The position numbers and the translations under genes were made by a program. From assembly GCA_049860595.1 (NCBI GenBank), contig CP187551.1: a stretch of DNA of 64,000 nucleotides; one strand, written 5' to 3'. The notes beneath the pieces are model-generated. The model saw only the letters and a list, made by a program, of their open reading frames with translations. It was not told the origin of the DNA and ran no database searches. Position 1 is the first letter of the stretch; each line of letters begins with the position of its first letter. The stretch comes from Methanocaldococcus sp. 16A. GTDB lineage: Archaea > AGJL01 > Methanococci > Methanococcales > Methanocaldococcaceae. This document shows, piece after piece, positions 1 to 64,000 of this stretch.

Positions 1-2
1 AT

Positions 3-752
3 GATGAAGGAAATCCAATTGGAATGGTTACTGAAGTTGATATACTAAAGAAAATCTTTAAACCAAAGAAAAAAATGACTGTTGGTGAATTTAAAGGAGA
101 AAAAGTTCCAAGAATGGGTCAGCCAGTTAAATTAATTATGAACTCTCCACTAATTACAGTTGATGTTGATGCAAGTGCTGCAGATGCTGCAAGAGTTATG
201 CAGGAATATGATATTAGGGGGGTTCCTGTTGTTAAAGGCAAATCTTTAAGAGGAATTGTTACAAGATTAGATATTATAAAATACATTGCTGACTTAAAGA
301 AAGGAGCAATGATTGAAGTTGAATTACATGGAATGCTTGACCCTGAATTTAAAGACCTTGCTGAGAGAATTATCGCAACAGAAGTTAAGAAGATGATTAA
401 GCATGCAGGAAAAATCCACTGGATAAAGATAACCATTAAAAAAGATAGGGATAAAGGAGGGGTCCCATACTACAGAATAACAACCTACGTTAAAACACCA
501 AACAAATTGTATGTTGGAGAAGGTAGACCTAAAGCTTCATTACCAAACAAATTAAAGGCAGAAGGTGAAGATATAGAATACACTTCAGAACATGAAAGAT
601 GGGAATTCATTGACATATTAAAAGAATCATTAGAATCAGTATTAAGACAGTTAGAAGCTGATTTTGAAAAACACCACCCAAAATATGCTGGTAGAGTAAT
701 TAAAGGTCAGATTCCTGAAGAATTTAACCCAGAAGAGTTTAAAAGAGATTAA
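3..752 (+). CDS. CBS-domain protein with C-terminal HPF/RaiA-like domain (5'-truncated by window edge)
   Basis: Frame is open from position 3 (DEGNPIGMVTEVD). CBS motifs (IRGVPVVKGKSLRGIVTRLD) are followed by a beta-alpha-beta-beta-beta-alpha-like tail. Confidence 0.8.
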   Translation, partial: DEGNPIGMVTEVDILKKIFKPKKKMTVGEFKGEKVPRMGQPVKLIMNSPLITVDVDASAADAARVMQEYDIRGVPVVKGKSLRGIVTRLDIIKYIADLKKGAMIEVELHGMLDPEFKDLAERIIATEVKKMIKHAGKIHWIKITIKKDRDKGGVPYYRITTYVKTPNKLYVGEGRPKASLPNKLKAEGEDIEYTSEHERWEFIDILKESLESVLRQLEADFEKHHPKYAGRVIKGQIPEEFNPEEFKRD

Positions 753-815
753 GTCAATTTATTTTATTTTATTATTTTAATTATTTTGTTTAATTTTTAA
801 TCTGAATAGTATTAA

Positions 816-1265
816 GTGATTTTTATGAACGAGTTAAAGGTAAAGAGAATTGCAAATGGGACAGTTATAGACCATATAGATGCAGGAAAAGCATTAATAG
901 TTTTTAAGGTTTTAAATGTCCCAAAAGAAACTTCTGTAATGATAGCTATAAATGTCCCATCAAAAAAGAAAGGGAAGAAAGATATTTTAAAAATTGAGGG
1001 CATTGAACTAAAAAAAGAAGATGTAGATAAAATATCCCTAATTTCTCCAGATGTAACTATCAATATCATTAGAAATTGTAAAGTGGTTAAAAAATTAAAA
1101 CCTCAAATTCCAGACAATATAGAGGGAATATTAAAATGTACAAACCCTAACTGCATAACCAATAAAGAAAAAATTAGAGGAAAATTTAAAATAGAGAGTA
1201 AAAACCCATTAAAGATTAGATGTTATTATTGTGAGAAGTTTTTAAATGAAGTGGTTTTTGAATGA
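816..1265 (+). CDS. pyrI: Aspartate carbamoyltransferase regulatory subunit
   Basis: NGTVIDHI, KDILKIE, Zn site CTNPNCIT...CYYCE. Confidence 0.97.
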   Translation: MIFMNELKVKRIANGTVIDHIDAGKALIVFKVLNVPKETSVMIAINVPSKKKGKKDILKIEGIELKKEDVDKISLISPDVTINIIRNCKVVKKLKPQIPDNIEGILKCTNPNCITNKEKIRGKFKIESKNPLKIRCYYCEKFLNEVVFE

Positions 1266-1285
1266 TAATAATTTAAAGGGAGAGT

Positions 1286-1672
1286 ATGGAATTAAAAGGA
1301 AGGAGTATTTCGAAAGGAGTTATTGAAGGAATAGCAATCGTTTCAAAAAAACCATTCTCTTTTTTAGGGGGTGTTGATAAAGAAGGAAATATTATTGATA
1401 AAGACAGTGATTTATATGGGCAATCCTTAAAAGGAAAAATTTTCGTCTTTCCTTATGGTAGAGGAAGCACGGTAGGTTCTTATGTAATTTATGGTTTAGC
1501 AAAGAAAGGGATATTAAAGGGAATAGTTAATAAAGAATGTGAGCCAATAGTTGCTACTGGAGCTATTTTAGGGGGGATTCCATTAGTTGATAAAATAGAG
1601 ATAGAGAAAATAAAAACTGGAGATAGGATTGTTGTTGATGGAAATAAAGGAGTTGTGAAAATTTTAAGATAA
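1286..1672 (+). CDS. DUF126 / aconitase X swiveling-domain protein (probable phosphomevalonate dehydratase small subunit)
   Basis: FSFLGGVD, GRGSTVGSYV, EPIVATGAIL motifs. Confidence 0.85.
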   Translation: MELKGRSISKGVIEGIAIVSKKPFSFLGGVDKEGNIIDKDSDLYGQSLKGKIFVFPYGRGSTVGSYVIYGLAKKGILKGIVNKECEPIVATGAILGGIPLVDKIEIEKIKTGDRIVVDGNKGVVKILR

Positions 1673-1761
1673 TATCAAATAACAAAGTATGAATGAATAT
1701 TGATTTTTAAATTTTAGGTTTAGTTTATAATCTATTTTAAAAACTTTTTTGGTGATAATTT

Positions 1762-2793
1762 ATGAGTAGAGATGCTAATCCATTCAAAAAAATGCCAACA
1801 ATCTTAATGCCTGATGAATTGATGGCTAAAGCTTTAAGAAGAGGAGAAAAAGTTGCAAATGAGATGAGAAAAAAAGAATTGCCCTGGCTATTGAAAGCAA
1901 GATTTGTGGAAGAACATAAAGTAAGAACAATAGCCTCAGTTGTTGCTGATAACTTACAAAAAGTTATAGATAAAACTCCCCCTGTAAGGAAATTACCTAA
2001 ATTTTATCAGGAGATGGTTGAAGTTTTAGTAGGAATAGATGATTTCAAAAAATCTATGGGAGCATTTAAATGGGCATCTGAATTAGTTAGAAAATTAGGT
2101 AATGAATATGCAAGAAAAATTAGAAAAGCAAGAACTCCACAACAGGCAGGAAAATTAAGGAAGGAATTTGTTGGTAGGGTTAAATCTATATTAAAACAGA
2201 TACATCCAGAGATGGCGTTTGTTGCTGTAGCAAGAGAGAAGTTAAAAGATTTGCCAACATTCAAAGACCTTCCAACTGTTGTTATTGCAGGTTATCCAAA
2301 TGTTGGTAAATCAACATTACTAAAAAAACTTACTGGAGCTGATGTTGAAATAAATAGCTATCCTTTCACAACTAAGGGAATAAATGTTGGTTATATGGGA
2401 GAGATTCAGATGGTTGATACTCCTGGATTGTTAGATAGACCTTTATATGAAAGGAACGATATTGAGTTGCAGGCTATTTTAGCTCTCAACTATTTGGCTA
2501 ATTTAATTTTATTTATAATAGATGCCAGTGAATTTTGTGGTTATACTATAGATGAGCAAATAAATCTATTAAAAGAAATAAAAGAGTTGTTTAAAGCCCC
2601 CATTGTTGTAGCCATAAATAAAATTGATTTAGTGGATGAAGAAAGAATAAAAGAAATTGAAGAGAAATTAAAAGAAGTAGGAATTGAAAAAATATTAAAA
2701 ATCTCTGCTGATAAAGGTGTTGGATTGGAAGAATTAAATAACTCACTTCATAACCTTATTATTCAACAACTCAGAGAGCATGACTTCAACTGA
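1762..2793 (+). CDS. NOG1-family GTP-binding protein
   Basis: GYPNVGKS, YPFTT, DTPGLLDRP, NKID motifs with a helical N-terminal domain. Confidence 0.95.
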   Translation: MSRDANPFKKMPTILMPDELMAKALRRGEKVANEMRKKELPWLLKARFVEEHKVRTIASVVADNLQKVIDKTPPVRKLPKFYQEMVEVLVGIDDFKKSMGAFKWASELVRKLGNEYARKIRKARTPQQAGKLRKEFVGRVKSILKQIHPEMAFVAVAREKLKDLPTFKDLPTVVIAGYPNVGKSTLLKKLTGADVEINSYPFTTKGINVGYMGEIQMVDTPGLLDRPLYERNDIELQAILALNYLANLILFIIDASEFCGYTIDEQINLLKEIKELFKAPIVVAINKIDLVDEERIKEIEEKLKEVGIEKILKISADKGVGLEELNNSLHNLIIQQLREHDFN

Positions 2794-4146
2794 ATAAGCA
2801 GCTCTTGTAATTCCCATACTTCTTGGGTCTGCATCAGTTCCAACAATATAAAAACTGTCATTTATTTTTGGATAAACAAAAAACTGTCCTATACAGCAAG
2901 ATGCCTGCTCAGGAATTGCCTTCTGTATATGCAAAAAATCAACTTTATCAACGTCTATATTTAAATATTTTTCAATAGCTTCATAAGCCTCTTTCTCTGT
3001 TTTATTGACAAATGAAACTCCTATCAATGCTTTACCTTTAGGGGCTAAGGATTTATCGTAATTGGTTATACACTTTGCCCATGCAGGTGGGTCTATCCAA
3101 ATCTCTGAACCTTTGTATTTTAAAGAATTTTTTTCTTCATCAATACCAAACCACACAGTTAGTGAGTTTGTGAATTTTATATTTCTTAGACATTTCTCCA
3201 ATTTTTTTATTTCGTCAATATTTTTTGCAATATCAGGGAGAGTTCTTGAAGGTGCTGAAAAGCAAATAATATCAACAACATAGTTATCTTCATTTGTTTC
3301 AATAACATAACCATTTTCTTTATCATTCTTTTCAATTGATGTAACTTCTTCATACCTTATTGTTGTATTTTCTAAGGAGTTTAGTATGCAGTTGGTTATT
3401 GATTGAATCCCTCCAAGTGGATAACCTTGGGTAGAATATCTCTCTCCACTTATGAATTTTGATATATAGTTTTTAGAGCCATCCTTTATAGTTCTTAGAA
3501 ATCCTTTTGATAATATACTCTTTATCCTTTCAGGATTAATTTTTTTTGTTAATATTGACTTCATTGGATTTATCTTAGAATCTTTGTAAATAAAAGGTAG
3601 TATATCATCTTCAGGAATGTATCCAGCTCCTGTAAATAACCTCCACAATGGTGTATTTTCCATACTCTCTCCAGATAAAAAATAGGAAATTGTGTCAAAA
3701 AATTTTAATGACACTTCACTTAATCCCAAAGTTTTTACTACATCATAAACTGATGTTTCTTTCTCAAAACCTGTGCTCATTAAATCCATTATCTTTGTAG
3801 TAATCAATATCTTATCTTTATGTGGAATTATAGGTGTTGTTAGCCATTCTTGTAAAGAAACAGGTATTTTATGTAGTTCGTTATTCAATCTTATGTAGTA
3901 ATCACCATAAGGTCTAAAATTTGGTAAATATTTAGAATATTTTTTTAACAACCTTATTAAAGGCCCGTTATTTAGCATGGTTATTGCATGAACTCCAATA
4001 TCAACTTGATAACCATTTATTTTTTCACTCCTGCATAAACCACCTATTTTATCTTTCTCAAATAACATAACCTCATAACCTTCTCTCTCTAAAGATAAGG
4101 CACTTAAAAGCCCTGATATTCCCCCACCAACAATCCCCACTCTCAT
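2743..4146 (-). CDS. FAD-dependent oxidoreductase, phytoene desaturase-like
   Basis: N-terminal GIVGGGISGL...E...GG..RS and GYQVDIGVH Rossmann motifs; GYPLGG motif. Confidence 0.8.
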   Translation of the reverse strand: MRVGIVGGGISGLLSALSLEREGYEVMLFEKDKIGGLCRSEKINGYQVDIGVHAITMLNNGPLIRLLKKYSKYLPNFRPYGDYYIRLNNELHKIPVSLQEWLTTPIIPHKDKILITTKIMDLMSTGFEKETSVYDVVKTLGLSEVSLKFFDTISYFLSGESMENTPLWRLFTGAGYIPEDDILPFIYKDSKINPMKSILTKKINPERIKSILSKGFLRTIKDGSKNYISKFISGERYSTQGYPLGGIQSITNCILNSLENTTIRYEEVTSIEKNDKENGYVIETNEDNYVVDIICFSAPSRTLPDIAKNIDEIKKLEKCLRNIKFTNSLTVWFGIDEEKNSLKYKGSEIWIDPPAWAKCITNYDKSLAPKGKALIGVSFVNKTEKEAYEAIEKYLNIDVDKVDFLHIQKAIPEQASCCIGQFFVYPKINDSFYIVGTDADPRSMGITRAAYSVEVMLSELLNNKVMK

Positions 4147-4159
4147 AAAAATTCCTCAT

Positions 4160-4957
4160 TTATTCATTCTCTATTTCATTTATTAGGTTTAAAGACTCAG
4201 TATCTCCATATTTACTTGCAATATCCTTAATTTTTTCAAGAACTTTTGGTTTTTTATTGGTTAATTTTTTCAATTCCTTGCAGTATTTTATTATATCTTT
4301 ATATCCAACCTCTAAGAATTTACTTTTGAATCTTGATAACTCGTAAGCCAAAAGCCCTCTTAATACATCATCATTTGAGAATAAGAATACTGGATGAATC
4401 CAGATTATTATTCTTTCATCATCCTTTTCCACAAAGTTTTCAATTTTATTCACATCCATAAATACATCAATATAGACAGAAATTTCTTCTTCAACATCAA
4501 TTTCCTCTAATAGTTCTTCAAGAATCTCATTCATCTTTGTATCAAACTCTATAATTTTTTCATCCAATTCATCATCTTCCAACTCCATCCACTTTAGCAT
4601 CCTCTCTTTAAACTCTATGGTTGTATCGTTTGATGGGTAGATTATTGAGTATTCATCTGCCTCAAACTTATATTCTTTACTTGCTCTTGAAGATAGATTT
4701 ATTATCATCAAACCATCATCTAAGTTTTTTAAATTAATGCTTTTTAGTTTATATTTCCTCATCTCCACATCAAAATCTTCCAAATTCTCAAAATCATCCA
4801 AATTCCTAATATAAGCTTTTTCTCCGTTTTTTCCTTTTAGGTAGAATCCTTTAAATTCAATGTCTGCCAAATCTCCTCTAATTACATCCTTTGAAAATTC
4901 ATCTAAGTTTTTGTAAATATCTAATAAAATTTTTTGAGCCAATTCTTTTGCTTTCAT
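4160..4957 (-). CDS. Conserved hypothetical protein
   Basis: 265 aa ORF with GGTGG RBS; acidic; no catalytic motif recognised. Confidence 0.75.
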   Translation of the reverse strand: MKAKELAQKILLDIYKNLDEFSKDVIRGDLADIEFKGFYLKGKNGEKAYIRNLDDFENLEDFDVEMRKYKLKSINLKNLDDGLMIINLSSRASKEYKFEADEYSIIYPSNDTTIEFKERMLKWMELEDDELDEKIIEFDTKMNEILEELLEEIDVEEEISVYIDVFMDVNKIENFVEKDDERIIIWIHPVFLFSNDDVLRGLLAYELSRFKSKFLEVGYKDIIKYCKELKKLTNKKPKVLEKIKDIASKYGDTESLNLINEIENE

Positions 4958-5042
4958 TATTCCACCTATTAAATTTAAATTAATGATATAATCAATAATG
5001 GCAATGCAAATATTTAAATCGTCTATTTTTTAATGTCCTTAG

Positions 5043-5522
5043 CTATCCCCCCTCTCTCAAATACCATCCCTTATCCTTTATATTTTTAATCATCTTTCCA
5101 TCTAAGAATCCAATTCCCAAAAATTCTCTATTTTTATTAAAAATAGCTATTCTTCCAGAGCCTTTAACCTCTATAATTGATTCTTTAAATATGTCTCTTC
5201 CATACAAAAACAATGTTTCTCCCTTTTCATTTACAATTGCATAATTATTTATTATATGTTGGGATATTAATGTAAATCCCTCTAAGGATAATCTAAATTT
5301 CCTCTTAATCTCACCAAAAACATTACCTACTGAAAATATCTCATGAAACATATTTAAATTTCTTATTGTTTGTTTATTTGCATAACAAACAGTTAGCCAT
5401 TTCCCTTCCAAAATTGCTAAATTTTCATAATCAAAATTTTTAACAAAATCTTCATTGGTGTATTTGCTTAATTCCTCTTTTATTAAATTAATTTCTCTTT
5501 TTTTTAGTTCTCTAACTTTCAT
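5043..5522 (-). CDS. NIP7-like PUA-domain ribosome biogenesis protein
   Basis: LFLYGRDIF and [11 protein letters not shown]-terminus. Confidence 0.88.
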
Positions 5523-5743
5523 AATCCCACAGTGATGATAGAGGTACTTAAGCTTTTTATTATAGGACTTTCGCAGGAGTAAACTAATAAGGTATCTTTA
5601 TATATTTAGGGATTATTATAAATTACGAAAATTCCATATTAGTTATTGAAAATAGATAAATTTAATTATTTCAATATTTTGTATTTTAATAAAAAGATTT
5701 TTTGTTGTTGAATAATTTTTTCAAATTAATAAAAAAGAAATAT

Positions 5744-7590
5744 ATTTCATACCGTATCGGTCTGATTTTAATACTCCTCCAAAATCCTTCAGTTTCATCA
5801 TGAATCTCATTTCCATACCGAATCGGTCTGATTTTAATCTCCAGTCCTTTTTTGTTTATTGGCCTCCTCCAATAATTTCCATACCGAATCGGTCTGATTT
5901 TAATGATTACAATAGCGCAAAAATAAACTTAAAAAAATGACTAAAAATTTCCATACCGAATCGGTCTGATTTTAATTTTCTATAATCAACAATAAGCTTA
6001 GCTTTCTTCACATTATTTCCATACCGAATCGGTCTGATTTTAATACCATTTCGTAGTTTTTAGCTATTTTGTAATACTTATTTCCATACCGAATCGGTCT
6101 GATTTTAATTTACAATTTTGGGAGGATGTTTGTAATTATAAAAGAATATTTCCATACCGAATCGGTCTGATTTTAATGTATCCATTTCTTTAATCTCATT
6201 AATTGTTGCTAAAATATTTCCATACCGAATCGGTCTGATTTTAATCAAGATGCAATATCTCAAAATGCTGTGCAAGTGGATTTCCATACCGAATCGGTCT
6301 GATTTTAATTTAATATTCAACTCCATTCCATTCATTAACCTCCTCTATTTCCATACCGAATCGGTCTGATTTTAATCAAGATGCAATATCTCAAAATGCT
6401 GTGCAAGTGGATTTCCATACCGAATCGGTCTGATTTTAATTTAATATTCAACTCCATTCCATTCATTAACCTCCTCTATTTCCATACCGAATCGGTCTGA
6501 TTTTAATCAAGCAATAGCAAGTGGTTCAATTGATATTAGAGCTATTTCCATACCGAATCGGTCTGATTTTAATATTATTGATTGTGTTGGGTCTTGCTGC
6601 TGTCCTTGTGTTGCATTTCCATACCGAATCGGTCTGATTTTAATAGATAAAAGAATGTTCAATGACAAAGAAACATCAGTAAATTTCCATACCGAATCGG
6701 TCTGATTTTAATTTGTATCCAAACTTGTTCCATTAAAATCATCAAAAAACATTTCCATACCGAATCGGTCTGATTTTAATAGAAACTAATACATAACCTT
6801 CTTTGAGCCTTTCTATTTCCATACCGAATCGGTCTGATTTTAATTAAAGATATAGGTTATTTGACATGGTGGGGAGAACAATTAATATTTCCATACCGAA
6901 TCGGTCTGATTTTAATTTTTAATATTATTTTAATATTATATACAATATACCTATTTCCATACCGAATCGGTCTGATTTTAATGGAGGTGGTCAATAATGG
7001 CTTTTGGATTGGAAAGAAGTCAATTTCCATACCGAATCGGTCTGATTTTAATATAAAGAAGAACTTGAAGAGCTTTTAAAAGGGCTTCCATTTCCATACC
7101 GAATCGGTCTGATTTTAATCATTGTTGATTTTATAAGAATTGTAATTTATATTTGTATTATTTCCATACCGAATCGGTCTGATTTTAATAGTCTTATGAG
7201 GATTAATGCAACAATAATTGCAAGATTTCCATACCGAATCGGTCTGATTTTAATACATTTTTTAGCAATCTCTATTATCTCTTTTTCCAAATTTCCATAC
7301 CGAATCGGTCTGATTTTAATTCCTCTTTGCTAATTTCTCAATTTTTTCAATATCTTCATTTCCATACCGAATCGGTCTGATTTTAATTTCCTTATTTGAC
7401 TGCATAAACCACAACCTCCCAAAGATTTCCATACCGAATCGGTCTGATTTTAATACATTTTTTAGCAATCTCTATTATCTCTTTTTCCAAATTTCCATAC
7501 CGAATCGGTCTGATTTTAATTTAAAGTATTTAGCATAATATCATTTCAGTAATTATGAAAATTTCCATACCGAATCGGTCTGATTTTAAT
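5744..7590 (-). CRISPR. CRISPR array, 28 repeats / 27 spacers; 30 bp repeat ATTTCCATACCGAATCGGTCTGATTTTAAT (+ strand)
   Basis: Exact repeats from 5809 to 7590 with ~34-42 bp spacers. The degenerate repeat at 5744-5772 (1 deletion, 1 substitution) marks the trailer end, so transcription is inferred on the minus strand. Confidence 0.99.
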
Positions 7591-7950
7591 AGGTAGCATT
7601 TTTTGAATTAATTGAAATTAGTCTTTTTTAAATCTTTATTTTATAGGGGATTTATTACAACTCCCTAATTACTTGTTTTGTTTATATACCCAAACTAATA
7701 TATATACTTTATGACATTATGATAATTAGCATAATAAAAACTTTTTAACTAAAAAACCAAATTATCCATTGGGGAAATCTCAATCTAAAGATAATTACTA
7801 AAAATCTAATAAAAATCTTATTAATTCAATATATCCAAATAAATAAAATATCTAAAATAAGCTATCCTTAAAAATTAGTTAAAAACTCTTAAATCTAAAA
7901 AATAAGTTTTTAAAAATCTTATAATTAAGAATAAAAATTTTTTAGTGAGA
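7591..7950 (-). promoter_or_regulatory. CRISPR leader
   Basis: AT-rich non-coding region abutting the intact terminal repeat; TATA-like AAAGTATATATA on the minus strand near 7698-7710; outer boundary approximate. Confidence 0.75.
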
Positions 7951-7973
7951 TAAATGTCACTTAAATATACAAA

Positions 7974-9155
7974 TTATTCAATTTTAACTGCATGGGCACA
8001 TTTTTCAGCTAACTCTCTTGCTTTCTCTACGGAATCAGCGTAAGCTAAAGCAACACCCATCCTTCTACCAACTTTTGCATTTGGCTTACCAAACAATCTT
8101 AACTTAGTATTTGGCACTTTTAAAGCTTCTTCTATATGATATTTTGGAGCGTATTTGTTAATATCAGCTTTTATCACATGGCTTGCTCCTGGATGAATAA
8201 GATTTGTTGATACTGGCAACCCTAATATAGCTCTAACGTGAATCTCGAATTCACTCATCTCTTGGGTAATCATTGTAACCATTCCTGTATCATGAGGTCT
8301 TGGTGAAACCTCGCTGAATATAACCTCATCTCCTTTAACAAACAACTCAACTCCAAAGATTCCATATCCTCCTAATGCATCAGTAACCTTTTTGGCTATA
8401 TCTTGAGCTTGTTCTTTTAATTCATCAGGCATATCGTGAGGTTGCCAACTTTCGTGGTAGTCTCCATCTATTTGGATATGCCCTATTGGCTCACAAAACT
8501 TAGTTCCTTCAGCAGTTCTCGCAGTTAATAGGGTGATCTCATAATCAAAGTTTATAAACTCTTCTACAATAACTCTATTTCCTATTCCCCTTGCCCCTTC
8601 TTTTGCAATTATCCAAGCTTTTTCTATATCCTCTTCTTTTTTAATTACACTCTGCCCCTTTCCAGATGAAGACATGATTGGTTTTACAACACAAGGCAAG
8701 CCAAGTTTTTCTACTGCCTCTTTCAACTCTTCTAATGAATCTGCAAATTCATATTTGGCAGTTCTTAATTTCAATTTTTCAGCTGCTAATCTTCTTATTA
8801 ACTCTCTATTCATGGTTATTTTTGTTGCTTCAGCTGTTGGAATAACAGTATAACCCATTTTTTCAGCATCTATTAATGCATCTGTATTTATTGCTTCAAT
8901 TTCAGGAACAATGTAATCTGGCTCTTCCTTCTCAATAATTGCCATCAACGCATCATAATCTTTCATATCAATAACATAGCTTTTGTGAGCTACTTGCATA
9001 GCTGGGGCATTTTGGTATCTATCTACTGCTATACACTCAACCCCTAATCTTTGAGCTTCAATAACTACTTCTTTTCCTAATTCACCACTACCTAACAACA
9101 AAAATTTTACACTACCCTTCAAAAGGGGTGTCCCAATTGCCATAAATTCCACCAA
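7974..9155 (-). CDS. purT: Formate-dependent phosphoribosylglycinamide formyltransferase
   Basis: [32 protein letters not shown]. Confidence 0.97.
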
Positions 9156-9288
9156 AAAATTTTAGCTTATATACTTAACTATTAATAGAATACTTAATTA
9201 TATAGTTTTTCAAAATAAATACGAAAAATTTAAATATTATCTTACTTCATAAAATACGAATTGGCATAACTTTTAATGAGGTGATATT

Positions 9289-10527
9289 ATTAAAAAGATA
9301 ATTGCCCTGTTATTGGGGGCTATTCTCATAGGAAGCGTGTTTTTAGCAGGATGTACACAAAAACAAGAAGAAGAAAACGTTATTAAAGTTGGATTGTTGG
9401 TTGATTTATCCGGAGGTTTAGCAACCTATGGAAACAATGAAAAGCATATCTGTGAAATTGCTGAAGAGAAGATAAATAAATACTTTGAAGAGAAAGGAAT
9501 ACCTTACAAAGTTAAGCTCTATGTTGAAGACACAAAGGCAGACCCAAAAGTTTGTTTAGATAAAATGCAAGCACTTCATGCTCAGGGGATAAACTTTTTC
9601 TTAGGTCCAATGGCTAGTGGAGAAGTTAAGAACGTTAAAAACTTCGTAAATTCAAACAAACTTGTAATTATATCACCATCTTCTACAGCTCCACCGGAAG
9701 CTATTGGATGTGCTAAGCCAGAAGATAAAAAGTACATCTTTAGATTTGTCCCAACAGACAACTTCCAAGGAAATGCTATAGGTGATTTAGCTAAAGAACT
9801 TGGTTTAAAGAATGTTATTGTTATTTATAGAAAAGATGCATGGGGAGATGGTTTAGAGAAAGCTACTGTTGAGAAATTAAAAGCTAATGGAATAAATGTT
9901 ATAGATGAAATACCTTATGACCCTAACATTGGAGATTGGAGTCCAATAATTCAAACAGCAACAAATGACATTAGTGGAAAAGGAAATGATACAGGAATAA
10001 TATTCATTGGTTATGAAGAAGTTGCAACACTCTTGGCTCAGATAAAAGATGACTCACCTTTATTAAACTACAAGTGGGTTGGATGTGATGGAACAGCAAA
10101 CAGTAAAAAAGTTTTAGAAGAAGTTAAGAATAAAGCTGTAAAAGTTGGTTTATATTCAACAATGTTCCAATCAGAGACTGATGAAGCTGAAAAGATAAAA
10201 GAAGAATTTAAGAAGAGGGGTTATGGAGAACCAGACCAGTATGCATTAAACGTCTATGATGCATTTTGGGTTGGAGCTATTTCATATGCTGAAATGTTAC
10301 AAGAAGCTGGAAAATATGATGCTGATTTATTAGCTAAGAAGATAAAAGATAATGCAGTTAAATATTCAGAGGGTCAGTTTGGTGTTAAGTCAGTAACCGG
10401 ATACATAAAATTAAATGAATGGAATGATAGAGCAAGTGGAAACTATGGAATCTTTGCAGTAACAGAAGATGGATGGAAGTTGGTTGGAATATGGGACTCA
10501 ACCACTGGAAAAATCAGCTGGCAATAA
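9289..10527 (+). CDS. Branched-chain amino acid ABC transporter substrate-binding lipoprotein (copy 1)
   Basis: LAGC lipobox, ISPSSTA and FRFVPTD motifs. The start is placed at ATT 9289 from RBS spacing; the ORF track starts at 9313. Confidence 0.88.
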   Translation: MKKIIALLLGAILIGSVFLAGCTQKQEEENVIKVGLLVDLSGGLATYGNNEKHICEIAEEKINKYFEEKGIPYKVKLYVEDTKADPKVCLDKMQALHAQGINFFLGPMASGEVKNVKNFVNSNKLVIISPSSTAPPEAIGCAKPEDKKYIFRFVPTDNFQGNAIGDLAKELGLKNVIVIYRKDAWGDGLEKATVEKLKANGINVIDEIPYDPNIGDWSPIIQTATNDISGKGNDTGIIFIGYEEVATLLAQIKDDSPLLNYKWVGCDGTANSKKVLEEVKNKAVKVGLYSTMFQSETDEAEKIKEEFKKRGYGEPDQYALNVYDAFWVGAISYAEMLQEAGKYDADLLAKKIKDNAVKYSEGQFGVKSVTGYIKLNEWNDRASGNYGIFAVTEDGWKLVGIWDSTTGKISWQ

Positions 10528-10685
10528 ATTTAATTCAATTTTATAATTTTTTTAATTTTTGTTTTGTTTTTATAATGTTAACGTTCAATTCATTGAAATA
10601 AATTAATGGTTAAGCGAAAACTTTTAATAACCTATTTTAAAATAAATATACTCGGAAAACCATTTCCTCTATATAAGGTGATATC

Positions 10686-11948
10686 ATGAGGAAAATGTTG
10701 GTAATACCAATATCCATCTTTTTAATACTTGGAGTATTTTTTGCAGGATGTACAGAGAAAACTGAAAATGTCAATGAGAATGTAATAAAGATAGGAGTTT
10801 TAACTGACTTATCAGGTTCTTTATCCACTGATGGAAATCAGATAAAAAATGCATTAGAAATTGGTAAGGATGAGGTAAATAAATACTTTAAAGAGAAGGG
10901 ATTACCTTACAAGGTAGAACTTTACTTTGAAGACACTCAAACAAACCCATCATTATGTCTCCAAAAAGTTCAGGCATTGAAGGCAAAAGGTGTTAAGTTT
11001 ATTATAGGACCTACATCAAGTAGTGAAGTTAAAAATATCAAAAACTATGTAATGTCAAACGGAATGGTTATAATCTCACCATCTTCAACAGCTATTCCTA
11101 CAATGATTGGATTTTCAAAGCCAGAGGATAAAAAATACATCTTTAGATTTGTTCCAAACGATGAATTCCAAGGAAAGGCAATTGCTGGAGAAATAAAAGA
11201 CATGGGAATTAAAGAAGTTGTTGTTATCTACAGAGAGGATGCTTGGGGTAAAGGTTTAGAAAAAGCTGCTGTTGAAAACTTGAAAAAAGAAGGAATAAAT
11301 GTTATTGATGAGATACCATATCCAAGCACTCCAGAGCCATCAGATTGGAGCCCATACATCCAAAAGTTAGAAAATGACATCAATGGAAAAGACCCAAAAA
11401 CCACAGCTATATTAGCTATTGGATTTGAGGAATTAGCAACATTATTATCACAAATAAAAGATGACTCACCATTATTAAACTACAAATGGTTTGGTTCAGA
11501 TGGAATTGTTGATAGTGAAAAAGTCATGGAAGAGGCAAAAGATAAGGCAGTAAAAGTTGGCTTGTACTCAACAATATTCCATGGAGTTAGTGATGAAGCT
11601 AAGAAGTTAGAGGAAGAATATAAGAATAGAGGTTATGGAAAAGAAGTAAAACAGTATGCTTTAGTTGCTTACGATGCCTTGTGGGTTGGAGCTATATCCT
11701 ATGCTGAAATGTTACAAGAAGCTGGAAAATATGATGCTGATTTATTAGCTAAGAAGATAAAAGATAATGTTGTTAAATATACAAACGGTGAGTTTGGAGT
11801 TAAACCAGTTACTGGAGATTTATATCTAAATGAATGGAACGATAGAGCAAGTGGAAACTATGGAATCCACGCTGTAACAGAAGATGGATGGAAGTTAGTT
11901 GGAATATGGGACTACAAAACAGGAAAAATAACTTGGTTAGAAGAGTAA
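10686..11948 (+). CDS. Branched-chain amino acid ABC transporter substrate-binding lipoprotein (copy 2)
   Basis: FAGC lipobox; paralog of the upstream gene. Confidence 0.9.
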   Translation: MRKMLVIPISIFLILGVFFAGCTEKTENVNENVIKIGVLTDLSGSLSTDGNQIKNALEIGKDEVNKYFKEKGLPYKVELYFEDTQTNPSLCLQKVQALKAKGVKFIIGPTSSSEVKNIKNYVMSNGMVIISPSSTAIPTMIGFSKPEDKKYIFRFVPNDEFQGKAIAGEIKDMGIKEVVVIYREDAWGKGLEKAAVENLKKEGINVIDEIPYPSTPEPSDWSPYIQKLENDINGKDPKTTAILAIGFEELATLLSQIKDDSPLLNYKWFGSDGIVDSEKVMEEAKDKAVKVGLYSTIFHGVSDEAKKLEEEYKNRGYGKEVKQYALVAYDALWVGAISYAEMLQEAGKYDADLLAKKIKDNVVKYTNGEFGVKPVTGDLYLNEWNDRASGNYGIHAVTEDGWKLVGIWDYKTGKITWLEE

Positions 11949-12047
11949 CTTAATCAACCTATTTTTTAAATTTTTTAGTTTTTATCAATAAAGTATAAAA
12001 ATTATAATTTTTTATTTTTTAAATAGTGTTTTAATGCCAATTACTTT

Positions 12048-12821
12048 TTGAGGGATAAAATGGAAATTTTGAGAACAGAAAATATTGTAAAGTGTTTTGG
12101 GGAGTTTAGAGCTTTAAATGGAGTGTCTATAAGTGTAAATAAAGGAGATGTTACTTTAATTATAGGGCCGAATGGGAGTGGAAAATCAACACTAATAAAT
12201 GTCATCACTGGGTTTTTAAAGGCAGATGATGGGAAGGTTTATTTTGAAAATAAAGATATAACAAACAAAGAGCCAGCAGAACTCTATCATCATGGAATCG
12301 TTAGAACTTTCCAAACACCACAACCTTTAAAGGAGATGACAGTTCTTGAAAATTTGTTAATAGGAGAGATTAATCCAGGAGAAAGTCCATTAAAAGCTCT
12401 GTTTTATAAAAAATGGATTCCAAAAGAGGAAGAGATGGTTGAAAAGGCATTCAAAATATTGGAATTTTTGAAATTATCTCACTTATATGATAGAAAGGCT
12501 GGAGAGTTGAGTGGAGGGCAAATGAAACTTGTTGAAATTGGAAGAGCTTTAATGACAAATCCAAAAATGATTGTTATGGATGAGCCAATAGCTGGAGTAG
12601 CTCCAGGTTTTGCTCATGATATATTTAATCATGTCCTTGAATTGAAAGAGAAGGGAATAACTTTTCTAATTATTGAACACAGGTTGGATATTGTTTTGAA
12701 CTATATAGACCATTTATATGTTATGTTCAATGGGCAGATTATTGCTGAAGGTAGAGGAGAAGAAGAGATTAAGAAGGTTTTATCAGACCCAAAAGTCGTG
12801 GAAATTTATATTGGAGAATAA
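12048..12821 (+). CDS. livG: Branched-chain amino acid ABC transporter ATPase
   Basis: [23 protein letters not shown]. Confidence 0.92.
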   Translation: MRDKMEILRTENIVKCFGEFRALNGVSISVNKGDVTLIIGPNGSGKSTLINVITGFLKADDGKVYFENKDITNKEPAELYHHGIVRTFQTPQPLKEMTVLENLLIGEINPGESPLKALFYKKWIPKEEEMVEKAFKILEFLKLSHLYDRKAGELSGGQMKLVEIGRALMTNPKMIVMDEPIAGVAPGFAHDIFNHVLELKEKGITFLIIEHRLDIVLNYIDHLYVMFNGQIIAEGRGEEEIKKVLSDPKVVEIYIGE

Positions 12822-12824
12822 TAT

Positions 12825-13550
12825 TTGGTGATGAATATGATAAAGGTAAAAAACCTAAATGCTGGATATGGAAAATTACAGATACTATTTGATGTGAATG
12901 CAAAAATAGAAAAAGGAAAGATTACAACTGTTGTAGGCCCTAATGGAAGTGGAAAATCTACATTTTTAAAAACTTTGTTTGGTTTAACAAAGATATATTC
13001 TGGAGAGATTATATTTAAAGATAAGGATATAGCAAAAATTCCTCCTCACAAAAAAGCAAGGATGAAAATAGCTTATTTACCACAAACAAACAACGTATTT
13101 GCTAATTTAACTGTTGAAGAAAACCTAAAGATTGCTGGTTATGTGTTAGATAAAGATAAAGTTAAAGAGAGGATTGAAATTGCTTTAAATGTATTTCCAG
13201 AGCTTAAAGATATTTTAAAGAGAAAAGCAGGAACACTAAGTGGAGGACAAAGACAATTTTTAGCTATGGGAATGGCATTGGTTAGAGATGCTGAAGTTTT
13301 AATGTTAGATGAGCCAACGGCCCAACTATCACCAAAACTTGCAGAAGTGATTTTTGAAAAGATTATTGAGATGAGAGATAACTTTGGATTAACAATTTTA
13401 TTAGTTGAGCAAAATGCAAAGAGAGCTTTAGAGATTAGTGATAACGGATATATGTTTGTTAGTGGAAGAGTAGCATTTGAAGGTACTGCTGAAGAATTAT
13501 TGAATCATGAGAAGTTTAAAGAATATTCATTAGGAATAACCGCTATTTAA
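12825..13550 (+). CDS. livF: Branched-chain amino acid ABC transporter ATPase
   Basis: [28 protein letters not shown]. Confidence 0.92.
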
Positions 13551-13559
13551 GGTGAAAAC

Positions 13560-14471
13560 ATGATTTTAGAGGGAGCAATTATTTATTCCAACCTTTTAGT
13601 TTTATTGGCTTTAGGATTAACTCTAACTTATATAACAACAAACGTTCCAAACTTTGCCCAAGGAAGTTATGCAATAGTTGGGAGTTATGTTGCTTTAACC
13701 ATGTTAAAGTTGTTTGATATAAGTCCTTATCTTTCTCTGCCAGTATTATTTGTTGTTGGGGCAGTTGTTGGTTTAATAACTTACTTAGCTTTAAAGCCAT
13801 TGATAAAAAGAGGAGCTTCAGTAGAGATTTTAATGATTGCTACATTGGCAATTGATTTGATATTGTTGGGAGCTATTGGGGCTTATTCTGAAATATTAAG
13901 TGCAATTGTTGGCTCTACTCAGGCAAAATTCGTTTTTGCAAACTTAGACTTTACGGCATTTGGATTTAAAGGAATTTTGTTCGTTTCAACGTTTGTTATT
14001 ATTTTACTATTAATTGGGCTTTATCTTCTATTGTATAAAACAAAGTTTGGTATTGCTTTAAGAGCATCAATGGAAAATCCTTCCCTTGCTCAAACAATGG
14101 GGATTGATGTAGAAAAAACAAGATTATTCTCTTGGATTCTATCTGGAGCTTTAGCTGGGGTTGCTGGAGGACTTTTACCTTTCATGCAAGAAATTGTTCC
14201 AGCCACTGGAGGTTTAATAATTATTTCAATCTTTGCAGCAAGTATTGTTGGAGGATTGAGACATATAAGTGGGGCGTTAATTGGAGGTTATATAATTGGA
14301 GTATCTGAAAGTTTAATAACCTATTACTTGGCATCAGTATTTGGAACTGGATTCTTAGTTTATGGAAAGGTTATCTCTCTAATTATAATGATAATAACAT
14401 TGTTAGTAGCACCTTATGGAATTACAGGAGTTGATTGGAAGAAAGTTAAAAAAATGCTTTCCACTTCATAA
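13560..14471 (+). CDS. livH: Branched-chain amino acid ABC transporter permease
   Basis: LALGLTLTY...NFAQG; GIALRASMENP; hydrophobic. Confidence 0.9.
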   Translation: MILEGAIIYSNLLVLLALGLTLTYITTNVPNFAQGSYAIVGSYVALTMLKLFDISPYLSLPVLFVVGAVVGLITYLALKPLIKRGASVEILMIATLAIDLILLGAIGAYSEILSAIVGSTQAKFVFANLDFTAFGFKGILFVSTFVIILLLIGLYLLLYKTKFGIALRASMENPSLAQTMGIDVEKTRLFSWILSGALAGVAGGLLPFMQEIVPATGGLIIISIFAASIVGGLRHISGALIGGYIIGVSESLITYYLASVFGTGFLVYGKVISLIIMIITLLVAPYGITGVDWKKVKKMLSTS

Positions 14472-14493
14472 TTTAATTTTTTGAGGTGAAAGA

Positions 14494-15531
14494 ATGATTG
14501 TTGAGCTTATATCGTTAATCTTATTGTGGTTTGGTATCTATTATATAGTATCATTATCCTTAAATATGGAATTTGGTTACGCTGGAATCCCAAACTTTGG
14601 TAAAGCTTTATCTGTTTTAGTTGGGGCAATTGCAGTTGGAGGAATTTTAGATAGGTTGTTAATGCTTTATTTTGGTGTTGGAGGAGGGTTGATTGAGGGC
14701 TCTACTTATGCAACATCTATGATAAATGATGTAATTGCTTCAAATCCATTAGTTGGAATTGGAATTTTAATATTGGCTATAATATTAGCTTCAATTCTTG
14801 GATTTATTGTTGGAGCCATCTTTATTTTACCAAGTGCTAAGTTAAAAGAGGATTATTTGGGGGTTACATTATTAGCTATAAGTGAAGCTGTGCTTTTAGT
14901 TTGTACTTATAATCTAAATATAATTGGTGACTATTATGGAATCTCAACACCTGATATCTTAGCGTTTGTCTCTGGGGAGTACAGAGGTTGGGTATTTACA
15001 GGAATAGTGTTATTTATTGCCTTCTTAGTTTATTTATTCTTTGAAAGATTGTTAAATACTCCATTTGGTAGAGTATTAAAGGCAATGAGAGAAAATGAAG
15101 ACACTGTTAAGGCGTTTGGTAGAGACATAATGAAGTTGAGGATAAAAACAATGGCAATTGGTTCTGCAATTGGGGCAATTGCCGGGGCTTTGTATTCCTT
15201 ATATACAGTAAATATAGTTGCTAATGCATTTACAAGGGTTGAATGGACGTTTTTCCCATTCTTAATGGTTTTATTGGGAGGAAAAGGAAATAATAAAGGA
15301 GTTGCTTTAGGGGTTTTATGCTATGTTATAGTTAAAGTATTATTAGATGTTTATAAATATGATTTAAAATATACCTTAAATATTCCATTTGAGCCGGTTT
15401 GGTTATCCTATATCCTATTTGGAGTTTTAATGCTTCTCATTCTTTACTATAAGCCGTCTGGTTTAATACCTGAAAAGCCAATTATAACAGCCCCTATGAA
15501 AAAGAAAATTATGGAAATTAGTAATAAATAA
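14494..15531 (+). CDS. livM: Branched-chain amino acid ABC transporter permease
   Basis: SLNMEFGYAGIPNFG, DYLGVTLLA, PFGRVLKAMRENE. Confidence 0.9.
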   Translation: MIVELISLILLWFGIYYIVSLSLNMEFGYAGIPNFGKALSVLVGAIAVGGILDRLLMLYFGVGGGLIEGSTYATSMINDVIASNPLVGIGILILAIILASILGFIVGAIFILPSAKLKEDYLGVTLLAISEAVLLVCTYNLNIIGDYYGISTPDILAFVSGEYRGWVFTGIVLFIAFLVYLFFERLLNTPFGRVLKAMRENEDTVKAFGRDIMKLRIKTMAIGSAIGAIAGALYSLYTVNIVANAFTRVEWTFFPFLMVLLGGKGNNKGVALGVLCYVIVKVLLDVYKYDLKYTLNIPFEPVWLSYILFGVLMLLILYYKPSGLIPEKPIITAPMKKKIMEISNK

Positions 15532-15644
15532 TTAAATTAATAAAGTTTTTATAATAAATCCATCTTATTTATTTTTCCTGGAATTTTATATATTGTATCA
15601 TTAAAATTTTTATCTCTATTTTATTAAATAAAATTTAAAATTAA

Positions 15645-15737
15645 ATAGAACTTTTGCAGGTTATATATGCACTTTGAAACTTTGACACCATTAGGTGTCT
15701 ATATTTAATAAAAAATTCATTCCTGCAAAAGTCCTAT
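15645..15737. repeat. Palindromic intergenic mini-element (MJRE-like)
   Basis: ATAGAACTTTTGCAGG ... CCTGCAAAAGTCCTAT; inner hairpin GACACCATTAGGTGTC. Confidence 0.85.
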
Positions 15738-15804
15738 AATTTTTAAGCGTATAGAGATGCTATATTTTAAATCACTAAAATACAGCGTTTTTTGGTGATA
15801 GGAC

Positions 15805-16299
15805 ATGATTATTAAAGGAAGTGTTCATAAATTTGGGGACGATGTAGATACAGATGCAATAATCCCAGGACCTTATTTGAGAACTACAGACCCTTATGAA
15901 TTAGCTTCACACTGTATGGCAGGGATTGATGAAAATTTCCCAAAAAAAGTTAAAGAGGGAGATGTAATAGCTGCAGGAGAAAACTTTGGATGCGGTTCAA
16001 GTAGAGAGCAAGCAGTAATAGCAATAAAATACTGTGGAATTAAAGCAGTTATAGCTAAAAGTTTTGCAAGAATATTTTATAGAAATGCCATAAATATTGG
16101 ATTAATCCCTATTATTGCTAATACTGATGAGATTGAAGATGGTGACATAGTTGAGATTGATTTAGATAGAGAGGAAATTAAAATAATCAATAAAAACAAA
16201 ACAATAAAATGTGAAACACCAAAAGGTTTAGAAAGAGAGATTTTAAATGCAGGAGGATTAGTTAATTATTTAAAACTAAAAAAAGGTGTAAAGGTATGA
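15805..16299 (+). CDS. aksE: Homoaconitase small subunit (LeuD paralog)
   Basis: [15 protein letters not shown] (YLRT loop of methanogen homoaconitase), NFGCGSSRE. Confidence 0.85.
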
Positions 16300-16790
16300 T
16301 GTTAGAGTTAAATGGATTGCATGCTGGTTTAAGATTTTCTTCAGCTCATATTGTATTTGGACATCCAACTTGTGGAGTAATACATGGACATTCTTATTAT
16401 GTAGATGTAAAACTCTATGGAGATAGAGCTGGAGAGTTCAGATTTGTTTGTGATTTTAAAATAATTAAAAAGATTGTAAAAGAGATTTGTAATAAATTAG
16501 ACCACAAATTAATACTTCCAAAAAATCATGAAAAGGTTTATTATGAGTTAATGGACAAAACCTTATACTTTAAATATGAGAATAAAGAATACAGTATTCC
16601 TGTTGAGGATGTTATACTTTTGCCTATTCCATCCACCACGTCTGAAGATTTGGCAGTATATTTTGCTAATGAAATAGCAGATAGATTAAAAAATCTCGGT
16701 TTTTCAAATATAACATGGATAGAGGTCTCTATCAACGAGGGAATAGGGCAGGGAGCTTGCTATAGAAAATACTTAAAAGAGGTGAAATAA
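16296..16790 (+). CDS. queD: 6-carboxytetrahydropterin synthase (PTPS family)
   Basis: FSSAH...CGVIHGHSY, DF, LDH, TSE motifs. Confidence 0.85.
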   Translation: MMLELNGLHAGLRFSSAHIVFGHPTCGVIHGHSYYVDVKLYGDRAGEFRFVCDFKIIKKIVKEICNKLDHKLILPKNHEKVYYELMDKTLYFKYENKEYSIPVEDVILLPIPSTTSEDLAVYFANEIADRLKNLGFSNITWIEVSINEGIGQGACYRKYLKEVK

Positions 16791-17842
16791 TGGATAAAAT
16801 CTTAGAGAAAGTTAGAGCGAAATCAGAGATTCCAGTATACGACAAGTCAGTTGAGAGTGTTTTATCAGCTATTTTAACAACTAGCGATTTTTGGAAAATT
16901 GTTGATTTGAGTGAGGAGCCATTACCTTTAGTTGCTGATATTATAAGGGTTTTGGAGGAGGAGGGGTTAGTAAAAATAGGTAATGGAATAGAATTTACTG
17001 AGAAAGGGAATGAATTTATAAAATCCTATGGAATTGGTAAAAAAGATGATAGCGTTTGTGAATACTGTGTAGGGAGAGGTGTTTCTTTAAAGAATTATCA
17101 AGATTTATTAGAAAAATTTAAAGAGATTGTTAAAGACAGACCTATGCCAAAGCATGAATATGACCAAGGTTTCGTTACACCTGAATGCACAATATCAAGA
17201 ATTGCATTGATGAACTCAAGGGGAGATTTATTCAATAAGGATGTTTTAGTTTTAGGAGATGATGACTTAACAAGCATTGCCTTAATGCTCTCAAACTTAC
17301 CAAGAAAAATAGTTGTTGTAGATATTGACGATAGATTAATTAATTTCATAAAAGAAGTAGCTGAACAATTAAATTACAAAAATATTGAAGTTATAACCTT
17401 AGATTTAAGAAAACCACTACCAGATAAATACAGTAAAGCATTTGATACTTTTATAACTGACCCACCAGAGACGGTCTATGCAGTAAAAACATTCATTGGT
17501 AGGGGAATATCAGCATTAAAAGGAGAAAGAAGAGCTGGTTACTTTGGAATTACAAGAAGAGAAAGCTCTTTAGATAAATGGAGAGAGATTCAAAGAACAT
17601 TAATAAATGACTTCAATGTAGTTATAACTGACATAATAAGAAATTTCAACCACTATGTAAATTGGGGTTATGAAGAAGAAACAAGAGCTTGGAAATTAGC
17701 TCCAATAAAGAAAAAACCAGAAGATATTTGGTATAAATCCTATATGTTTAGAATAGAAACTTTGAAAGATAGTAAAGGGTTTGAGGAAGAAGTTGATGTT
17801 GGAGATGAATTATACAATGACGCTGAAAGTTCAACAACATAA
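16790..17842 (+). CDS. bpsA: N4-bis(aminopropyl)spermidine synthase (branched-chain polyamine synthase)
   Basis: YDQGFVT, LGDDDLTS, FITDPPET. Confidence 0.92.
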   Translation: MDKILEKVRAKSEIPVYDKSVESVLSAILTTSDFWKIVDLSEEPLPLVADIIRVLEEEGLVKIGNGIEFTEKGNEFIKSYGIGKKDDSVCEYCVGRGVSLKNYQDLLEKFKEIVKDRPMPKHEYDQGFVTPECTISRIALMNSRGDLFNKDVLVLGDDDLTSIALMLSNLPRKIVVVDIDDRLINFIKEVAEQLNYKNIEVITLDLRKPLPDKYSKAFDTFITDPPETVYAVKTFIGRGISALKGERRAGYFGITRRESSLDKWREIQRTLINDFNVVITDIIRNFNHYVNWGYEEETRAWKLAPIKKKPEDIWYKSYMFRIETLKDSKGFEEEVDVGDELYNDAESSTT

Positions 17843-17858
17843 AAAATTTTTAATATTT

Positions 17859-18632
17859 TTAAATATTTTCACATAGATATTTTAACGCATCTTCTTCCAT
17901 GAAATGAAGTTTTCCAGGAATTATTATACAATGCAATGGCTCACCAAAATCATAATTAATTAAATCTTTTATCTTTCCATAAACAAGTTTTGGTTTTAAA
18001 CTTCCCGCTCTTGCTACAACAACAGCTTTTGTGTCTTCAGATATAACATTTTCTTTTTTTCTATTTTCAAGCTCTAACAGTATTTTTAATCCTTCATTTG
18101 CCGTCATAAACCTCTTTTCATTTTCATCAACTCTAATATCTAATAAGCAGAGAGTATGTAATCCTCTCTCTAAATTTTCTTTTATTACATTATAAGGAGT
18201 TTCTGGGAAGTAATTTTCCTCTGGAAACACAATTGAAGCGGTTCTACCAAATTTATATAACTGTAATCCTGTAATTCCAACAGCTGAATAAATTGATGGA
18301 GCATTTATTATTAAAACTTCAATCCCTTTCTTTTTTGCCTCTATTGCTAAATCTACATGAGTAGTGGCAACCATGGGGTCGCCAGCTGTTAAGAACATTA
18401 TATCCTTATCTTTTGCCTCTTCTATCAACTTATATCCTTCATATTCAACCTCTTTCCTACTCAAAACATGTATCTTTTTACCTAAAACCTCTTCTATCTT
18501 TTCTATTGTAGTTCCAGTTAAAACTGCAGTGTAAAATTCAGCGTAAATTTTATTTACTTTCTTAGCATATTTTAATGTCTTTAATGTCATATCATTTTCA
18601 TCATAAAGTCCTAATCCAGCCAAGATTAGCAT
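17859..18632 (-). CDS. dph5: Diphthine synthase
   Basis: GLGLYD, AEFYT, GDPMVATTH, GLQLYKFG, HTLCLLDI. Confidence 0.97.
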   Translation of the reverse strand: MLILAGLGLYDENDMTLKTLKYAKKVNKIYAEFYTAVLTGTTIEKIEEVLGKKIHVLSRKEVEYEGYKLIEEAKDKDIMFLTAGDPMVATTHVDLAIEAKKKGIEVLIINAPSIYSAVGITGLQLYKFGRTASIVFPEENYFPETPYNVIKENLERGLHTLCLLDIRVDENEKRFMTANEGLKILLELENRKKENVISEDTKAVVVARAGSLKPKLVYGKIKDLINYDFGEPLHCIIIPGKLHFMEEDALKYLCENI

Positions 18633-18760
18633 TTATATCACCTTATTTAATTTTTACATTTAATCAAATATAAAAATATTTGCATAATATAAAATAAATT
18701 AAATATTAATATTAAAATTATTACTTTTGGTTATTATTGTTAGTGAAATAGAATGGTGGA

Positions 18761-19939
18761 ATGGTGGATACATACTTATTATTCTTTATAATCTTAGCAA
18801 TTGTATTTGTCATACCTAATTTATTGAGAAAGTTTAATGTTCCAGCTATAACTTCAGTAATATTAGCTGGAATACTAATTGGGCCACATGGATTAAATAT
18901 TCTACAATTAGATGAAACGTTAAAGATATTTGCAGATTTTGGAGCAATATTTCTAATGTTTTTAGCAGGAATGGAAATAGATAATGAAACATTGAGAGAT
19001 GAATTTAAAAATTCAATAGTTATTAGTATATTTTCATTAACAATACCTGCCATTGGAGGTTATCTAATTGGGAGATTATTTGGCCTTAATTTTATTGGAG
19101 CTTTACTCTATGCCTCAATATTTTCTTCACACTCTGTAGGTGTAGTTTACTCATTAATAAATGAGCTAAAATTAACAAAATCAAAATTTGGGACAACAGT
19201 GTTAAGTGCCACAATTATTGTAGATATAGTGAGTTTAATTATATTATCAATAATCATTAAAATGAGCACAAATTCCTATAACACTGACATTTTGTACTAT
19301 GTATTATTAGTGGTTCTTTATATTAGTGTACTTTTATTAACTATCCCTTTCATCTCAAAAATAATATTTGAAAGATACAAACACTATCATATAAGGAGAA
19401 TACACTTTGTCCTTTTTATTATACTGATATCTGTACTTGTTGGTGAGCATATTGGGCTTCATCCAATAATAGGAGCATTTATAACAGGAGTTGCAGTTTC
19501 TGAAGCATTAACAAAAGAGGAACATGATGAAATATTAAATAAAAATTTAAATGCAATAGGTTATGGATTCTTTATCCCAATATTTTTCTTAACTTTAGGG
19601 ATGAGCGTAGATATTGGAGTTTTATCAAATCCAAAAAATATAACTTTAATTCTAGCCACTGTTGTGGGATTAATTAGCTTAAAAACAATATCTGGATATA
19701 TTTCATTTAGAATTTTAGGGTATGATAAATTAAAAAGTATATGTGGGGGATTACTAACAACACCACAAGTTTCAGCTTCATTAGTTGCAGCAACTGTTGG
19801 TAGGGAGTTAGGCATCTTATCAAACGAATTTTTTGTAGCAGTTGTAGCTCTCTCTCTAATTACATCAACAATAATCCCAATAGTAGTGAAGCATATATTT
19901 GTTAAAAATTGTAGTAAATATAAAAATAAAAATAAATAA
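18761..19939 (+). CDS. CPA2-family Na+/H+ antiporter
   Basis: GILIGPHGL, LMFLAGMEID, GAFITGV, FFIPIFF; multi-TM. Confidence 0.9.
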   Translation: MVDTYLLFFIILAIVFVIPNLLRKFNVPAITSVILAGILIGPHGLNILQLDETLKIFADFGAIFLMFLAGMEIDNETLRDEFKNSIVISIFSLTIPAIGGYLIGRLFGLNFIGALLYASIFSSHSVGVVYSLINELKLTKSKFGTTVLSATIIVDIVSLIILSIIIKMSTNSYNTDILYYVLLVVLYISVLLLTIPFISKIIFERYKHYHIRRIHFVLFIILISVLVGEHIGLHPIIGAFITGVAVSEALTKEEHDEILNKNLNAIGYGFFIPIFFLTLGMSVDIGVLSNPKNITLILATVVGLISLKTISGYISFRILGYDKLKSICGGLLTTPQVSASLVAATVGRELGILSNEFFVAVVALSLITSTIIPIVVKHIFVKNCSKYKNKNK

Positions 19940-19947
19940 AATAAAAT

Positions 19948-21609
19948 TTAATCGTATCTTAACACAGCTCCTTCATCAGCTGATGTTACAAGCTTAGCAT
20001 ATCTTGCTAAGTAACCTTTTTTGACCTTTGGTTCAGGTTTTTTCCATTTAGCTAATCTTTCTTTAATCTCCTCCTCTTCTAAAGCCAAATCCAATTTTTT
20101 GTTTATCATATCTATTTTAATTATATCTCCATCCTCAACTATTGCAATAGGTCCTCCGGCCATTGCTTCTGGTGAAACGTGTCCTATGCAAGGCCCTCTA
20201 CTACCTCCACTGAATCTACCATCTGTAATTAATGCAACTGAATCATCTAACCCCATTCCACATATTGCTGAAGTTGGAGATAGCATCTCCCTCATCCCAG
20301 GTCCTCCTGCAGGGCCTTCATATCTAATAACTACAACATCTCCCCTCTCAATCTCTCCTCCTAATATAGCGTCAACTGCTTCTTCCTCACTATCAAATAC
20401 TCTTGCAGGCCCTTCATGTTTATACATCTTTGGATTTACAGCCCCAATTTTAACCACTGCTCCATTAGGAGCTAAGCTTCCTTTCAATATTCTCAAACCA
20501 GCTGTTTCATGGACTGGATTGTCTATTGGTCTGATAATATTATAATCAATGTACTTAACTTCATTAATTATCTCTCCAATGGTTTTTCCACTAACTGTTA
20601 GGCAGTTTTTCCTTATTTTCTCTTCTAAAACTTTTAATACAGCAGGAATACCTCCAGCTCTATGTAAATCAATTATAAAGTGTTCTCCTCCAGGTCTTAA
20701 AGAAGCTATATGAGGCACTTCATCACTCAACCTATCAAAGTCATCTAATGTTATAAATTTTGGCTTTATTTCATTTGCTATTGCTGGAATATGTAAGGTT
20801 GTGTTTGTTGAACCTCCCAAAGCTAAATCTACCAATATAGCATTTTCAAATGCCTCTTTAGTTAAAATCTTATCTGGAGTTACATTATTTCTAACTAAAT
20901 CAACTATTCTCATCCCACTTCTCTTAGCTATTCTTATCTTTTCTGCTGTTGTTGCATGAGCTGTTGCGCAATAAGGTAACGATAAACCCATAGCTTCAGT
21001 TAAACAAGCCATTGTATTTGCTGTAAATAAACCTGCACAGCTTCCAGCCCCTGGACATGCAATATCTTCAATTTCTTTAAGTTCTTCCTCTGTAATTTTT
21101 CCAGCTGCACAAGCCCCAACTCCCTCAAATACGCTTATTAAATCATACTTTCTGCCTCTCAACTCTCCAGGAAACATCGGCCCTCCAGTGACAACTATAA
21201 ATGGTAATCCAGTCCTTATAGCTCCCATTATCATTCCAGGGACTATTTTATCACAGCTTGGAATTAAAACTAATCCATCAAATCCATGAGCTTTTGCCAT
21301 ACTTTCTACAGTATCTGCAATGATCTCTCTTGAAGGTAGGGAATATCTCATCCCCTCATGTCCCATTGCTATTCCATCACATATTGCCATTGTGTTGAAT
21401 TCAAAGGCAGTTCCTCCATTTGCATATATTCCTTTTTTTACTGCTTCAGCAATATCTCTTAAATGTATATGTCCAGGAACAACTTCAGTAAAGCTATTAA
21501 CAACTCCAATAAAAGGTCTTTCTATCTCTTCATCAGTGTATCCGCAAGCTTTTAATAAACTTCTATTTGGAGCTCTTTTTATTCCTTTTTTTACTCTATC
21601 ACTTATCAT
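19948..21609 (-). CDS. ilvD: Dihydroxy-acid dehydratase
   Basis: [28 protein letters not shown]. Confidence 0.98.
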
Positions 21610-21683
21610 TTTATCCCTCTAAATAAAATTTAGATATTCTACTTTAAAGAAATTCAAAAATAAAAATAGAAAGTAAATTTAAT

Positions 21684-22193
21684 TTACTGGCTTTCAGCTT
21701 CCATCTTTTTCTTTAAATATGGCATTAATCCACCTGCCTCTAAGATTTCCATCATGAATTCTGGCAATTTATTTCCTTTCATTACTTCTCCAGTGGTTAA
21801 GTTTTTAATCTCTCCAGTTTTTAAATTAACTTCCAATTCATCTCCTTCATTAACCTTCTCTGAAATTCCTTTACATTCAATCAATGGCAATCCAACGTTA
21901 ATAGCATTTCTATAAAATATTCTTGCAAAGCTTTCAGCAATGACACAGCTAATTCCTGCTCCTTTTAATCCTAATGGAGCGTGTTCTCTACTTGAACCAC
22001 AACCAAAGTTCTTTCCTCCAACAATTATATCTCCTGGCTTAACTTTTTTTGGAAAGTCAGGGTCTGCTCCAGTCATAACAAACTGAGCTAATTCTTCAGG
22101 TTTTGTATAAACTAAGTATCTTGCTGGTAATATGGCATCTGTATCTATGTTATCTCCAAACTTCCAAACTCTTCCTTTTATTACACTCTGCAT
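21684..22193 (-). CDS. leuD: 3-isopropylmalate/citramalate isomerase small subunit
   Basis: [27 protein letters not shown]; start at ATG 22193 after a GGTGA RBS. Confidence 0.92.
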
Positions 22194-22311
22194 AACTCTC
22201 ACCTTATAAAGTTCTATTAAAAATAAAAAAAGATTCAAAGTATAATAAATACTTTTATGACTCCATATATTTTTTAAGTATTTAAGGTATAGGAGAGATA
22301 ATTAGTAAGGA

Positions 22312-23529
22312 TTATAACTCCTTCAATAATTTCTTTAGAATTTCCATGTCACATTCAATTTTTATTGGCTCTTCACTCGCTCTTATAGCAGCATCTGGGT
22401 CTTTTAATCCATGTCCTGTTGTTATACAAACAATTCTTTCATCTCTATCAATAATTCCTTCTTCTAACAACTTCTTAAGTCCAGCTATTGAAGAGGCTGA
22501 AGCAGGTTCAACAAAAATTCCTTCTCTTCTTGCTAATAATTTTTGTGCCTCTATAATCTCTTCATCTGTAACTGCCTCAGCATAGCCATTTGATGAATAT
22601 ATAGCATCTAATGCCTTTGGGGCATTTACTGGATTTCCAATTCTTATAGCTGTTGCAATTGTCTCTGGATTTTTGAATGGAGTGATTTCTTTAGCTTTCT
22701 TTTTGAAAGCCTCAACAATTGGCTTAGCTCCTTCAGCTTGAATTCCTGTCATTTTTGGAAGTTCATCAATAATTCCAGTCATTTCAAACTCTTTAAATCC
22801 TTTCCATATAGCTGAGATGTTTCCAGCATTTCCTACTGGAACAATAACTCTATCTGGAACTTGCCAATTTAGTTGGTCGCAAATCTCAAATGCAATTGTT
22901 TTTTGTCCCTCCAATCTAAATGGATTTATTGAATTTAGTAAATAAATTAATTTTTCTTTTGCTAACTGTTTAACCATATTTAAGGCATCATCAAAGTTTC
23001 CTTTAACTTGAATAACCTTAGCTCCATAAAACATTGCTTGAGCTAATTTACCTAAAGCTACCTTTCCATCAGGTAATAAAACTATGCATTTTTTTCCACA
23101 TCTTGCTGAATATGCAGCTAAAGATGCTGATGTGTTTCCTGTTGATGCACAACCAACAACTTCAACTCCTAACTCATTAGCTCTTGTTACCCCAACAGTC
23201 ATCCCTCTATCTTTAAAACTTCCTGTAGGATTAGCTCCTTCGTTTTTTACATAGAGTTCTTTAACTCCAAGCTCTTTCTCTAAATTTTTACATCTATATA
23301 GAGGAGTCCCTCCTTCACATAAACTTACAATTTTACTTTCATTTTTTACTGGTAAGTATTCTAAATACCTCCAAACACCAATTTCTCTTTCTTTAAATTT
23401 TTCTTTTGAAACTTTATCTTTTATTTCTTCATAATCATAAACAATTTCTAATAAGCCACCACATTCGCAGGTGTAGATTATTTCATCCACATCATAAGTT
23501 TTTCCACATTCGATACATTTTTGTAACAT
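22312..23529 (-). CDS. thrC: Threonine synthase
   Basis: NPTGSFKDRG, CASTGNTSASLAAY, PVGNAGN. Confidence 0.97.
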   Translation of the reverse strand: MLQKCIECGKTYDVDEIIYTCECGGLLEIVYDYEEIKDKVSKEKFKEREIGVWRYLEYLPVKNESKIVSLCEGGTPLYRCKNLEKELGVKELYVKNEGANPTGSFKDRGMTVGVTRANELGVEVVGCASTGNTSASLAAYSARCGKKCIVLLPDGKVALGKLAQAMFYGAKVIQVKGNFDDALNMVKQLAKEKLIYLLNSINPFRLEGQKTIAFEICDQLNWQVPDRVIVPVGNAGNISAIWKGFKEFEMTGIIDELPKMTGIQAEGAKPIVEAFKKKAKEITPFKNPETIATAIRIGNPVNAPKALDAIYSSNGYAEAVTDEEIIEAQKLLARREGIFVEPASASSIAGLKKLLEEGIIDRDERIVCITTGHGLKDPDAAIRASEEPIKIECDMEILKKLLKEL

Positions 23530-23873
23530 TTCATCACCTCTAACTGTATAGAACTGCAGAATGGAATTTTGTAATGAATATAATAAAACATTTATCCCTA
23601 CAAAAGTCCTATTAAAAAACTTTGATGAGTAACCATACTTTTTATTTAAGAAGTTTTGGTTATAAAGTTTTGCATTAATAGAATTAGTAAAATTGAATAG
23701 AACTCTCGTGGGAATAAATTTAAAACCAGTTTCTCGATACTCTTTTCATATCTGTTGGACTCTATGCTTAGATATGCCCAATTTCTTAGCAATATCTTTT
23801 GTTCTATATCATTTTTCTTTCCATCGAATGATATCCTAATCTTTTTATCGTCAACTTTTGTTACGCTCATACT

Positions 23874-23966
23874 ATCGGACTTTCGCAGAATGAATTTTTA
23901 TATTGAATATAGGCATTTAAAGGTGTCAAAGTTTCAAATTTAATACTCATACTGCGAAAGACCTAT
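23874..23966. repeat. Palindromic intergenic mini-element (MJRE-like)
   Basis: ATCGGACTTTCGCAG ... CTGCGAAAGACCTAT; opposite orientation to the 32461 copy. Confidence 0.8.
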
Positions 23967-24177
23967 ACTATTAATGTCATCTTTTTTATTATTTTGTCTA
24001 TGCGAAATAATTTTGGGATACGACAGAGGATGGAATACGTATCAAAAAATATATATATGGATTCTAAAATATCTTAAATACTTGTCCATACTTGTTGTTA
24101 AATATTTAATAATTACGATTTTAGTACTGTTATTAAATTATAGCAATATAAAGATTATTATAATCATAATAATTTAT

Positions 24178-24237
24178 TTAATTAATATCATCAATAAATT
24201 ATACAATTAATTAATATCATCAATAAATTATACAATT
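24178..24237. repeat. Perfect 29 bp tandem duplication
   Basis: TTAATTAATATCATCAATAAATTATACAA x2, immediately upstream of the FIST gene. Confidence 0.9.
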
Positions 24238-25809
24238 TTGGGGATTACAATGATATACATACAAAAAAAAATAAAGAACCCTATAAAAGACGGAATCGAA
24301 CTTGGAGAAGAAATAAAAAGAAATGTGGGGAGGGCATCTTTAATAATATTCATAACTTCAATATTCGATGAAGATAAGTTAAAAGACGTATTTGAAGGTA
24401 TGAAACAACATATATCCTTAGATAACCTCATTGGATGCTCTACAGGAGGTATATTTGTAGGAAAAAATTATATAAATGAAGATGGAGTTTTAGTTTTAGC
24501 TTTTGATGAACATTATAAAAGTGCAATATCATGTGAAAAAGTAAATAAAGAGGCCAAAGATGTTGGTAGAAAAATAGCAGAAAAAATTAGAACTTGCATT
24601 AGGAATAGATACCAAAAATTGGACATTGATGATAATTTTTTAGGATTTATTTTCTTTGATTGGGATAGAGATAGTGAGCAGGAAATATTAGATGTTTTAG
24701 GAAGGGAGCTAAGTATACCAATTGTCGGAGGAACAGCTGCTGATGATGGTTCTTTTGACAAATTTTTCCAAATATATAAAGGAGAAATTGTTAAAGATTG
24801 CTGTGTTTTTGGAATTATTGGTGGAAAATTAAAATTTGATTTAATTTATGGACATGGATATGAACCAACAGATATTTACGCAAGAGTTACTAAGGCTGAG
24901 GGGAAAGTAGTTTATGAATTAGATGGAAAACCTGCTTATCAAAGATATTTGGAGATGATTTCTGAATATACAAAACTACCAACAGAAGTTATTGAAAAAT
25001 ACCTTAGAAAAAAAAGAAAAAGGTTAAAAGATATTGATTTTTACTTAATACATCCCCTTGGATACATGGATATTAATGGAAATTATATCATTGCCTATTT
25101 AGAAAAAATTGATGATAACGCTTTAGTATTTAGAAGAAAATTAGTTGAAGGAACTTTCCTTATATTAATGAAAACTAATATAGAGAAACAGGTATGTTCG
25201 TTAACTGAGGAATTAAAAAAGAAAGAAAAATTTGAGAGTCCATTGGCATTTATAAACGAATGTTACGCAAGGAAAGTACTAAGGAGTTCAATGTTTAGAG
25301 AACCAGAAGGGAATCTTCCAGAATACCTCCTAAATTTCTACAATGCTTATAAAAAAGTTAAAAAAGTTGATGATGATTATACTATGGAGGACGACTGTAT
25401 TGGTTGGCTTACATATGGTGAGACAATAGCAAAGGACTTGGTAAGATTTCATAATAACTTATCATTTACTGGAGTTATATTTGAATTATCTCAAGATGGA
25501 AAGATAAATTGGAAAGAGGAATTAAAGAATTTCAATTTTGAAGATGATGAGATTGAAGTAATCTCAAATCTAATTAATAAACAACTAACTGCAAAAGATT
25601 TATTACAAATAACAAATTTAGGCCAAACTAAACTATATCAAACACTAAACAAATTAGAAAATGAAGGAATTATAAAATCAATAGGTGGAAAGCCAAAATT
25701 ATACTATATTGACAATATAAAAGAAATTTTACAAAAAACTCATGAAAGGATAGAACAGGAAAATATGGTTAAAAAGATTAAAAGAGAAAAATTATTGAGG
25801 ATGCTCTAA
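24238..25809 (+). CDS. FIST sensory-domain protein with C-terminal TrmB-like winged HTH
   Basis: LIGCSTGG, IVGGTAADD, VTKAEG..VYELDGKPA, GWLTYGE (FIST); TAKDL...QTKLYQTLNKLENEGII...GKPKLY (wHTH). Probable start is ATG 24250. Confidence 0.85.
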   Translation: MGITMIYIQKKIKNPIKDGIELGEEIKRNVGRASLIIFITSIFDEDKLKDVFEGMKQHISLDNLIGCSTGGIFVGKNYINEDGVLVLAFDEHYKSAISCEKVNKEAKDVGRKIAEKIRTCIRNRYQKLDIDDNFLGFIFFDWDRDSEQEILDVLGRELSIPIVGGTAADDGSFDKFFQIYKGEIVKDCCVFGIIGGKLKFDLIYGHGYEPTDIYARVTKAEGKVVYELDGKPAYQRYLEMISEYTKLPTEVIEKYLRKKRKRLKDIDFYLIHPLGYMDINGNYIIAYLEKIDDNALVFRRKLVEGTFLILMKTNIEKQVCSLTEELKKKEKFESPLAFINECYARKVLRSSMFREPEGNLPEYLLNFYNAYKKVKKVDDDYTMEDDCIGWLTYGETIAKDLVRFHNNLSFTGVIFELSQDGKINWKEELKNFNFEDDEIEVISNLINKQLTAKDLLQITNLGQTKLYQTLNKLENEGIIKSIGGKPKLYYIDNIKEILQKTHERIEQENMVKKIKREKLLRML

Positions 25810-25876
25810 AATTAAATTTTAATATGACTTTCGCAGTTTATAATATTTAATAAGGAAAAAATGATGCAAAAGGATT

Positions 25877-26383
25877 TCATTCTTTAATAATTCTCCTTAA
25901 ATTGATTGAAAGCAGAGAGCTAATTTTATTTAACTGCTCTTCAGAGATTTCTATTTTTTTCTGAAGTAGTTTAGATATATCAATTTCAATATAATCTTCA
26001 CCAACATCTCTTGGATGTATTGGAGATATTTCATTAAACACTGAAAAGACTGGACAAAAGTCGTGGCAATATAGGCAATATACACATTTTTCATAATTAA
26101 TTTTTGGTATTTTATCTTTAACATAGTTTTCAGTTATTTTAACTGGCTCTATTTGAATCATCTCAATTGCATTAGTTGGGCAAACGTTAGCACATCCCTC
26201 ACAACCAATACAAAGCTCTTCAATAACTGTTTTTGGAATCTTAATAGTTCCAGTTAATATTGCTTTTCTCATCTCTAAGCTTGTATATCTATCACTACCA
26301 AAGATAATTCTTTCTAAGTTTTCATAGATACCAGTCAAAAATATTTTGGCAAAATTTTTTAGCTCAACCAACCTAATCACCAA
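25877..26383 (-). CDS. ehbL: Energy-converting hydrogenase B subunit L (2x[4Fe-4S])
   Basis: CIGCEGCANVCP and CVYCLYCHDFCP; operon context. Confidence 0.85.
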   Translation of the reverse strand: MVIRLVELKNFAKIFLTGIYENLERIIFGSDRYTSLEMRKAILTGTIKIPKTVIEELCIGCEGCANVCPTNAIEMIQIEPVKITENYVKDKIPKINYEKCVYCLYCHDFCPVFSVFNEISPIHPRDVGEDYIEIDISKLLQKKIEISEEQLNKISSLLSINLRRIIKE

Positions 26384-26399
26384 AATGATATTTTATTCT

Positions 26400-27800
26400 T
26401 TAAGATTGAACTTTCCATTTTCTATGCAAATAGATAGCTTTAGTTGGGCATATATTGTAGCAAGCTCCACAAAATTCACATTTCTCAGTATCAATAACTC
26501 CATAATCAATGCATTCGTTTGGACAAACTTTATTGCAGAGACCACATTTTATACAAAAGTCCATATCAGTTCTAATAAATGAGTTCTCTCTATCAACAAC
26601 TTTTTTATAGGAGGTTATGTTTGGAATAACATCTCTTGGGCAATGAATAGCACATGTTTCACATGCTATGCAGTTATCAGTGAATAAAACTTCCCCACTA
26701 CTTCTATCTATAACTATAGCATCTCTTGGACATACATTTGAACATGTTCCACAAAGTATGCAGTTTTCATCCTTAATTTTTTCCAATTTAACAGTAGTTA
26801 TCTCTATAGCATTTTCTGGACAATTATTTATGCAAATTTCACATAATGAGCATCCACCAACAACTCTATCATCTTTAACTCTTCTAACATCGTTCGGGCA
26901 GATTTTTATACATTCTAAACATTTCCAACAAACGTCTGGACTATAATACAAATGCCCATTCTCAAACCTTAAAGCTCCACTTGGGCAATATAATGAACAT
27001 AATCCGCAATTTATACAGTAACTTGTTGGTTGTTTCTCTCCATTTTCTTTAATTTTAATCACTTTAAAGTTTTCAACTTTTAAAGCATCATTTGGACAAA
27101 CTTCTATACATTTTAAACAGAGAATGCATTTGCTATAATCAACCTCTCCATCTTTAATGGCATCTTTTGGACAAACCTCTCCACATAAATTACAGGATGT
27201 GCATGCATCTATAGAATCTGGAATTATTGTTTCTCTTGGGCATAGATAAGAGCATCTTAAGCATCCAACGCATTTATCTCTATCAATTTTAATTGATTTT
27301 CTTTCAACTTTTTTAACAATGTTTTTTGGAGTTCCATAAGTATCTACTAACTTAATTTTCATAAGATTCTCTAAAACTTTTAAGTATCTCTCTGCAAGAC
27401 CTTCTCTTTTAGTAAATATTAATTCATAAGAGCTAACTCTTGCATTATATGGGCAGACTTCAACACAAGCTCCACACATTGAGCAAATTCCCATTGGGAA
27501 TTTTTTTCCATCTTTCTCCACTATCTTTATAATTCCTATTGGGCAGGCATTAGCACAAATACCACAGCCATTACATCTTCTCCTATCTACATAATAGCCT
27601 CCAAACTTGTTTCTTTTAATTGCTTTATTTGGACAGGCTCTTGCACATTCTCCACAGGTTAAACATGTAAAGCTTTTGTTATTTAATAAAAATATTGCAT
27701 CTGTTGGGCAAGCTTCCAAGCATTTTGCAGTTTTATGATAAAATGGACAAGATTCGCATTTCTCTTCTGCCCTACATTTATCCAGTAAGGTTATAATCAT
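26400..27800 (-). CDS. ehbK: Polyferredoxin, Ehb subunit K
   Basis: Many CxxCxxCxxxCP motifs; operon context. Confidence 0.88.
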
Positions 27801-27838
27801 AATATCACCAATAAGAATAAAATTAATTAATGTAATTT

Positions 27839-28096
27839 CTATTTACCTCCAAATAATCTATTTCCTACAATAATTCCAATTACAGCAGATATATAAGAAA
27901 ATGAAATAAATAGAGTATCATAATATGGAAATGGCTTTAAAAAATATGCAATAATTACAGCTAAAATTAAATATCCAAAAATATTCTTTATCTTATATCT
28001 GTATTTAGCTCCTATCAATACTCCAAATAAAAATGCAAGAATTGATGGATAATATAAATAGTTTGATAGTATTGTTTCCAACATCTTATCCACCAA
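27839..28096 (-). CDS. ehbJ: Ehb membrane subunit J
   Basis: Small 3-TM protein with PFPYY motif; position in operon. Confidence 0.7.
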
Positions 28097-28102
28097 ATTT
28101 TA

Positions 28103-28891
28103 TTATTTTAGTTTTTCCTCTGACTTGCTAATTTTTTCAATAATAACCTTTTCACAAGATAATAGGAAAGCAGCTGTAGATAATCCAGCTAAGACCTTTA
28201 ATCCAACAGCTATATTTAAATATGGGATTATTCCAGCTGTTATAATTTCTTTTGGTGCTGGAAATACTATGAAAGAATTAATTTCTGTGAAGTTGAATAA
28301 ATAATAACCTCCAATAACCATTCCAGCAACACCAAATAACAAATAACCTAAAGCCCCCAAAGCCTCTAATTTCTCTAAAAACTTGTGTTCAAACCATAAT
28401 GGACTGTTAGAACCAAAAGCAATGACTGATAATATAAGTGAAGCTGCTATCAAAGCCCCTCCTTGAAATCCTCCTCCAGGTGTTATATGTCCTCCTAATA
28501 TAGTTATAATTCCCAAGGCAGCCATTAAAACACTCATAGGAAATGCCAAAAATTTAATTATTGGAGTAAATTCTCCCCATCTTTGAAGTGTTATATAATC
28601 ATCAGACTCTGGAGCATGAAATACCTCTTTCAAATATGTATTATCATACAATGATTTCCCAAACACAACCCAAGAAACCATAACAGCTACGACTAAAACT
28701 AAACACTCTCCTAAAGTATCGTAAGCCCTCCAATCAAATATCACTGCACATACATAGTTTGGAATAATGTAATGTGTAAGATAAACAGTATTAACTCCTG
28801 GATTTACTTGCATGTTTGCTAAGCTATACAATATAGATGCCCCAAATATAAAGAAGGATAAAGCAACAACTAAATCTCTTTTAGAGCTCAT
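28103..28891 (-). CDS. Ehb MnhB-like membrane subunit (EhbH/EhbI fusion)
   Basis: VIFDWRAYDTLGE and GHITPGGGFQGG motifs. Confidence 0.85.
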   Translation of the reverse strand: MSSKRDLVVALSFFIFGASILYSLANMQVNPGVNTVYLTHYIIPNYVCAVIFDWRAYDTLGECLVLVVAVMVSWVVFGKSLYDNTYLKEVFHAPESDDYITLQRWGEFTPIIKFLAFPMSVLMAALGIITILGGHITPGGGFQGGALIAASLILSVIAFGSNSPLWFEHKFLEKLEALGALGYLLFGVAGMVIGGYYLFNFTEINSFIVFPAPKEIITAGIIPYLNIAVGLKVLAGLSTAAFLLSCEKVIIEKISKSEEKLK

Positions 28892-28921
28892 TTTATCACC
28901 TTTATGGCATAAGATTAAAAT

Positions 28922-29245
28922 TTATGTAATATCTGTCATATAAATGCTGAATGCTATTGCCCCTAAAAATATAGAGAGCCAGAATAATTGATAATTTATA
29001 GCGTTTGAGTTTTCTTCCTTAAACTTAAAGATTAAAGGTGATATTGCTAAAGAAAAAGCTAAAGTTGCTAATCCAAACAATGTCATTAAAGTTTTCCCAT
29101 AAACCCTACCAATAATCAAAGCTCCAAATATAAACAATAAATATAAAGTGAATTCTCCAGTAAATACTGCTCCAACAGTAATGCCATCTCCATGCTCCTC
29201 TTTATCCAACTTCTTTTGAAAGTCATCATAATCCATAAAATTCAC
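28922..29245 (-). CDS. ehbG: Ehb membrane subunit G
   Basis: Small TM protein between the ehbF and ehbH/I homologs. Confidence 0.65.
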   Translation of the reverse strand: MNFMDYDDFQKKLDKEEHGDGITVGAVFTGEFTLYLLFIFGALIIGRVYGKTLMTLFGLATLAFSLAISPLIFKFKEENSNAINYQLFWLSIFLGAIAFSIYMTDIT

Positions 29246-29251
29246 CTAAAA

Positions 29252-30697
29252 TCATTTTAAAGAATAATTAACCCCTAACTCTTTTGCATAATCCCATAAG
29301 TAGTTTAATACAATATCTGGATAGATTCCAATTATTATACACAAAGCAGTTAATACAAATAAGCTAAAGACCGCAAGTTTAGGAACTTCTTTATTTTGAT
29401 ATTCTTTTAAGGTTTCTTCATCTACTGGCTTTAAATAAATTAAATAAAATGCCTTCATCATAGAGACAAATGTTCCAATACTAACAATAATCATTATTAT
29501 GGTTATTTCTGGCATATTAACTTGCATAGCCGCTTGAGCTAACATCCACTTACTTTGAAACCCATTAAATGGTGGAATTCCACTTATTGCAAGCTTAGCA
29601 CATAAAACCATAAACGCTACAGAAGGCATTAAAGGCAATAAACCTCCTAACTTATGCAAATTACTTCCTCTTTTACAGCTTACAATATAAGCTCCCAAAA
29701 ACAGGGCAGATTTATAAATAACATGATTTATTGCGTGGAAGATACCTGCAACAATTCCCAATGGTGTTCCTAAGGCTAAACCAGTTGCAACATAGCCACC
29801 TTGACTTATAGCGTGATATGCTAACAGCTTTTTATAATCACTCTGCAATAACGCCATTACTACCCCAAACACCATTGCCAAAACTCCCAAAGCAATTAAA
29901 ACTCCATGTGTAGATGAAAAATAATCTAATCCATTAAATAATTTTAGAATAATTAGCATTAAGCCAACTAACACAAATTTTGAGTATGTTTGCAACATTG
30001 CAGAAATAAAACCTTTAGACCTCGCATACAAATCAGCTTTAACGTTATGGAAAGGAGGAAGACCTGCTCCATAAGCTAAACCTACAACTAAAAGCAACAA
30101 TCCTCCATAAATCATTGGATTATCAACTAACAGATAGTTTTTCATGTCTGTAATGTTTAAAGTTCCAGTTGATGCCAATAAGAAAGCTATTCCTAATAGC
30201 ATTAAGGCTGCTGCAACATTACCCATTATCATATATCTAAGCCCAGCTTTATAAGCTTCTTCAGTTCCTGATAGAAATACTAATCCAGCTTGAACAATTG
30301 AAACTATCTCAAAGAATACATACAAGTTAAAAATATCATCTGCCAAAACAATTGCTGCAATACTCGCAAATCCCATTAATGAGAGAGTAACAAACATATT
30401 ATTTTTTAATTTCTCTCCCATTCCTGTAATTAAAACAAGAGAGGCAATTAAAGATAAAGTTACAATAACTGCCTGCTTTGCTGGATTGTATAAATATGCT
30501 ATTCCAGAAACCCACCCATCAATAACTCCATGCCCACCAAAGTAATAATAACCATATTGACTAATAAATGGCAAAACAATCAAAATAGCAGCTGTAATAA
30601 ATGTTATATATTTAACAGCTTTCTCTTTTCCATGTAATAAATTCATGATTATTGCCATGATTAACGGAAACACAATTATCATTGGTAAGTAGTTCAT
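29252..30697 (-). CDS. ehbF: Ehb proton-translocating subunit F (MnhD/NuoN-like)
   Basis: DIFNLYVFFE, KKLLAYHAISQ, GIPPFNGFQSK. Confidence 0.9.
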   Translation of the reverse strand: MNYLPMIIVFPLIMAIIMNLLHGKEKAVKYITFITAAILIVLPFISQYGYYYFGGHGVIDGWVSGIAYLYNPAKQAVIVTLSLIASLVLITGMGEKLKNNMFVTLSLMGFASIAAIVLADDIFNLYVFFEIVSIVQAGLVFLSGTEEAYKAGLRYMIMGNVAAALMLLGIAFLLASTGTLNITDMKNYLLVDNPMIYGGLLLLVVGLAYGAGLPPFHNVKADLYARSKGFISAMLQTYSKFVLVGLMLIILKLFNGLDYFSSTHGVLIALGVLAMVFGVVMALLQSDYKKLLAYHAISQGGYVATGLALGTPLGIVAGIFHAINHVIYKSALFLGAYIVSCKRGSNLHKLGGLLPLMPSVAFMVLCAKLAISGIPPFNGFQSKWMLAQAAMQVNMPEITIIMIIVSIGTFVSMMKAFYLIYLKPVDEETLKEYQNKEVPKLAVFSLFVLTALCIIIGIYPDIVLNYLWDYAKELGVNYSLK

Positions 30698-30748
30698 TTT
30701 CTCCCTCCAATATTTTAGAGAGCGTTAAATCTAAAAGTTTATAATTGT

Positions 30749-31117
30749 TTAATCCTCTTTTAGTATTACAGAGCTTTTGAGTGTTTTATATTTTTTATAT
30801 AAAATTATAGAAACCCCAAGCATCACAGCAAGCATTGAAGCCTCTATAACTATATTTGTCAAAACCAAAGCATGTGTTAGTGGATAAGTAGATTCTTTAG
30901 CAAAAACCTCTACAGGAACTCCAGGAAGTTTTATTGGTATTGTTCCACCATTATAACCAATTGTAATAAGGGCTAAATTAACTCCACTACCTAAAATCTC
31001 CAAAGCAATGATTTTTTTCAAAACATTATCAACAAAAAACACTCCATATAATCCAATAATAACTAAAAGCCCAGAAGTGATGAATGATGCTGTTTGAAAA
31101 TCCATCCTACCCACCAA
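30749..31117 (-). CDS. ehbE: Ehb subunit E (MnhC-like)
   Basis: NVLKKIIAL, HALVLTNIVI. Confidence 0.85.
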   Translation of the reverse strand: MVGRMDFQTASFITSGLLVIIGLYGVFFVDNVLKKIIALEILGSGVNLALITIGYNGGTIPIKLPGVPVEVFAKESTYPLTHALVLTNIVIEASMLAVMLGVSIILYKKYKTLKSSVILKED

Positions 31118-31184
31118 AAATTTATCATTATTATTAATGACAGATTAGGTTTAACAGTATATAAATATTACGTTAGCCAAAAAG

Positions 31185-31519
31185 GAGGTTGTCAAGATAA
31201 AAAGTTTAATAATGGATGTGTAAAATAGGAGAATATGAAGCTTACGATAGTATATTAAAATTTTGCTCGAATAAACCAAAGATTTTAGTCGATGGTAGTA
31301 AATGGTATCCGTGGGCATTGCAGAAATTAGGCTTAAAATTCGAAAGAGTTCGATTCGGATTAAGAAATTGCGTAGAAAGCTTCTTCTCCCTACTCAAACG
31401 AAGAACGAAGTCTTTCTATAACAGATTCCCTAATAATTCCAAATTTAATACAATTATTAGCTGGTTTAAATCCTTCATCTCCTTCTATAATTGACTCCTA
31501 TCCTTATCTTGACAGTCTC
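31185..31519 (+). mobile_element. Internally deleted IS6-family element (335 bp)
   Basis: 16 bp TIRs GAGGTTGTCAAGATAA (31185-31200) and TTATCTTGACAGTCTC (31504-31519), 2 mismatches; 9 bp target duplication GCCAAAAAG (31176-31184, 31520-31528). Confidence 0.92.
31216..31494 (+). pseudogene. C-terminal fragment of an IS6-family DDE transposase
   Basis: [12 protein letters not shown]...[23 protein letters not shown]; N-terminal half is missing. Confidence 0.85.
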
Positions 31520-31616
31520 GCCAAAAAGGTAAATGCTATAAAAAACATAAAAGACATAACTGTTATTTTAGAATCTAAAATTAAATTAAGACAAAAAATT
31601 AAATGGGTGTTAGATT

Positions 31617-32450
31617 ATGAGGTTTGGAGTTTCATCATTAGTTTTTTTACCAGAAAGTTTAACTTCCTCAATGGAAAAAATAGCTGAACACAACTTTGAT
31701 GCATGGGAGGTTGTTTGTGAAGGTACTCATTACCTATCTCCAAAGAACATAAAGTATCTTATGGAATTAAGAGATAGATATGAGGTTGAAATTGTAGTGC
31801 ATGCACCTTTTTCAGATTTAAATCCAGCATCAATGAATGAGAGAGTTAGAAGATTAACGGTTGAGTGTATTAGAGATGCTATAGAGGGAGCTTTTGAACT
31901 TGATTCTGAAGTTGTTGTAGTACATCCTGGCTATATTCCAGAGCTTTGGAGTAACTATGTAAATGATATATTAGATAACAATTTCTCAACACTATCTGAG
32001 ATTGTAGAGATAGCTGAAGATTATGGAATAAAGATTGGTTTAGAGAATATGCCAAACTTTAGAGGATTATTGGGAATAACTCCAGAATCATTATTGGAGA
32101 TTGTTAAAGACATTGACTCAAAGAATTTAGGGATAACATTTGATATTGGGCATGCAAACACTGTAGGAAATCCTGCTGAATTTGTTGAAAAACTGCAGAA
32201 TATTGGAATGGGTATAATTCATGTCCATGCCCATGACAACAATGGCTATGATGATGAGCATTTAAAAATAGGGGAAGGAAATATCAACTTTATTGAAGTC
32301 CTTGAAAAGCTAAAAGAGATTGGATATGATGGAATAATAAGTATAGAAAATAAGAATGTTAGAGATGCCGTAAAGAGTAAGGAAATGTTAAAAGAGTATT
32401 TGGAAATTGTTAATGAAAAAATAGCCGAGAAGAAGAAAATAGAAGAATAA
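31617..32450 (+). CDS. Sugar phosphate isomerase/epimerase, AP-endonuclease-2 TIM barrel
   Basis: VHAPFSDLN, VVVHPG, LENMP, FDIGHA, HAHDN, DEHL. Confidence 0.88.
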   Translation: MRFGVSSLVFLPESLTSSMEKIAEHNFDAWEVVCEGTHYLSPKNIKYLMELRDRYEVEIVVHAPFSDLNPASMNERVRRLTVECIRDAIEGAFELDSEVVVVHPGYIPELWSNYVNDILDNNFSTLSEIVEIAEDYGIKIGLENMPNFRGLLGITPESLLEIVKDIDSKNLGITFDIGHANTVGNPAEFVEKLQNIGMGIIHVHAHDNNGYDDEHLKIGEGNINFIEVLEKLKEIGYDGIISIENKNVRDAVKSKEMLKEYLEIVNEKIAEKKKIEE

Positions 32451-32460
32451 CTTTATAACT

Positions 32461-32558
32461 ATAGGACTTTCGCAGTTTATATTATTAAATGTTTGAACTT
32501 TGACACCTTTAGGTGTCTATATTCATAAATAATATATTTATTTCTGCAAAAGTCCTAT
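32461..32558. repeat. Palindromic intergenic mini-element (MJRE-like)
   Basis: ATAGGACTTTCGCAG ... CTGCAAAAGTCCTAT; inner GACACCTTTAGGTGTC. Confidence 0.88.
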
Positions 32559-32579
32559 AATTTTTATTTTTTATTTATT

Positions 32580-33548
32580 TTGGTGGTTTTAATGTCTATA
32601 GCATTTGGACCTGTTCCATCAAGGAGATTGGGAAAGAGTTTGGGAATAAATAATATTCCTTGTAAGTTTTGTAGTTATGATTGTATATACTGTCAAGTTG
32701 GAAGAACTATAGACAAAACCATAGAGAGAAGAGCGTTTTATAATCCTGAAGATATTTTTAAATCAGTAAAAGAGAAGATAAATAAGTTATCTAATGAAAA
32801 AATAGATTATCTTACTTTTGTTGCAGATGGAGAGCCTACATTAGATATAAATTTATCAAAAGATGTTGAAATGCTTAGAGATTTTGACATTCCAATAGCA
32901 ATAATTACGAATTCTTCATTAATCTGGAAGGAAGATGTTAGAAATGACTTATTAAACTTTGATTTAGTATCATTTAAGATAGATTCTGCAGAAGAAAAAA
33001 TTTGGAAGGAGATAAATAGACCTCATGAAAATTTAAATCTAAATAAAATCTTAGAAGGCATTATATCTTTTAGAGACAACTATAAAGGAGAATTAATAAC
33101 TGAAACGATGATTTTAGGAAATATAAGATATACGGAGGAATCTATAATCAAAACAGCAGAATTTTTAAAAGAGTTAAATCCAGATAGATGCTATCTGAAT
33201 ATACCAATAAGACCTCCCTCTGAAAAATATATAAAACCTCCTAAAATAGAACTGATAAATAAAATATTAGCTATCTTTAATGAAATTGTTGGAATAGATA
33301 AGGTTGAACTCCTAGGGAAATTTGAAGGAAATGAATTTGTATTTTCTGAAAATGTTGAAGAGGATATATTAGCTATAACTTCAGTTCATCCTATGAGGGA
33401 GGAAGTTATTAAAGAGTTATTAAATAAAGCAAATATTAGCTTTGACATTATAGAAAAAATGGTAAATGAAGGAAAATTAATAAAATTAGAATACAATGGA
33501 GAAATATTTTATATGAAAAAGATTAAGAGTAGAAGAGTGCATGTCTAA
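32580..33548 (+). CDS. Radical SAM protein
   Basis: FGPVPSRRLGKSLG, CSYDCIYC, GEPTL. Confidence 0.9.
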   Translation: MVVLMSIAFGPVPSRRLGKSLGINNIPCKFCSYDCIYCQVGRTIDKTIERRAFYNPEDIFKSVKEKINKLSNEKIDYLTFVADGEPTLDINLSKDVEMLRDFDIPIAIITNSSLIWKEDVRNDLLNFDLVSFKIDSAEEKIWKEINRPHENLNLNKILEGIISFRDNYKGELITETMILGNIRYTEESIIKTAEFLKELNPDRCYLNIPIRPPSEKYIKPPKIELINKILAIFNEIVGIDKVELLGKFEGNEFVFSENVEEDILAITSVHPMREEVIKELLNKANISFDIIEKMVNEGKLIKLEYNGEIFYMKKIKSRRVHV

Positions 33549-33611
33549 TGCATATTCGTAGATACTGATTTTTTATTTGTATCTAAAACTTGTTGATGCT
33601 CCAATTTTCAG

Positions 33612-34397
33612 CTATTCTACAGTTTCTTGAAGATATTTTAAAATCCCAACATGTTTACAATTTAATAATAGTAACATATACCTTAATAAAAACAACCTCA
33701 CTTTTCTATTTTCAGTATACAAATATGAGGTTATACATTTTCGATTCTTTTTTTGCTGTATTTTTAATATTGGTTTTATTTCCCCACATATCTCTTTTTC
33801 TTCTATTTTTACATCTCTTATATTACTAAATATATCGTATGTTTTAGTATTGTTATTTTCTAATACCTCCACGACTAATTTATACTCAAACTTCACTATA
33901 ACTTCTTCTTTAATACGCTCTTTAATAAATTTTAAATATCCATTTTCCCAAGTTTTATCCCTATAATCCTCTTCTTTAACATCATACAATATTTTAACCT
34001 CTTTGTTATTTAGTAATAAACAAAATAATTTTCTTAAAAAATTGTCTATAGGGGTTTTTCCATATAGTGATGTTTCCGGGGCAAAACCTATCATTATAGT
34101 ACCAAATTCTTTAGATTTAATAACTATTGTTGAATGGAAAGTAATATCTTCCAATAAGCATTTAGCACTATCAAAGACTTTTTTTGGTAGTTTATATCCT
34201 ACATCATCTATATCCTCTATATTTGCTTCAATTTTTTTATCTAAAAATTCAAATACAATTTTGTCTTTATATAATATTATTTCTAATTTTTCCCATCTCA
34301 ATAATGGTTTCTCCATAGTTTTTGGAGTAATCAATACCCCTTTACCAGAAAATCTTGCTATTTCTTGGGATTCATTTATCATATAACCACCTAACAC
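33612..34397 (-). CDS. Hypothetical protein, possibly archaeal CheF (DUF439) family
   Basis: 261 aa ORF; N-terminal IARFSGKG...[15 protein letters not shown] pattern recalls CheF PH-like domains (from memory). Confidence 0.5.
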
Positions 34398-34657
34398 TTA
34401 AATTAAATAAATTACAGTTCTATTATTAATAATCCATCTGAATGCTAAAAGTATAAACATTCCTTAGTAAATATTCCAATTTATGTAAAATCCTATACCG
34501 TAATTACTTTATATCATCCGGTAGTTATATAGTTAATCTACGAATCGATACTGAATTTTATAGCACTATCTTAATAACTCACTCCTAATGTCATAAAGTC
34601 ATCACCTAATAAAAGTATAAATACCCCTCTTCTAAATATAGTTAAAAAGGTTACTAA

Positions 34658-36154
<1,497 letters not shown>

Positions 36155-36188
36155 TTGAAATCCTATAATTTTATTTTTTAAAAAAGGG

Positions 36189-36473
36189 ATGATTATGAAG
36201 CCAACATTAATATTTTTAGGGATTATTTTAATGTTTATTGGATTTTTTATGATAACTTTAGGAATGATTTTGCCAAGCTCTCAAGAAGATTATAAAAAGG
36301 TAAAAACAGAAAAAACTGAAGAAAGTAATGTGGAATATTCTGGGATTATAATGATAGGCCCAATACCAATAGTGTTTGGAAATTCCCCAGGTTTAATGAT
36401 GCTTTCCGTGTTAATACTAATACTAATGATTATTTGGATGTTTTTATTTGCTTTCGGAATAAGAATAAAATAA
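36189..36473 (+). CDS. DUF131 (TIGR00304-like) membrane protein
   Basis: GIIMIGPIPIVFG motif, 2 TM segments. Confidence 0.82.
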   Translation: MIMKPTLIFLGIILMFIGFFMITLGMILPSSQEDYKKVKTEKTEESNVEYSGIIMIGPIPIVFGNSPGLMMLSVLILILMIIWMFLFAFGIRIK

Positions 36474-36518
36474 ATAAAAATTATTTTTCATATTATATTA
36501 TTCCTACGAAAGTCCTAA

Positions 36519-37244
<726 letters not shown>

Positions 37245-37258
37245 TTACTTTAAATATT

Positions 37259-37332
37259 ATAGGACTTTCGCAGTTTATATCTATTCATGGAAATTAGATG
37301 CCTTAAAACATTTATTCCTGCGAAAGTCCTAT
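37259..37332. repeat. Palindromic intergenic mini-element (short copy)
   Basis: Perfect 15 bp IR ATAGGACTTTCGCAG / CTGCGAAAGTCCTAT. Confidence 0.88.
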
Positions 37333-37416
37333 ATTCCTCTACATAATATTTTCTGTTAGTTAGAGTATTTATGAATTGTTATCTCTAAAAAACTCTTCTA
37401 ACAAATACGTGAGAAA

Positions 37417-38919
37417 ATGAAAGCATTAATTATTGATTGTTTAGCATCTGGTGATGGGAAAAGAACTTTAACGAGAGACGTTATTGGAGCTGGACCGAGA
37501 ACAGTTAAAGGTATTTTGCAAAACGAAGGAATTGAAGCAAAGATAACCCCTGTAGAGGATTTGGATATTAAAGATGCTAAAAAATATGACCTAATTTTTG
37601 TTAGTGCAATGACTTCTGACTTTAAATGTGTTAAAAAGTTAGTTGAAAGAATTAGATTAAAAACTAACAGTAAAATAATTGTTGGAGGGCCTATAGCTAA
37701 TGATTTATATCTTTTACAAAAAATAGAGGCAGATATAAGCATAGTTGGAGAAGGAGAGTTAACAATAAGAGAATTAATAAAAAAGGATTTTGATGCTGAA
37801 GATGTTAAAGGAACAACATATTGGGATTACAATGAGGATGAATTAAAAATAAACCCTCTAAGAGAAATTCTAACTGATTTAAAATTAATAACACCATCAA
37901 CTGAAATTAAAGATTATAAAAATTACTTCTCTGCAAGAGTTTATGTTGAAGTTGTTAGAGGTTGTAGTAATTTTAAAAGACCCTTATTATTATGCACTAA
38001 CAAAAAATGTAACTTATGTGAAAATGGAACATTAAAATGCCCTTTAAATATAAATCCTGGTTGTGGTTTCTGCTCTGTCCCTTCAGTATTTGGATATGCA
38101 AGAAGTAGGGATGAAGAAGATATATTAAAAGAAGTTGAGGAATTATTGGAAGAGGGTGTTAAGAGGATAGTTCTCTCCGCCCCAGATTTTTTAGATTATA
38201 AAAGAGGAAATAAATTGATAAATCCTCACTTCCCAGAACCAAATTATGAAGCAATTGAATCTTTATTATCAAATTGCAAAGATTTAGCCGATAAATATAA
38301 TGCAAATATTTTAATTGAAAATATAAAGGCTAATTTGTTTAATGAAAAAGTGGCAGAAATATTTAGTAAATATCTAAAAACTCCAATATACATTGGCTGT
38401 GAGAGTGGTGATAGAGAGCACTGCAGATTATTGGGAAGACCTACAACACCAAATGATGTTTTAAAAGCAGTTAAAATAGCAAAAAAATATAATTTAAAGG
38501 CTCAAGTTTATTTTATATATGGATTACCAGGAGAAAATGAAGAAGCTGCAAAAAATACAATAGATTTTATGCGCAAAATTAAAAATTATATTGATAAAAT
38601 AACTGTTTATAAATTTAGACCTCTACCTATGTCTGCATTTCAAAATTTTAAACCAAATATTACAAAATATTCCCTACTAATTAGAGAAACAGCCAACAAA
38701 ATAAATTTAGAGATAAAGAGAAAATATATTGGAAAAACTTTAAAGGTTATAGTATCAGAGAGACACTTTAGAAATAAAAGAGATGCTATTGGCTATCTTC
38801 CAGATAGTGGATTGATGGTTGTTGTTAAAGATGGAGCTAAATTTATTGGAAAAACTAAGAAAGTTAAAATAACTAAAGCTTATGAAAAGTATTTAGAAGG
38901 AAAATTATGGAGGGATTAA
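37417..38919 (+). CDS. B12-binding-like domain / radical SAM / TRAM protein
   Basis: EVVRGC...GCGFC, GCESG, YFIYGLPGE; C-terminal TRAM-like VKITKAYEKYLEG. Confidence 0.85.
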   Translation: MKALIIDCLASGDGKRTLTRDVIGAGPRTVKGILQNEGIEAKITPVEDLDIKDAKKYDLIFVSAMTSDFKCVKKLVERIRLKTNSKIIVGGPIANDLYLLQKIEADISIVGEGELTIRELIKKDFDAEDVKGTTYWDYNEDELKINPLREILTDLKLITPSTEIKDYKNYFSARVYVEVVRGCSNFKRPLLLCTNKKCNLCENGTLKCPLNINPGCGFCSVPSVFGYARSRDEEDILKEVEELLEEGVKRIVLSAPDFLDYKRGNKLINPHFPEPNYEAIESLLSNCKDLADKYNANILIENIKANLFNEKVAEIFSKYLKTPIYIGCESGDREHCRLLGRPTTPNDVLKAVKIAKKYNLKAQVYFIYGLPGENEEAAKNTIDFMRKIKNYIDKITVYKFRPLPMSAFQNFKPNITKYSLLIRETANKINLEIKRKYIGKTLKVIVSERHFRNKRDAIGYLPDSGLMVVVKDGAKFIGKTKKVKITKAYEKYLEGKLWRD

Positions 38920-38920
38920 T

Positions 38921-39547
38921 TTGCTTCCTGTTTTGTTATCTTTTGATAGAAAAAAAGTAGCAATATTTGGTTGTGGTAGTGTAGGAAAGAGAAGGGCTAA
39001 GAAAATATTAAAAAATGGTGGAATTGTTGATATCTATTCTAAAGAATTTGATGATGAGATGAAAAAATTAAAAGAAAATAACAAAAACCTAAATCTAATT
39101 AAAACTGATATTAACCAATTGAGTGATGAAGAGCTAAAAAATATTATAATGAAGTATGATTTTATAGTAGCAGCTATCAATGAGGAAATTAACAAAAGAA
39201 TCGTTAAATTATCAAGGGATTTAAATAAGTTTGTAAATTCTTCAACAAAGGTAGAAGGCGTTAATTTTATTATTCCTGCCTATACCGAGGTTGATGAAGT
39301 AATATTTAGCATATACACAAAAGGAAAAAGCCCCTTAATAGCTAAGCATATAAGAATTTTTGTAGAAAACTATCTAAAATCAACTGACATAAATATGATA
39401 GCATATATGAGAGAGTATTTAAAAGAGACATATCCAAAACAGAAAGATAGAGAAAAAATATTAAAAAAGATTTTTGAAAACGAAAAATTTAGAGAAGAAC
39501 TAAAAAGATTAATAGAGAAGTGGGAAAATGATAATACTAAAAGCTGA
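38921..39547 (+). CDS. Precorrin-2 dehydrogenase (SirC/CysG-N-like)
   Basis: MLPVLL...FGCGSVGKRRA; NFIIPA, TKGKSP; adjacent to hemA. Confidence 0.88.
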   Translation: MLPVLLSFDRKKVAIFGCGSVGKRRAKKILKNGGIVDIYSKEFDDEMKKLKENNKNLNLIKTDINQLSDEELKNIIMKYDFIVAAINEEINKRIVKLSRDLNKFVNSSTKVEGVNFIIPAYTEVDEVIFSIYTKGKSPLIAKHIRIFVENYLKSTDINMIAYMREYLKETYPKQKDREKILKKIFENEKFREELKRLIEKWENDNTKS

Positions 39548-40706
39548 TTATAAGAAATACAGCGTCTCTGAATTAGAAAAGCTTAGAATGGATGAAGAAA
39601 AATTTTATGAGATGTTTGATAATGCCATATTATTACAAACATGCAATAGGGTAGAGATTATATTTGATGCAAATAGCTTAGAAGAGATTAAAAACATCAA
39701 CTACATAGATTTAGATAAATTTGATATTCTATATGGAGATGAGGCTATTGAACATCTTTTTAGAGTTGCATGTGGTTTAGAGTCAATGATTGTTGGAGAA
39801 AACCAAATACTCGGGCAGTTGAAAAATGCTTATCTAAAAGCAAAAGAGAAAGGAAAAATTTCTAAGAAATTGGAAAAGATTATTTTAAAGGCAATTCATA
39901 CTGGACAGAGAGCGAGAGTAGAGACAAAGATAAATGAAGGAGGAGTTTCAATAGGTAGTGCGGCAGTTGAATTAGCAGAGAAGATTTTTGGATTAGAAGG
40001 GAAAAATGTCTTATTAATTGGAGCTGGAGAGATGGCAAATTTAGTTATAAAAGCGTTGAAGGAAAAAAACATTAAAGCTATTATTGTAGCAAATAGAACT
40101 TATGAAAAAGCTGAAAAATTAGCTAAAGAACTTGGTGGAATGGCTATAAAGTTTGACAAATTGGAAGAAGCTTTGAGGTATGCAGATGTAGTTATCTCAG
40201 CTACTGGAGCCCCACATCCGATTTTAAATAAGGAGAGATTAAAAAACGCTGGAAAGACAGTTATTATAGATATAGCCAACCCAAGAGATACAACCGACGA
40301 TATTAGAGAATTACCTGATGTTTTTTTATTCACTATTGATGATTTGAAGTTGGTTGCTGAAGAGAATTTAAAGAAAAGAAAAGAAGAAATTCCAAAGGTT
40401 GAGATGATTATTTGTGAGGAATTGGAGCAGTTAAAAGAGCTTCTTGATAAAATGAAATTTGAAACAGCAATAAAAGAACTTGGGCTGTATATTGAGAATG
40501 TTAGAAAGAAAGAATTTGAAAAAGCGAAAAAGATATTAAAGAATAAAAATAAGCCGATTGAGGAAGTTTTAGAAGATTTTTCAAAGGCTTTGTGTAAAAG
40601 GATAATTTACGATATAATAAAAATATTTGAAAATGTGGAAGATAAAGAGGTTTTTGAGTGTTTAGCAGAAGAGTTTAAAAAACTTGGAAATAAAAACAAA
40701 AATTAA
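39528..40706 (+). CDS. hemA: Glutamyl-tRNA reductase
   Basis: TCNRVE, GLESMIVGENQILGQ, GAGEM, DIANPRD. Confidence 0.97.
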   Translation: MIILKADYKKYSVSELEKLRMDEEKFYEMFDNAILLQTCNRVEIIFDANSLEEIKNINYIDLDKFDILYGDEAIEHLFRVACGLESMIVGENQILGQLKNAYLKAKEKGKISKKLEKIILKAIHTGQRARVETKINEGGVSIGSAAVELAEKIFGLEGKNVLLIGAGEMANLVIKALKEKNIKAIIVANRTYEKAEKLAKELGGMAIKFDKLEEALRYADVVISATGAPHPILNKERLKNAGKTVIIDIANPRDTTDDIRELPDVFLFTIDDLKLVAEENLKKRKEEIPKVEMIICEELEQLKELLDKMKFETAIKELGLYIENVRKKEFEKAKKILKNKNKPIEEVLEDFSKALCKRIIYDIIKIFENVEDKEVFECLAEEFKKLGNKNKN

Positions 40707-40779
40707 ATAGGATTTCGCAGTTTGAATATTACTTTTGAGCTTAAATGCTATTAAAAATTTATTCCTGCGAAAGTCTTAT
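40707..40779. repeat. Palindromic intergenic mini-element (short copy)
   Basis: ATAGGATTTCGCAG ... CTGCGAAAGTCTTAT, filling the gap between convergent genes. Confidence 0.8.
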
Positions 40780-40785
40780 TAAATA

Positions 40786-41637
40786 TTATTCTTTATTTAG
40801 CTCTTTTATCCACTCAACATTCCCCTTTAAAACAGTCCTTGCAACAGACACAAAATCAGAGTATTTTAACATTTCTTTAGCTTTTTCTATAGAATCAATT
40901 GAGTTATTTCCAATTATTATTTTATCACTAAATTCTTCTGCCAAGATTTTTAATGAATCCAAATCTGCATAAGGTTTTCCTGGATAAAAACAATCAACAT
41001 GCAATCCATCAAAATAATCTCTCACATAGTTTAAATTATCAATTAACTCTTTTAGTGGGATGTGATTTAATCTTATCTTTAAAAAAATAGGTTTATTTAA
41101 CTCTTTCATTCTATTTAAAAATTCTTCTAAGAGCTTTTTATTTCTCATTAACTCTTGTCCAATGCCCAATGAAGTTATTTCTTTCTGCCTACAATGGCAG
41201 TTAAGTTCTATAATATCAGCATATTTAGAAATAGTTAATAATTTATCATAAGCTTCATCTATATCAACAAATCTAACATTAACTGAAACTAAAGCATTGC
41301 TTTCTCTTGATTTTTTTATTTGCTCAATTATATAGCTATTAAATTCTTCCAAATTTATAGAAAATTCCTTTCTTCCTCTTTTCTCTATGTCTTTACTTGC
41401 TTTATATGTTGCAGTATCTAAGTTGTAGCCACCAATGGTAACAATGGCAAACAAATCAATAAATTTTTTACAGAAATCCCCATCAGTAATGCCTGCCATT
41501 GGAGCTAAGACAATTTTTTTATTCAACTCATTTAATTTTTCTATTTTTTTGTTCATCTCTGCAATCACCTTTGTAATCCACATAATCTTCCAGTTGTTAT
41601 ATTTTGCTCTAAGAAATCGTCCTGCTTTAAAGTGCAT
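40786..41637 (-). CDS. tRNA-dihydrouridine synthase-like TIM barrel protein (methanogen MJ0144-type)
   Basis: [25 protein letters not shown]; true start is probably ~80 nt downstream of the ORF-track start. Confidence 0.85.
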
Positions 41638-42371
41638 ACATTTTTATTAACTATCTTTTTTCTAATTTTCTCTAATCCCTCATCAGCCAAGTTTGAGGCA
41701 TCTTCTGCAGTCCTTCCAACTCCAATTCCAGCTTTTAACTCTATATTATACTTTTTATTGATTCTGTTGAAAATATCCAAGAAATCTTCCTCACTCATTC
41801 CATTTGATGGAGCCATGAAGTTATCTCCTCCTATGAAAAACAACAAAGCGTTATGTTTTAAAAGCTCCTCCATCAATGCTAATTTAACCTTATTTACATT
41901 TATATAGGTGTCATAGGCACTCACAATATCTGTAAGAGTTCCCGTAATGTTGTTTATATCAATGTGAGCAATTTGGACATAGCCATCAACAACTAACTCA
42001 TTGGCAACATCTAAAACCTCTTTTCTATTTTCATCTTGAGCACTTCCATGCTCTTGTAGTGTTTTTGTAGCAAGTTTTTGAGCTTCATAAGGTGTTTCAG
42101 CTGAAGCAATAGCCATACTAACTGTAAATGGATATCTGTTTCTTATGCTCTCTTGGATTCTTTTGTGTGTAATTAAATCAATACCATTTGTTATAGCTAT
42201 TAAATTATCAAATCTTGTATAGAACACCAATCCCTTATGAGCTCCAAACATGAGATTTAAATCAGCATATAATCTGCTCTGCAGAGCTTGTAAATCACTC
42301 TCTCTTCTTGGATTTGGAGTAACTGTCCAAGGTCCGTAATTATCTATCTGAATTACCGTTATTTGAATCAT
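41565..42371 (-). CDS. gch3: GTP cyclohydrolase III (IIa)
   Basis: [10 protein letters not shown]...[18 protein letters not shown]. Confidence 0.95.
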
Positions 42372-42523
42372 CCTCTCATCTCTTCAAATACTTTATATAA
42401 ATGTTTAATAGTTTTGCACAAAACTATAACTTCCTATTAAATGTAGTTTTTAATTTTATTAATTTTATTATTCATTAATTATTATTCATTAAAAAATTTA
42501 TGAGTAGTATTTAAAAAAATTAA

Positions 42524-42724
42524 TTACTCTTCTATTGAGATTGCCTGGTCTGGACATTGTAATATACAGAGATTGCACTTTGTGCATTTTTCAGCATTTA
42601 CTGGGATTGGTGGATAGATACCTTTTTTATTCAACTTTTTTGATTTTTCAAATACTCCTCTTGGGCATACTACAATACATATATCACATCCTTTACAGAA
42701 ATTTTCATTTATTTCTATCTTCAT
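42524..42724 (-). CDS. 2x[4Fe-4S] ferredoxin (2-oxoacid:ferredoxin oxidoreductase delta-like)
   Basis: CKGCDICIVVCP and CTKCNLCILQCPDQAI. Confidence 0.9.
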   Translation of the reverse strand: MKIEINENFCKGCDICIVVCPRGVFEKSKKLNKKGIYPPIPVNAEKCTKCNLCILQCPDQAISIEE

Positions 42725-42748
42725 TATTATCCCTCTATACCATTTTTG

Positions 42749-42840
42749 ATATTAGGACTTTCGCAGGGATAAATATTAAAAGGCATATTTGATGCTTACG
42801 GCATCATATTTTCATTACTCAATATATAAAGTCCTAATAT
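42749..42840. repeat. Palindromic intergenic mini-element
   Basis: ATATTAGGACTTTCGCAG ... AAAGTCCTAATAT; inner GATGCTTACGGCATC hairpin. Confidence 0.8.
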
Positions 42841-42841
42841 A

Positions 42842-43066
42842 TTACAGCACTTTTTTATAGCATTCCAGATTAAAAATGATTGTGGTTTTAAAATTCCTTC
42901 AATTGGATTTAAGAATAGAATATTATTTTTAATTAAAAATTCTTTTTATATCTTCGTCTATGTGGTATTCATCAATTATGTAATCATCTTTAAATAATTT
43001 TAATGCTTCAACAATTTTTTCATAATCAATATCAGCTATCAAAAATCTTATTCTACAAGAAGTCAT
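42842..43066 (-). pseudogene. Frameshifted C-terminal remnant of a Methanocaldococcus archaeal-ATPase family gene
   Basis: Manual translation: DYEKIVEALKLFKDDY... then a frameshift to [33 protein letters not shown]; absent from the ORF track. Confidence 0.7.
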
Positions 43067-43452
43067 TCCATTAATTCTGTATCCTCATGAGAGTATGGTG
43101 GGAAACTGCAACATAATATCTTTAAAGGAACATCTCCAATATTTTCAATCTTATGGGGAGTTTTGGGAGGAATGCATATAGCATCTCCTTTTTTTACTTC
43201 AAATTTTTCATCACCTAATGTCATTAATCCTTTACCTTCCAAAATGTAATATATCTCCTCAGATTTATGATGTTTATGCAGTAATGTTTTAGAACCTACT
43301 GGAACTATAGCCTCTGCTAAACTTTGTTTTACATTCCCGTGAGCATTTGGATGCATTAATTCACGAATTATTGAGCCATCTTTAGTAACGTATGGTTTAA
43401 TTTTGTCGTATTCACTTTTTATAATTTTCATAGTTATCATCCCAATTTTCAT
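43063..43452 (-). CDS. Cupin-domain protein
   Basis: LHKHHKSEEIYYILEGKG and IPPKTPHKIEN cupin motifs. Confidence 0.92.
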   Translation of the reverse strand: MKIGMITMKIIKSEYDKIKPYVTKDGSIIRELMHPNAHGNVKQSLAEAIVPVGSKTLLHKHHKSEEIYYILEGKGLMTLGDEKFEVKKGDAICIPPKTPHKIENIGDVPLKILCCSFPPYSHEDTELME

Positions 43453-43688
43453 TAAACGAGCATAATGTATAACTCTTATATTTATTAAGAATATTTAATG
43501 TTTAATAGAAACTTATATAAGTTTTAATATTATAAAATTTTATATTTAAATATATAAATTATAAATAAAATAAAAAATAATAATATTGATTATGAAGAGA
43601 TTACGAGAAAATCCAACATACTACAGATTAAACAATTTAATAAAATTATGCGAGACTACGAGTATATACATATTTATTTACCAAAAAA

Positions 43689-44849
43689 TTATTTTTCCCC
43701 TCCTCCATGCTTACTTTTTCTTGGTCTTATTTTTATGATTTTTAGAAATTCTTTTTCATCATCTATAAAGACACATTCTCCTTTATTTAAATCTTTAATA
43801 TACACTTTTAATTCTTTTCCCATATATTCCTGGTTGAGTTTGTTTAATGCATTTATATCTTCTCTATTTGTTACTTTATGTGCAAAAATAATATCACATT
43901 GACTTAAAACCTCATTGTCAATTGCTGAGGGTTGTTGAGTAGCTATAACTAAATTTAATCCTGGCTGTCTTCCTTCCTTTGCCCATCTTATTAATATTTC
44001 TTTTGACAATGTTGATTTTCCAGAAGGAATGAAATTGTGTGCCTCATCAATAAACATCCAAACTTTCGGCATTTTTGATGGTAAATTTAACATTTCCTTT
44101 TTTCTTGATTTCAATCGTTGATTAAATAGATACTTTGCAATTATTGATACAATTAAATCTCTCAATCCGTATCTTCCACTTTCAATAACACTCAAATCAA
44201 TAACATTTATTGCGTTTCTTTCAAAAATTTCTTCTATTGGTATATATTCATCTGAAAAAATACCCCATTTTTTTGCCATATTTAGACGGTTAATTAATGC
44301 TTCTTTTGTGGTTTCTTTTGATTTTGTATCCCTTTCTACTTCATAAATGATATCATCAATTGTAAAAAAATCTTTTTTAATATTATCAATTGCTCTATAT
44401 AATGCGATTCCCATCATTTCATTTATATTCAAATTAAATAGATCACACCATCCTTCTGCTGAAATATCTGATGGATTTAACAAAAGTTTTTTGAATTCTA
44501 CTCCTCTATTTTTCATTTCTCTTATAACATCTTCATCAAATCTTTTGTCTATTTCTCCAGGAACTATCAATTTTACAGGATATCTTTCTGGATATAAATC
44601 CCAATCCCAAAGGTTTTCTTCTTGTTCTTCATTAGGCTCTACCATAGTCCAAAATATCCCCATCGGATCAATTATAATCTTTAAATAATCTGGATGTTTT
44701 TCTTGAATTTCTTCAACTAAAACTCCCAATGTATAGCTTTTTCCACTACCTCTTTTACCACAAATAAAAATTGCATGAGATTTTGAAGCATCTATATAAA
44801 CATCTTCTCCTAACATATCTTTTAGTTTTTCTCTTCCAATAAATAACAT
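43689..44849 (-). CDS. HerA/FtsK-family (DUF87-like) ATPase
   Basis: GKRGSGKSYT, IIIDPMG, FIDEAHNF, EGRQPG arginine finger, ATQQP. Confidence 0.9.
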   Translation of the reverse strand: MLFIGREKLKDMLGEDVYIDASKSHAIFICGKRGSGKSYTLGVLVEEIQEKHPDYLKIIIDPMGIFWTMVEPNEEQEENLWDWDLYPERYPVKLIVPGEIDKRFDEDVIREMKNRGVEFKKLLLNPSDISAEGWCDLFNLNINEMMGIALYRAIDNIKKDFFTIDDIIYEVERDTKSKETTKEALINRLNMAKKWGIFSDEYIPIEEIFERNAINVIDLSVIESGRYGLRDLIVSIIAKYLFNQRLKSRKKEMLNLPSKMPKVWMFIDEAHNFIPSGKSTLSKEILIRWAKEGRQPGLNLVIATQQPSAIDNEVLSQCDIIFAHKVTNREDINALNKLNQEYMGKELKVYIKDLNKGECVFIDDEKEFLKIIKIRPRKSKHGGGEK

Positions 44850-44852
44850 AAT

Positions 44853-45803
44853 CTACCCCTCAATAATAATTAAAGGCACAAAACACTCCTCAAATGATAT
44901 ATTTCCATGAGAACCTTTTTTATATTTTTTTGTAAAATTCCACTTTATACCATGATCAGCTGTAATTACTATAAGATAAGACTGATTTGTTTGATTTAGA
45001 ATATCTATTAAGAGGTTTATATTTTCAAAGATTTCTTTTATTCTATTAATTATTCTTTTTTTACTAACTTCCCTTAATTTATGTGCATCATCATCTAATC
45101 CAATTTTGTAAATTTGAATATATTTTTTTGATAGTTTATTTTTAGATATTATATTATAAATGTCCTCATCATAATGAAAAATGTTCTTTTCACTTATATA
45201 TCTAAATAAAATATCGGTTAATGTATTTTTTCTATTCCAATATGTTTGTCCATATCCTTTATATCCAATCTTATAAAGTTCCTTTGCAATAGGTATGCCA
45301 TTTTTTCCATAAACTATATTTTTAAGCCCATTTTCAGTCGTAGTTTTTCCATTAACAAATATAGGTTCAGCACTATAATTTATGTCTGCATTTATATAAT
45401 CCCAGTAAGATAATCCATCAATAAGATACAATATAACTGTTTTTGGGGTTTTAGTATTAACATAATTAATGATATAATCTTTAACATCTTTTTGTGTTCT
45501 AACATACTTTTCAATTAAATTATATTTTTCATTAATAATTTTATTTAATTCTGGTGTAAAAGGATTATGGTCTATTTCATAAATAGGTAGCCTATAGTCA
45601 AATTTATCAGTTATAACAAATTTTTTTTGAGGAAGTTCTTTATTTGGATTATCAACCATTAACCAAAAATCATTATATGAGATATCTTCAAAATCAAAAA
45701 ATAGAAGAGAAAGTTTATGTTTTATTTTTAAGTAACATGGAGTTTTTATCTTTTTTATTTCTTCCTTACAATTATTTCTACATTCTCCATATTCAATAGA
45801 CAT
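44853..45803 (-). CDS. PglZ-like alkaline-phosphatase-superfamily phosphoesterase
   Basis: LYLIDGLSY, LDDDAH, VITADHG and HGNISFEECFVPLIII, in PglZ order; start uncertain. Confidence 0.8.
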   Translation of the reverse strand: MSIEYGECRNNCKEEIKKIKTPCYLKIKHKLSLLFFDFEDISYNDFWLMVDNPNKELPQKKFVITDKFDYRLPIYEIDHNPFTPELNKIINEKYNLIEKYVRTQKDVKDYIINYVNTKTPKTVILYLIDGLSYWDYINADINYSAEPIFVNGKTTTENGLKNIVYGKNGIPIAKELYKIGYKGYGQTYWNRKNTLTDILFRYISEKNIFHYDEDIYNIISKNKLSKKYIQIYKIGLDDDAHKLREVSKKRIINRIKEIFENINLLIDILNQTNQSYLIVITADHGIKWNFTKKYKKGSHGNISFEECFVPLIIIEG

Positions 45804-48800
45804 TTTAATGTCCCCTCAATAGACATATTTAGATGTTTTGCAATATCTTTAATTGAAATTTCACCATATTTATTCAATAACTCAATTATTTTCATTTCTT
45901 CTTCTTTTAACTTACCAAATCTATTTTTTTCAATAATTTCTCTCTTTATCTCTTTTCTAACTTTATCTAACTCTCCCCATATTTCAAGTATATTAGATTT
46001 TACTTCTTCAATAACATTTACTATATTATCAATATTATCTTTATTTATAACATCAATATCTATGCTATTTAATTTATTTTCTATTTCATTTAGTGTTTTT
46101 AGATAGTTTTCATCATTGTCCAATTTTATTTCTACGTCTGTCTTTAATGATACTATGTAATCATATATTCTGTTTAAAACATCTTGAAGATACGTTCTTA
46201 CATTTCTTACGAGATTTTGATAAGCTATATCTCTATCTTCAATAGTAATTGGTTCTCTGTATGAATATGAAGGGATATCTAACAATTTTAATGTATTGGA
46301 CAAAAAGTTCATTTTTGTTTTGATTTCATCTTGAATCCTATTAAATTCATTTCTTAAATTACTCTCTTTTTTCTTTATGTCTTTTTCGATTAACTCTATA
46401 TCTTTTTCAACATCTTTATCCATGTATAAATAGTTTTCACCATCTCTTGCAAAGTTAGTTATTATTTCATTTATTAATTCGTTAAATCTTTCATACTCTT
46501 CATCAATGTCAATATACTCCTTATAAGCATCTATTTTTTCATATAATTCTTTTAATTTTCTAAGAATAACTAACCAAGATTTAAACTTGTTATATTTCTC
46601 ATTGATATTGACATATTCCTTTTTTAATTCATTCATTTTTTTATTAGCTATTTTTAAAACTTCAGCAAGATTTTCAAGATCTCTTGAAGATGTTATAGTT
46701 TCTCTTAATTCTAATAACTCTTTTGATAGTATATTACATTTCTTTTTTGTTATCTTTATTTGTTCCTCTAAATGTCTAACTATCCCCCCTAACGCATAAT
46801 GTGTCTTTGTAATATCCTCTTTTAAATCTTCTATTTTTCTTTTTAGTTCATTAGTTTTTTCTCCTGTTTTTAAAATTTCATTTAACAATTCTTCCTTATT
46901 TTTAGTTATCTCATTTTTAATTATTTCGTAATATCCTCTTAAAGTTCTCTCCCAACTTTCTAAAAGTTCTAAGTCTTTGTATAATAAATCAGAATTTTTC
47001 TGATTCAGAATCTCTTCTTTTTTAGATAGATTTATAGGAATCTTTGGAATATCCTTTCCATATTTTTTATAGAGATTTACAACATTCCTTGCAAGTTTTT
47101 CAACTTCATCAAATTTATTTAAAACATCAGTATTTGTTATCTCCTCAAGCTTAAATATAAATCCTTTATCGATTTCAATATATCTTCTACTTTCAAGGAT
47201 TTTTAAAATTTCTTTAACTTCATCTTCAGTATATCCTAAAGACATTCCATACTTAATTATTTCATCCATATGTATTGGTTGCGTCCATTTTTCAATAAAT
47301 TCTTTTAATATTTTTTCTTCAAGTGAATGTTTTTTTAATCTAACTATAATTTTATCTTTTTTACCCCACTCTTCTAAGTGTATTAAATCCTTCCATTTTC
47401 CACTTTTACACTCTTCATCGAACCCTGCAACACTTGGATTTTTACTACCAGTTAATTTGGAAACTAAGTCCTTTTTAGTAGTTTCGAATTTGTCACCTCT
47501 TCTCTTTGAGATCGGTAATGATTCTAATAATATTCTATATCTTTCTAAATCTCTTTGCCAGTTTGTAGAATGGATTAAAGTTCTATAATCTTTAAATTTA
47601 TATTCACAAATTCTATTAAATATTTCTTCAACCATCTTTTCTAATCGTGCCTTTAACTCATATTTTTCTGCTAATTCATCTGAGAACAAAAATCTTTTTA
47701 AATATCTTATAAGAAGTGACTTTAATGAATCTATTTCACCCTTATATTTTATGTAATCCCCTTCTTTTTCTTTAATTTTGTCAAGATAATCTAAGAGACA
47801 CAGCATAAACATTGGAGTAACTTCTTGTGGTTTAACATACTGTTGAAGTTTTTTTAACTCACCAGGCAAATTATTCTCTCCAACTCTCTTTAAAACATTA
47901 AATTTAAAGATTACATCTCCATTTTTATAGTCAATTATTAAATCATTATTTTCTATATTTTTATCTAATATAAATTTAAACTCAATATCTGGTGAAATAT
48001 CACCTACTAAATTTTTAATAAACTCCATACCTATTTCTCCAGGTTCTTTCTTTAAAGAATATACACTAACAGTTCTAAATGGATATTTCTTATTAAAAGT
48101 CCCAGTTAATAAATGATAATATCCATAGTTTATAGGATATTTTAAATCGAATCTCCACCCTATAATTTGAGATCCTTTTTTCTTTGGAAAGATTTCAGGT
48201 AATAAATGATTTATAAATGCATTAATCATTTCATCTTCCCAAGATTCATCAAATACATGTCTAAATTTTCTTATGTGTTGTTCTACATAACTACCAGAAC
48301 TTTCGTCTAATAATCCTCTTAATGTATATCCTTCAAGGGCATAAACAATTTCAGTTCCATAATAAGCATCTGAAAGTTCTTCAAACTCATTATATAAGCT
48401 ATACTTTTTTATTAAATCATCAGATACTCCTCTTGGAAATGCTCCCAACAATTTAGTAACTTTTCTTTTTTCTTCAGAATTAACTTTACTTAGAGACAAA
48501 CCTTCATTTAAAGCATCTAAATATTTTTGTTGTATATATGCAATTTTGCCATTTAAGATATCATCAACAAAATCAAATACAGAATAGGGTTCTAATTTTT
48601 CTTTATATTTTGTGCAAGCACATTTAAATGCTCCAATAACTGTCCTTGGACCTTTACCTAAATCATCTCTTGAAGAGATCTCACCAATACTTCTTAAACA
48701 GTCCTTTGTTATAATTTCATAAGGATAAAACCCTAAAAGTTCGCCATATTTGTTCCACAATTTTTCTGCAAAGTCTACATTATATATATTTACTAAATTT

Positions 48801-49594
48801 AAATAGAATCCATCTTTTCGTAATCTATCAATTAAATCTCCAGCTCTTATGCTTAAATCCTCTTCTTGATAATCTGGAATTATAAACAATATCCCCAATC
48901 CTATATTACTAATACTAAGTTCAAAAATAAAATTTCTTAAATCGTTAATAATTTCCATATTGTTTATTCCTTGCACTTCATCTACAAAAATTGCTAATCC
49001 GTCATAATGTTCTTTTATAAGATCATATATTTCCTTTAAAAAATTCATTAGGTCTTTTGGGGTTATTGATATAATTAATTTACCTTTTTCTATGAAACTA
49101 TTAATTATTCTTCTAGCTTCATCTTTTGTTAAGTGTTCTTTTTTTGCTAACTCATCAATCTCTTTTTCTATACTTAATGTTTTATATTTTCTATAAATTT
49201 CTTCAATTTTTTCAACATATTCGGGATATTTATATTTATAAACATACTTTGTCCAACCATAAACTGCATCCATGATTGTATCAAGTTTTCTATCGAACTT
49301 AAATGGGGGAATAGATAATATATTATTATTTTTGCAATATTCCCATAAACTCAGTGCCTTACTTGTCTTTCCATATCCATAAGGAGCAGATATATATCCT
49401 TTAACAGTTTTTCCTTTTTTAATTTCTTTTACAAATCTACGATCAAAGTCTTCATCATCAACTTTTATATATGTTTTTAAATGTTTTTCATAATTATCTG
49501 CAACTAAATCAGGATTGTTTATTAAATTTTCAACTGACTGAGTATCCACTACAGGACTCTTATTTATTATATATTCTAATGCACTAATATCCAT
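45755..49594 (-). CDS. Large P-loop ATPase with long coiled coil (BrxC/PglY-like)
   Basis: Walker A APYGYGKTS, Walker B AIFVDEVQ, GPRTVI; K/E-rich helical C-terminal half; terminal HTH-like ISIKDIAKHLNMS. Start placed at ATG 49594 after a GGGGGAGGG RBS. Confidence 0.75.
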   Translation of the reverse strand: MDISALEYIINKSPVVDTQSVENLINNPDLVADNYEKHLKTYIKVDDEDFDRRFVKEIKKGKTVKGYISAPYGYGKTSKALSLWEYCKNNNILSIPPFKFDRKLDTIMDAVYGWTKYVYKYKYPEYVEKIEEIYRKYKTLSIEKEIDELAKKEHLTKDEARRIINSFIEKGKLIISITPKDLMNFLKEIYDLIKEHYDGLAIFVDEVQGINNMEIINDLRNFIFELSISNIGLGILFIIPDYQEEDLSIRAGDLIDRLRKDGFYLNLVNIYNVDFAEKLWNKYGELLGFYPYEIITKDCLRSIGEISSRDDLGKGPRTVIGAFKCACTKYKEKLEPYSVFDFVDDILNGKIAYIQQKYLDALNEGLSLSKVNSEEKRKVTKLLGAFPRGVSDDLIKKYSLYNEFEELSDAYYGTEIVYALEGYTLRGLLDESSGSYVEQHIRKFRHVFDESWEDEMINAFINHLLPEIFPKKKGSQIIGWRFDLKYPINYGYYHLLTGTFNKKYPFRTVSVYSLKKEPGEIGMEFIKNLVGDISPDIEFKFILDKNIENNDLIIDYKNGDVIFKFNVLKRVGENNLPGELKKLQQYVKPQEVTPMFMLCLLDYLDKIKEKEGDYIKYKGEIDSLKSLLIRYLKRFLFSDELAEKYELKARLEKMVEEIFNRICEYKFKDYRTLIHSTNWQRDLERYRILLESLPISKRRGDKFETTKKDLVSKLTGSKNPSVAGFDEECKSGKWKDLIHLEEWGKKDKIIVRLKKHSLEEKILKEFIEKWTQPIHMDEIIKYGMSLGYTEDEVKEILKILESRRYIEIDKGFIFKLEEITNTDVLNKFDEVEKLARNVVNLYKKYGKDIPKIPINLSKKEEILNQKNSDLLYKDLELLESWERTLRGYYEIIKNEITKNKEELLNEILKTGEKTNELKRKIEDLKEDITKTHYALGGIVRHLEEQIKITKKKCNILSKELLELRETITSSRDLENLAEVLKIANKKMNELKKEYVNINEKYNKFKSWLVILRKLKELYEKIDAYKEYIDIDEEYERFNELINEIITNFARDGENYLYMDKDVEKDIELIEKDIKKKESNLRNEFNRIQDEIKTKMNFLSNTLKLLDIPSYSYREPITIEDRDIAYQNLVRNVRTYLQDVLNRIYDYIVSLKTDVEIKLDNDENYLKTLNEIENKLNSIDIDVINKDNIDNIVNVIEEVKSNILEIWGELDKVRKEIKREIIEKNRFGKLKEEEMKIIELLNKYGEISIKDIAKHLNMSIEGTLKCLLNMENVEIIVRKK

Positions 49595-50081
49595 ATACCC
49601 TCCCCCTAAAAATTTTCCATAAATCAATATTTGAATTTTGAATACTAACATTTATATTTTTTCCAATAATTGGAGATAAATTATTCAACACTTGTTTCAC
49701 ATCATATAAATCCAATTTTAGCTCCACTCCATAATCTAAAATTTTCTCTTTTGAGATATATATTACTTTTTTTGCTTTTAGAGAGACCATTCTTCTTACT
49801 TCTCTCCAATCATACAATGTTCCATTATCAATAATTACATTTATATTTCTTGCATTATAATTTTTAAATATTTCTTCATTTTCAAAATATACAAAGTTAT
49901 TATTTTTTGCAAATACCCATCCTAAAAATGTCTTTCCTACGCCTTTTTTTCCATAAAGATTAACAACATCATCATAAATAAGAAATTCTTTCAATTTTTT
50001 ATAAGCTTTTTTTTGGTTATGAGTTAGCCAATCATAAGAATAATTAGTTTTGATATAATTTATTAATGAAATATAATCCAT
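49584..50081 (-). CDS. Small P-loop NTPase-fold protein (BrxB-like position)
   Basis: VVNLYGKKGVGKTF Walker A; VIIDN Walker B lacking the catalytic Glu. Confidence 0.7.
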   Translation of the reverse strand: MDYISLINYIKTNYSYDWLTHNQKKAYKKLKEFLIYDDVVNLYGKKGVGKTFLGWVFAKNNNFVYFENEEIFKNYNARNINVIIDNGTLYDWREVRRMVSLKAKKVIYISKEKILDYGVELKLDLYDVKQVLNNLSPIIGKNINVSIQNSNIDLWKIFRGRVYGY

Positions 50082-50089
50082 AATCTCCC

Positions 50090-50830
50090 CTATAATATAT
50101 CCTCAAAAGTCCATGTTCTTTTTAATCGTACATACTTTCCAAACATTTTTATTGAAATCTCAACAAAATCATAGATGAAATCAAGATCTTTCAAGAGATT
50201 ATCTAATGCTTTATCTTCAATCAAGCAAAACTTACAGAGTTCTTCAATTTTATTCTCATCTAAAAGCATTAATGAACCGTATTCCTCTCCCCACTGTTTT
50301 TTATATAAGTAATCAATACCCCATAATAATAGATGTAGTTGGCAGTAATCTCTAAGGTTAAACACATTATTTTCATCAATTGGAGATGGATAAAGTGACT
50401 TAATAAAGTTAATTGCTCCACGAACACTATTACTACTAAATGATATACTACCAAATCCTTCATCAAATGCTCTTTCTTTAACTTTTTGTTCAATATCGTT
50501 ATGATTTATTTTTTTACCCATATATTCTTCCCATAATATGTTAATTACACATCTATATGACCATCCTATTGGAGAGGTGGAAGTATAAAGTTTATAGTGA
50601 AGATAATTATTAAACATCTCATCATCCATTTTTAAAATATTTTCAATTTCATTATTATCTTTAACATTTATTAACTTGTTCATAATTGTATAGTTATCAT
50701 CTATTATGCTTGATTTAATTTCCGGAAATATTTTCTTTAATTCAGATTTTTTTAAATTATTCCCATATTCAAGAAATTTTCTTATAATTTCTGGCTTAGC
50801 GTTATGTTGAATATGGAAACTACCTTTCAT
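50090..50830 (-). CDS. Hypothetical protein (BrxA/DUF4007-like position, possibly wHTH DNA-binding)
   Basis: 246 aa ORF with ATGA overlap to the TGT gene; family inferred from position and size only. Confidence 0.55.
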   Translation of the reverse strand: MKGSFHIQHNAKPEIIRKFLEYGNNLKKSELKKIFPEIKSSIIDDNYTIMNKLINVKDNNEIENILKMDDEMFNNYLHYKLYTSTSPIGWSYRCVINILWEEYMGKKINHNDIEQKVKERAFDEGFGSISFSSNSVRGAINFIKSLYPSPIDENNVFNLRDYCQLHLLLWGIDYLYKKQWGEEYGSLMLLDENKIEELCKFCLIEDKALDNLLKDLDFIYDFVEISIKMFGKYVRLKRTWTFEDIL

Positions 50831-51753
50831 TCTTTCACCATTTCATATAGGACAATTATATTATGTAATGATCTATATATTTTAAATTTTCTTAAATTAT
50901 TTAAATTTTTACAAAAGTAACACTCATGACCATTTCTAAGATTTTCAATTAAATAATCATATCCAATATAATTTTTTTGTGAAGTTCTTGGAGATTTGCC
51001 AGTTATATTAATAGTTCGTGAATTGGGAAAATATATATCTCCGAATCCACTTGCCTTATCCCAACTACTACTATCAAAACTATCTACATAATCTTTAATT
51101 TTATTTACAGAACTACCTCCACCAATCCCAAAAGCATGTAATTCAAATCCATAATCTTTTGCTAACATAGATAGATACTTTAAATTTTCCAAACTTTCTT
51201 TAGTTAATCTGTTAATTTGATTATTTTTTCCACAAGTACCAAAACTTCCAAAACCTAATCGTCTAACATTTAAATCTGCATAATTTTTAACACAATAATA
51301 TATCATCTCTTTATTAATTCCCTGAACTACAGGAACAAATTTTTTTTCTAATTTTCCGTTAAACTCTTCAGCAAAACTCTTTGCAAAATAAACTGTCTCA
51401 TAAACTTTTCCCCATGCAGTCTCTACATTATCAGATGAAACTGGTGGAGAATCTGGTAGAACATACCAATCTCCCCATTTATTATTTTCATAAAATTTTC
51501 TCAAAAATGAAAATAGTTGATGTATTTCAAACTTCCCTTGTTGAACATAGTATCCTCCACTATCAAACATAACAGTTGTTTTATATTTTTTCTTTAAATT
51601 TTTAATTTCCTGTATAGTTCCTTCTGATGAAACTATCGGAGTAAAGATTACATTTTCAAATGCCCATTTTTTTGGCTCATGTTTCTTTAAAAGTTCAACC
51701 ATTCTCCTAATCTGACCTGGGGAAATCGTCAATGATGCATAAAATTCCACCAT
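50827..51753 (-). CDS. tRNA-guanine-transglycosylase-fold protein (TGT/DpdA-like)
   Basis: MFDSGGY, LPDSPP, VPVVQG, LGFGS, LHAFGIG, DSFDSSSW, and Zn-site-like HECYFC...HN. Confidence 0.82.
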   Translation of the reverse strand: MVEFYASLTISPGQIRRMVELLKKHEPKKWAFENVIFTPIVSSEGTIQEIKNLKKKYKTTVMFDSGGYYVQQGKFEIHQLFSFLRKFYENNKWGDWYVLPDSPPVSSDNVETAWGKVYETVYFAKSFAEEFNGKLEKKFVPVVQGINKEMIYYCVKNYADLNVRRLGFGSFGTCGKNNQINRLTKESLENLKYLSMLAKDYGFELHAFGIGGGSSVNKIKDYVDSFDSSSWDKASGFGDIYFPNSRTINITGKSPRTSQKNYIGYDYLIENLRNGHECYFCKNLNNLRKFKIYRSLHNIIVLYEMVKE

Positions 51754-51755
51754 TT

Positions 51756-52337
51756 TTACCCCTCTAAATATTTAGCCATTAATACTAAATCCTTATTACC
51801 TCTTGTATGGTTTTTTAAAATACCTTCAATTATAAAACCATTTTTTATAAAAAATCTAAGCCCTCCTTCATTATCTTTAGGAACCTCGGCATATATCTTT
51901 TTCTTTTTTAATTTTTTAGCTTTTTTTTCCAAAAAGTCAATAAAATATATACCAAGAGATTTATTTTTAAATTTTTTATCTATTGCAATATAATTAATTT
52001 TTAGATAATTTGGTTTTTCTCCATAAACTACAACACCAATCAAATCATTTTTATGGAAAATTCCTGCTACATTTATAGTTTTAGAGGTCGTAATCCATTG
52101 CTTTATTGATGATTTATAAACAAAGCCCCAAATATCTGCATAATTTAACAATATCTCTTGAACCCTGTCAACATAATTAACATCATCAATATCTTTAACT
52201 ATAATTTTATTTTTAATTTTTTCTATTTGTTTCGATGACTTTTTGTTTTTATTTTTGTTATTACTTTCAATTAATTCAAATTTTTTATATAAATCATAAA
52301 TTTCAAAGATTATTTTTTGTTGCGTATTCAAGCCCAT
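51756..52337 (-). CDS. GNAT-family acyltransferase
   Basis: INYIAIDKKFKNKSLG motif A; DNEGGLRFFIKNGFIIEG motif B. Confidence 0.88.
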   Translation of the reverse strand: MGLNTQQKIIFEIYDLYKKFELIESNNKNKNKKSSKQIEKIKNKIIVKDIDDVNYVDRVQEILLNYADIWGFVYKSSIKQWITTSKTINVAGIFHKNDLIGVVVYGEKPNYLKINYIAIDKKFKNKSLGIYFIDFLEKKAKKLKKKKIYAEVPKDNEGGLRFFIKNGFIIEGILKNHTRGNKDLVLMAKYLEG

Positions 52338-52983
52338 ATTTTCTCGCCCCTATTGCATTTATAAATTGTGGATTTTTAGGAATATAAACATCTTTTTCAG
52401 TAATTTCCTTAAAATATTTCACGAATGCCTCATTTTCTGCAACTCCTCCAATCAAGGCAATAGTATCGCATTCAAATGGGTTCATGTTAGCTATTTTCTT
52501 TGCTATAGTGTAATTTACAGATGATATAATATCTCTGATAGTATAGCCATTCACAAGGTAGTTAATTATTTCAGAAATTGAAAAAACAGCACAAGTGTTA
52601 TTTAATTTTAATGGATTTTTTGAGTAATATTTTCCAAAGTTCTCTATAGGAACATCTAAATACATGGCTATAGTTTGCAAAAATAGTCCAGTACCAGCTC
52701 CACATTTATCATTCATTACAAACTCTAATGTTTTTGTATTTATTATCTTTGTATCCTGTCCTCCAACATCAATTATAACATCAACTTCTTTATCAACACC
52801 GTATATAGCAGCAGTAATTTCAGTTATATGATTTCTAAATCTCTTTCTGAAATATCCTGTTGCGAAGACATCTCTATCATTATATTTCTCCAATATCTCG
52901 TTCAATTTAATTATGGAATATTTTTTGAAACCTTGCTCATCTGCAATTTTTATATTTGTTGAACCAACATCAATGCCTATCAT
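52303..52983 (-). CDS. Acyl-CoA dehydratase activator (HgdC/BadF-G type ASKHA ATPase, [4Fe-4S])
   Basis: GIDVGSTNIK, ATGY, DVGGQDTK, MNDKCGAGTG, CAVF, GGVAEN, NAIGA. Confidence 0.92.
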   Translation of the reverse strand: MIGIDVGSTNIKIADEQGFKKYSIIKLNEILEKYNDRDVFATGYFRKRFRNHITEITAAIYGVDKEVDVIIDVGGQDTKIINTKTLEFVMNDKCGAGTGLFLQTIAMYLDVPIENFGKYYSKNPLKLNNTCAVFSISEIINYLVNGYTIRDIISSVNYTIAKKIANMNPFECDTIALIGGVAENEAFVKYFKEITEKDVYIPKNPQFINAIGARKYGLEYATKNNL

Positions 52984-52985
52984 AA

Positions 52986-53918
52986 CTACCCCAACAACTC
53001 TATAAATGCTTCAATTCTCAGCTTTGTTTGTTCTGGTGTTTTTTGGGGGATGTCCCCCTCTATTGTTAGTATGGGATAATCAATAAATTCCCTAAGAATC
53101 TCATCTTCTAATTTATGATGACAATTCATTTGGGTATAATGAATTACTCCATCAACTTTTCTCTTTTTTAATTCTTTTTTTAGAATTTTTATTCTTTTAG
53201 TTATGTGATTTGCAAAACTGTATGTTGAATAACTATTTACTATACTCTTTATTGAATCTCCTCCCATTCTTACAAATTCATAAGCAAGTTCATTATAAAC
53301 ACAATGTACATTTATTTCATTTAAGTATTCATAAAAATCGCTAAAAATTGGTGGAATTCCTATTATAGCAATCCTATGTCTATATTCAATGTTTTCATCT
53401 TTGTTTAATATGTTATAGATTTCTTTTTTGTATGCATTTAAATCTCCTTTTAAATCACTTGCAGAAATTGTAATATAAAAGGCATCTTTTCCATTTATTT
53501 TGTCTTTATAGCATAATTCATCTACTTTTTTTGCAAGTTTTTTTATTTGATAAACTTCTCTTAAAGTAGTTTTATCAATATTTCCACCCAAAAAATTAAT
53601 AAGTTTTTTTATTTCATTTTCAAAATGTTTTTTATCTCCAAATTGATAAAAGAAATAATGTGTTGGAATTTTTTTCTTTAGTTCTATCTTTTCAGCATCA
53701 ACAAGAGAATTTTGACAATCACCTCCCGCAACAACAATTAATGTATCAATTTTAATTTCATCTTTTAAAATCAATTCTCTCCAAGTTGCAGTCCATGCAC
53801 ATAGTTTATTTTTAGGATAAATTTTCGATTGTGGAACTAAATTATTTAGATCTATAGGAGTATGACCTGCAGAATAAATAATTTCTGGTGGTACTATAGC
53901 AGTAATTCCAACTTTCAT
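52986..53918 (-). CDS. 2-hydroxyacyl-CoA dehydratase family protein (HGD-D)
   Basis: PPEIIYSAG, Cys in KLCAW / GGDCQN / QMNCHH, VDGVIHY, PILTIEGD...QTKLRIEAFIELL. Confidence 0.88.
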   Translation of the reverse strand: MKVGITAIVPPEIIYSAGHTPIDLNNLVPQSKIYPKNKLCAWTATWRELILKDEIKIDTLIVVAGGDCQNSLVDAEKIELKKKIPTHYFFYQFGDKKHFENEIKKLINFLGGNIDKTTLREVYQIKKLAKKVDELCYKDKINGKDAFYITISASDLKGDLNAYKKEIYNILNKDENIEYRHRIAIIGIPPIFSDFYEYLNEINVHCVYNELAYEFVRMGGDSIKSIVNSYSTYSFANHITKRIKILKKELKKRKVDGVIHYTQMNCHHKLEDEILREFIDYPILTIEGDIPQKTPEQTKLRIEAFIELLG

Positions 53919-53998
53919 AAATGCACACCTACTAAAAAATATAATATAAGATAATAATGATAAAAAAATTGACTAATTAAAATAAAAATTTTTTTAAG

Positions 53999-55009
53999 TT
54001 ATTTCTTCCTCTTCCACATCCTTGGATAAGTTCCTCTATCCATATAAACCCTCTCAACATCAACGGCTACACCTTTATCTGCATTTAAAATCTCTTTTGT
54101 GTTCATTAAAGCTTTTCCTACACCAATAGCTTCTCCTTTCAATGTCTCAACTAAAACTGTCTCTCCCTTCCCAATACCTTTACTCAATTTGGCTATTCCT
54201 CTAACATAAACATCTGCTCCATGGCAAATAGCATCAACTGCTGAATCTTTAACAACTACCTTCTTTAAATGCCTCAATCCATATTCCATTGGTTTTATTA
54301 TTCTTCTTAGCTCTTCTTCATCTCCATCCTCTTTCCAAAAATGATAAGCATCAAGTAAATCTTGCAAATATACTGCATCTTTCTCTTCAAAACATCCACT
54401 TTTAACTCTTCTTAGCTCTTGCATATGAGCTGAGGTTCCTAAAGCTTCACCTAAATCTTCACATAGCTTTCTTATATAAGTCCCAGATTGACACTTAACC
54501 CTAAACAAAACATCTTTTCCATCTTTATCTAAAAGCTCTAACTCATGAATTTTCCTTATTCTCAATCTTCTTTTAACAGCTGCTTTTAATGGAGGTCTTT
54601 GGTAAATTCTTCCAGTAAATTCTTTAAAAACTCTCAATATATCTTCTTCAGAGGCATCTCTATGTAGATGCATTAGGCAAATATATTCTTTAGGTGGAAT
54701 ATGCCACATAGGAATTGTTTTTGTAGCTCTCTCTAAAGCTACTGGTAAAACACCAGTAACCTTTGGGTCTAATGTCCCACCATGTCCAGCTTTATCTAAG
54801 TTTAAAATTTTTTTAACCCATGTTGAAACCTCATGGGATGTAGGACCTCTTGGTTTATCAATTACAACAACACCATATTTTATTAAATCCTCTATCTTTC
54901 TTTCATAAGGGTTACAACCATAATCCCAGTTAGTTTCAGCATCTTCTTTAACTATAATCTCTTCTTTATCCTTTATCTTTTTTTCTTGAAATTTTTCCAA
55001 TAAAATCAC
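53999..55009 (-). CDS. cbf5: H/ACA RNA-guided pseudouridine synthase Cbf5
   Basis: DKPRGPTSHEV, GHGGTLDPKVTG, GTYIR, PUA domain. Confidence 0.97.
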   Translation of the reverse strand: MILLEKFQEKKIKDKEEIIVKEDAETNWDYGCNPYERKIEDLIKYGVVVIDKPRGPTSHEVSTWVKKILNLDKAGHGGTLDPKVTGVLPVALERATKTIPMWHIPPKEYICLMHLHRDASEEDILRVFKEFTGRIYQRPPLKAAVKRRLRIRKIHELELLDKDGKDVLFRVKCQSGTYIRKLCEDLGEALGTSAHMQELRRVKSGCFEEKDAVYLQDLLDAYHFWKEDGDEEELRRIIKPMEYGLRHLKKVVVKDSAVDAICHGADVYVRGIAKLSKGIGKGETVLVETLKGEAIGVGKALMNTKEILNADKGVAVDVERVYMDRGTYPRMWKRKK

Positions 55010-55185
55010 CTTTTTTCATAATCTTTAATAGCTTTAAAAAATCTAACAAATGCACAAAAAATGCCAAACAATAAAAAGACAACTATCCACAAATTATTAT
55101 CTGTATATTCTGCTATGATATAACCAATAAAAATACCTAAGGCAATCATTATAAAGAATTCAAATGCAATATCTCTAAGATACAT
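55006..55185 (-). CDS. Small 2-TM membrane protein, AtpZ/AtpI(gene1)-like, 59 aa
   Basis: Manual translation MYLRDIAFEFFIMIALGIFIGYIIAEYTDNNLWIVVFLLFGIFCAFVRFFKAIKDYEKR*; GTGA overlap with the cbf5 start; not in the ORF track. Confidence 0.75.
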   Translation of the reverse strand: MYLRDIAFEFFIMIALGIFIGYIIAEYTDNNLWIVVFLLFGIFCAFVRFFKAIKDYEKR

Positions 55186-55273
55186 AACATTACCTTATTT
55201 TATAATATTATTCACTATATTCTATACTTAACCACCATAACTTATTTTCAATAAAATATAAATTTTTGACTAT

Positions 55274-55792
55274 ATGAGGGATAGCATGGACAAAGAGCTT
55301 TTGCATAAAAAAATAAGGAAAGATATTAAAGATTTAATAAATAATAATCCCCCAGAGAGAACATTGGGAAATCTAATACCATTATCTATATTTCAGGCAG
55401 TGAGAATAGGAGTTTTAACTGCTGGCTGTGGAATTGAGGCAATAATTTACAATATTGGAAAAGATATTGGTAGGGAAGTAATTTCTATGTGTGTTGATGA
55501 ATCTAACTTACTTAAAAGCTTTGCAGAAATATTAAAGAAGTCAAAAATTGGCATCTTAGAAGTAAAAAAAGTTGAAGATGATGAGATGGTTTTAGTTTTA
55601 AAAGATTGTATCTCTTGCCATAATGTTCCAAATGTTGGCACAACTCTATGCCATTTTGAAGCGGGATTAATAGCAGGAACTTTAGAAAAAAAGCTGAGAA
55701 GGAAAGTTAATGCTGTTGAAGTAAAATGCTGTGGTAAGGGGGATGAATACTGTGAATTTTTGGTAAAGATTGGAGATAGATTGTATTGGTGA
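55274..55792 (+). CDS. V4R-domain protein
   Basis: DCISC...LCHFEAGLIAG...EVKCCGKGDEYCEF. Confidence 0.9.
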   Translation: MRDSMDKELLHKKIRKDIKDLINNNPPERTLGNLIPLSIFQAVRIGVLTAGCGIEAIIYNIGKDIGREVISMCVDESNLLKSFAEILKKSKIGILEVKKVEDDEMVLVLKDCISCHNVPNVGTTLCHFEAGLIAGTLEKKLRRKVNAVEVKCCGKGDEYCEFLVKIGDRLYW

Positions 55793-55796
55793 TTAA

Positions 55797-56243
55797 ATGA
55801 TTGACAGGATTGATTTAAAAATTCTAAGAATTTTAAATGAAAATGCCAGAAAATCATTTAGAGAGATTGGAAGAGAATTGGGAATTAGTGAGGGAACTGT
55901 AAGAAATAGAGTAAAAAAAATGATTGATAAAGGTATTATAACAGGTTTTCATGCATCCATAAATCCAAAAAATTTGGGGTTTGAAGTTATAGCTATTTTG
56001 GGTTTATATATAAAGCCATCCAAAGTTGAAGAAACGCTCAATAAATTAAAAGAACTTAATGAGATTGTAGGGCTTTATCAAACTACTGGGGAATATGACG
56101 CTGTTTGTATAGCAATTTTAAAGGATATGGAAAGTTTAGGGAACTTTTTGGCAGAAAAAATATATCCATTAGTTAATGTTAATGGATGTAAAGTAACTCT
56201 CGTTTTAAGAACATTTAAAGATGGTAGTAAGATGCCAATATAA
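55797..56243 (+). CDS. ptr1: Lrp/AsnC transcription regulator (Ptr1-like)
   Basis: DRIDLKIL...NARKSFREIGRELGISEGTVRNRV HTH, TTGEYD; symbol from recalled M. jannaschii synteny. Confidence 0.8.
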   Translation: MIDRIDLKILRILNENARKSFREIGRELGISEGTVRNRVKKMIDKGIITGFHASINPKNLGFEVIAILGLYIKPSKVEETLNKLKELNEIVGLYQTTGEYDAVCIAILKDMESLGNFLAEKIYPLVNVNGCKVTLVLRTFKDGSKMPI

Positions 56244-56422
56244 AATTTTATTACATTATAATAAATAAAAAAATTAAATATTACTTAAGAAATCAAATAG
56301 AAACATTTAAAAAAGCCCTATTTTCTATTTTGCAACTCATAAAAATTTTTAATTAATGTTTAAATTTTTTGCTATTTTTCTTTCAAATTTTAAAATTTTT
56401 AGAAAATAATTTGCATAAAAAT

Positions 56423-56435
56423 TTCGCATTGCGTA
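56423..56435. promoter_or_regulatory. Putative Ptr1 binding site TTCGCATTGCGTA next to a TATA box
   Basis: 12/13 match to the recalled Ptr1 consensus TACGCATTGCGTA; TATATATA at 56441. Confidence 0.6.
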
Positions 56436-56519
56436 GTGTCTATATATAGTAATGCATAAACTTAAAATTGAAAATCTCATATTAAAATCAAATATTCAAA
56501 AATTTAATTATATGGTGAA

Positions 56520-58736
56520 ATGATGGTTGTGAGTAATATAATAGAAGGTGGAAAGACAGTTCTAAACTTAACAAAAGAGATTTTAGAGAAAGAAGATGAT
56601 AATTTAAAGGTATCATATCCTGGAACTAATTATAATTTGCCAATTATATATGGTCTCTTAGGAAAAAAGATAGAAACAGTTAAAGACTTAAAAGAATTAA
56701 TTAATTCACTTGAAATAAAAGATGAAGAAAGCTTAGAAAATGCCTTAGATGTTGGTGTTATAACTTTAATATGTGCTGAAGCAATTGAGGCATTAAAGTA
56801 TGCAAAAAATAAAAATCCATACAAAGAGCCGTATGTTGGATTTATTCCAGATGAAATATTGAGAGGTTTAGGAGTTCCACTTGTTGAAGGTAAGATTCCA
56901 GCTATTTTAGTAGTTATTGGAAAAGTTGAGGATAAAGATAAACTAAAGAAGCTCATTGATGATATAAAAAAGAGAAACATTTTAGCATTATTGGTTGGAG
57001 ATATAATTAAAGAGATGGATGAGGCAGGAATTGAGTATGGATTAGACAAATTGCTCGTCCCTATTGGTGAGGAAATAACTTCAGCAATACATGCAGCAAA
57101 CTTAGCTATAAGAGCTCCATTAATTTTTGGAGGAATTGAACCTGGAAAAGTGGAAGATATTATTGATTATTTAAAAAATAGAGTTCCAGCAGTTGTTGTA
57201 GCTTTAGGGGAGTTGGATAATATAACATTGGCAGCAGGAGCCGGATGTATAAAAGCAGGGGTCCCAGTTATAACCAATAATGATGTACCCGTTATAGAAA
57301 AAGCCTTAGAGAGTTCAGATATTGATAACATAATAGAAAATGCTCTAAAGATGAAAGATATTAAAACTAAAGTTGTTGAGTTCGATATACCAGTTTCCGT
57401 AGGGCCGATGAATGAAGGGGAGAGAGTTAGAGGCCCAGATATGTATGTAGAGTTAGCAGGGCCTAAGAGTTATGGTTTTGAGTTGGTTAAGGTGGTTGAT
57501 AAAGCAGACGATAAGGTTGAAATTATTGGAAAAGATATCGATGAGATGGAGGAGGGAAGTAGAAATCCATTCGCAATAATAGTTAAGGTAAGTGGAAGTA
57601 ATTTAGAAGAGGATTTAGAAGGAGTTTTAGAGAGAAGAATTCACGAATTCTTTAATTACATAGAAGGTGTTATGCATCTTAACCAAAGAGACCAGGTCTG
57701 GATTAGAATTAATAAGAATTCGTTTAACAAAGGTTTGAGATTAAAGCACATTGGTGAGGTTGTAAAACAACTCTTTAAAGAGCATTTCCCAATAATAGAA
57801 AAATGTGATGTAATTATAATAACCGACCCAGAAAAAGTTAAGGAAGAATTAGAAAAAGCAAAAGAAATTTACAAAAAAAGAGATGAAAAAACAAAATCTA
57901 TAAGAGAAGAAGATGTTGATGTCTTTTATGGATGTATAATGTGCCAAAGCTTCGCTCCTACTCATGTATGTGTTATAACTCCTGATAGGCCAGCGCTGTG
58001 TGGTGGAATTAATTATTTAGATGCGAGAGCAGCTGCTAAGATAGACCCTAATGGACCTATATTTGAAATACCTAAAGGAGAATGCTTAGATGAAAAATTG
58101 GGAATTTACTCTGGAGTAAATGACGTTGTTAGAGAAAGGTCACAAGGTACTGTTGAAGAGATGGCATTGCATAGTGGTTTAAATAACCCCTGTACATCTT
58201 GTGGTTGTTTTGAGGCCATTGTCTTCTATATACCTGATGTAGATGGATTTGGAGTAGTGCATAGGAACTTTAAAGGAGAAACACCTTTCGGATTGCCTTT
58301 CTCTTCATTAGCAGGGCAGTGTAGTGGAGGCAAACAAGTTCCAGGATTTGTAGGGATATCAATTGCATATATGAAATCACCTAAGTTTTTACAAGGGGAT
58401 GGAGGTTGGGAGAGAGTCGTTTGGCTTCCAAAAGAGTTAAAAGAAAGAGTTAAAGATGCTATACCAAAAGAATTGTATGATAAGATAGCTACTGAAGAAG
58501 ATGCTAAAACTACTGATGAATTAATTAAATTCTTGAAAGAGAAGGGGCATCCAATAGTTAAGAAATCAGAAGAGACTGTTGAAGAAGAAAAAGAACAGAA
58601 AACAGTAACTGCTGAAAAAGAAGAAAAAGAGGGTCTTGAAGTTGGTGAAATGATAGCTAAATTAGCAAAAGAGGGAGGAATTCAGATTATTATGAAGAAT
58701 GTTAAGATTGTTATTAACTTTAATGTAAAGAAGTAA
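56520..58736 (+). CDS. cdhC: Acetyl-CoA synthase, long form with N-terminal domain (AcsB-like CdhC paralog)
   Basis: YPGTNYNLP N-terminal domain; FYGCIMCQSFAP and PCTSCGCFE A-cluster motifs. Confidence 0.92.
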   Translation: MMVVSNIIEGGKTVLNLTKEILEKEDDNLKVSYPGTNYNLPIIYGLLGKKIETVKDLKELINSLEIKDEESLENALDVGVITLICAEAIEALKYAKNKNPYKEPYVGFIPDEILRGLGVPLVEGKIPAILVVIGKVEDKDKLKKLIDDIKKRNILALLVGDIIKEMDEAGIEYGLDKLLVPIGEEITSAIHAANLAIRAPLIFGGIEPGKVEDIIDYLKNRVPAVVVALGELDNITLAAGAGCIKAGVPVITNNDVPVIEKALESSDIDNIIENALKMKDIKTKVVEFDIPVSVGPMNEGERVRGPDMYVELAGPKSYGFELVKVVDKADDKVEIIGKDIDEMEEGSRNPFAIIVKVSGSNLEEDLEGVLERRIHEFFNYIEGVMHLNQRDQVWIRINKNSFNKGLRLKHIGEVVKQLFKEHFPIIEKCDVIIITDPEKVKEELEKAKEIYKKRDEKTKSIREEDVDVFYGCIMCQSFAPTHVCVITPDRPALCGGINYLDARAAAKIDPNGPIFEIPKGECLDEKLGIYSGVNDVVRERSQGTVEEMALHSGLNNPCTSCGCFEAIVFYIPDVDGFGVVHRNFKGETPFGLPFSSLAGQCSGGKQVPGFVGISIAYMKSPKFLQGDGGWERVVWLPKELKERVKDAIPKELYDKIATEEDAKTTDELIKFLKEKGHPIVKKSEETVEEEKEQKTVTAEKEEKEGLEVGEMIAKLAKEGGIQIIMKNVKIVINFNVKK

Positions 58737-58828
58737 TTTTTTGCTTTAATTTTTATTTTTTATTCCCATGTTTATTTATTTTTTTAAATTAATTAATATG
58801 TATTTTTATAATGTTTCTAAAAATAACT

Positions 58829-58841
58829 TACGAAATGCGTA
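58829..58841. promoter_or_regulatory. Second putative Ptr1 site TACGAAATGCGTA upstream of cdhA
   Basis: 11/13 match to the same palindrome in a very AT-rich intergenic region. Confidence 0.5.
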
Positions 58842-58972
58842 ATTTTTTATTGAAAGGAGAGTCTTAATCCTCATTTTCATACCAAATTTAGCTTTAGTCA
58901 TAACAAACTTTATATATTAAAGTTTTAAAAACTAACCTTAGAATTATAATGATTAATCATGACAATTAAGAA

Positions 58973-61303
58973 GTGATAGTTATGGGAGATAACATAGAGA
59001 TAGATGTTAAAAAACTTCTCACACCTTTAGTTAAGATGAAAAATGCCAACATATCAATGAATATAAAGTTTGGTGAAGAGAAAGAGGAGGAAGATTGGGA
59101 ACCAATGGGTCCTACACCAATGCCAAAGGTTCCTACATTGAGACATTGGGATTTTAAGCTATTAAAGAGGTATCCCCCATTTTACATGCCAATCTGTGAT
59201 TTGTGTTGTCTCTGTACCTTTGGAAAGTGTGATTTAAGTAGAGGAAAGAAAGGAGCATGTGGTTTAGACATTAAAACACAACAGGCAAGGATTGTCCTAA
59301 TAGCTTGCTGTATTGGGACTGCATGTCATACAGGGCATAGTAGGCACTTAGTTCATCATCTAATTGAAAAGTTAGGAAAGGATTATCCAATTGATTTAGG
59401 TAATGAGATAGAAGTTGAAGCACCAATAACAAGAACGGTTATGGGTATTAAACCAAAGACATTAGGAGATTTAGAGAAAGTTTTAGATTATTGTGAAGAG
59501 CAAATAACTCATCTCTTATCAGCGGCACATACTGGACAGGAGGGCGATTACTTAGACTTTGAAAGTAAAGCACTACATGCAGGAATGATTGATGATTTAG
59601 CAAGGGAAGTGGGGGATATAGCTCAAATAGTAGCATATAATATGCCTAAAGGAGATGATGATGCTCCACTAATAGAGTTAGGATTTGGTTGTATAGATAA
59701 GAATAAGCCAGTTATTTTGTGTATAGGCCATAATGTAGTTCCAGGTAGTTATATATTAGAATATTTGGAAGAAAATAATATGGAAGATGAAGTAGAGGTT
59801 TGTGGTATCTGCTGTACTGCAATAGATGTTTCAAGAGTTTCAGATAAAGCAAAGATTGTTGGTCCTTTATCAAGACAGTTGATGTTCATTAGAAGTGGAG
59901 TAGCAGATGTTGTAGTAGTTGATGAACAGTGTATTAGAACTGATATATTAGAGGAGGTTTTAAAAACTGGAGCTGTTTTGATAGCTACAAATGAAAAGAT
60001 GTGCTTAGGTTTAGAAGATGTTTCTCATTTAAGTGAAGATGAAATTATTGGCTACTTATTAAGGAACAGAGCTGCCTTAATTTTAGATGAGGAAAAGGTT
60101 GGAAAAGTCGCTGTTGAAGTAGCTAAGATAGTTGCTAAAGAAAGAAGAGACAAGAAAGCTTTACCAGATTTAAATGAAGTTGTTGAATTGGCAAAGCAAT
60201 GTACCGAGTGTGGATGGTGTAACAGAAACTGTCCTAACGCATTTAAGGTTAAAGAAGCTATGGTTTTAGCAAAACAAGGTAATTTTGATGGATTTGTTGA
60301 TTTATACAAAAAATGTTATAGCTGTGGAAGATGTGAAACAATCTGCCCAAGAAACATACCAATAGTTAGCATGACTACAAAAGTTGGAGAGGCTTATTAC
60401 AAAGATTTAAAATTCAAGATAAGGGCTGGTAGAGGGCCAATTAAAGATGTTGAGATTAGAAGTGTTGGAGCTCCAATTGTATTTGGAGATATTCCAGGAG
60501 TTGTTGCATTCGTTGGATGTTCAAACCATCCAAATGGAGAGGAGGAAGTTGCTTTAATGGCTAAAGAATTCTTGGAGAGAAAATATATAGTTGTAACATC
60601 TGGATGTGCTGCAATGTCAATTGCAATGTGGAAAGATAAAGATGGTAAAACACTATATGAGAAGTATCCAGGAGAGTTTAGGGCTGGAGGGCTTGTGAAT
60701 TGTGGTTCTTGCCTCTCAAATTGCCACATTACTGGAGCCGCTATAAAAATAGCTAACATCTTTGCTAAAGTGCCATTAAGAGGTAATTATGCTGAAGTAG
60801 CTGACTATATATTAAACAAAGTTGGAGCTGTTGGAGTTGCATGGGGAGCTATGAGCCAAAAAGCTGCTGCAATTGCTACTGGAGTCAATAGATGGGGGAT
60901 CCCTGTTATTGTAGGTCCTCACGGAGCTAAGTATAGAAGGTTGTACTTAAGCAATGGAGAGAAATTCAAAGTTAAAGATAAAAAAACAGGAGAAGTTATG
61001 GAGATAGACCCTGTTCCTGAACATTTAATTGTAACTGCCGAAAATGTTAAAGAATGTATCTGTATGATTCCAAAGCTATGTATGAGACCAAATGATAATG
61101 CAAAAGGTAGAGCTAACAAAATCTATCACTATGTTGATTTATACGAAAAATACTTTGGAAAAATGCCACCTGACTTAGAAAAATTCGTTAGAACTGAAAA
61201 AGACATTCCTTTCATGATGAAAGATAAGATAATGGCATACTTAGAAGAAAAAGGTTGGAAACCATTAGAAAAATATCCACAAGACCCAACAATTCTCTAT
61301 TAA
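58973..61303 (+). CDS. cdhA: CO dehydrogenase/ACDS alpha subunit
   Basis: [23 protein letters not shown], two ferredoxin motifs, GSCLSNCH. Confidence 0.97.
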
Positions 61304-61330
61304 TTTCATTATTAATTTCATTCAAATTTT

Positions 61331-61789
61331 TTGAATTTGGTGATAGTTATGGATGAGAGATTTACAGCCTATATTCCAACAGCTGGAAGTAATGTGGCTC
61401 ATGCTGAAATAACAAATCCAACATTGGTTAAAATGATGATTAGAAGAGCTAAAAAACCTATTTTAATATTAGGAGAGAACTTAGAAGATGAGGAAAAAGA
61501 GTTAATCAACAAATTAATTGAGAAATATAATTTAAAAGTAATAAAAACACCAGAAGACATGAATCTAATGGCAATAATGAAATATTTATCAAACAGTGAT
61601 TATGATTTAGCTCTATTCACTGGAATAACTTATTATTACTTAGCTCAGGCAGCAACACATCTAAAACAGTTTTCAAATGTAACTACCGTTTCTATAGACA
61701 AGTATTATCAACCAAATACTCTCTATTCATTCCCAAATCTCAGTAAGGATGAGTATTTAGATTATTTGAAGAAATTGTTGGAGGGATAA
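61331..61789 (+). CDS. cdhB: ACDS epsilon subunit
   Basis: MIRRAKKPILILG, YDLALFTGITYYY, YQPN..YSFPNL. Confidence 0.9.
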   Translation: MNLVIVMDERFTAYIPTAGSNVAHAEITNPTLVKMMIRRAKKPILILGENLEDEEKELINKLIEKYNLKVIKTPEDMNLMAIMKYLSNSDYDLALFTGITYYYLAQAATHLKQFSNVTTVSIDKYYQPNTLYSFPNLSKDEYLDYLKKLLEG

Positions 61790-61790
61790 T

Positions 61791-62246
61791 GTGAATCCAA
61801 AAATCATTGTCTTAAATCCTGAAAAATGCACTAAATGTTATGATTGCATAAACATCTGCAAAGAGATTCATGGAGAAAGTAGAGTAAGAAAGATTGATGG
61901 TATTCCAATATTTTGTATGCAATGTGAAAAAGCACCTTGTAAAGAAATCTGTCCTGTTGATGCAATTTACCTAAAAGATGGAATTCCTATTGTAGAAAAA
62001 GAAAGATGTATTGCCTGTGGAATGTGTGCAATTGCCTGCCCTATAGGAGCTATATTTATAAAAAATAAGGTTGCTCACAAATGCACTCTCTGCTTAGATA
62101 CTGATAGAATAACACCTGCCTGCATAGAAGCTTGTAAAGATAATGCTTTATTGTTAGTATCTGGAGAAACACTTGATATGATGAAAGAAGAGAAAAGAAG
62201 AAAGATATTGAAGATTTTAAGAGATGAGGTTAAAGAGAATCTATAA
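61791..62246 (+). CDS. CooF-like 4Fe-4S protein
   Basis: CTKCYDC, CMQCEKAPC, CIACGMC, KCTLC...PACIEAC. Confidence 0.88.
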   Translation: MNPKIIVLNPEKCTKCYDCINICKEIHGESRVRKIDGIPIFCMQCEKAPCKEICPVDAIYLKDGIPIVEKERCIACGMCAIACPIGAIFIKNKVAHKCTLCLDTDRITPACIEACKDNALLLVSGETLDMMKEEKRRKILKILRDEVKENL

Positions 62247-62285
62247 AAAAGCAGAAAAAAGCAAAACACTAAAAGGTGAGAGGAT

Positions 62286-63692
62286 ATGTTTGATGATATA
62301 CCAGTTTCCGTAGGGCCGATGAATGAAGGGGAGAGAGTTAGAGGCCCAGATATGTATGTAGAGTTAGCAGGGCCTAAGAGTTATGGTTTTGAGTTGGTTA
62401 AGGTGGTTGATAAAGCAGACGATAAGGTTGAAATTATTGGAAAAGATATCGATGAGATGGAGGAGGGAAGTAGAAATCCATTCGCAATAATAGTTAAGGT
62501 AAGTGGAAGTAATTTAGAAGAGGATTTAGAAGGAGTTTTAGAGAGAAGAATTCACGAATTCTTTAATTACATAGAAGGTGTTATGCATCTTAACCAAAGA
62601 GACCAGGTCTGGATTAGAATTAATAAGAATTCGTTTAACAAAGGTTTGAGATTAGAGCATGTTGGGAGAGTTGTTCAAAGATTGTTTAAGGCAGAGTTTC
62701 CATTCATTGAAAAATGTGATGTTGTATTAATTACAGACCCTGATAAAGTTAAAGAAGAGTTAGAAAAAGCGAGAGAAATATATAACAATAGGGATGAGAA
62801 AACAAAGGCATTACATGAAGAGGATGTTGATGTCTTTTATGGATGTATAATGTGCCAAAGCTTCGCTCCTACTCATGTATGTGTTATAACTCCTGATAGG
62901 CCAGCGCTGTGTGGTGGAATTAATTATTTAGATGCGAGAGCAGCTGCTAAGATAGACCCTAATGGACCTATATTTGAAATACCTAAAGGAGAATGCTTAG
63001 ATGAAAAATTGGGAATTTACTCTGGAGTAAATGACGTTGTTAGAGAAAGGTCACAAGGTACTGTTGAAGAAGTAACTTTGCATAGTGGATTAGAAAAACC
63101 TTGCACTTCATGTGGTTGTTTCGAAGCAGTTGCATTCTACATTCCTGAAGTTGATGGATTTGGTATAGCACATAGAGGATTTAAAGGAGAAACTCCGATG
63201 GGAATTCCATTTTCAACATTAGCAGGACAGTGTAGTGGAGGGAAACAAGTACCAGGATTTGTTGGAATATCTATTGCTTATATGAAATCACCTAAGTTTT
63301 TACAAGGAGATGGTGGTTGGGAGAGAGTCGTTTGGCTTCCAAAAGAGTTAAAAGAAAGAGTTAAAGAAGCAATACCTAAAGAGTTGTATGATAAAATAGC
63401 TACTGAAGAAGATGTTAAAACTACCGATGAGTTAATTAAATTCTTGAAAGAGAAGGGGCATCCATGTGCTGAAAGAATAGGTGCTGGAATTGAAGAAGAA
63501 GCTACTGAAGAGGAAGAAGTAGAAGAAGAGATGGAAGAAGTTGAAGGAATTGAAGTACCAACTATGACTCTACCAGGAACATTTGCTGGATTACCACCAG
63601 GAATAAAAATAGTCTTATACAATGCTGTGATTAAAGCAGAAAAAATAATTATTACAAAAGAAGAACCAGAGAAGAAGAAAAAGAAAAATTAA
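62286..63692 (+). CDS. cdhC: ACDS beta subunit (acetyl-CoA synthase)
   Basis: Same A-cluster motifs; acidic linker and C-terminal IKIVLYNAVIKAEKIII. Confidence 0.95.
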   Translation: MFDDIPVSVGPMNEGERVRGPDMYVELAGPKSYGFELVKVVDKADDKVEIIGKDIDEMEEGSRNPFAIIVKVSGSNLEEDLEGVLERRIHEFFNYIEGVMHLNQRDQVWIRINKNSFNKGLRLEHVGRVVQRLFKAEFPFIEKCDVVLITDPDKVKEELEKAREIYNNRDEKTKALHEEDVDVFYGCIMCQSFAPTHVCVITPDRPALCGGINYLDARAAAKIDPNGPIFEIPKGECLDEKLGIYSGVNDVVRERSQGTVEEVTLHSGLEKPCTSCGCFEAVAFYIPEVDGFGIAHRGFKGETPMGIPFSTLAGQCSGGKQVPGFVGISIAYMKSPKFLQGDGGWERVVWLPKELKERVKEAIPKELYDKIATEEDVKTTDELIKFLKEKGHPCAERIGAGIEEEATEEEEVEEEMEEVEGIEVPTMTLPGTFAGLPPGIKIVLYNAVIKAEKIIITKEEPEKKKKKN

Positions 63693-63843
63693 TCTCTCAC
63701 AATAATTTTTTATTTTTAACTTTTATTTATATATTCAAATTAATAAATATAATATAGTAAAATAAAATATAAACTTCAACTGAATACTCCCTAGCTTTTT
63801 TAGGGCCATGCATAGGCTTCCACATCCGCTTAGTGTCTGGACA

Positions 63844-64000
63844 CCCTGCCGGGCCCTCGGGCGATTAGTACCGGCGGGCTGAACGCCTCGGGTAGAGCCC
63901 TCGGCGCTTACACCCCCGGCCTATCAACCCCCTCTTCTAGGGGAGCCCTCGTCCCCGAAGGGACTGGCCGCCTATTTTCGGGGAGGGTTTCGGGCTTAGA
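63844..64000 (-). rRNA. 23S rRNA, 3' end (partial)
   Basis: GC-rich; reverse complement reads TCTAAGCCCGAAACC...GGGGTTGATAGGCCGGGGGTGTAAGCG...GGTACTAATCGCCCGAGGG; 3' end approximate; 63803-63843 is probably the processing stem. Confidence 0.95.

Follow-up and report, generated by a model that had tools for sequence, protein, structure and literature searches.

How might self DNA be marked by a BREX-like operon that joins a TGT-fold protein, a GNAT and a pair of Fe-S genes to a large ATPase, a phosphoesterase and a HerA-type ATPase? The question is raised by the window analyzed here, the whole 64,000-nucleotide stretch of Methanocaldococcus sp. 16A DNA (contig CP187551.1), in which the ORF listing places nine ORFs, all on the minus strand and tightly packed, at 43689-53918. 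In gene order they are:

52986..53918, minus strand: gene 1, HGD-D/2-hydroxyacyl-CoA-dehydratase-family Fe-S protein, 310 aa (PF06050, 7.1e-32)
52303..52983, minus strand: gene 2, ASKHA-type ATP-dependent activase of the HgdC/BcrAD type, 226 aa (PF01869, BcrAD_BadFG, 5.9e-24)
51756..52337, minus strand: gene 3, GNAT acyltransferase, 193 aa (PF00583, 8e-8)
50827..51753, minus strand: gene 4, divergent TGT/DpdA-like transglycosylase, 308 aa (PF01702, 0.0022; PF23859, DpdA, 0.021)
50090..50830, minus strand: gene 5, 246-aa protein with no Pfam, NCBIfam or PADLOC match
49584..50081, minus strand: gene 6, small P-loop NTPase, 165 aa (weak P-loop matches only)
45755..49651, minus strand: gene 7, BrxC-like ORC/Cdc6-type AAA+ ATPase, 1298 aa, which also has a long helical stretch and, C-terminally, a wHTH
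44853..45803, minus strand: gene 8, PglZ-like alkaline-phosphatase-superfamily phosphoesterase, 316 aa (weak Phosphodiest match, 0.0031)
43689..44849, minus strand: gene 9, HerA/FtsK-type ATPase, 386 aa (PF01935, HerA/DUF87, 4.7e-14)

The ORF coordinates confirm that this co-oriented array is real and that, as an earlier note had described, its members overlap or lie less than 10 bp apart: the junctions from genes 1-2 to genes 4-5 are a gap of 2, an overlap of 35, a gap of 2 and an overlap of 4 bp, and those from genes 5-6 to genes 8-9 are a gap of 8, overlaps of 68 and 49, and a gap of 3 bp. The 68-bp overlap of genes 6 and 7 shrinks to 11 bp if translation of gene 7 is taken to begin from the second Met (49594; 1279 aa), which is probably the true start and is consistent both with the pLDDT below 50 of residues 1-17 in the predicted model and with the length of about 1280 aa given in that note. 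The G+C content of the block (0.245-0.265) is below that of its flanks (about 0.30). Housekeeping genes (Cbf5, GTP cyclohydrolase III and HemA) surround the block. For none of the nine proteins did Pfam, NCBIfam or PADLOC profiles report a family of methylases, PAPS reductases or nucleases, in line with the motifs missed in the earlier note, and PADLOC-DB 2.0.0 recognized no complete known defense system at the locus, as that note had expected.

Sequence and fold comparisons establish a sensing and restriction part, consisting of the BrxC-like ATPase, the small P-loop NTPase, the 246-aa protein, the PglZ-like protein and HerA, and a modification part, made up of the TGT/DpdA-like transglycosylase and the GNAT, even if the TGT, PglZ-like and BrxC-like proteins of the window all score under the curated Pfam cut-offs. 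The four top Foldseek matches of the gene 7 N-terminal model are all BrxC from the Acinetobacter BREX system (9zll/9zdx, E 3e-6), and 23 of 29 family members match PF10923 below threshold, which bears out the BrxC-like character proposed for the large ATPase; the profile search gave no BrxC family match to gene 7 itself, and VIA aligned the model with BrxC at Z 14.9 over 375 residues and with ORC2 at Z 17.0 over 262. The Walker A (G92/G94-K95-T96) and Walker B (D224-E225) residues are invariant in the family, and the C-terminal wHTH is matched by HTH_24 at residues 1253-1294. Gene 8, the presumed effector, has the alkaline-phosphatase fold (model pLDDT 86.5), and is matched best by proteins with a PglZ domain, so that the PglZ-type assignment was also upheld: PorX leads the Foldseek matches (3.7e-7), the Acinetobacter BREX PglZ (9zn5_B) follows at 7.4e-5, and PF08665 is matched below threshold by 15 of 22 family members, with PglZ and other alkaline-phosphatase families all at Z about 14-15 and not separable in VIA. 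The family keeps D129, T156, D237, H241, D283-H284 and H299 invariant. Gene 6 matches AAA+ chains in its P-loop region, and G44, G49-K50-T51 and D85 are invariant in its 22 family members. Finally, gene 9 is matched by the PADLOC HerA model (6e-28) and, end to end, by mad8 (4.8e-25 over residues 4-385), although the other components of MADS (MAD7-MAD8) are unmatched; its homologues in bacterial and archaeal loci are 47-58% identical.

In the modification part, the TGT match of gene 4 to PF01702 lies below the gathering score, but the TGT fold claimed for it stands, as gene 4 retains the catalytic Asp together with the Zn motif. The FDSGG, SFDS Asp and H-x-C-x2-C...H motifs are invariant in the family alignment, the family profile aligns the FDSGG, SFDS and Zn motifs with those of archaeosine TGT 1iq8 (E 0.0048), and some members reach the DpdA model cut-off (P0062 at 27.6 bits vs 27). 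Gene 4 is predicted to swap guanine for a 7-deazaguanine in DNA.

Are these genes together by chance? The recurrence of the partners in 80 loci around TGT homologues, collected by tblastn and clustering, indicates that the arrangement exceeds chance. The gene 5 homologue adjoins the TGT in 79/80 of them, and the counts for the other partners are 73 for the large ATPase, 45 for the gene 6 homologue, 42 for the phosphoesterase and 41 for HerA. The genes do co-occur in other genomes, and the block of genes 3-9 is found again in lineages that range from Archaea to Chloroflexota and Poribacteria. The GNAT and the TGT are tightly coupled, since the former occurs in 65 of the 80 loci and is fused to the latter in 31.

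BREX types 1-6 combine BrxC/PglY and PglZ with the PglX methylase, or with BrxP in type 4. The locus shares with them a BrxC-like fold, a PglZ-like phosphoesterase and a self-marking enzyme in the same operon; however, PglX, BrxL and PAPS reductase are unmatched among its nine proteins, its PglZ-like protein is short (316 aa) and accompanied by HerA, and its mark is predicted to arise by base exchange rather than methylation. A different association was found in 21-24 of the 80 loci, where DruE (PADLOC E = 0), DruF and DruL of Druantia take the place of PglZ and HerA beside the TGT/GNAT/246-aa/BrxC-like module; the window contains no Druantia gene.

The BREX-like anatomy with TGT and GNAT drawn in the earlier note therefore stands, but its claim that the combination was undescribed does not: the main text of Rakesh & Krishnan (Nucleic Acids Res 2026, PMC12839542) presents the same seven-component set, in a purely computational description, as "BREX-Related Capture (BRC)". 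The components named there (PglZ, DUF6079/BrxC-like, STAND NTPase, DUF4007, HerA/FtsK, GNAT and TGT) match genes 3-9 one to one, and are syntenic in 41-45 of the 80 loci. The counterpart of gene 6 is given as a STAND NTPase and active BrxB homologue, and that of gene 5 as DUF4007/BrxA-like. The latter identity was not reproduced: none of 22 gene 5 family members matches DUF4007, and profiles gave no PDB match to the family. The same text describes HerA as universal and TGT/GNAT as present in a subset of BRC loci; the TGT-centered search gives the reverse view, with TGT, the 246-aa protein and the large ATPase constant and the effector part variable. By its gene content, the locus would thus be an archaeal (methanogen) member of the BRC class of predicted defense systems with two added Fe-S genes, the HGD-D-like protein and its activase. 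An account of genes 1-2 was not found in the main text of PMC12839542, where "dehydratase", "QueF", "preQ1" and "Druantia" have no occurrence.

Genes 1-2 appear to belong to the BRC unit here because of their co-occurrence in 5/5 Methanococci and their adjacency in a rearranged locus. Gene 1 orthologues (at least 77% identity) are present in only 5 of 40 Methanococci genomes, the same five that hold the TGT, and in Methanosarcina UBA7 (L008) the pair adjoins the system at the opposite end, after HerA. A gene 2 homologue always adjoins that of gene 1 in the loci examined, with the exception of L096, at a contig end. The gene 1 subfamily is also common outside BRC, in Methanoperedens, ANME-2 and Thermoplasmata. 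This frequency, and the housekeeping flanks, would suit a pair of unrelated metabolic neighbors, or a whole block devoted to tRNA/RNA modification and regulation rather than defense. Such an explanation is very improbable given the strict co-occurrence and the conserved adjacency, the patchy distribution (5/40) and low G+C content, the gene 1 fragment left beside Cbf5 in another genome (G004), the pairing of the TGT/GNAT/BrxC-like module with DruE/DruF/DruL elsewhere, and BrxC-like, PglZ-like and HerA partners typical of DNA-directed defense.

The function of the pair is suggested by its surroundings in other archaea. The phyletic patterns, here as in the Methanococci, come from related genomes rather than independent ones and from MAGs of unknown completeness. 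Among 151 sampled Methanosarcinia genomes, seven have a gene 1 homologue and six have QueA; all six QueA genomes are among the seven, and the seventh bears BRC. The five tested encode QueA (5/5) and QueH (5/5), while QueF (0/5) and QueG above cut-off (0/5) were not found, so that among the known steps preQ0 to preQ1 alone lacks a known enzyme. Of six fetched Methanosarcinia loci, three have the pair adjoining FolE2, and two have it next to both QueA and a bacterial-type TGT of full length. QueF is the NADPH-dependent preQ0 reductase. Both haloarchaeal BRC loci (L024 and L030) encode it (PF14489, 9.7e-35 and 1.7e-32), overlapping the TGT start by 4 bp, so that either QueF or the HGD-D pair is present in 8/8 archaeal BRC loci. 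In a quick tree, the six archaeal TGTs fall into a single clade (SH-aLRT 95); therefore the two reductase types were swapped within one lineage. Genes 1-2 may thus be a non-homologous preQ0-to-preQ1 reductase, with gene 1 as the predicted catalytic subunit. The predicted reaction and pathway place are those of QueF, as is the operon position in the haloarchaeal loci, but the likeness is a functional analogy and not family membership: PF06050 and PF01869 are matched instead of PF14489, and the pair would work as a two-component Fe-S system that depends on ATP.

The PF06050 family is known for the dehydration and the arene reduction of CoA esters, and no report of nitrile reduction by it was found in the literature searched. 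Genes 1-2 could instead be a true 2-hydroxyacyl-CoA dehydratase and its activator, whose unusual enoyl-CoA product the GNAT would move to the inserted base or to a protein. The "radical dehydratase" of the earlier note was right as to family (PF06050; TIGR00241 at 1.7e-38, with 132.6 bits where the cut-off is 125.4), acyl-CoA is the donor of GNATs, and the three Cys invariant in 20 aligned gene 1 homologues (C40, C68 and C266) follow the pattern of dehydratase-type [4Fe-4S] subunits as described in passages of PMC7317905. These also assign a 7-Cys double-cubane motif, which gene 1 lacks, to the small-molecule reductase DCCP, and two cluster-bearing subunits to HadBC. Gene 1 shares with the dehydratase/benzoyl-CoA reductase/DCCP family the PF06050 + TIGR00241 pairing and the conserved Fe-S Cys ligands, yet it is short (about 310 aa) and stands alone, with no gene for a second subunit, and the genomic context is one of 7-deazaguanine metabolism, not of fermentation or the breakdown of aromatics. 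Six Methanosarcinia pairs have FolE2, QueA or a bacterial-type TGT as neighbors and no gene 3-like GNAT or other BRC gene within about 10 kb, and the haloarchaeal loci retain the GNAT with QueF in place of the pair; an acyl-shaping role is improbable, and less likely than preQ0 reduction.

Which base, then, would enter DNA? In Dpd (DpdA-K) a TGT paralogue is likewise predicted to place a 7-deazaguanine in DNA as self mark, but PADLOC matched neither DpdB, DpdC nor DpdD-K among the nine proteins, gene 4 is weakly DpdA-like (0.021), and the base here is predicted to derive from preQ1 instead of preQ0/ADG. preQ0 has no side-chain amine to serve as nucleophile for a GNAT. The text of PMC12839542 proposes dPreQ0 as the BRC base, so that BRC would insert preQ0 as Dpd does, with the small NTPase replacing DpdB and the GNAT acting on another substrate. 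Genes 1-2 would in that case be accessory or act after insertion (e.g., on dPreQ0 already in DNA). The archaeal hosts do make preQ0 (QueC is present), and some members, such as P0062, reach the DpdA cut-off. This proposal is nonetheless rather unlikely, as it leaves unexplained the QueF or HGD-D pair in 8/8 archaeal loci and the fusion to TGT (31/80) of a GNAT, an enzyme that requires an amine or another nucleophile; reduction after insertion would give the same final product as preQ1 insertion.

The use of preQ1 by bacterial BRC would follow other routes of supply. None of the 72 bacterial loci has the HGD-D pair, and one (L082) has a divergent QueF-like ORF. QueF is above cut-off in 24/33 bacterial hosts; the 10 Chloroflexota hosts without it all have a canonical tRNA TGT, and QueC is above cut-off in only one, and therefore they must salvage a queuosine precursor. 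In these 10 of the 33 hosts no encoded preQ1 source was found, and preQ1 use depends on assumed salvage.

Insertion of preQ1, probably acylated by the GNAT, is the reading preferred here. In the window's own genome QueC is present and QueF was not found, and QueA is absent from 40/40 Methanococci genomes; the host would make preQ0 for archaeosine. The HgdC-type activase, using ATP, would drive a low-potential electron to the 3-Cys [4Fe-4S] cluster of gene 1, which would reduce the preQ0 nitrile to the aminomethyl group of preQ1, the job of bacterial QueF. The TGT-like enzyme would then replace guanine by preQ1 in host DNA, and the GNAT is predicted to acylate the aminomethyl group, on the free base or in DNA, yielding the self mark. 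DNA without it would be recognized by the BrxC-like complex, translocated by HerA and attacked by the PglZ-like enzyme. With a probability of roughly 55%, the methanogen would thus have an archaeal BRC with its own base-supply module, in which a preQ0 reductase pair feeds preQ1 marking and the BrxC-like, HerA and PglZ-like proteins carry out restriction.

The earlier note had described nine co-oriented genes between 43689 and 53918, and the ORF listing of the window confirmed nine minus-strand ORFs of the sizes it had given. In order of transcription they encode an HGD-D-like Fe-S protein (gene 1), an HgdC-type activase (gene 2), a GNAT (gene 3), a TGT-like protein (gene 4), a 246-aa protein (gene 5), a small P-loop NTPase (gene 6), a BrxC-like ATPase of 1298 aa (gene 7), a PglZ-like phosphoesterase of 316 aa (gene 8), and HerA (gene 9). 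As calculated from the coordinates, four ORF junctions are gaps, of 2, 2, 8, and 3 bp, and four are overlaps, of 35, 4, 68, and 49 bp. The ORF-length start of gene 7 is probably 19 codons too early (window 49594-49651). Beginning at the second Met (49594) reduces the 68-bp overlap to 11 bp; homologues align from about residue 20, and this start agrees with the model, in which residues 1-17 are unstructured (pLDDT <50).

The genome, whose nearest relatives are Methanocaldococcus, measures 1.62 Mb in three contigs, and the G+C content of the window is about 30%. That of the block is 0.245-0.265 versus about 0.30 in the flanks, which consist of housekeeping genes: Cbf5 upstream, and a cupin, GTP cyclohydrolase III, a Dus-like protein, and HemA downstream. 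In the nearest relatives lacking the island (G001 and G005), sequence similar to window 42530-42937 is found no more than about 1.5 kb from Cbf5. Two other island-free relatives retain remnants beside Cbf5: in G014, 123 bp spanning the start of gene 1 (L102 2524-2646), and in G004, a fragment of gene 1 with a stop codon, covering residues 9-65 (G004:C1:600443-600592). These remnants suggest that the island was lost by deletion. A scan with sigma-70-type promoter and terminator models gave 77 promoter-like sites against 83 expected, the sigma-70 model being uninformative for an archaeon. Two further features lie elsewhere in the window:

5809-7590, minus strand: CRISPR array, 27 repeats of identical score (RF01326 CRISPR-DR13, 41.7 bits each) with a spacing of about 66-72 bp
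63845-64000, minus strand: 3' end of an archaeal 23S rRNA gene (RF02540), which runs off the window

Genes 3-9 match the BREX-Related Capture (BRC) system, a computational prediction from 45 taxa (Rakesh & Krishnan, Nucleic Acids Res 2026, PMC12839542; preprint DOI 10.1101/2025.10.09.681413). As described in the main text of that paper, its seven components are PglZ, an ORC/Cdc6 AAA+ DUF6079 protein (BrxC-like), a small active STAND NTPase (BrxB-like), DUF4007 (a BrxA-like tripartite DNA-binding protein), HerA/FtsK, GNAT, and TGT, and insertion of dPreQ0 is proposed. Thus, the proposal of a BREX-like system with a TGT is supported, and the combination that had been thought new was already in print. 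The BRC core has been published as a prediction, and the locus alone would be one more member of it. The terms Druantia, dehydratase, QueF, preQ1, and Methanocaldococcus have no occurrence in the main text of PMC12839542.

PADLOC-DB 2.0.0 recognises no known system in the block, as had been predicted, and at E <= 0.01 none of the window proteins matches its BrxC or PglZ models; for PglZ, weak matches (2.9e-5) came from a bacterial homologue only. Unlike canonical BREX, the block has neither a PglX-type methyltransferase nor the type 4 BrxP PAPS reductase; no methylase or PAPS reductase was found among the nine proteins with Pfam, NCBIfam, and PADLOC, which agrees with the first reading. Similarly, the DpdB, DpdC, and DpdD-K restriction genes of the Dpd system have no PADLOC match among the nine proteins.

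Direct scans gave firm family calls for four of the nine proteins (genes 1, 2, 3, and 9), the other five being weak or blank, and the window TGT, BrxC-like, and PglZ-like proteins are all under curated cut-offs. The HerA/FtsK translocase of BRC is represented by gene 9 (PF01935, 4.7e-14; PADLOC HerA, 6e-28), for which PADLOC mad8 is a further match over the full length. The GNAT and TGT modification pair is represented by genes 3 (GNAT, 8e-8) and 4. The TGT score of gene 4 is weak (0.0022), but the catalytic and zinc motifs are kept: FDSGG, the SFDS aspartate, and H-x-C-x2-C...H are all invariant in a 15-sequence alignment of TGT-like proteins, and in the family profile these motifs align to the archaeosine TGT 1iq8 (E 0.0048) at its catalytic Asp and around its Zn site. 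This family has at least 248 homologues, some with a GNAT fusion. Against the DpdA family PF23859, gene 4 gave 0.021, whereas some homologues attain the cut-off of this Pfam model, P0062 with 27.6 bits against 27.

Gene 5 had no family match in direct scans and a weak DpdG-like lead from Atlas (0.88). None of 22 members of the 246-aa family matches DUF4007 in Pfam and its profile had no PDB match; the published assignment was not reproduced here, and the Pfam result does not count against it. In gene 6, for which direct scans gave P-loop hints alone, Walker A and B are invariant. Profile searches against PDB sequences with the 246-aa protein, the small NTPase, and the N-terminus of the large ATPase returned nothing specific: one gave no match, one a single match at E 0.92, and one only P-loop matches, the gene 6 profile reaching AAA+ chains at the P-loop level alone.

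For gene 7, the direct scan identified only a C-terminal wHTH, with no DUF6079 Pfam match for the window protein; the family has invariant Walker A and B motifs, and PF10923 (BrxC_BrxD) is sub-threshold in 23 of 29 members. The BrxC-like ORC/Cdc6 AAA+ ATPase of BRC is instead recognised here by structure. The model of the N-terminal 520 residues (pLDDT 87.7) has Acinetobacter BREX BrxC as its best four Foldseek matches (E 3e-6), and in the VIA comparison BrxC gave Z 14.9 and rmsd 6.2 over 375 residues, the longest alignment, with ORC2 at Z 17.0 and rmsd 4.5 over 262. For gene 8 the direct scan was weak (Phosphodiest, 0.0031), although metal and nucleophile positions are invariant in the family; PF08665 (PglZ) gave 0.018 for the window protein and is sub-threshold in 15 of 22 members, and the best matches of the family profile in the PDB are PglZ-domain response regulators (PorX, E 0.013). 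The predicted structure (pLDDT 86.5) certainly has the alkaline-phosphatase fold, and Foldseek places PorX, a PglZ-domain protein, on top (3.7e-7), with Acinetobacter PglZ at 7.4e-5. PorX also has the longest VIA alignment (232 residues, Z 15.1, rmsd 4.2), yet EptC, NPP, and SPAP tie at Z of about 15, so that in these model comparisons the Z-score cannot separate PglZ from other alkaline-phosphatase families.

A scan of 185,579 species genomes produced 80 loci, many truncated by contig ends, which were compared in two ways: a tblastn search using the nine proteins of the window, and clustering of 1,106 ORFs, all against all. Co-occurrence of these genes elsewhere was borne out, the 246-aa protein being present in 79/80 of these TGT loci and the large ATPase in 73/80; the small NTPase follows with 45/80, the phosphoesterase with 42/80, and HerA with 41/80. 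GNAT occurs in 65/80 and is fused to TGT in 31/80.

Several loci depart from the order seen in the window. In Methanothermococcus sp. Ax23 (L007 11684-16028), four additional genes separate the 246-aa gene from the small NTPase gene, and one of the four has a RAMP-superfamily domain (PF03787, 2.9e-19). The 246-aa and BrxC-like genes are duplicated in tandem in several Chloroflexota loci (L028, L032, L038, L040, and L044), and L070 and L082 contain inverted copies. Directly upstream of TGT, L010 encodes a large protein (2786-5272) that contains sigma-70 region 2 (Pfam 3.4e-15) and region 4 (Pfam 1.2e-18) and matches PADLOC MzaA (1.8e-38); including L010, relatives of this protein are found in 26 bacterial loci, with no counterpart in the archaeal loci.

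A second architecture is found in 21-24 loci, where the partners of the TGT(+GNAT), 246-aa, and large-ATPase module are not PglZ and HerA; in their place are proteins with PADLOC matches to DruE (E = 0, in L017), DruF, and DruL:

Druantia-type loci: L017, L026, L028, L038, L040, L043, L044, L066, L069, L073-L076, L078-L082, L084, and others; TGT often fused to GNAT; DruF-, DruL-, and DruE-like proteins in place of the small NTPase, PglZ, and HerA

On a quick tree of the TGTs, the distribution of the PglZ-HerA and Druantia effector types requires at least 6-8 changes, and the modification module therefore looks portable. Full-text searches for DpdA with BREX and Druantia, or for DruE with a transglycosylase, found no paper on such an architecture.

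The BRC set leaves genes 1 and 2, for which the phyletic counts are drawn from related genomes and MAGs. Orthologues of this pair (at least 77% identity) occur in exactly 5 of 40 Methanococci genomes, the same five that have the TGT (G000, G003, G007, G010, and G036); G004 and G038 have fragments, and every other match is a paralogue at about 30% identity. The pair again adjoins the BRC genes in Methanosarcina UBA7 (L008), where it follows HerA rather than preceding GNAT. This co-occurrence and the adjacency in L008 indicate that the pair belongs to the BRC unit.

Gene 1 matches HGD-D (7.1e-32) and gene 2 is an HgdC/BcrAD-type activase (TIGR00241, above cut-off), and thus the block shares with the 2-hydroxyacyl-CoA dehydratases and the double-cubane proteins (DCCP) a PF06050 catalytic subunit accompanied by its activase. 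However, the HadBC dehydratase has two different HGD-D subunits (alpha and beta), whereas the block has a single PF06050 gene, the other match in the genome being a distant paralogue of 33% identity about 131 kb away. A double-cubane cofactor was considered for gene 1 (NCBIfam NF040772, 9.8e-12, far under cut-off) and rejected because C40, C68, and C266 are the only invariant Cys in 20 sequences, the 7-Cys motif being missing. According to the review PMC7317905, which also describes that motif, a three-Cys pattern is typical of subunits whose [4Fe-4S] cluster has one iron site open.

Members of the gene 1 subfamily (about 310 aa, 47-54% identity) are frequent in Methanoperedens, ANME-2, and Thermoplasmata, and 7 of 151 sampled Methanosarcinia genomes encode a homologue. 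None of six pair loci fetched from Methanosarcinia has a BRC gene within about 10 kb; in three the pair lies beside FolE2, and in two (L097 of G142 and L098 of G114) beside QueA and a full-length bacterial-type TGT. QueA was detected in 6 of the 151 genomes (G142, G114, G104, G164, G170, and G196), all of them among the seven with the pair, and the seventh, without QueA, is the BRC-bearing genome. Five genomes with QueA and the pair have QueA and QueH in 5/5, QueG above cut-off in 0/5, and QueF in 0/5. From their gene content, these Methanosarcinia appear to have a queuosine path in which preQ0 to preQ1 is the sole step without a known enzyme. Such a gene set resembles the queuosine pathway of bacteria and suggests that some Methanosarcinia make queuosine, which would be unexpected for archaea, QueA having had no match in four archaeal control genomes; it was also absent from all 40 Methanococci genomes. 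In this context a candidate preQ0 reductase is the better reading of the pair, which had been called a radical dehydratase. Nitrile reduction is not known as an activity of the enzyme family of gene 1. A literature search joining QueF with this family found nothing relevant, which does not by itself prove absence.

In archaea the path ends at preQ0, which is used for archaeosine. QueC is present in the genome of the window and QueF is not, PF14489 having no match anywhere in it, and the proposed likeness of genes 1 and 2 to QueF is one of functional analogy only. In the haloarchaeal BRC loci of Halorientalis (L024) and Halorubrum (L030), there is a 4-bp overlap between QueF and the start codon of TGT, and GNAT is retained after HerA. 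Each of the eight archaeal loci thus contains QueF or else the HGD-D pair. The six archaeal TGTs group as a single clade on the quick tree (SH-aLRT 95), from which it follows that the two reductase gene types were exchanged for each other within one lineage. The HGD-D pair is found in none of the 72 bacterial loci, one of which carries a divergent QueF-like ORF:

L082 15436-15888 (Chloroflexus islandicus): divergent QueF-like ORF between two BrxC-like gene copies (PF14489, 26.2 bits, slightly below cut-off)

QueF is above cut-off in 24 of 33 bacterial host genomes. The proposition that every BRC host encodes QueF failed for 10 of the 33, all Chloroflexota; these have no gene 1 homologue, and 8 of the 10 also lack a relative of the L082 ORF. 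Since all ten have a canonical tRNA TGT and only one has QueC above cut-off, they must import or salvage a queuosine precursor, and salvage is assumed to be their source of preQ1. The simplest reading is that BRC needs preQ1, which bacteria have already, and that archaea must carry the reductase along with the system. The context evidence thus suggests that BRC uses preQ1 rather than preQ0.

From these data we infer an overall mechanism of preQ0 reduction, insertion of preQ1 into DNA, acylation, and sensing and attack. The gene 2 ATPase and gene 1, with its three Cys, would carry out the ATP-driven reduction of the preQ0 nitrile to preQ1; the DpdA-like TGT would exchange guanine in DNA for preQ1, and GNAT would acylate its aminomethyl group. 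Sensing of unmarked DNA would fall to the BrxC-like ATPase, the small NTPase, and the 246-aa protein, and HerA would serve as effector together with the PglZ-like enzyme. Several points weigh against this mechanism: the sub-cut-off scores of the TGT, BrxC-like, and PglZ-like proteins of the window, the tie of PglZ with other alkaline-phosphatase families, the DUF4007 assignment that was not reproduced, the lack of a precedent for nitrile reduction in the family of gene 1, the origin of the phyletic counts in related genomes and MAGs, and the assumed salvage of preQ1 in ten hosts. We know of no report of N-acyl-7-aminomethyl-7-deazaguanine in DNA. The joint reading, to which we give a probability of about 0.4, is that genes 1 and 2 are a new class of ATP-driven Fe-S nitrile reductase and the missing archaeal preQ0-to-preQ1 enzyme, which would serve both a horizontally acquired queuosine path in some Methanosarcinia (bacterial-type TGT, QueA, and QueH) and BRC marking with GNAT-acylated preQ1, the TGT, GNAT, and BrxC-like proteins being a portable self-marking cassette that pairs with PglZ-HerA or with Druantia DruE.

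The new parts, both testable, are the preQ0-reductase reading of genes 1 and 2 and the preQ1 prediction. The presence of the system among genetically tractable relatives in the Methanococcales puts mass spectrometry of DNA and challenge with viruses or plasmids within reach. Use of preQ1 by BRC would account for the close linkage of GNAT and leads to the prediction of one particular new base in DNA. Genes 1 and 2 are a testable candidate for the making of preQ1 in archaea without QueF and, if this is true, would extend the HgdC-activated Fe-S enzymes to a reaction that is new for the family.

Follow-up and report, generated by a model that had tools for sequence, protein, structure and literature searches.

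What does a guanine transglycosylase-like enzyme do in an archaeon that already has a full-length archaeosine tRNA-guanine transglycosylase (arcTGT)? The question is raised by a short gene in the window analyzed here, a 64,000-nucleotide stretch of the genome of Methanocaldococcus sp. 16A. The initial annotation regarded the product as a stand-alone enzyme with the TGT fold that uses host preQ0 or a derivative on DNA, as DpdA does, and named a phylogeny as one way of checking this.

A short enzyme with the TGT fold

50827..51753, minus strand: predicted TGT-like base-exchange enzyme (ORF with an ATG start, 308 aa)

The 308-residue ORF and the DSGG, SFDS, QG, and HxFG motifs reported previously are all present in the translation, as FDSGG (D64), SFDS (D227), VQG (Q144-G145), and HAFG (H206-G209). 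What had been called a CxxC...H remnant is, in fact, a complete zinc site: the stretch GHECYFC...LHN supplies the four ligands H276, C278, C281, and H297. Mapping by hhalign indicates that the first Cys of the tRNA TGT motif CxCxxC...H, a name that we take to follow the Zymomonas enzyme, is replaced by His. A search for sequencing runs gave eight DNA runs with partial shares and none of RNA. Conservation was assessed in 147 distinct relatives, drawn from 158 of 160 loci. D64, D101, D227, and each of the four zinc ligands are found in 147/147, as are F168, G169, S170, and F171 of the GFGSF loop; the invariant loop GFGSFGTxGxNxxxN characterizes the family. Position 144 is His in 85 of the relatives and Gln in 62. 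The hhalign comparisons with TGT gave probabilities of 95.1 and 96.5 and place D64, D101, Q144, D227, and H276/C278/C281/H297 at the positions that serve catalysis, base binding, and zinc coordination in TGT. Judged from sequence, this set of motifs is far above chance expectation, and the earlier observation of a TGT-like ORF is confirmed.

An AlphaFold model of the protein (pLDDT 90.5) was aligned with VIA to the TGT of Z. mobilis (4fps; Z 23.9, rmsd 3.0 Å, 281 residues) and to the arcTGT of P. horikoshii (1iq8_A; Z 23.8, rmsd 2.8 Å, 269 residues), both alignments spanning model residues 1-308; Foldseek matched it to the TGT fold with E 6.9e-10. The model has the TIM barrel and zinc subdomain of the TGT superfamily (PF01702). 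On the PF01702 profile itself the protein scores 17.6 bits (E 0.0022), below the gathering cut-off of 26.3, which relatives do exceed (e.g., 41.6 bits in Haloplanus). As in TgtA (1iq8), the FDS nucleophile motif and the LHN zinc His accompany the barrel and zinc subdomain. Unlike TgtA, the protein stops after the zinc subdomain, with no PUA and no C-terminal tRNA-binding domain, and the model aligns to the catalytic barrel and zinc subdomain only. The description of a paralog without the tRNA-binding tail is thus upheld. So is the statement that the housekeeping enzyme is much longer and carries PUA: the arcTGT of the same genome has 657 aa, with C-terminal PUA-type domains, and scores 673.2 bits on TIGR00432 (equivalog cut-off 350), a model that gave no match to the window protein at E <= 0.01.

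Assignment to a known family was approached with several profile collections. The window protein had no match in NCBIfam (E <= 0.01) or PADLOC and missed every curated cut-off, and a PDB search with the single sequence returned no TGT, the sole match being SepRS (E 0.22). With the family profile, the PDB search placed DpdA (7ui4, E 0.0032) ahead of arcTGT (E 0.0055). In NCBIfam a relative, L026, scored 33.7 bits on DpdA and 25.7 bits on tgt_general; PADLOC matched DpdA among the relatives at 3e-08, with none for the window protein itself; and a phrog_887 match was counted toward DpdA as the nearest family. On the DpdA equivalog model NF041059 (cut-off 200 bits), L003 and L026 reach 21.6 and 33.7 bits, well short of the cut-off, whereas three true DpdA sequences score 528-576 bits. 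The phylogeny sets the family apart from the canonical tRNA TGTs as a clade of 27 rows (support 99, stem 2.28). DpdA forms a separate clade (support 99, stem 2.37), and the join between the two has a support of only 33, with a long-branch warning and three true DpdA sequences on the DpdA side. The family is a clade of its own, neither tRNA TGT nor DpdA, with DpdA nearest by profile. Like DpdA, it has the TGT fold without tRNA-binding domains and lies in a restriction-modification-like island; moreover, DpdA 7ui4 has His at the base-pocket Gln position, as do most of the TGT-like members (85/147). The differences are the GNAT partner, the HxCxxC...H zinc site, the GFGSFGTxGxNxxxN loop, and neighbors that do not include DpdB or DpdC-K. 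The parallel drawn earlier with DpdA holds as a statement of nearest profile and fails as one of membership.

The GNAT partner and the BREX-related operon

The gene is not stand-alone. It is the second gene of a tightly packed and conserved seven-gene operon related to BREX, in which it is preceded by a GNAT gene and followed by five others:

51756..52337, minus strand: GNAT acetyltransferase, 193 aa (PF00583 E 8e-08)
50090..50830, minus strand: SspB/BrxA-like multi-winged-helix DNA-binding protein, 246 aa (assigned by fold)
49584..50081, minus strand: small P-loop NTPase, 165 aa (Walker A GKKGVGKT in the translation)
45755..49651, minus strand: BrxC-like large ATPase with a C-terminal winged helix, 1298 aa (HTH_24 at residues 1253-1294)
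44853..45803, minus strand: PglZ-like protein of the alkaline-phosphatase superfamily, 316 aa (Phosphodiest E 0.0031)
43689..44849, minus strand: HerA/FtsK-type ATPase, 386 aa (PADLOC HerA 6e-28, mad8 4.8e-25)

An operon GNAT of the same family accompanies the TGT-like gene in 66 of the 66 assessable loci (fused in 27, upstream in 18, at the 3' end in 21) and is its obligate partner. The window GNAT shares only 12-20% identity with the non-Methanocaldococcus members of the GNAT alignment, and its acetyl-CoA loop has Ser in place of the first Gly of the GNAT family. Complex prediction for the two proteins scored 0.00, the mark being 0.32, and is evidence neither way. The absence of dpdB-K genes had been correctly foreseen: among nine neighbors, PADLOC found no dpdB, dpdC, or dpdD-K, and returned just HerA/mad8-type matches and one weak CARF.

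Of 80 genome loci, 46, from many phyla, have a complete six-gene core downstream of the TGT-like gene. Another 27 are truncated by contig ends, and 7 have a short form lacking HerA, PglZ, and the NTPase. The 246-aa protein has a tblastn match in 73 of the 80 loci and no Pfam match; its model (pLDDT 92.9) aligns in VIA to SspB (6juf_B; Z 16.0, rmsd 3.2 Å, 238 aligned) and to BrxA (7zge_C; Z 11.3, rmsd 3.5 Å, 173 aligned), the next row having Z 8.3. The 165-aa NTPase, with weak nSTAND3 (E 0.0054, below the cut-off) and AAA_24 matches at E 0.005-0.008, is present in 45 of the 46 full loci and in 0 of the 7 short ones. The large ATPase probably starts at its second Met, given a 68-nt overlap of the listed ORF with the gene upstream. 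Pfam gave no BrxC or DUF6079 match to the window protein. Orthologues exceed the BrxC_BrxD cut-off of 22.2 bits in L012 (24.9) and Haloplanus (27.3), two more being weak, and the one in Haloplanus is annotated in RefSeq as "BREX system ATP-binding domain-containing protein". PglZ-like orthologues match PglZ (PF08665) at E 0.002 and 0.00067, both below the cut-off, and the one in L026 matches PADLOC PglZ at 8.6e-05. A tblastn hit in L003 between the PglZ-like and TGT-like proteins (28% over 104 residues) has no common motif and no counterpart in the window pair, and was set aside as chance. The HerA-type protein matches DUF87 (4.7e-14; 53.4 bits against a cut-off of 23.2) and retains 47-58% identity across phyla.

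This operon matches BRC (BREX-Related Capture), a seven-part system predicted computationally (Nucleic Acids Res. 2026, PMC12839542), the identity with the published loci being drawn from architecture. The portion of that account available to us lists a GNAT, a TGT, a BrxA-like binder, a small active NTPase, BrxC-like, PglZ, and HerA/FtsK proteins, with occasional GNAT-TGT fusion, occurrence in archaea and bacteria, and a proposed role in DNA self-marking. The window locus has the TGT and GNAT genes, HerA/FtsK, and, by fold, the BrxA-like binder. The same portion uses the names DUF4007 and DUF6079 and describes a PglZ whose N-terminus carries an inactive Swi2/Snf2 domain. In contrast, Pfam found neither DUF in the 246-aa-like and 1298-aa-like proteins scanned (DUF4007 being absent from the window protein and 17 orthologues), and the PglZ-like proteins of the TGT-like loci have just 316-395 aa. 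BRC is there given for 45 taxa, all of them with HerA and some with GNAT/TGT, whereas our search, anchored on the TGT-like gene, yielded 115 relatives in species-representative genomes, GNAT in 66/66, and 7 loci in which HerA, PglZ, and NTPase are all missing. Set beside what is available of that text, the present analysis adds the obligate GNAT, hosts lacking QueC, embedded queF, queC/E/D, and yhhQ, a viral gene pair, and a co-transferred reductase. The literature searched names BREX-Related Capture in a single paper and contained no experimental tests of the BRC system or of any TGT-like member.

Base supply and mobility of the island

16296..16790, plus strand: PTPS/QueD-family gene of the host 7-deazaguanine pathway, outside the island (PF01242 E 1.7e-20)

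The queD gene previously placed at 16296 is indeed a PTPS/QueD-family ORF, and with QueC encoded elsewhere (G000:C1:267222-267878) the host has the means of making preQ0, as had been claimed. QueF was not found in this archaeon (genome completeness 99.98%), which leaves its GNAT without a known source of a preQ1-type amine. The proposed link to 7-deazaguanines is real, and it runs through other loci and not through the window queD, which is 34 kb away. On a Haloplanus plasmid, queC, queE, and PTPS genes lie about 1 kb upstream of the system, and QueF (PF14489, 62 bits) directly follows the GNAT. In four metagenome loci (L154, L156, L168, and L174) queF is immediately upstream of the TGT-like gene, overlapping its start by 4 nt in L156. 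The operon ends with the precursor transporter gene yhhQ (TIGR00697, 128.8 bits) in four Chloroflexales loci (L043, L056, L078, and L079). Embedded queF thus occurs in 5 loci, queC/E/D in 1, and yhhQ in 4. Of about 165 loci in total, only 9 have any of these genes embedded, and they represent three or four lineages. The five embedded QueF proteins bear the NADPH-type QueF motif, and preQ1 is the sole known product of QueF. The evidence from these loci favors preQ1 or a derivative no less than preQ0.

Elsewhere the picture is sparser. When QueC of haloarchaea, of bacteria, and of the archaeon itself, together with QueE and QueD of haloarchaea, served as tblastn queries, no such genes appeared in 80 genome and 80 metagenome loci, the sensitivity for QueD and QueE across domains being limited; there was no yhhQ in the 80 metagenome loci. 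QueC is missing from 41 of 79 host genomes (a count that includes genome G024), 39 of which also lack QueF, and in chromosome-level genomes the distance between QueC and the system is 250 kb or more. With half of the hosts lacking QueC, the base would have to be salvaged there, which is odd for a self-mark; a YhhQ-family transporter is encoded in 30 of the 41.

The island is an insertion of about 10 kb with a patchy distribution, and it is mobile. The Cbf5-ArfA spacing is 1.66-1.83 kb in two congeners and 11.6 kb here, and the GC content is 0.245-0.265 in the island versus about 0.30-0.38 in its flanks. The TGT-like gene occurs in 5 of 40 Methanococcales genomes, including an 89% identical copy in Methanocaldococcus indicus SL43, and in 1 of the 121 Methanosarcinales genomes searched. 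The virus TGBSV (Thermocrinis Great Boiling Spring virus) carries a GNAT and a TGT-like gene, with no other component of the system, adjoining genes for a clamp, a helicase, a nuclease, and PolA. In the tree the viral protein nests within the TGT-like family and not with phage DpdA. Pfam scans of the ORFs on two viral contigs, L107 and L109, were uninformative, L107 ending within the TGT-like gene, and a metagenome scan with the Haloprofundus protein P0018 gave no match.

Upstream of the GNAT gene the island carries two further genes:

52303..52983, minus strand: acyl-CoA-dehydratase-activase-type ATPase (BcrAD/HgdC-like), 226 aa (PF01869 5.9e-24)
52986..53918, minus strand: HGD-D/double-cubane-type reductase-like protein, 310 aa (PF06050 7.1e-32)

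The activase-type partner scores 132.6 bits on TIGR00241, above the cut-off of 125.4; the reductase-like protein matches the NCBIfam double_cubane model at 9.8e-12, with 44.6 bits against a cut-off of 350. Among 40 Methanococcales genomes, the reductase-like gene is confined to the same 5 that have the TGT-like gene, apart from one 62-aa fragment. Among Methanosarcinales it is not specific to the system: of 121 genomes, 55 have it, and 54 of these lack the TGT-like gene. In methanogens the pair is co-transferred with the island; its part in the system is putative.

What the module may write, and where

On balance, we judge it probable that the ORF is the base-exchange subunit of a DNA-marking module, formed with the GNAT, that replaces the methyltransferase in a BREX-related (BRC) defense island. 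The gene most likely serves to mark the DNA of its own cell with a 7-deazaguanine of the preQ series, which may be acylated; this agrees in part with the initial annotation. That the target would be DNA rather than tRNA we infer solely from the neighboring genes. In this scheme, the TGT-like enzyme would remove guanine from host DNA through a covalent Asp227-deoxyribose intermediate and insert a preQ-series base, preQ0 being supplied by the host in this archaeon, which has QueC and PTPS and lacks QueF. The GNAT would use acetyl-CoA to acylate either the inserted base or the free precursor of that base; as acceptor, the aminomethyl group of preQ1 is the most plausible. The BrxC-like, NTPase, and SspB/BrxA-like proteins may load or target the marking module, and the PglZ-like and HerA-like proteins would act on unmarked invading DNA. 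A self-marking role of this kind is also the computational proposal in the accessible part of PMC12839542.

A tail-less transglycosylase recruited to alter host or viral tRNA (or other RNA) during infection would account for a fold to which nothing is closer than the tRNA TGTs (Z 23.9 and 23.8), for the retention of every residue that they use, and for the JGI and Pfam-based annotation of relatives as queuine/archaeosine tRNA-ribosyltransferase. We find it very unlikely, given that only the barrel and zinc subdomain align, without PUA or C-terminal tRNA-binding domain, that the host already has arcTGT and ArcS, with a canonical TGT in 48 of 49 hosts, and that the family stands on a separate, long-stemmed clade. 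Moreover, its partners handle DNA (the SspB/BrxA fold, BrxC-like, and HerA), and the viral copy sits within a DNA replication module. TGT chemistry passes through an established covalent enzyme-sugar intermediate, and PDB 1q2r is among the structural matches of the model. The enzyme might then be an effector that excises guanine from invading DNA, leaving abasic sites or covalent adducts, or an eraser that swaps out phage 7-deazaguanines, with the GNAT as a regulator. Many phages do guard their DNA with such bases (PMC6884629, in the part available), and half of the hosts lack de novo preQ0 synthesis. This, too, seems improbable: the PglZ-like and HerA-like proteins are candidate effectors already in the system, embedded queF, queC/E/D, and yhhQ would supply a base for insertion that an eraser does not need, and a virus carrying the GNAT-TGT pair alone fits protective marking of its own DNA.

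The identity of the base is a further point on which readings diverge. The GNAT could make an acylated purine from a guanine-type base and acyl-CoA, for insertion by the TGT-like enzyme, so that the module would be self-sufficient without QueC. Strict co-occurrence and frequent fusion of the two genes, the hosts lacking QueC (41/79) and mostly QueF (39/41), and the lack of que genes within the 80 genome loci would all agree with this, as would the GFGSFGTxGxNxxxN loop, which replaces the tRNA TGT loop facing the 7-substituent. By the roles known for Z. mobilis TGT, we take D64, D101, and Q/H144 to read the 2-amino/6-oxo face; since these are kept, there is little room for an N2-acyl group, and the operon-embedded queF, queC/E/D, and yhhQ are otherwise hard to explain. 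We give this possibility little credence. Plain preQ0, as in Dpd, with the GNAT acting on a protein or on another DNA base, is unlikely as well, if less remote: in its favor are a host that makes preQ0 and lacks QueF, DpdA as the closest family, and the proposal of dPreQ0 in the available text of PMC12839542. In contrast, QueF embedded in five loci, with the 4-nt overlap in L156 and the position after the GNAT in Haloplanus, points to preQ1, and the 27 GNAT-TGT fusions argue for a common substrate.

A more specific form of the favored self-marking module is that GNAT and TGT-like enzyme write an undescribed base, an N-acyl (probably N-acetyl) preQ1, i.e., 7-(acetamidomethyl)-7-deazaguanine, with lineage-specific routes of preQ1 supply; we regard this as quite unlikely in its entirety. 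Methyl and formyl derivatives of preQ1 are among the named phage DNA modifications. An acetylated derivative of the phage-type 7-deazaguanines was not found in the literature searched. Modification by phage DpdA offers a precedent for N-substituted preQ1 in DNA (PMC6884629 and PMC10516641, in the parts available). The preQ1 would come from host QueF in queuosine-making bacteria, from yhhQ salvage in QueC-less Chloroflexota, and, in the lineage of the Haloplanus plasmid, from a QueF encoded in the operon. In strictly anaerobic methanogens, Methanocaldococcus sp. 16A among them, the co-transferred double-cubane-type reductase and its ATP-dependent activase would act as a QueF-independent preQ0 nitrile reductase.

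If the self-marking reading is true, base exchange can take the place of methylation in marking self DNA for BREX-type immunity; two small enzymes would do the marking, both of which a virus has borrowed. The embedded queF, queC/E/D, and yhhQ narrow the candidate bases to a short list. From the strict coupling to the GNAT one would expect, in addition, an acylated 7-deazaguanine in DNA that may be new. Should the methanogen-specific reductase and activase be involved, they would represent a new enzymatic route from preQ0 to preQ1. The presence of the locus in cultured, genetically simple hyperthermophiles, such as M. indicus SL43 with its 89% copy, provides an experimental handle on the system.

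A packed operon of seven genes

The initial annotation described the TGT-like gene as stand-alone, which proved false. In the window it is a member of an operon of seven tightly spaced minus-strand genes, neighbours lying a few bases apart or overlapping by a few, and the full set recurs in 46 of 80 genome loci.

Genes of the operon (window coordinates, strand, product)
51756-52337, -, GNAT
50827..51753, -, TGT-like protein, 308 aa, ATG start
50090-50830, -, 246-aa protein
49584-50081, -, 165-aa P-loop NTPase
45755-49651, -, 1298-aa ATPase
44853-45803, -, 316-aa protein
43689-44849, -, HerA-type ATPase

The model of the 246-aa protein (pLDDT 92.9) matches SspB with Z 16.0 over 238 residues and BrxA with Z 11.3 over 173 residues, the following match being at Z 8.3. 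Two orthologues of the 1298-aa protein attain the Pfam BrxC_BrxD cut-off, PglZ and phosphodiesterase matches of the 316-aa protein and its orthologues are weak, and the last gene is HerA-like. As called, the 1298-aa ORF shares 68 nt with the NTPase gene upstream; translation more likely starts at an internal Met, residue 20 (MDISALEY...).

In a search of prokaryotic genomes, one per species, the TGT-like protein had 115 relatives; 80 loci were retained and classed by tblastn with the proteins of the window and of one Chloroflexota locus as queries. The full downstream set kept its order in 46, 27 were truncated by a contig end, and seven had a short form, in which TGT-like/GNAT are joined by just the 246-aa-like and the 1298-aa-like gene. 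The small NTPase was found in 45 of the 46 full loci and in none of the seven short ones. Hosts include Methanococcales, Methanosarcina, Chloroflexota, Poribacteria, Latescibacterota, Gemmatimonadota, Armatimonadota, Bacillota and Ignavibacteriota, among others.

The seven clear short cases retain GNAT, TGT-like, SspB/BrxA-like and BrxC-like genes and lack the small NTPase, the PglZ-like gene and HerA; entries listed for this form are L019, L022, L024, L050, L052, L056, L075, L028, L048, L055, L058, plasmid NC_019763.1 (L102) and viral contig L109. In some loci the BrxA-like and BrxC-like pair is duplicated. In bacterial loci a large protein is encoded just 5' of the GNAT/TGT genes; Pfam assigns it alpha-CTD repeats of RNA polymerase together with sigma-70 regions 2 and 4, and often HARE-HTH (L026:7318-9561, L004:2786-5272, L008:6960-9995, L014:584-2665, L037:7356-9407, L043:4381-6147, L063:7085-9988, L054:18693-20042). 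By tblastn it has matches in 51 of the 80 loci, long ones in about 37. It resembles MzaA, a sigma factor from the MZA anti-phage system (NF041931, 1e-21), and is missing from the archaeal loci. Some operons have extra nuclease-type genes: a gene with an MrfA zinc-binding domain and a DUF559/REase-like domain lies 3' of HerA at L026:18611-19861, and an Mrr_N-domain gene separates PglZ-like from HerA at L018:11674-12339.

Among 40 Methanococcales genomes the TGT-like gene occurs in five: Methanocaldococcus sp. 16A, three of 16 congeners and one of 23 genomes of the sister family. The Cbf5-ArfA distance is 11.6 kb around the island in the window, against 1.66 and 1.83 kb in two island-free congeners, and in M. 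indicus the island is at a different location. GC is 0.245-0.265 over 44-54 kb of the window, compared with about 0.30-0.38 outside.

A system of this kind has been predicted, by comparative genomics only, as 'BREX-Related Capture' (BRC; PMC12839542, Nucleic Acids Res. 2026). In that paper, BRC is seen in 45 taxa and comprises PglZ, BrxC-like DUF6079, an active STAND NTPase, BrxA-like DUF4007, HerA/FtsK, GNAT and TGT, with GNAT and TGT proposed to mark host DNA, perhaps with dPreQ0. Because these seven kinds of gene coincide with those in the window, we file the operon under BRC, with the reservation that DUF4007 and DUF6079 had no Pfam match in the scanned orthologues of the window operon; the system being already described in silico, the locus is therefore not a new kind of system. 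HerA, universal in the BRC set, is missing from the short form. Within the literature library searched, the phrase 'BREX-related capture' occurs in PMC12839542 alone, and no experiment on a BRC-type system was found.

The TGT-like protein and its place in the superfamily

By sequence alone the TGT-like protein is a marginal TGT: it scores 17.6 bits on Pfam PF01702 (cut-off 26.3), PADLOC and NCBIfam scans gave no match, and a single-sequence PDB search gave no relevant match. Translation confirms the ORF and shows FDSGG (D64), LPD (D101), VQG (Q144), GFGSFGT (167-173), HAFG (206-209) and SFDS (D227), along with the zinc motifs GHECYFC (H276, C278, C281) and LHN (H297); every motif originally noted is among them. 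An AlphaFold model built from a 34-row family alignment (A1) has a pLDDT of 90.5; its residues 1-308 match Z. mobilis TGT with Z 23.9 over 281 residues (rmsd 3.0 A) and P. horikoshii archaeosine TGT (arcTGT) with Z 23.8 over 269 residues (rmsd 2.8 A), and Foldseek matches include DpdA, the DNA preQ0 insertase of the Dpd system (7ui4, E 4.6e-09). The predicted fold is without doubt that of a TGT.

Profile-profile alignment equates D64 with the DSGG Asp, D101 with the DEC-motif Asp, Q144 with the QGG Gln, D227 with the TGT nucleophile and H276/C278/C281/H297 with the CxCxxC...H zinc site; we take the roles at these positions (base-binding Asp, nucleophile, zinc site) to be those of Z. mobilis TGT. 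Among 147 distinct relatives drawn from 158 of 160 loci, D64, D101, D227, H276, C278, C281 and H297 are each present in 147/147. At position 144, 85 relatives have His and 62 have Gln, and the aligned residue of DpdA 7ui4 is His.

We placed the family in a 46-row tree of 25 genomic, one viral and one plasmid member, three true DpdA (528-576 bits on NF041059), eight bacterial TGTs, two arcTGTs and six other paralogues. The family forms a single clade (SH-aLRT 99, stem 2.28 changes per site), separate from the DpdA clade (support 99, stem 2.37) and apart from the arcTGT plus bacterial TGT group (support 97); its join to DpdA has support 33, with a long-branch warning. The family profile matched 7ui4 in the PDB at E 0.0032, versus 0.0055 for arcTGT. 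Two relatives scored 33.7 and 21.6 bits on NF041059 (cut-off 200), the PADLOC DpdA profile gave 3e-08, and phage family phrog_887 matched the window protein at 8.7e-06. By these profile scores DpdA is the nearest named family, yet far below membership. The TGT-like family is small: of 1.84 billion cluster representatives, 784 match at E 0.001 or better, and 109 of these reach 1e-30.

A second tier of proteins (P0193-P0225; 340-390 aa), which match the family profile over positions ~28-325 only (E 1e-44 to 1e-30), may be a sister family. Distinct TGT paralogues of ~390 aa (L084-L086 and L088, G025:C23:16771-18476) score 80-88 bits against the arcTGT model but 21-24 bits against that of DpdA, and cluster together in the tree (support 83); one Chloroflexota genome has such a paralogue directly 3' of a yhhQ gene.

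The GNAT partner and a viral pair

The GNAT is an obligate partner of the TGT-like enzyme. An HMM of the operon GNATs detects a same-strand copy in 66 of the 80 genome loci: fused N-terminal to the TGT domain in 27, separate and just upstream in 18 (a weak fragment only at L061), and at the operon 3' end in 21. The other 14 loci all stop short of the operon end. GNAT-TGT fusions also occur among database matches of 460-497 aa. The RxxGxG acetyl-CoA loop is retained across the GNAT family; the window GNAT is divergent, with 12-20% identity to non-Methanocaldococcus rows and Ser for the first Gly of the motif.

In Thermocrinis Great Boiling Spring virus (BK013347.1) a 135-aa GNAT precedes a TGT-like gene that lies inside the family clade (39% identity to L026, E 2e-39), and directly downstream of this pair come the sliding clamp, helicase, PD-(D/E)XK nuclease and PolA genes. 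At L101:3246-3956 and L101:4357-5330 the virus has a SAVED-domain gene (PF18145, 6.4e-15), just 5' of the GNAT, and the TGT-like gene, which a frameshift splits in the deposited assembly, leaving its HxCxxC...H part in a different frame. Such a pair beside replication genes, without BREX-like genes, fits a DNA-marking module. Two more 'viral' contigs have the short form or end within the TGT-like gene.

Precursor supply and the candidate base

The metabolic setting proposed initially holds. The genome's housekeeping arcTGT is much longer (657 aa, PUA-type C-terminal domains), the queD at 16296 in the window is a PTPS/QueD-family ORF (16296..16790), and the host can make preQ0, with QueC at C1:267222 and ArcS also encoded. 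QueF was not found in this 99.98% complete genome.

Only 38 of 79 host genomes (one, G024, unpublished) encode a full-length QueC at E 1e-20 or better, so de novo preQ0 synthesis does not accompany the system; where assembly reaches chromosome level, QueC is distant from it. Of 49 hosts, 48 encode a canonical TGT. The 41 QueC-less hosts are mostly Chloroflexota, complete chromosomes among them; two have QueF and 30 a YhhQ-family precursor transporter.

Direct links between the operon and 7-deazaguanine metabolism come from three kinds of locus. Four Chloroflexales loci (L043, L056, L078, L079) have yhhQ after the last operon gene on the same strand, scoring 128.8 bits on TIGR00697, 'queuosine precursor transporter'. 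Haloplanus plasmid NZ_CP098519.1 carries queC, queE and a PTPS gene ~1 kb upstream of the system, divergently oriented, and the 132-aa gene directly after its GNAT is QueF (PF14489, 62 bits). Four metagenome contigs of one lineage (92-98% identity within, 47% to Haloplanus) have a QueF gene directly 5' of the TGT-like gene, the ORFs overlapping by 4 nt at L156, and GNAT is the final operon gene where the contig extends far enough.

The two QueFs that were translated combine the Cys motif with the ExKSxKxY-type NADPH motif, as true preQ0 reductases do. QueF produces preQ1, whose aminomethyl group is an obvious GNAT acceptor; a preQ1-derived base, possibly N-acetylated, is therefore a live possibility beside dPreQ0. 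The original reading of a DNA-type TGT paralogue tied to 7-deazaguanine survives in spirit; the DpdA-like organisation does not.

Two further genes adjoin the island in the window.

Genes beside the operon (window coordinates, strand, product)
52986-53918, -, HGD-D-type (reductase-like) gene, directly upstream of the GNAT on the same strand
52303-52983, -, acyl-CoA-dehydratase-activase-type ATPase (132.6 bits, above cut-off), directly upstream of GNAT

The best NCBIfam name for the former is 'double-cubane-cluster-containing anaerobic reductase' (E 9.8e-12, far under cut-off). Among the 40 Methanococcales genomes it occurs in exactly the five with the TGT-like gene, always ~1.2 kb away, the sole other match being one 62-aa fragment, and five Methanococcales-like metagenome contigs share the layout. 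In Methanosarcina UBA7 (L003) the pair is at the opposite operon end, and in L116, a 63%-identical Methanosarcinales-like relative, the reductase-like gene lies 1.5 kb past HerA. The family is also present in 55 of 121 Methanosarcinales genomes, just one of which has the TGT-like gene; being common without the system there counts against a dedicated role, and the pair may be a hitch-hiker. One could speculate that it provides a preQ0-reducing route in a QueF-less anaerobe, as a counterpart of the Haloplanus-type QueF.

To the in-silico description these results add the strict GNAT coupling, the QueC-less hosts, the queF, queC/E/D and yhhQ genes embedded in some loci, the GNAT and TGT-like pair of a virus, a short form that lacks HerA and PglZ, and the methanogen reductase pair. 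Together, these points give the system a concrete, testable chemistry.

Follow-up and report, generated by a model that had tools for sequence, protein, structure and literature searches.

A mobile BREX-related island of Methanocaldococcus carries three genes that most likely make and acetylate preQ1, with an ATP-driven iron–sulfur enzyme in place of QueF

Three adjacent genes of the thermophilic methanogen Methanocaldococcus sp. 16A (positions 51,756 to 53,918 of the window, by which we mean the whole 64,000-nucleotide stretch of contig CP187551.1 that was analysed) encode a short HGD-D family protein, an ATP-dependent activase and a GNAT acyltransferase. Judged from sequence comparison and predicted structure, they most likely make preQ1, an analogue of guanine, and acetylate it for insertion into DNA, with an ATP-driven iron–sulfur enzyme replacing QueF. 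The new element is the HGD-D/activase pair, which looks like a non-orthologous replacement for QueF in the conversion of preQ0 to preQ1, and taken as a set the three genes are best explained as the module that supplies and tailors the base in a mobile antiviral island of nine genes, which is of the BREX-Related Capture (BRC) type. A broader version of this reading is put forward more tentatively. It holds that the pair is the first ATP-driven iron–sulfur nitrile reductase and QueF replacement, that it serves preQ1 and queuosine formation in anaerobic archaea and some anaerobic bacteria, that methanogen BRC islands have captured it at least twice, and that the TGT-like enzyme and the GNAT write an N-acetyl-preQ1 self-mark.

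The island is encoded on the minus strand and is separated from cbf5 by an AT-rich spacer of 80 nt (53919..53998), presumed to hold the promoter and the ribosome-binding region, in which an AGGTG motif precedes the HGD-D ATG by a few bases. The genes for the HGD-D protein (52986..53918, 310 aa), the activase (52303..52983, 226 aa), the GNAT (51756..52337, 193 aa) and a predicted TGT-superfamily base-exchange enzyme (50827..51753, 308 aa) follow one another with 2-nt spacers or overlaps: the HGD-D stop codon and the activase ATG are separated by TT, the activase and GNAT reading frames overlap by 35 nt, and two nucleotides separate the GNAT stop from the TGT-like start (TAA-AA-ATG), much as the first-pass annotation had described the activase–GNAT–TGT arrangement. 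The TGT-like gene overlaps by 4 nt the gene for a 246-aa protein (50090..50830), and this is followed, also on the minus strand, by genes for a P-loop NTPase (49584..50081, 165 aa), an ATPase of 1298 aa (45755..49651, although the true start is likely to be near 49594), an alkaline-phosphatase-fold protein (44853..45803, 316 aa) and, as the final island gene, a HerA/FtsK-type translocase ATPase (43689..44849, 386 aa). The island has a single HGD-D gene. CoA-transferase partners had been reported as missing here, and indeed none was found among the 13 ORFs scanned at the locus, nor was a CoA ligase found nearby.

The 310-aa protein matches PF06050 (E 7.1e-32, 111.7 bits against a cut-off of 28.4). 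It had been described as a single-subunit HGD-D protein with three cysteine ligands, which agrees with our alignment, where C40, C68 and C266 are unchanged in all 24 subfamily members, cluster binding by these residues being a prediction; the other two cysteines (C136 and C206) are not conserved. The three cysteines and nine further residues are invariant over all the HGD-D contexts compared. As only three cysteines are invariant a double cubane is unlikely, and the model for double-cubane cluster proteins (NF040772) gave a partial match of 44.6 bits against a cut-off of 350. The folds closest to the predicted structure (pLDDT 94.3) are those of HadBC, BzdNO and DCCP, all ATP-driven reductases or dehydratases (Foldseek TMq 0.79–0.81), with which the identity is 16–21%. 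Modelled as a homodimer the protein scored 0.84 against 0.00 for the best control, with the runs sharing at least 97% of contacts and a partner pLDDT of at least 93. Of proteins with solved structures, 20 of 30 same-chain pairs and one of 23 single chains reach that mark, and a pass may reflect likeness because like complexes have already been solved. A lone HGD-D gene without a CoA-transferase does not correspond to a 2-hydroxyacyl-CoA dehydratase, for which alpha and beta subunits, a CoA-ester substrate and a CoA-transferase partner are expected. Neither protein of the pair matches the QueF family (PF14489/TIGR03139), and searches for relatives of the HGD-D protein found none in IMG/VR contigs and none in GenBank phages (tblastn). 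We propose the protein as the candidate catalytic [4Fe-4S] component of a preQ0 reductase.

The activase, which is of the BcrAD/BadFG/HgdC type and which we propose as its candidate electron-injecting partner, matches the acyl-CoA dehydratase activase model TIGR00241 (132.6 bits against a cut-off of 125.4) and PF01869 (E 5.9e-24), has conserved ATP motifs (GIDVGS and DVGGQD) and is intact, as previously stated, in that both cluster cysteines are present (C94 in NDKCGAGTG and C131 in NNTCAVFSISE). The pair thus shares with HadBC/HadI, HgdAB/HgdC, BzdNOPQ, MbdONPQ and DCCP/DCCP-R the catalytic fold, the type of activase with its bridging-cluster cysteine pair and the logic of ATP-driven low-potential electron injection. 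It differs from them in that the present protein is of one subunit type and 310 aa long whereas theirs are alpha/beta pairs of about 375–430 aa, and in that it has no CoA-ester context, the proposed substrate being a deazapurine nitrile. Reduction of the preQ0 nitrile needs four electrons, and the HGD-D relatives characterised so far have CoA thioesters or small molecules as substrates; to our knowledge no member of the family reduces a nitrile.

The GNAT matches PF00583 (33 bits, cut-off 20.7) and belongs to the GNAT family of BRC systems (hhalign against nine other BRC GNATs: probability 95.4%, E 1.8e-8, 133 columns), with an N-terminal extension of about 40 aa; GNAT–TGT fusions occur in its relatives. 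We propose that it is the N-acylase of the preQ1 aminomethyl group. From Pfam alone the earlier assignment of the next gene as a TGT would be weak (PF01702, E 0.0022, 17.6 bits, under the cut-off of 26.3), but other comparisons bear it out. A profile built from 20 sequences of the TGT-like family matches the DNA transglycosylase DpdA (7ui4, E 0.0065) and arcTGT (1iq8, E 0.0095), and the 50 Foldseek matches listed for the AlphaFold model (pLDDT 87.6) are all TGT-superfamily chains (TGT, arcTGT, DpdA). The family comprises at least 248 proteins and keeps FDSGG, LPD, GFGSF and SFDS motifs together with an HxCxxC...H site (H276-x-C278-x-x-C281...H297), of which we take the DSGG-type motif, the FD-type Asp and the Zn site to correspond to TGT catalytic residues. 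By its TIM-barrel fold and its motifs the protein belongs to the TGT superfamily; it could act on RNA instead of DNA.

In almost every one of 80 genome loci the TGT-like gene is directly followed by a syntenic homologue of the 246-aa protein. This protein has no Pfam match and hmmscan at E up to 5 found no DUF4007, and it is presumed to be the DUF4007/BrxA-like component, a name taken from PMC12839542. The 165-aa NTPase, presumably the small STAND/BrxB-like component, gave weak matches to nSTAND3 and AAA models (E 0.005–0.008, with nSTAND3 at 0.0054), and its cluster was found in 56 of the 80 loci. The 1298-aa ATPase, tentatively the BrxC-like/DUF6079 component, has a P-loop (GYGKTS) in its N-terminal part, a winged helix (HTH_24, E 3.8e-4) in its C-terminal part and homologues in most of the 80 loci; DUF6079 was absent by hmmscan at E up to 5. 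The 316-aa protein, a PglZ-like candidate effector, matches Phosphodiest (E 0.0031) and PglZ (PF08665, E 0.018), both under the cut-off, and its cluster was found in 50 of 80 loci. The HerA protein is clear (PF01935, E 4.7e-14; PADLOC HerA 6e-28 and mad8 4.8e-25) and is 84–97% identical in four related islands; by PADLOC it was the only island protein matched (HerA and mad8 models), the remaining eight having no match.

The order TGT-like protein, 246-aa protein, NTPase, large ATPase, PglZ-like protein and HerA recurs in 80 genome loci and matches that of BRC, a BREX-related defence system of a kind already published (January 2026; Nucleic Acids Res 2026;54(3):gkag035, PMC12839542) and not recognised in the first-pass annotation. 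In that article the components are given as PglZ, DUF6079, STAND NTPase, DUF4007, HerA, GNAT and TGT, and dPreQ0 is proposed in the main text as the likely mark; the words HGD, hydroxyglutaryl, BcrAD, dehydratase, QueF, nitrile, preQ1 and queuosine do not occur in that main text. In the window the HerA/FtsK, GNAT and TGT genes of a BRC system lie in a single operon. Sizes, gene order and P-loops also agree with the published system, the scores for PglZ and nSTAND3 being weak and DUF6079 and DUF4007 giving no match. The seven-part make-up is probably common to both, with TGT, GNAT and HerA as clear components and a DNA-binding protein of about 250 aa, a small NTPase, a BrxC-like ATPase and a PglZ-like protein as candidates. 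The GNAT–TGT fusions of some members and the sparse distribution over archaea and bacteria are shared as well. The present island differs in adding the HGD-D/activase pair, and haloarchaeal islands differ from the published proposal in carrying QueF, which points to preQ1 and not to preQ0.

That the pair and the GNAT are coupled to the TGT-like gene, as the first-pass annotation suggested, is supported by their distribution among 41 related genomes. Full-length HGD-D orthologues were found in five of these and the TGT-like gene in exactly the same five, in each of which all nine genes are syntenic, so that the island moves as one block. Pairs standing beside cbf5 without the rest of the island, which would have argued against such coupling, were not seen: full-length orthologues are always accompanied by the island, and in two genomes (G009 and G023) it lies away from cbf5. 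In another genome (G013) all that is left of the HGD-D gene is a broken 5′ piece next to cbf5.

Most BRC islands do without the pair. It is present in three of the 80 genome loci (L029, L030 and L031), all in methanogens, and in the Methanosarcina locus (L031) it follows HerA instead of heading the operon and so lies at the opposite end from the GNAT; two metagenome contigs (L132 and L152) show both placements again. Three of three complete haloarchaeal islands in a sample of 401 genomes carry QueF within or beside the island, and these are the sole QueF matches in those genomes. Three of four haloarchaeal QueF proteins score over the TIGR03139 cut-off, the fourth (P0243) scoring 80 against 86.9, and all four have the cysteine and the ExKSLKxY motif. 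A profile made from the four matched no ORF in any of the 80 genome loci. QueF was found in none of the 13 pair-carrying genomes and nowhere in the source genome, though most of the host genomes surveyed are MAGs whose completeness is not established; the source host has QueC. QueA was found in none of the BRC hosts that carry the pair.

The same subfamily occurs outside BRC, where its neighbourhoods show linkage to queC/D/E and tgt in part of the loci, as the first-pass annotation had suggested looking for. In the archaeal sample QueA was found in exactly seven of the 401 genomes, and these are the same seven that hold a short HGD-D gene outside BRC; they are relatives and do not represent seven independent events. 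All seven lack QueF, six have QueH, and QueC was present in the five tested. The pair abuts QueA and a bacterial-type Tgt (TIGR00430, 468 bits) in five of the seven. The archaeal relatives of the pair bear the names Methanoperedens, ANME-2, Methanosarcinales and Thermoplasmata. Among metagenome HGD-D loci of at least 44% identity a queuosine-pathway gene lies within 3 kb in 13 of 41 (11 of the 26 that have at least 1 kb of upstream flank, with none in the other 15), and among those of lower identity in five of 39, two of the five being identical sequences. More distant homologues are found in the operons queD–queE–HGD-D, queE–queC–HGD-D and HGD-D–activase–queC–queD–queE; a neighbouring MptA gene can be read either way, since MptA has a second role in pterin synthesis. 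A quick tree places the BRC-linked pairs in two separate groups, which together with the two operon positions suggests repeated recruitment. A role in replacing QueC was rejected, as QueC is present in all pair hosts tested and adjoins the HGD-D gene in two loci (L187 and L210). A literature search found no paper linking the HGD-D/activase family to preQ0 reduction.

These distributions bear on the two functions originally offered for the pair, either reduction of preQ0 to an amine that is then acylated or supply of an unusual acyl-CoA to the GNAT. Comparative genomics favours the former, since QueF takes the place of the pair in haloarchaeal islands and the HGD-D subfamily tracks QueA-positive, QueF-negative genomes, and the N-acyl-deazaguanine product that had been predicted then stands as a reasoned expectation. 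We consider it unlikely that the pair acts at some other step of 7-deazaguanine metabolism, whether on preQ0 after incorporation, by stopping at the imine or aldehyde level, on another substituent or as an epoxyqueuosine reductase. Linkage to queA–tgt, to queC/D/E and to BRC TGT-like genes would fit any deazaguanine-directed reductase, but the step that is consistently missing is that of QueF, and it is QueF that fills the equivalent slot in haloarchaeal islands. As for epoxyqueuosine, QueH was not found in one of the seven QueA-positive genomes (G132), and in the 13 pair genomes QueG gave no match over the cut-off, only sub-threshold ferredoxin-like ones; nevertheless QueH covers the epoxide step in the other six and the pair-carrying BRC hosts, having no QueA, would make no epoxide, and this role was rejected.

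A lower probability still is given to the pair having no part in base chemistry, whether it serves the defence system as a sensor or effector that depends on redox state or ATP or is a pair of passenger genes. Many defence islands do gather unrelated cargo and PADLOC has no model matching the pair, but the pair and the island occur together in five of five Methanococcales genomes with 2-nt coupling, the BRC-linked pairs come from two tree groups in two operon positions, and in genomes that have no defence island the subfamily is still linked to genes of the queuosine pathway. That the pair is a 2-hydroxyacyl-CoA-type dehydratase whose unusual acyl-CoA is transferred by the GNAT to base or protein is highly improbable, for although (R)-2-hydroxyisocaproyl-CoA dehydratase is among the top structural matches and the GNAT and activase genes overlap in the window, the pair occurs without a GNAT beside queA–tgt and in queC/D/E operons, 77 of the 80 genome loci, and the haloarchaeal islands too, have the GNAT but not the pair, pair and GNAT are separated in Methanosarcina, and the protein is a lone subunit only distantly related to the dehydratases with no CoA-transferase or ligase nearby.

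What bacterial BRC hosts appear to share is access to preQ1, as most of them either have QueF or have QueA without QueC and QueF; together with the archaea, the sampling comprised 401 genomes of one phylum and about 70 hosts. QueC is lacking in 31 bacterial hosts (29 of 50 surveyed plus G042 and G045), which at first allowed the reading that BRC has no 7-deazaguanine role, but this was dropped as 28 of the 31 have QueA and only three have QueF over the cut-off; QueA-positive hosts without QueC and QueF therefore probably salvage preQ1. Three QueC-negative hosts also lack QueA. Eight of 12 QueC-positive hosts tested have QueF, and of the four that do not, two anaerobic Firmicutes carry a short HGD-D gene and activase (E 1e-105 to 4e-109), as had been predicted beforehand. 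The short HGD-D was found in none of five QueF-positive hosts. The pair is also absent from G056 and G083, in which QueC is present and QueF absent, and in the Firmicutes, as in L178 and L184, it adjoins genes for an Asp/Glu racemase and a cell-wall amidase and not que genes.

Reduction of preQ0 by the pair can be placed in the following scheme. The host, in which QueC is present and QueF absent, would make preQ0 for archaeosine. The activase would hydrolyse ATP and pass low-potential electrons to the homodimeric HGD-D [4Fe-4S] protein, which would reduce the preQ0 nitrile to the aminomethyl group of preQ1, a step suggested by phyletic complementarity and gene neighbourhoods and carried out with NADPH by QueF. 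The TGT-fold enzyme, identified by fold and motifs, would then exchange guanine, presumably in DNA, for the 7-deazaguanine, and the GNAT would acylate the amine of the side chain, probably with an acetyl group, either ahead of insertion or once the base is in place. The product, N-acetyl-preQ1, would be a self-mark unreported so far, and the BrxC-like ATPase, small NTPase, PglZ-like protein and HerA may restrict DNA that lacks it, as in the BRC proposal. QueF itself has the T-fold and works through a cysteine thioimide and NADPH. The pair resembles it in the proposed reaction, in its place in the pathway and in its place in gene clusters (with queC/D/E as neighbours, upstream of a transglycosylase gene and within BRC islands), but is unrelated in sequence and fold, having the HGD-D fold, three cysteines for a predicted Fe–S cluster and an ATP-hydrolysing activase, and is at most an analogue. 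If the proposal is correct it fills a hole in the pathway, as some archaea have tgt of the bacterial type, queA, queH and queC while queF is missing, and must reduce preQ0 with some other enzyme. Nitrile reduction would then be a new reaction for the ATP-dependent HGD-D/benzoyl-CoA reductase/DCCP superfamily, and the self-mark predicted for BRC would become a preQ1 derivative, probably an acetylated one, instead of preQ0.

Two known systems are close to this scheme. The bacterial Dpd system (DpdA/DpdB/DpdC), which places dPreQ0 and dADG in DNA, likewise has a TGT-fold enzyme predicted to swap DNA guanine for a 7-deazaguanine that is the predicted self-mark of a restriction-like system. However, the present island has no DpdB or DpdC and no PADLOC Dpd match, its TGT-like protein is as far from DpdA as from tRNA TGTs (12–16% identity), and its restriction part is BREX/HerA-like. 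Phage DpdN (a formyltransferase) and DpdM (a methyltransferase) tailor dPreQ1 to fdPreQ1 and mdPreQ1 (NAR 2023;51:9214, PMC10516641), and there too the preQ1 aminomethyl nitrogen is derivatised in DNA, QueF supplying the preQ1 as the pair would here. As the tailoring enzyme here is a GNAT an N-acetyl or other N-acyl product is expected, and such a derivative is not among the eight known ones given in the abstract of PMC10516641. The phage enzymes described there serve counter-defence, whereas the present module would serve the defence of the cell.

cbf5 (TIGR00425, E 6e-172) and the nine-gene island occupy 55009 to 43689 on the minus strand, with an 80-nt AT-rich spacer separating cbf5 from nine closely packed genes, all of them on the minus strand. 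In order these encode an HGD-D protein (310 aa, 52986-53918), an activase (226 aa, 52303-52983), a GNAT (193 aa, 51756-52337), a TGT-like protein (308 aa, 50827-51753), a 246-aa protein, a P-loop NTPase (165 aa), an ATPase with a C-terminal winged helix (1298 aa), a 316-aa protein weakly similar to phosphodiesterases and PglZ, and a HerA-type ATPase (386 aa). Reading of the sequence bore out the first-pass annotation on the gene junctions (2 nt between HGD-D stop and activase start, a 35-nt overlap of the activase and GNAT reading frames and 2 nt between GNAT stop and TGT-like start) and on the HGD-D/activase pair: C40, C68 and C266 of HGD-D are invariant in the subfamily, the remaining two cysteines being variable, and the activase is intact, with both cluster cysteines and the ATP motifs retained. 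A second, conserved HGD-D paralogue of 380 aa elsewhere in the genome is a separate gene. Just past the island, a GTP cyclohydrolase III gene and a Dus-like one (41565-42371 and 40786-41637) are conserved in relatives whether or not cbf5 is adjacent, and they seem to have no connection with the island.

The TGT-like protein matches the Pfam TGT family only weakly (E 0.0022, under the cut-off). The assignment is secured by the family alignment, in which FDSGG, SFDS and the HxCxxC...H site are all invariant, by a profile search of solved structures with this family, which matched DpdA (7ui4) and arcTGT (1iq8), and by a model (pLDDT 87.6) for which every one of the Foldseek matches listed was a TGT, arcTGT or DpdA. 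With the family alignment as query, 80 genome loci were retrieved, chiefly from Chloroflexota, Latescibacterota and Poribacteria together with three methanogens. They share a recurrent order (TGT-like, 246-aa, NTPase, large ATPase, PglZ-like, HerA), the core-gene clusters being found in 48 to 78 of the 80, and the GNAT is placed ahead of the TGT-like gene, fused with it or after HerA. Judged by gene content, the island is a BREX-Related Capture (BRC) system (Nucleic Acids Res 2026;54(3):gkag035), so that the island type is already in print; the main text describes PglZ, DUF6079, STAND NTPase, DUF4007, HerA, GNAT and TGT components in 45 taxa (PMC12839542). hmmscan of the island proteins did not recover the DUF names and gave PglZ only at E 0.018. 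The window's GNAT aligns with the BRC GNAT family at an hhalign probability of 95.4%, which marks the Methanococcales protein as a divergent member on profile similarity.

Several variants were noted among these loci. At 53 of the 80 a 700-830-aa protein with sigma-70 regions 2 and 4 (cluster 3) is encoded directly upstream of the TGT-like gene (e.g. loci L032 7624-9999, L034 2786-5272 and L057 7318-9561), one such protein additionally having RNA polymerase alpha-CTD-like repeats and a HARE-HTH domain. About 12 bacterial loci, including L038, L053, L061, L081, L085, L089 and L092 (clusters 6, 7, 8, 13 and 15), have genes for the GNAT, the TGT-like and 246-aa proteins and the large ATPase and lack PglZ and HerA, in whose place they carry a divergent operon for a DEAD-box helicase-like protein of 1465-1778 aa and three Pfam-less proteins; by gene content these appear to be a second effector variant. 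In the Methanothermococcus island (L030 11684-16028 = L026 8676-13083) the 246-aa and NTPase genes are separated by 4.4 kb of inserted sequence with four ORFs, one of which encodes a CRISPR-associated protein of the RAMP superfamily (PF03787, E 2.9e-19).

The first-pass annotation had coupled the pair to the TGT, a proposal that pairs beside cbf5 in the absence of the other island genes would have spoken against. No such pair was found in the window's order (41 genomes, its own included), since the short HGD-D gene is present at full length in five and the TGT-like gene in the identical five, and the nine island genes are syntenic in all four relatives, in two of which the island lies away from cbf5. 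HGD-D fragments occur in two more of the 41, one at a contig end and one a remnant beside cbf5. The latter, in a same-genus genome without the island (G013, L028 9953-10124), is a broken 5′ piece of about 170 nt with a frameshift and a TGA, and is the scar left by island loss at the cbf5 site.

By tblastn the pair is present in only three of the 80 loci, every one of them in a methanogen. It heads the operon in Methanococcales islands; in Methanosarcina sp. UBA7 it comes after HerA, with the GNAT ahead of the TGT-like gene, and both arrangements recur on metagenome contigs (L132 and L152). In a quick maximum-likelihood tree with a long outgroup branch the Methanosarcina-type pair nests within queA-linked archaeal sequences, outside the Methanococcales clade, and this separation suggests that BRC islands recruited the pair twice. 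Across 401 genomes of the phylum holding the Methanosarcina genome, the TGT-like gene was found in five, three of which have complete islands without the pair. All three are haloarchaeal, and in each a gene of the QueF family lies within the island or at its edge (four genes in all: L115 14093-14521 and 15229-15636, L116 5607-6035 and L114 15233-15595). Two islands have it immediately ahead of the TGT-like gene and overlapping that gene, one of the two with a second copy about 1 kb farther upstream; in the third it comes just after the GNAT. These are the sole QueF matches in the three genomes. Of the four proteins, three score above the TIGR03139 ‘preQ(1) synthase’ cut-off of 86.9 and one falls short at 80; all four have the Cys motif and ExKSLKxY, which we take to be the NADPH motif separating QueF from QueF-like amidinotransferases. 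QueF was found in none of 13 genomes with the pair.

Outside defence islands, the short HGD-D gene (47-51% identity) is present in eight of the 401 genomes, one being the Methanosarcina BRC host and the other seven exactly the seven QueA-positive genomes of the sample, which are relatives of one another. These seven (G438, G132, G358, G099, G121 [L126-L130], G323 and G110) have a bacterial-type queuosine set, queuosine being, to our knowledge, regarded as absent from archaea. QueH was found in six of the seven and QueC in all five tested; none has QueF, or QueG above its cut-off. In five the pair is a direct neighbour of queA and of a bacterial-type tgt (TIGR00430, 468 bits vs a cut-off of 306.75), and in one its neighbour is the GTP cyclohydrolase MptA. 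Immediately after the pair, the queA-linked archaeal loci (L126 8245-8655, L128 11932-12342 and seven metagenome loci) share a conserved gene for a 136-aa protein with a PNPOx-like FMN-binding fold; it could encode an electron carrier or reflect mere lineage synteny.

A metagenome scan for the subfamily gave 80 further loci. In the 41 with at least 44% identity the activase adjoins HGD-D in 36, BRC context was seen in two, and a queuosine-pathway gene (queA, bacterial-type tgt, queC, queD, queE or mptA) lies within 3 kb in 13, or in 11 of the 26 having at least 1 kb of upstream flank. The more distant group has five linked loci out of 39, two of the five being identical sequences, with orders that include queD-queE-HGD-D, queE-queC-HGD-D and HGD-D-activase-queC-queD-queE plus two UDG-family genes; the neighbourhood signal is thus only partial. 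The last of these operons (L210 880-5972), in which DNA glycosylase-fold genes follow the preQ pathway, hints at another DNA-directed deazaguanine system. On Firmicutes-type contigs (L214 8060-10715, L215 35-1860, L178 and L184) an Asp/Glu racemase and a cell-wall amidase gene always precede the pair, a context that the queuosine hypothesis leaves unexplained.

The QueF step is the one missing from the pathways that carry the pair. As the three cysteines and nine further residues are invariant across all contexts, the subfamily likely shares one chemistry, and we read it as a candidate analogue of QueF, converting preQ0 to preQ1, a reading that is open to direct test. In literature searches and in the BRC main text we found no report of the pair in BRC, of QueF in haloarchaeal islands or of this subfamily as a QueF analogue; the terms HGD, hydroxyglutaryl, BcrAD, dehydratase, QueF, nitrile, preQ1 and queuosine are all absent from that main text (PMC12839542).

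The HGD-D model (pLDDT 94.3) superposes on HadBC, BzdNO/MbdON and DCCP (TMq 0.79-0.81, 16-21% identity). Its two-copy model reaches a score of 0.84 (best control 0.00), a mark attained by 20 of 30 proteins solved as same-chain pairs and one of 23 solved as single chains; runs agree on at least 97% of contacts with partner pLDDT of at least 93, and the interface passes the Cys-bearing loops. Because like complexes have already been solved, this result is a likeness and not proof of binding. The inferred assembly is a homodimer in which the three cysteines of each subunit would hold one [4Fe-4S] cluster; the open iron site of this cluster would bind the nitrile, and the activase would inject electrons at the expense of ATP. 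Reduction of the preQ0 nitrile takes four electrons, for which we know of no HGD-D family member; relatives reduce aromatic rings and acetylene. The TGT-like enzyme would then insert the base, presumably into nucleic acid, the GNAT may acylate its side-chain amine (acetyl being the default guess) and the BREX/HerA part may restrict unmarked DNA. The closest precedents are phage fdPreQ1 and mdPreQ1 (PMC10516641).

QueC is missing from 29 of 50 bacterial BRC hosts and from two more, which would seem to speak against a deazaguanine role; this argument was dropped, as 28 of the 31 have QueA and only three have QueF above the cut-off. A genome that has QueA but neither QueC nor QueF must obtain preQ1 externally and therefore likely holds it as its sole deazaguanine base. 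Among QueC-positive hosts QueF was found in eight of 12 tested, and the pair, predicted in the QueF-less ones, in two of four: the anaerobic Firmicutes G058 and G062 carry it (E 1e-105 and 4e-109, activase adjoining in each), and it was not found in two Chloroflexota with QueC and without QueF, nor in any of five QueF-positive hosts. A few hosts fall outside this pattern, and most of the host genomes are MAGs. From bacteria through both archaeal groups the TGT-like protein keeps its pocket-forming motifs unchanged, which argues for one common base, best explained as preQ1; its source would be host QueF, salvage, an island QueF or the island's HGD-D/activase pair. Most Chloroflexota BRC hosts have QueA and lack both QueC and QueF, and appear to live on salvaged preQ1 while running the TGT/GNAT modification module.
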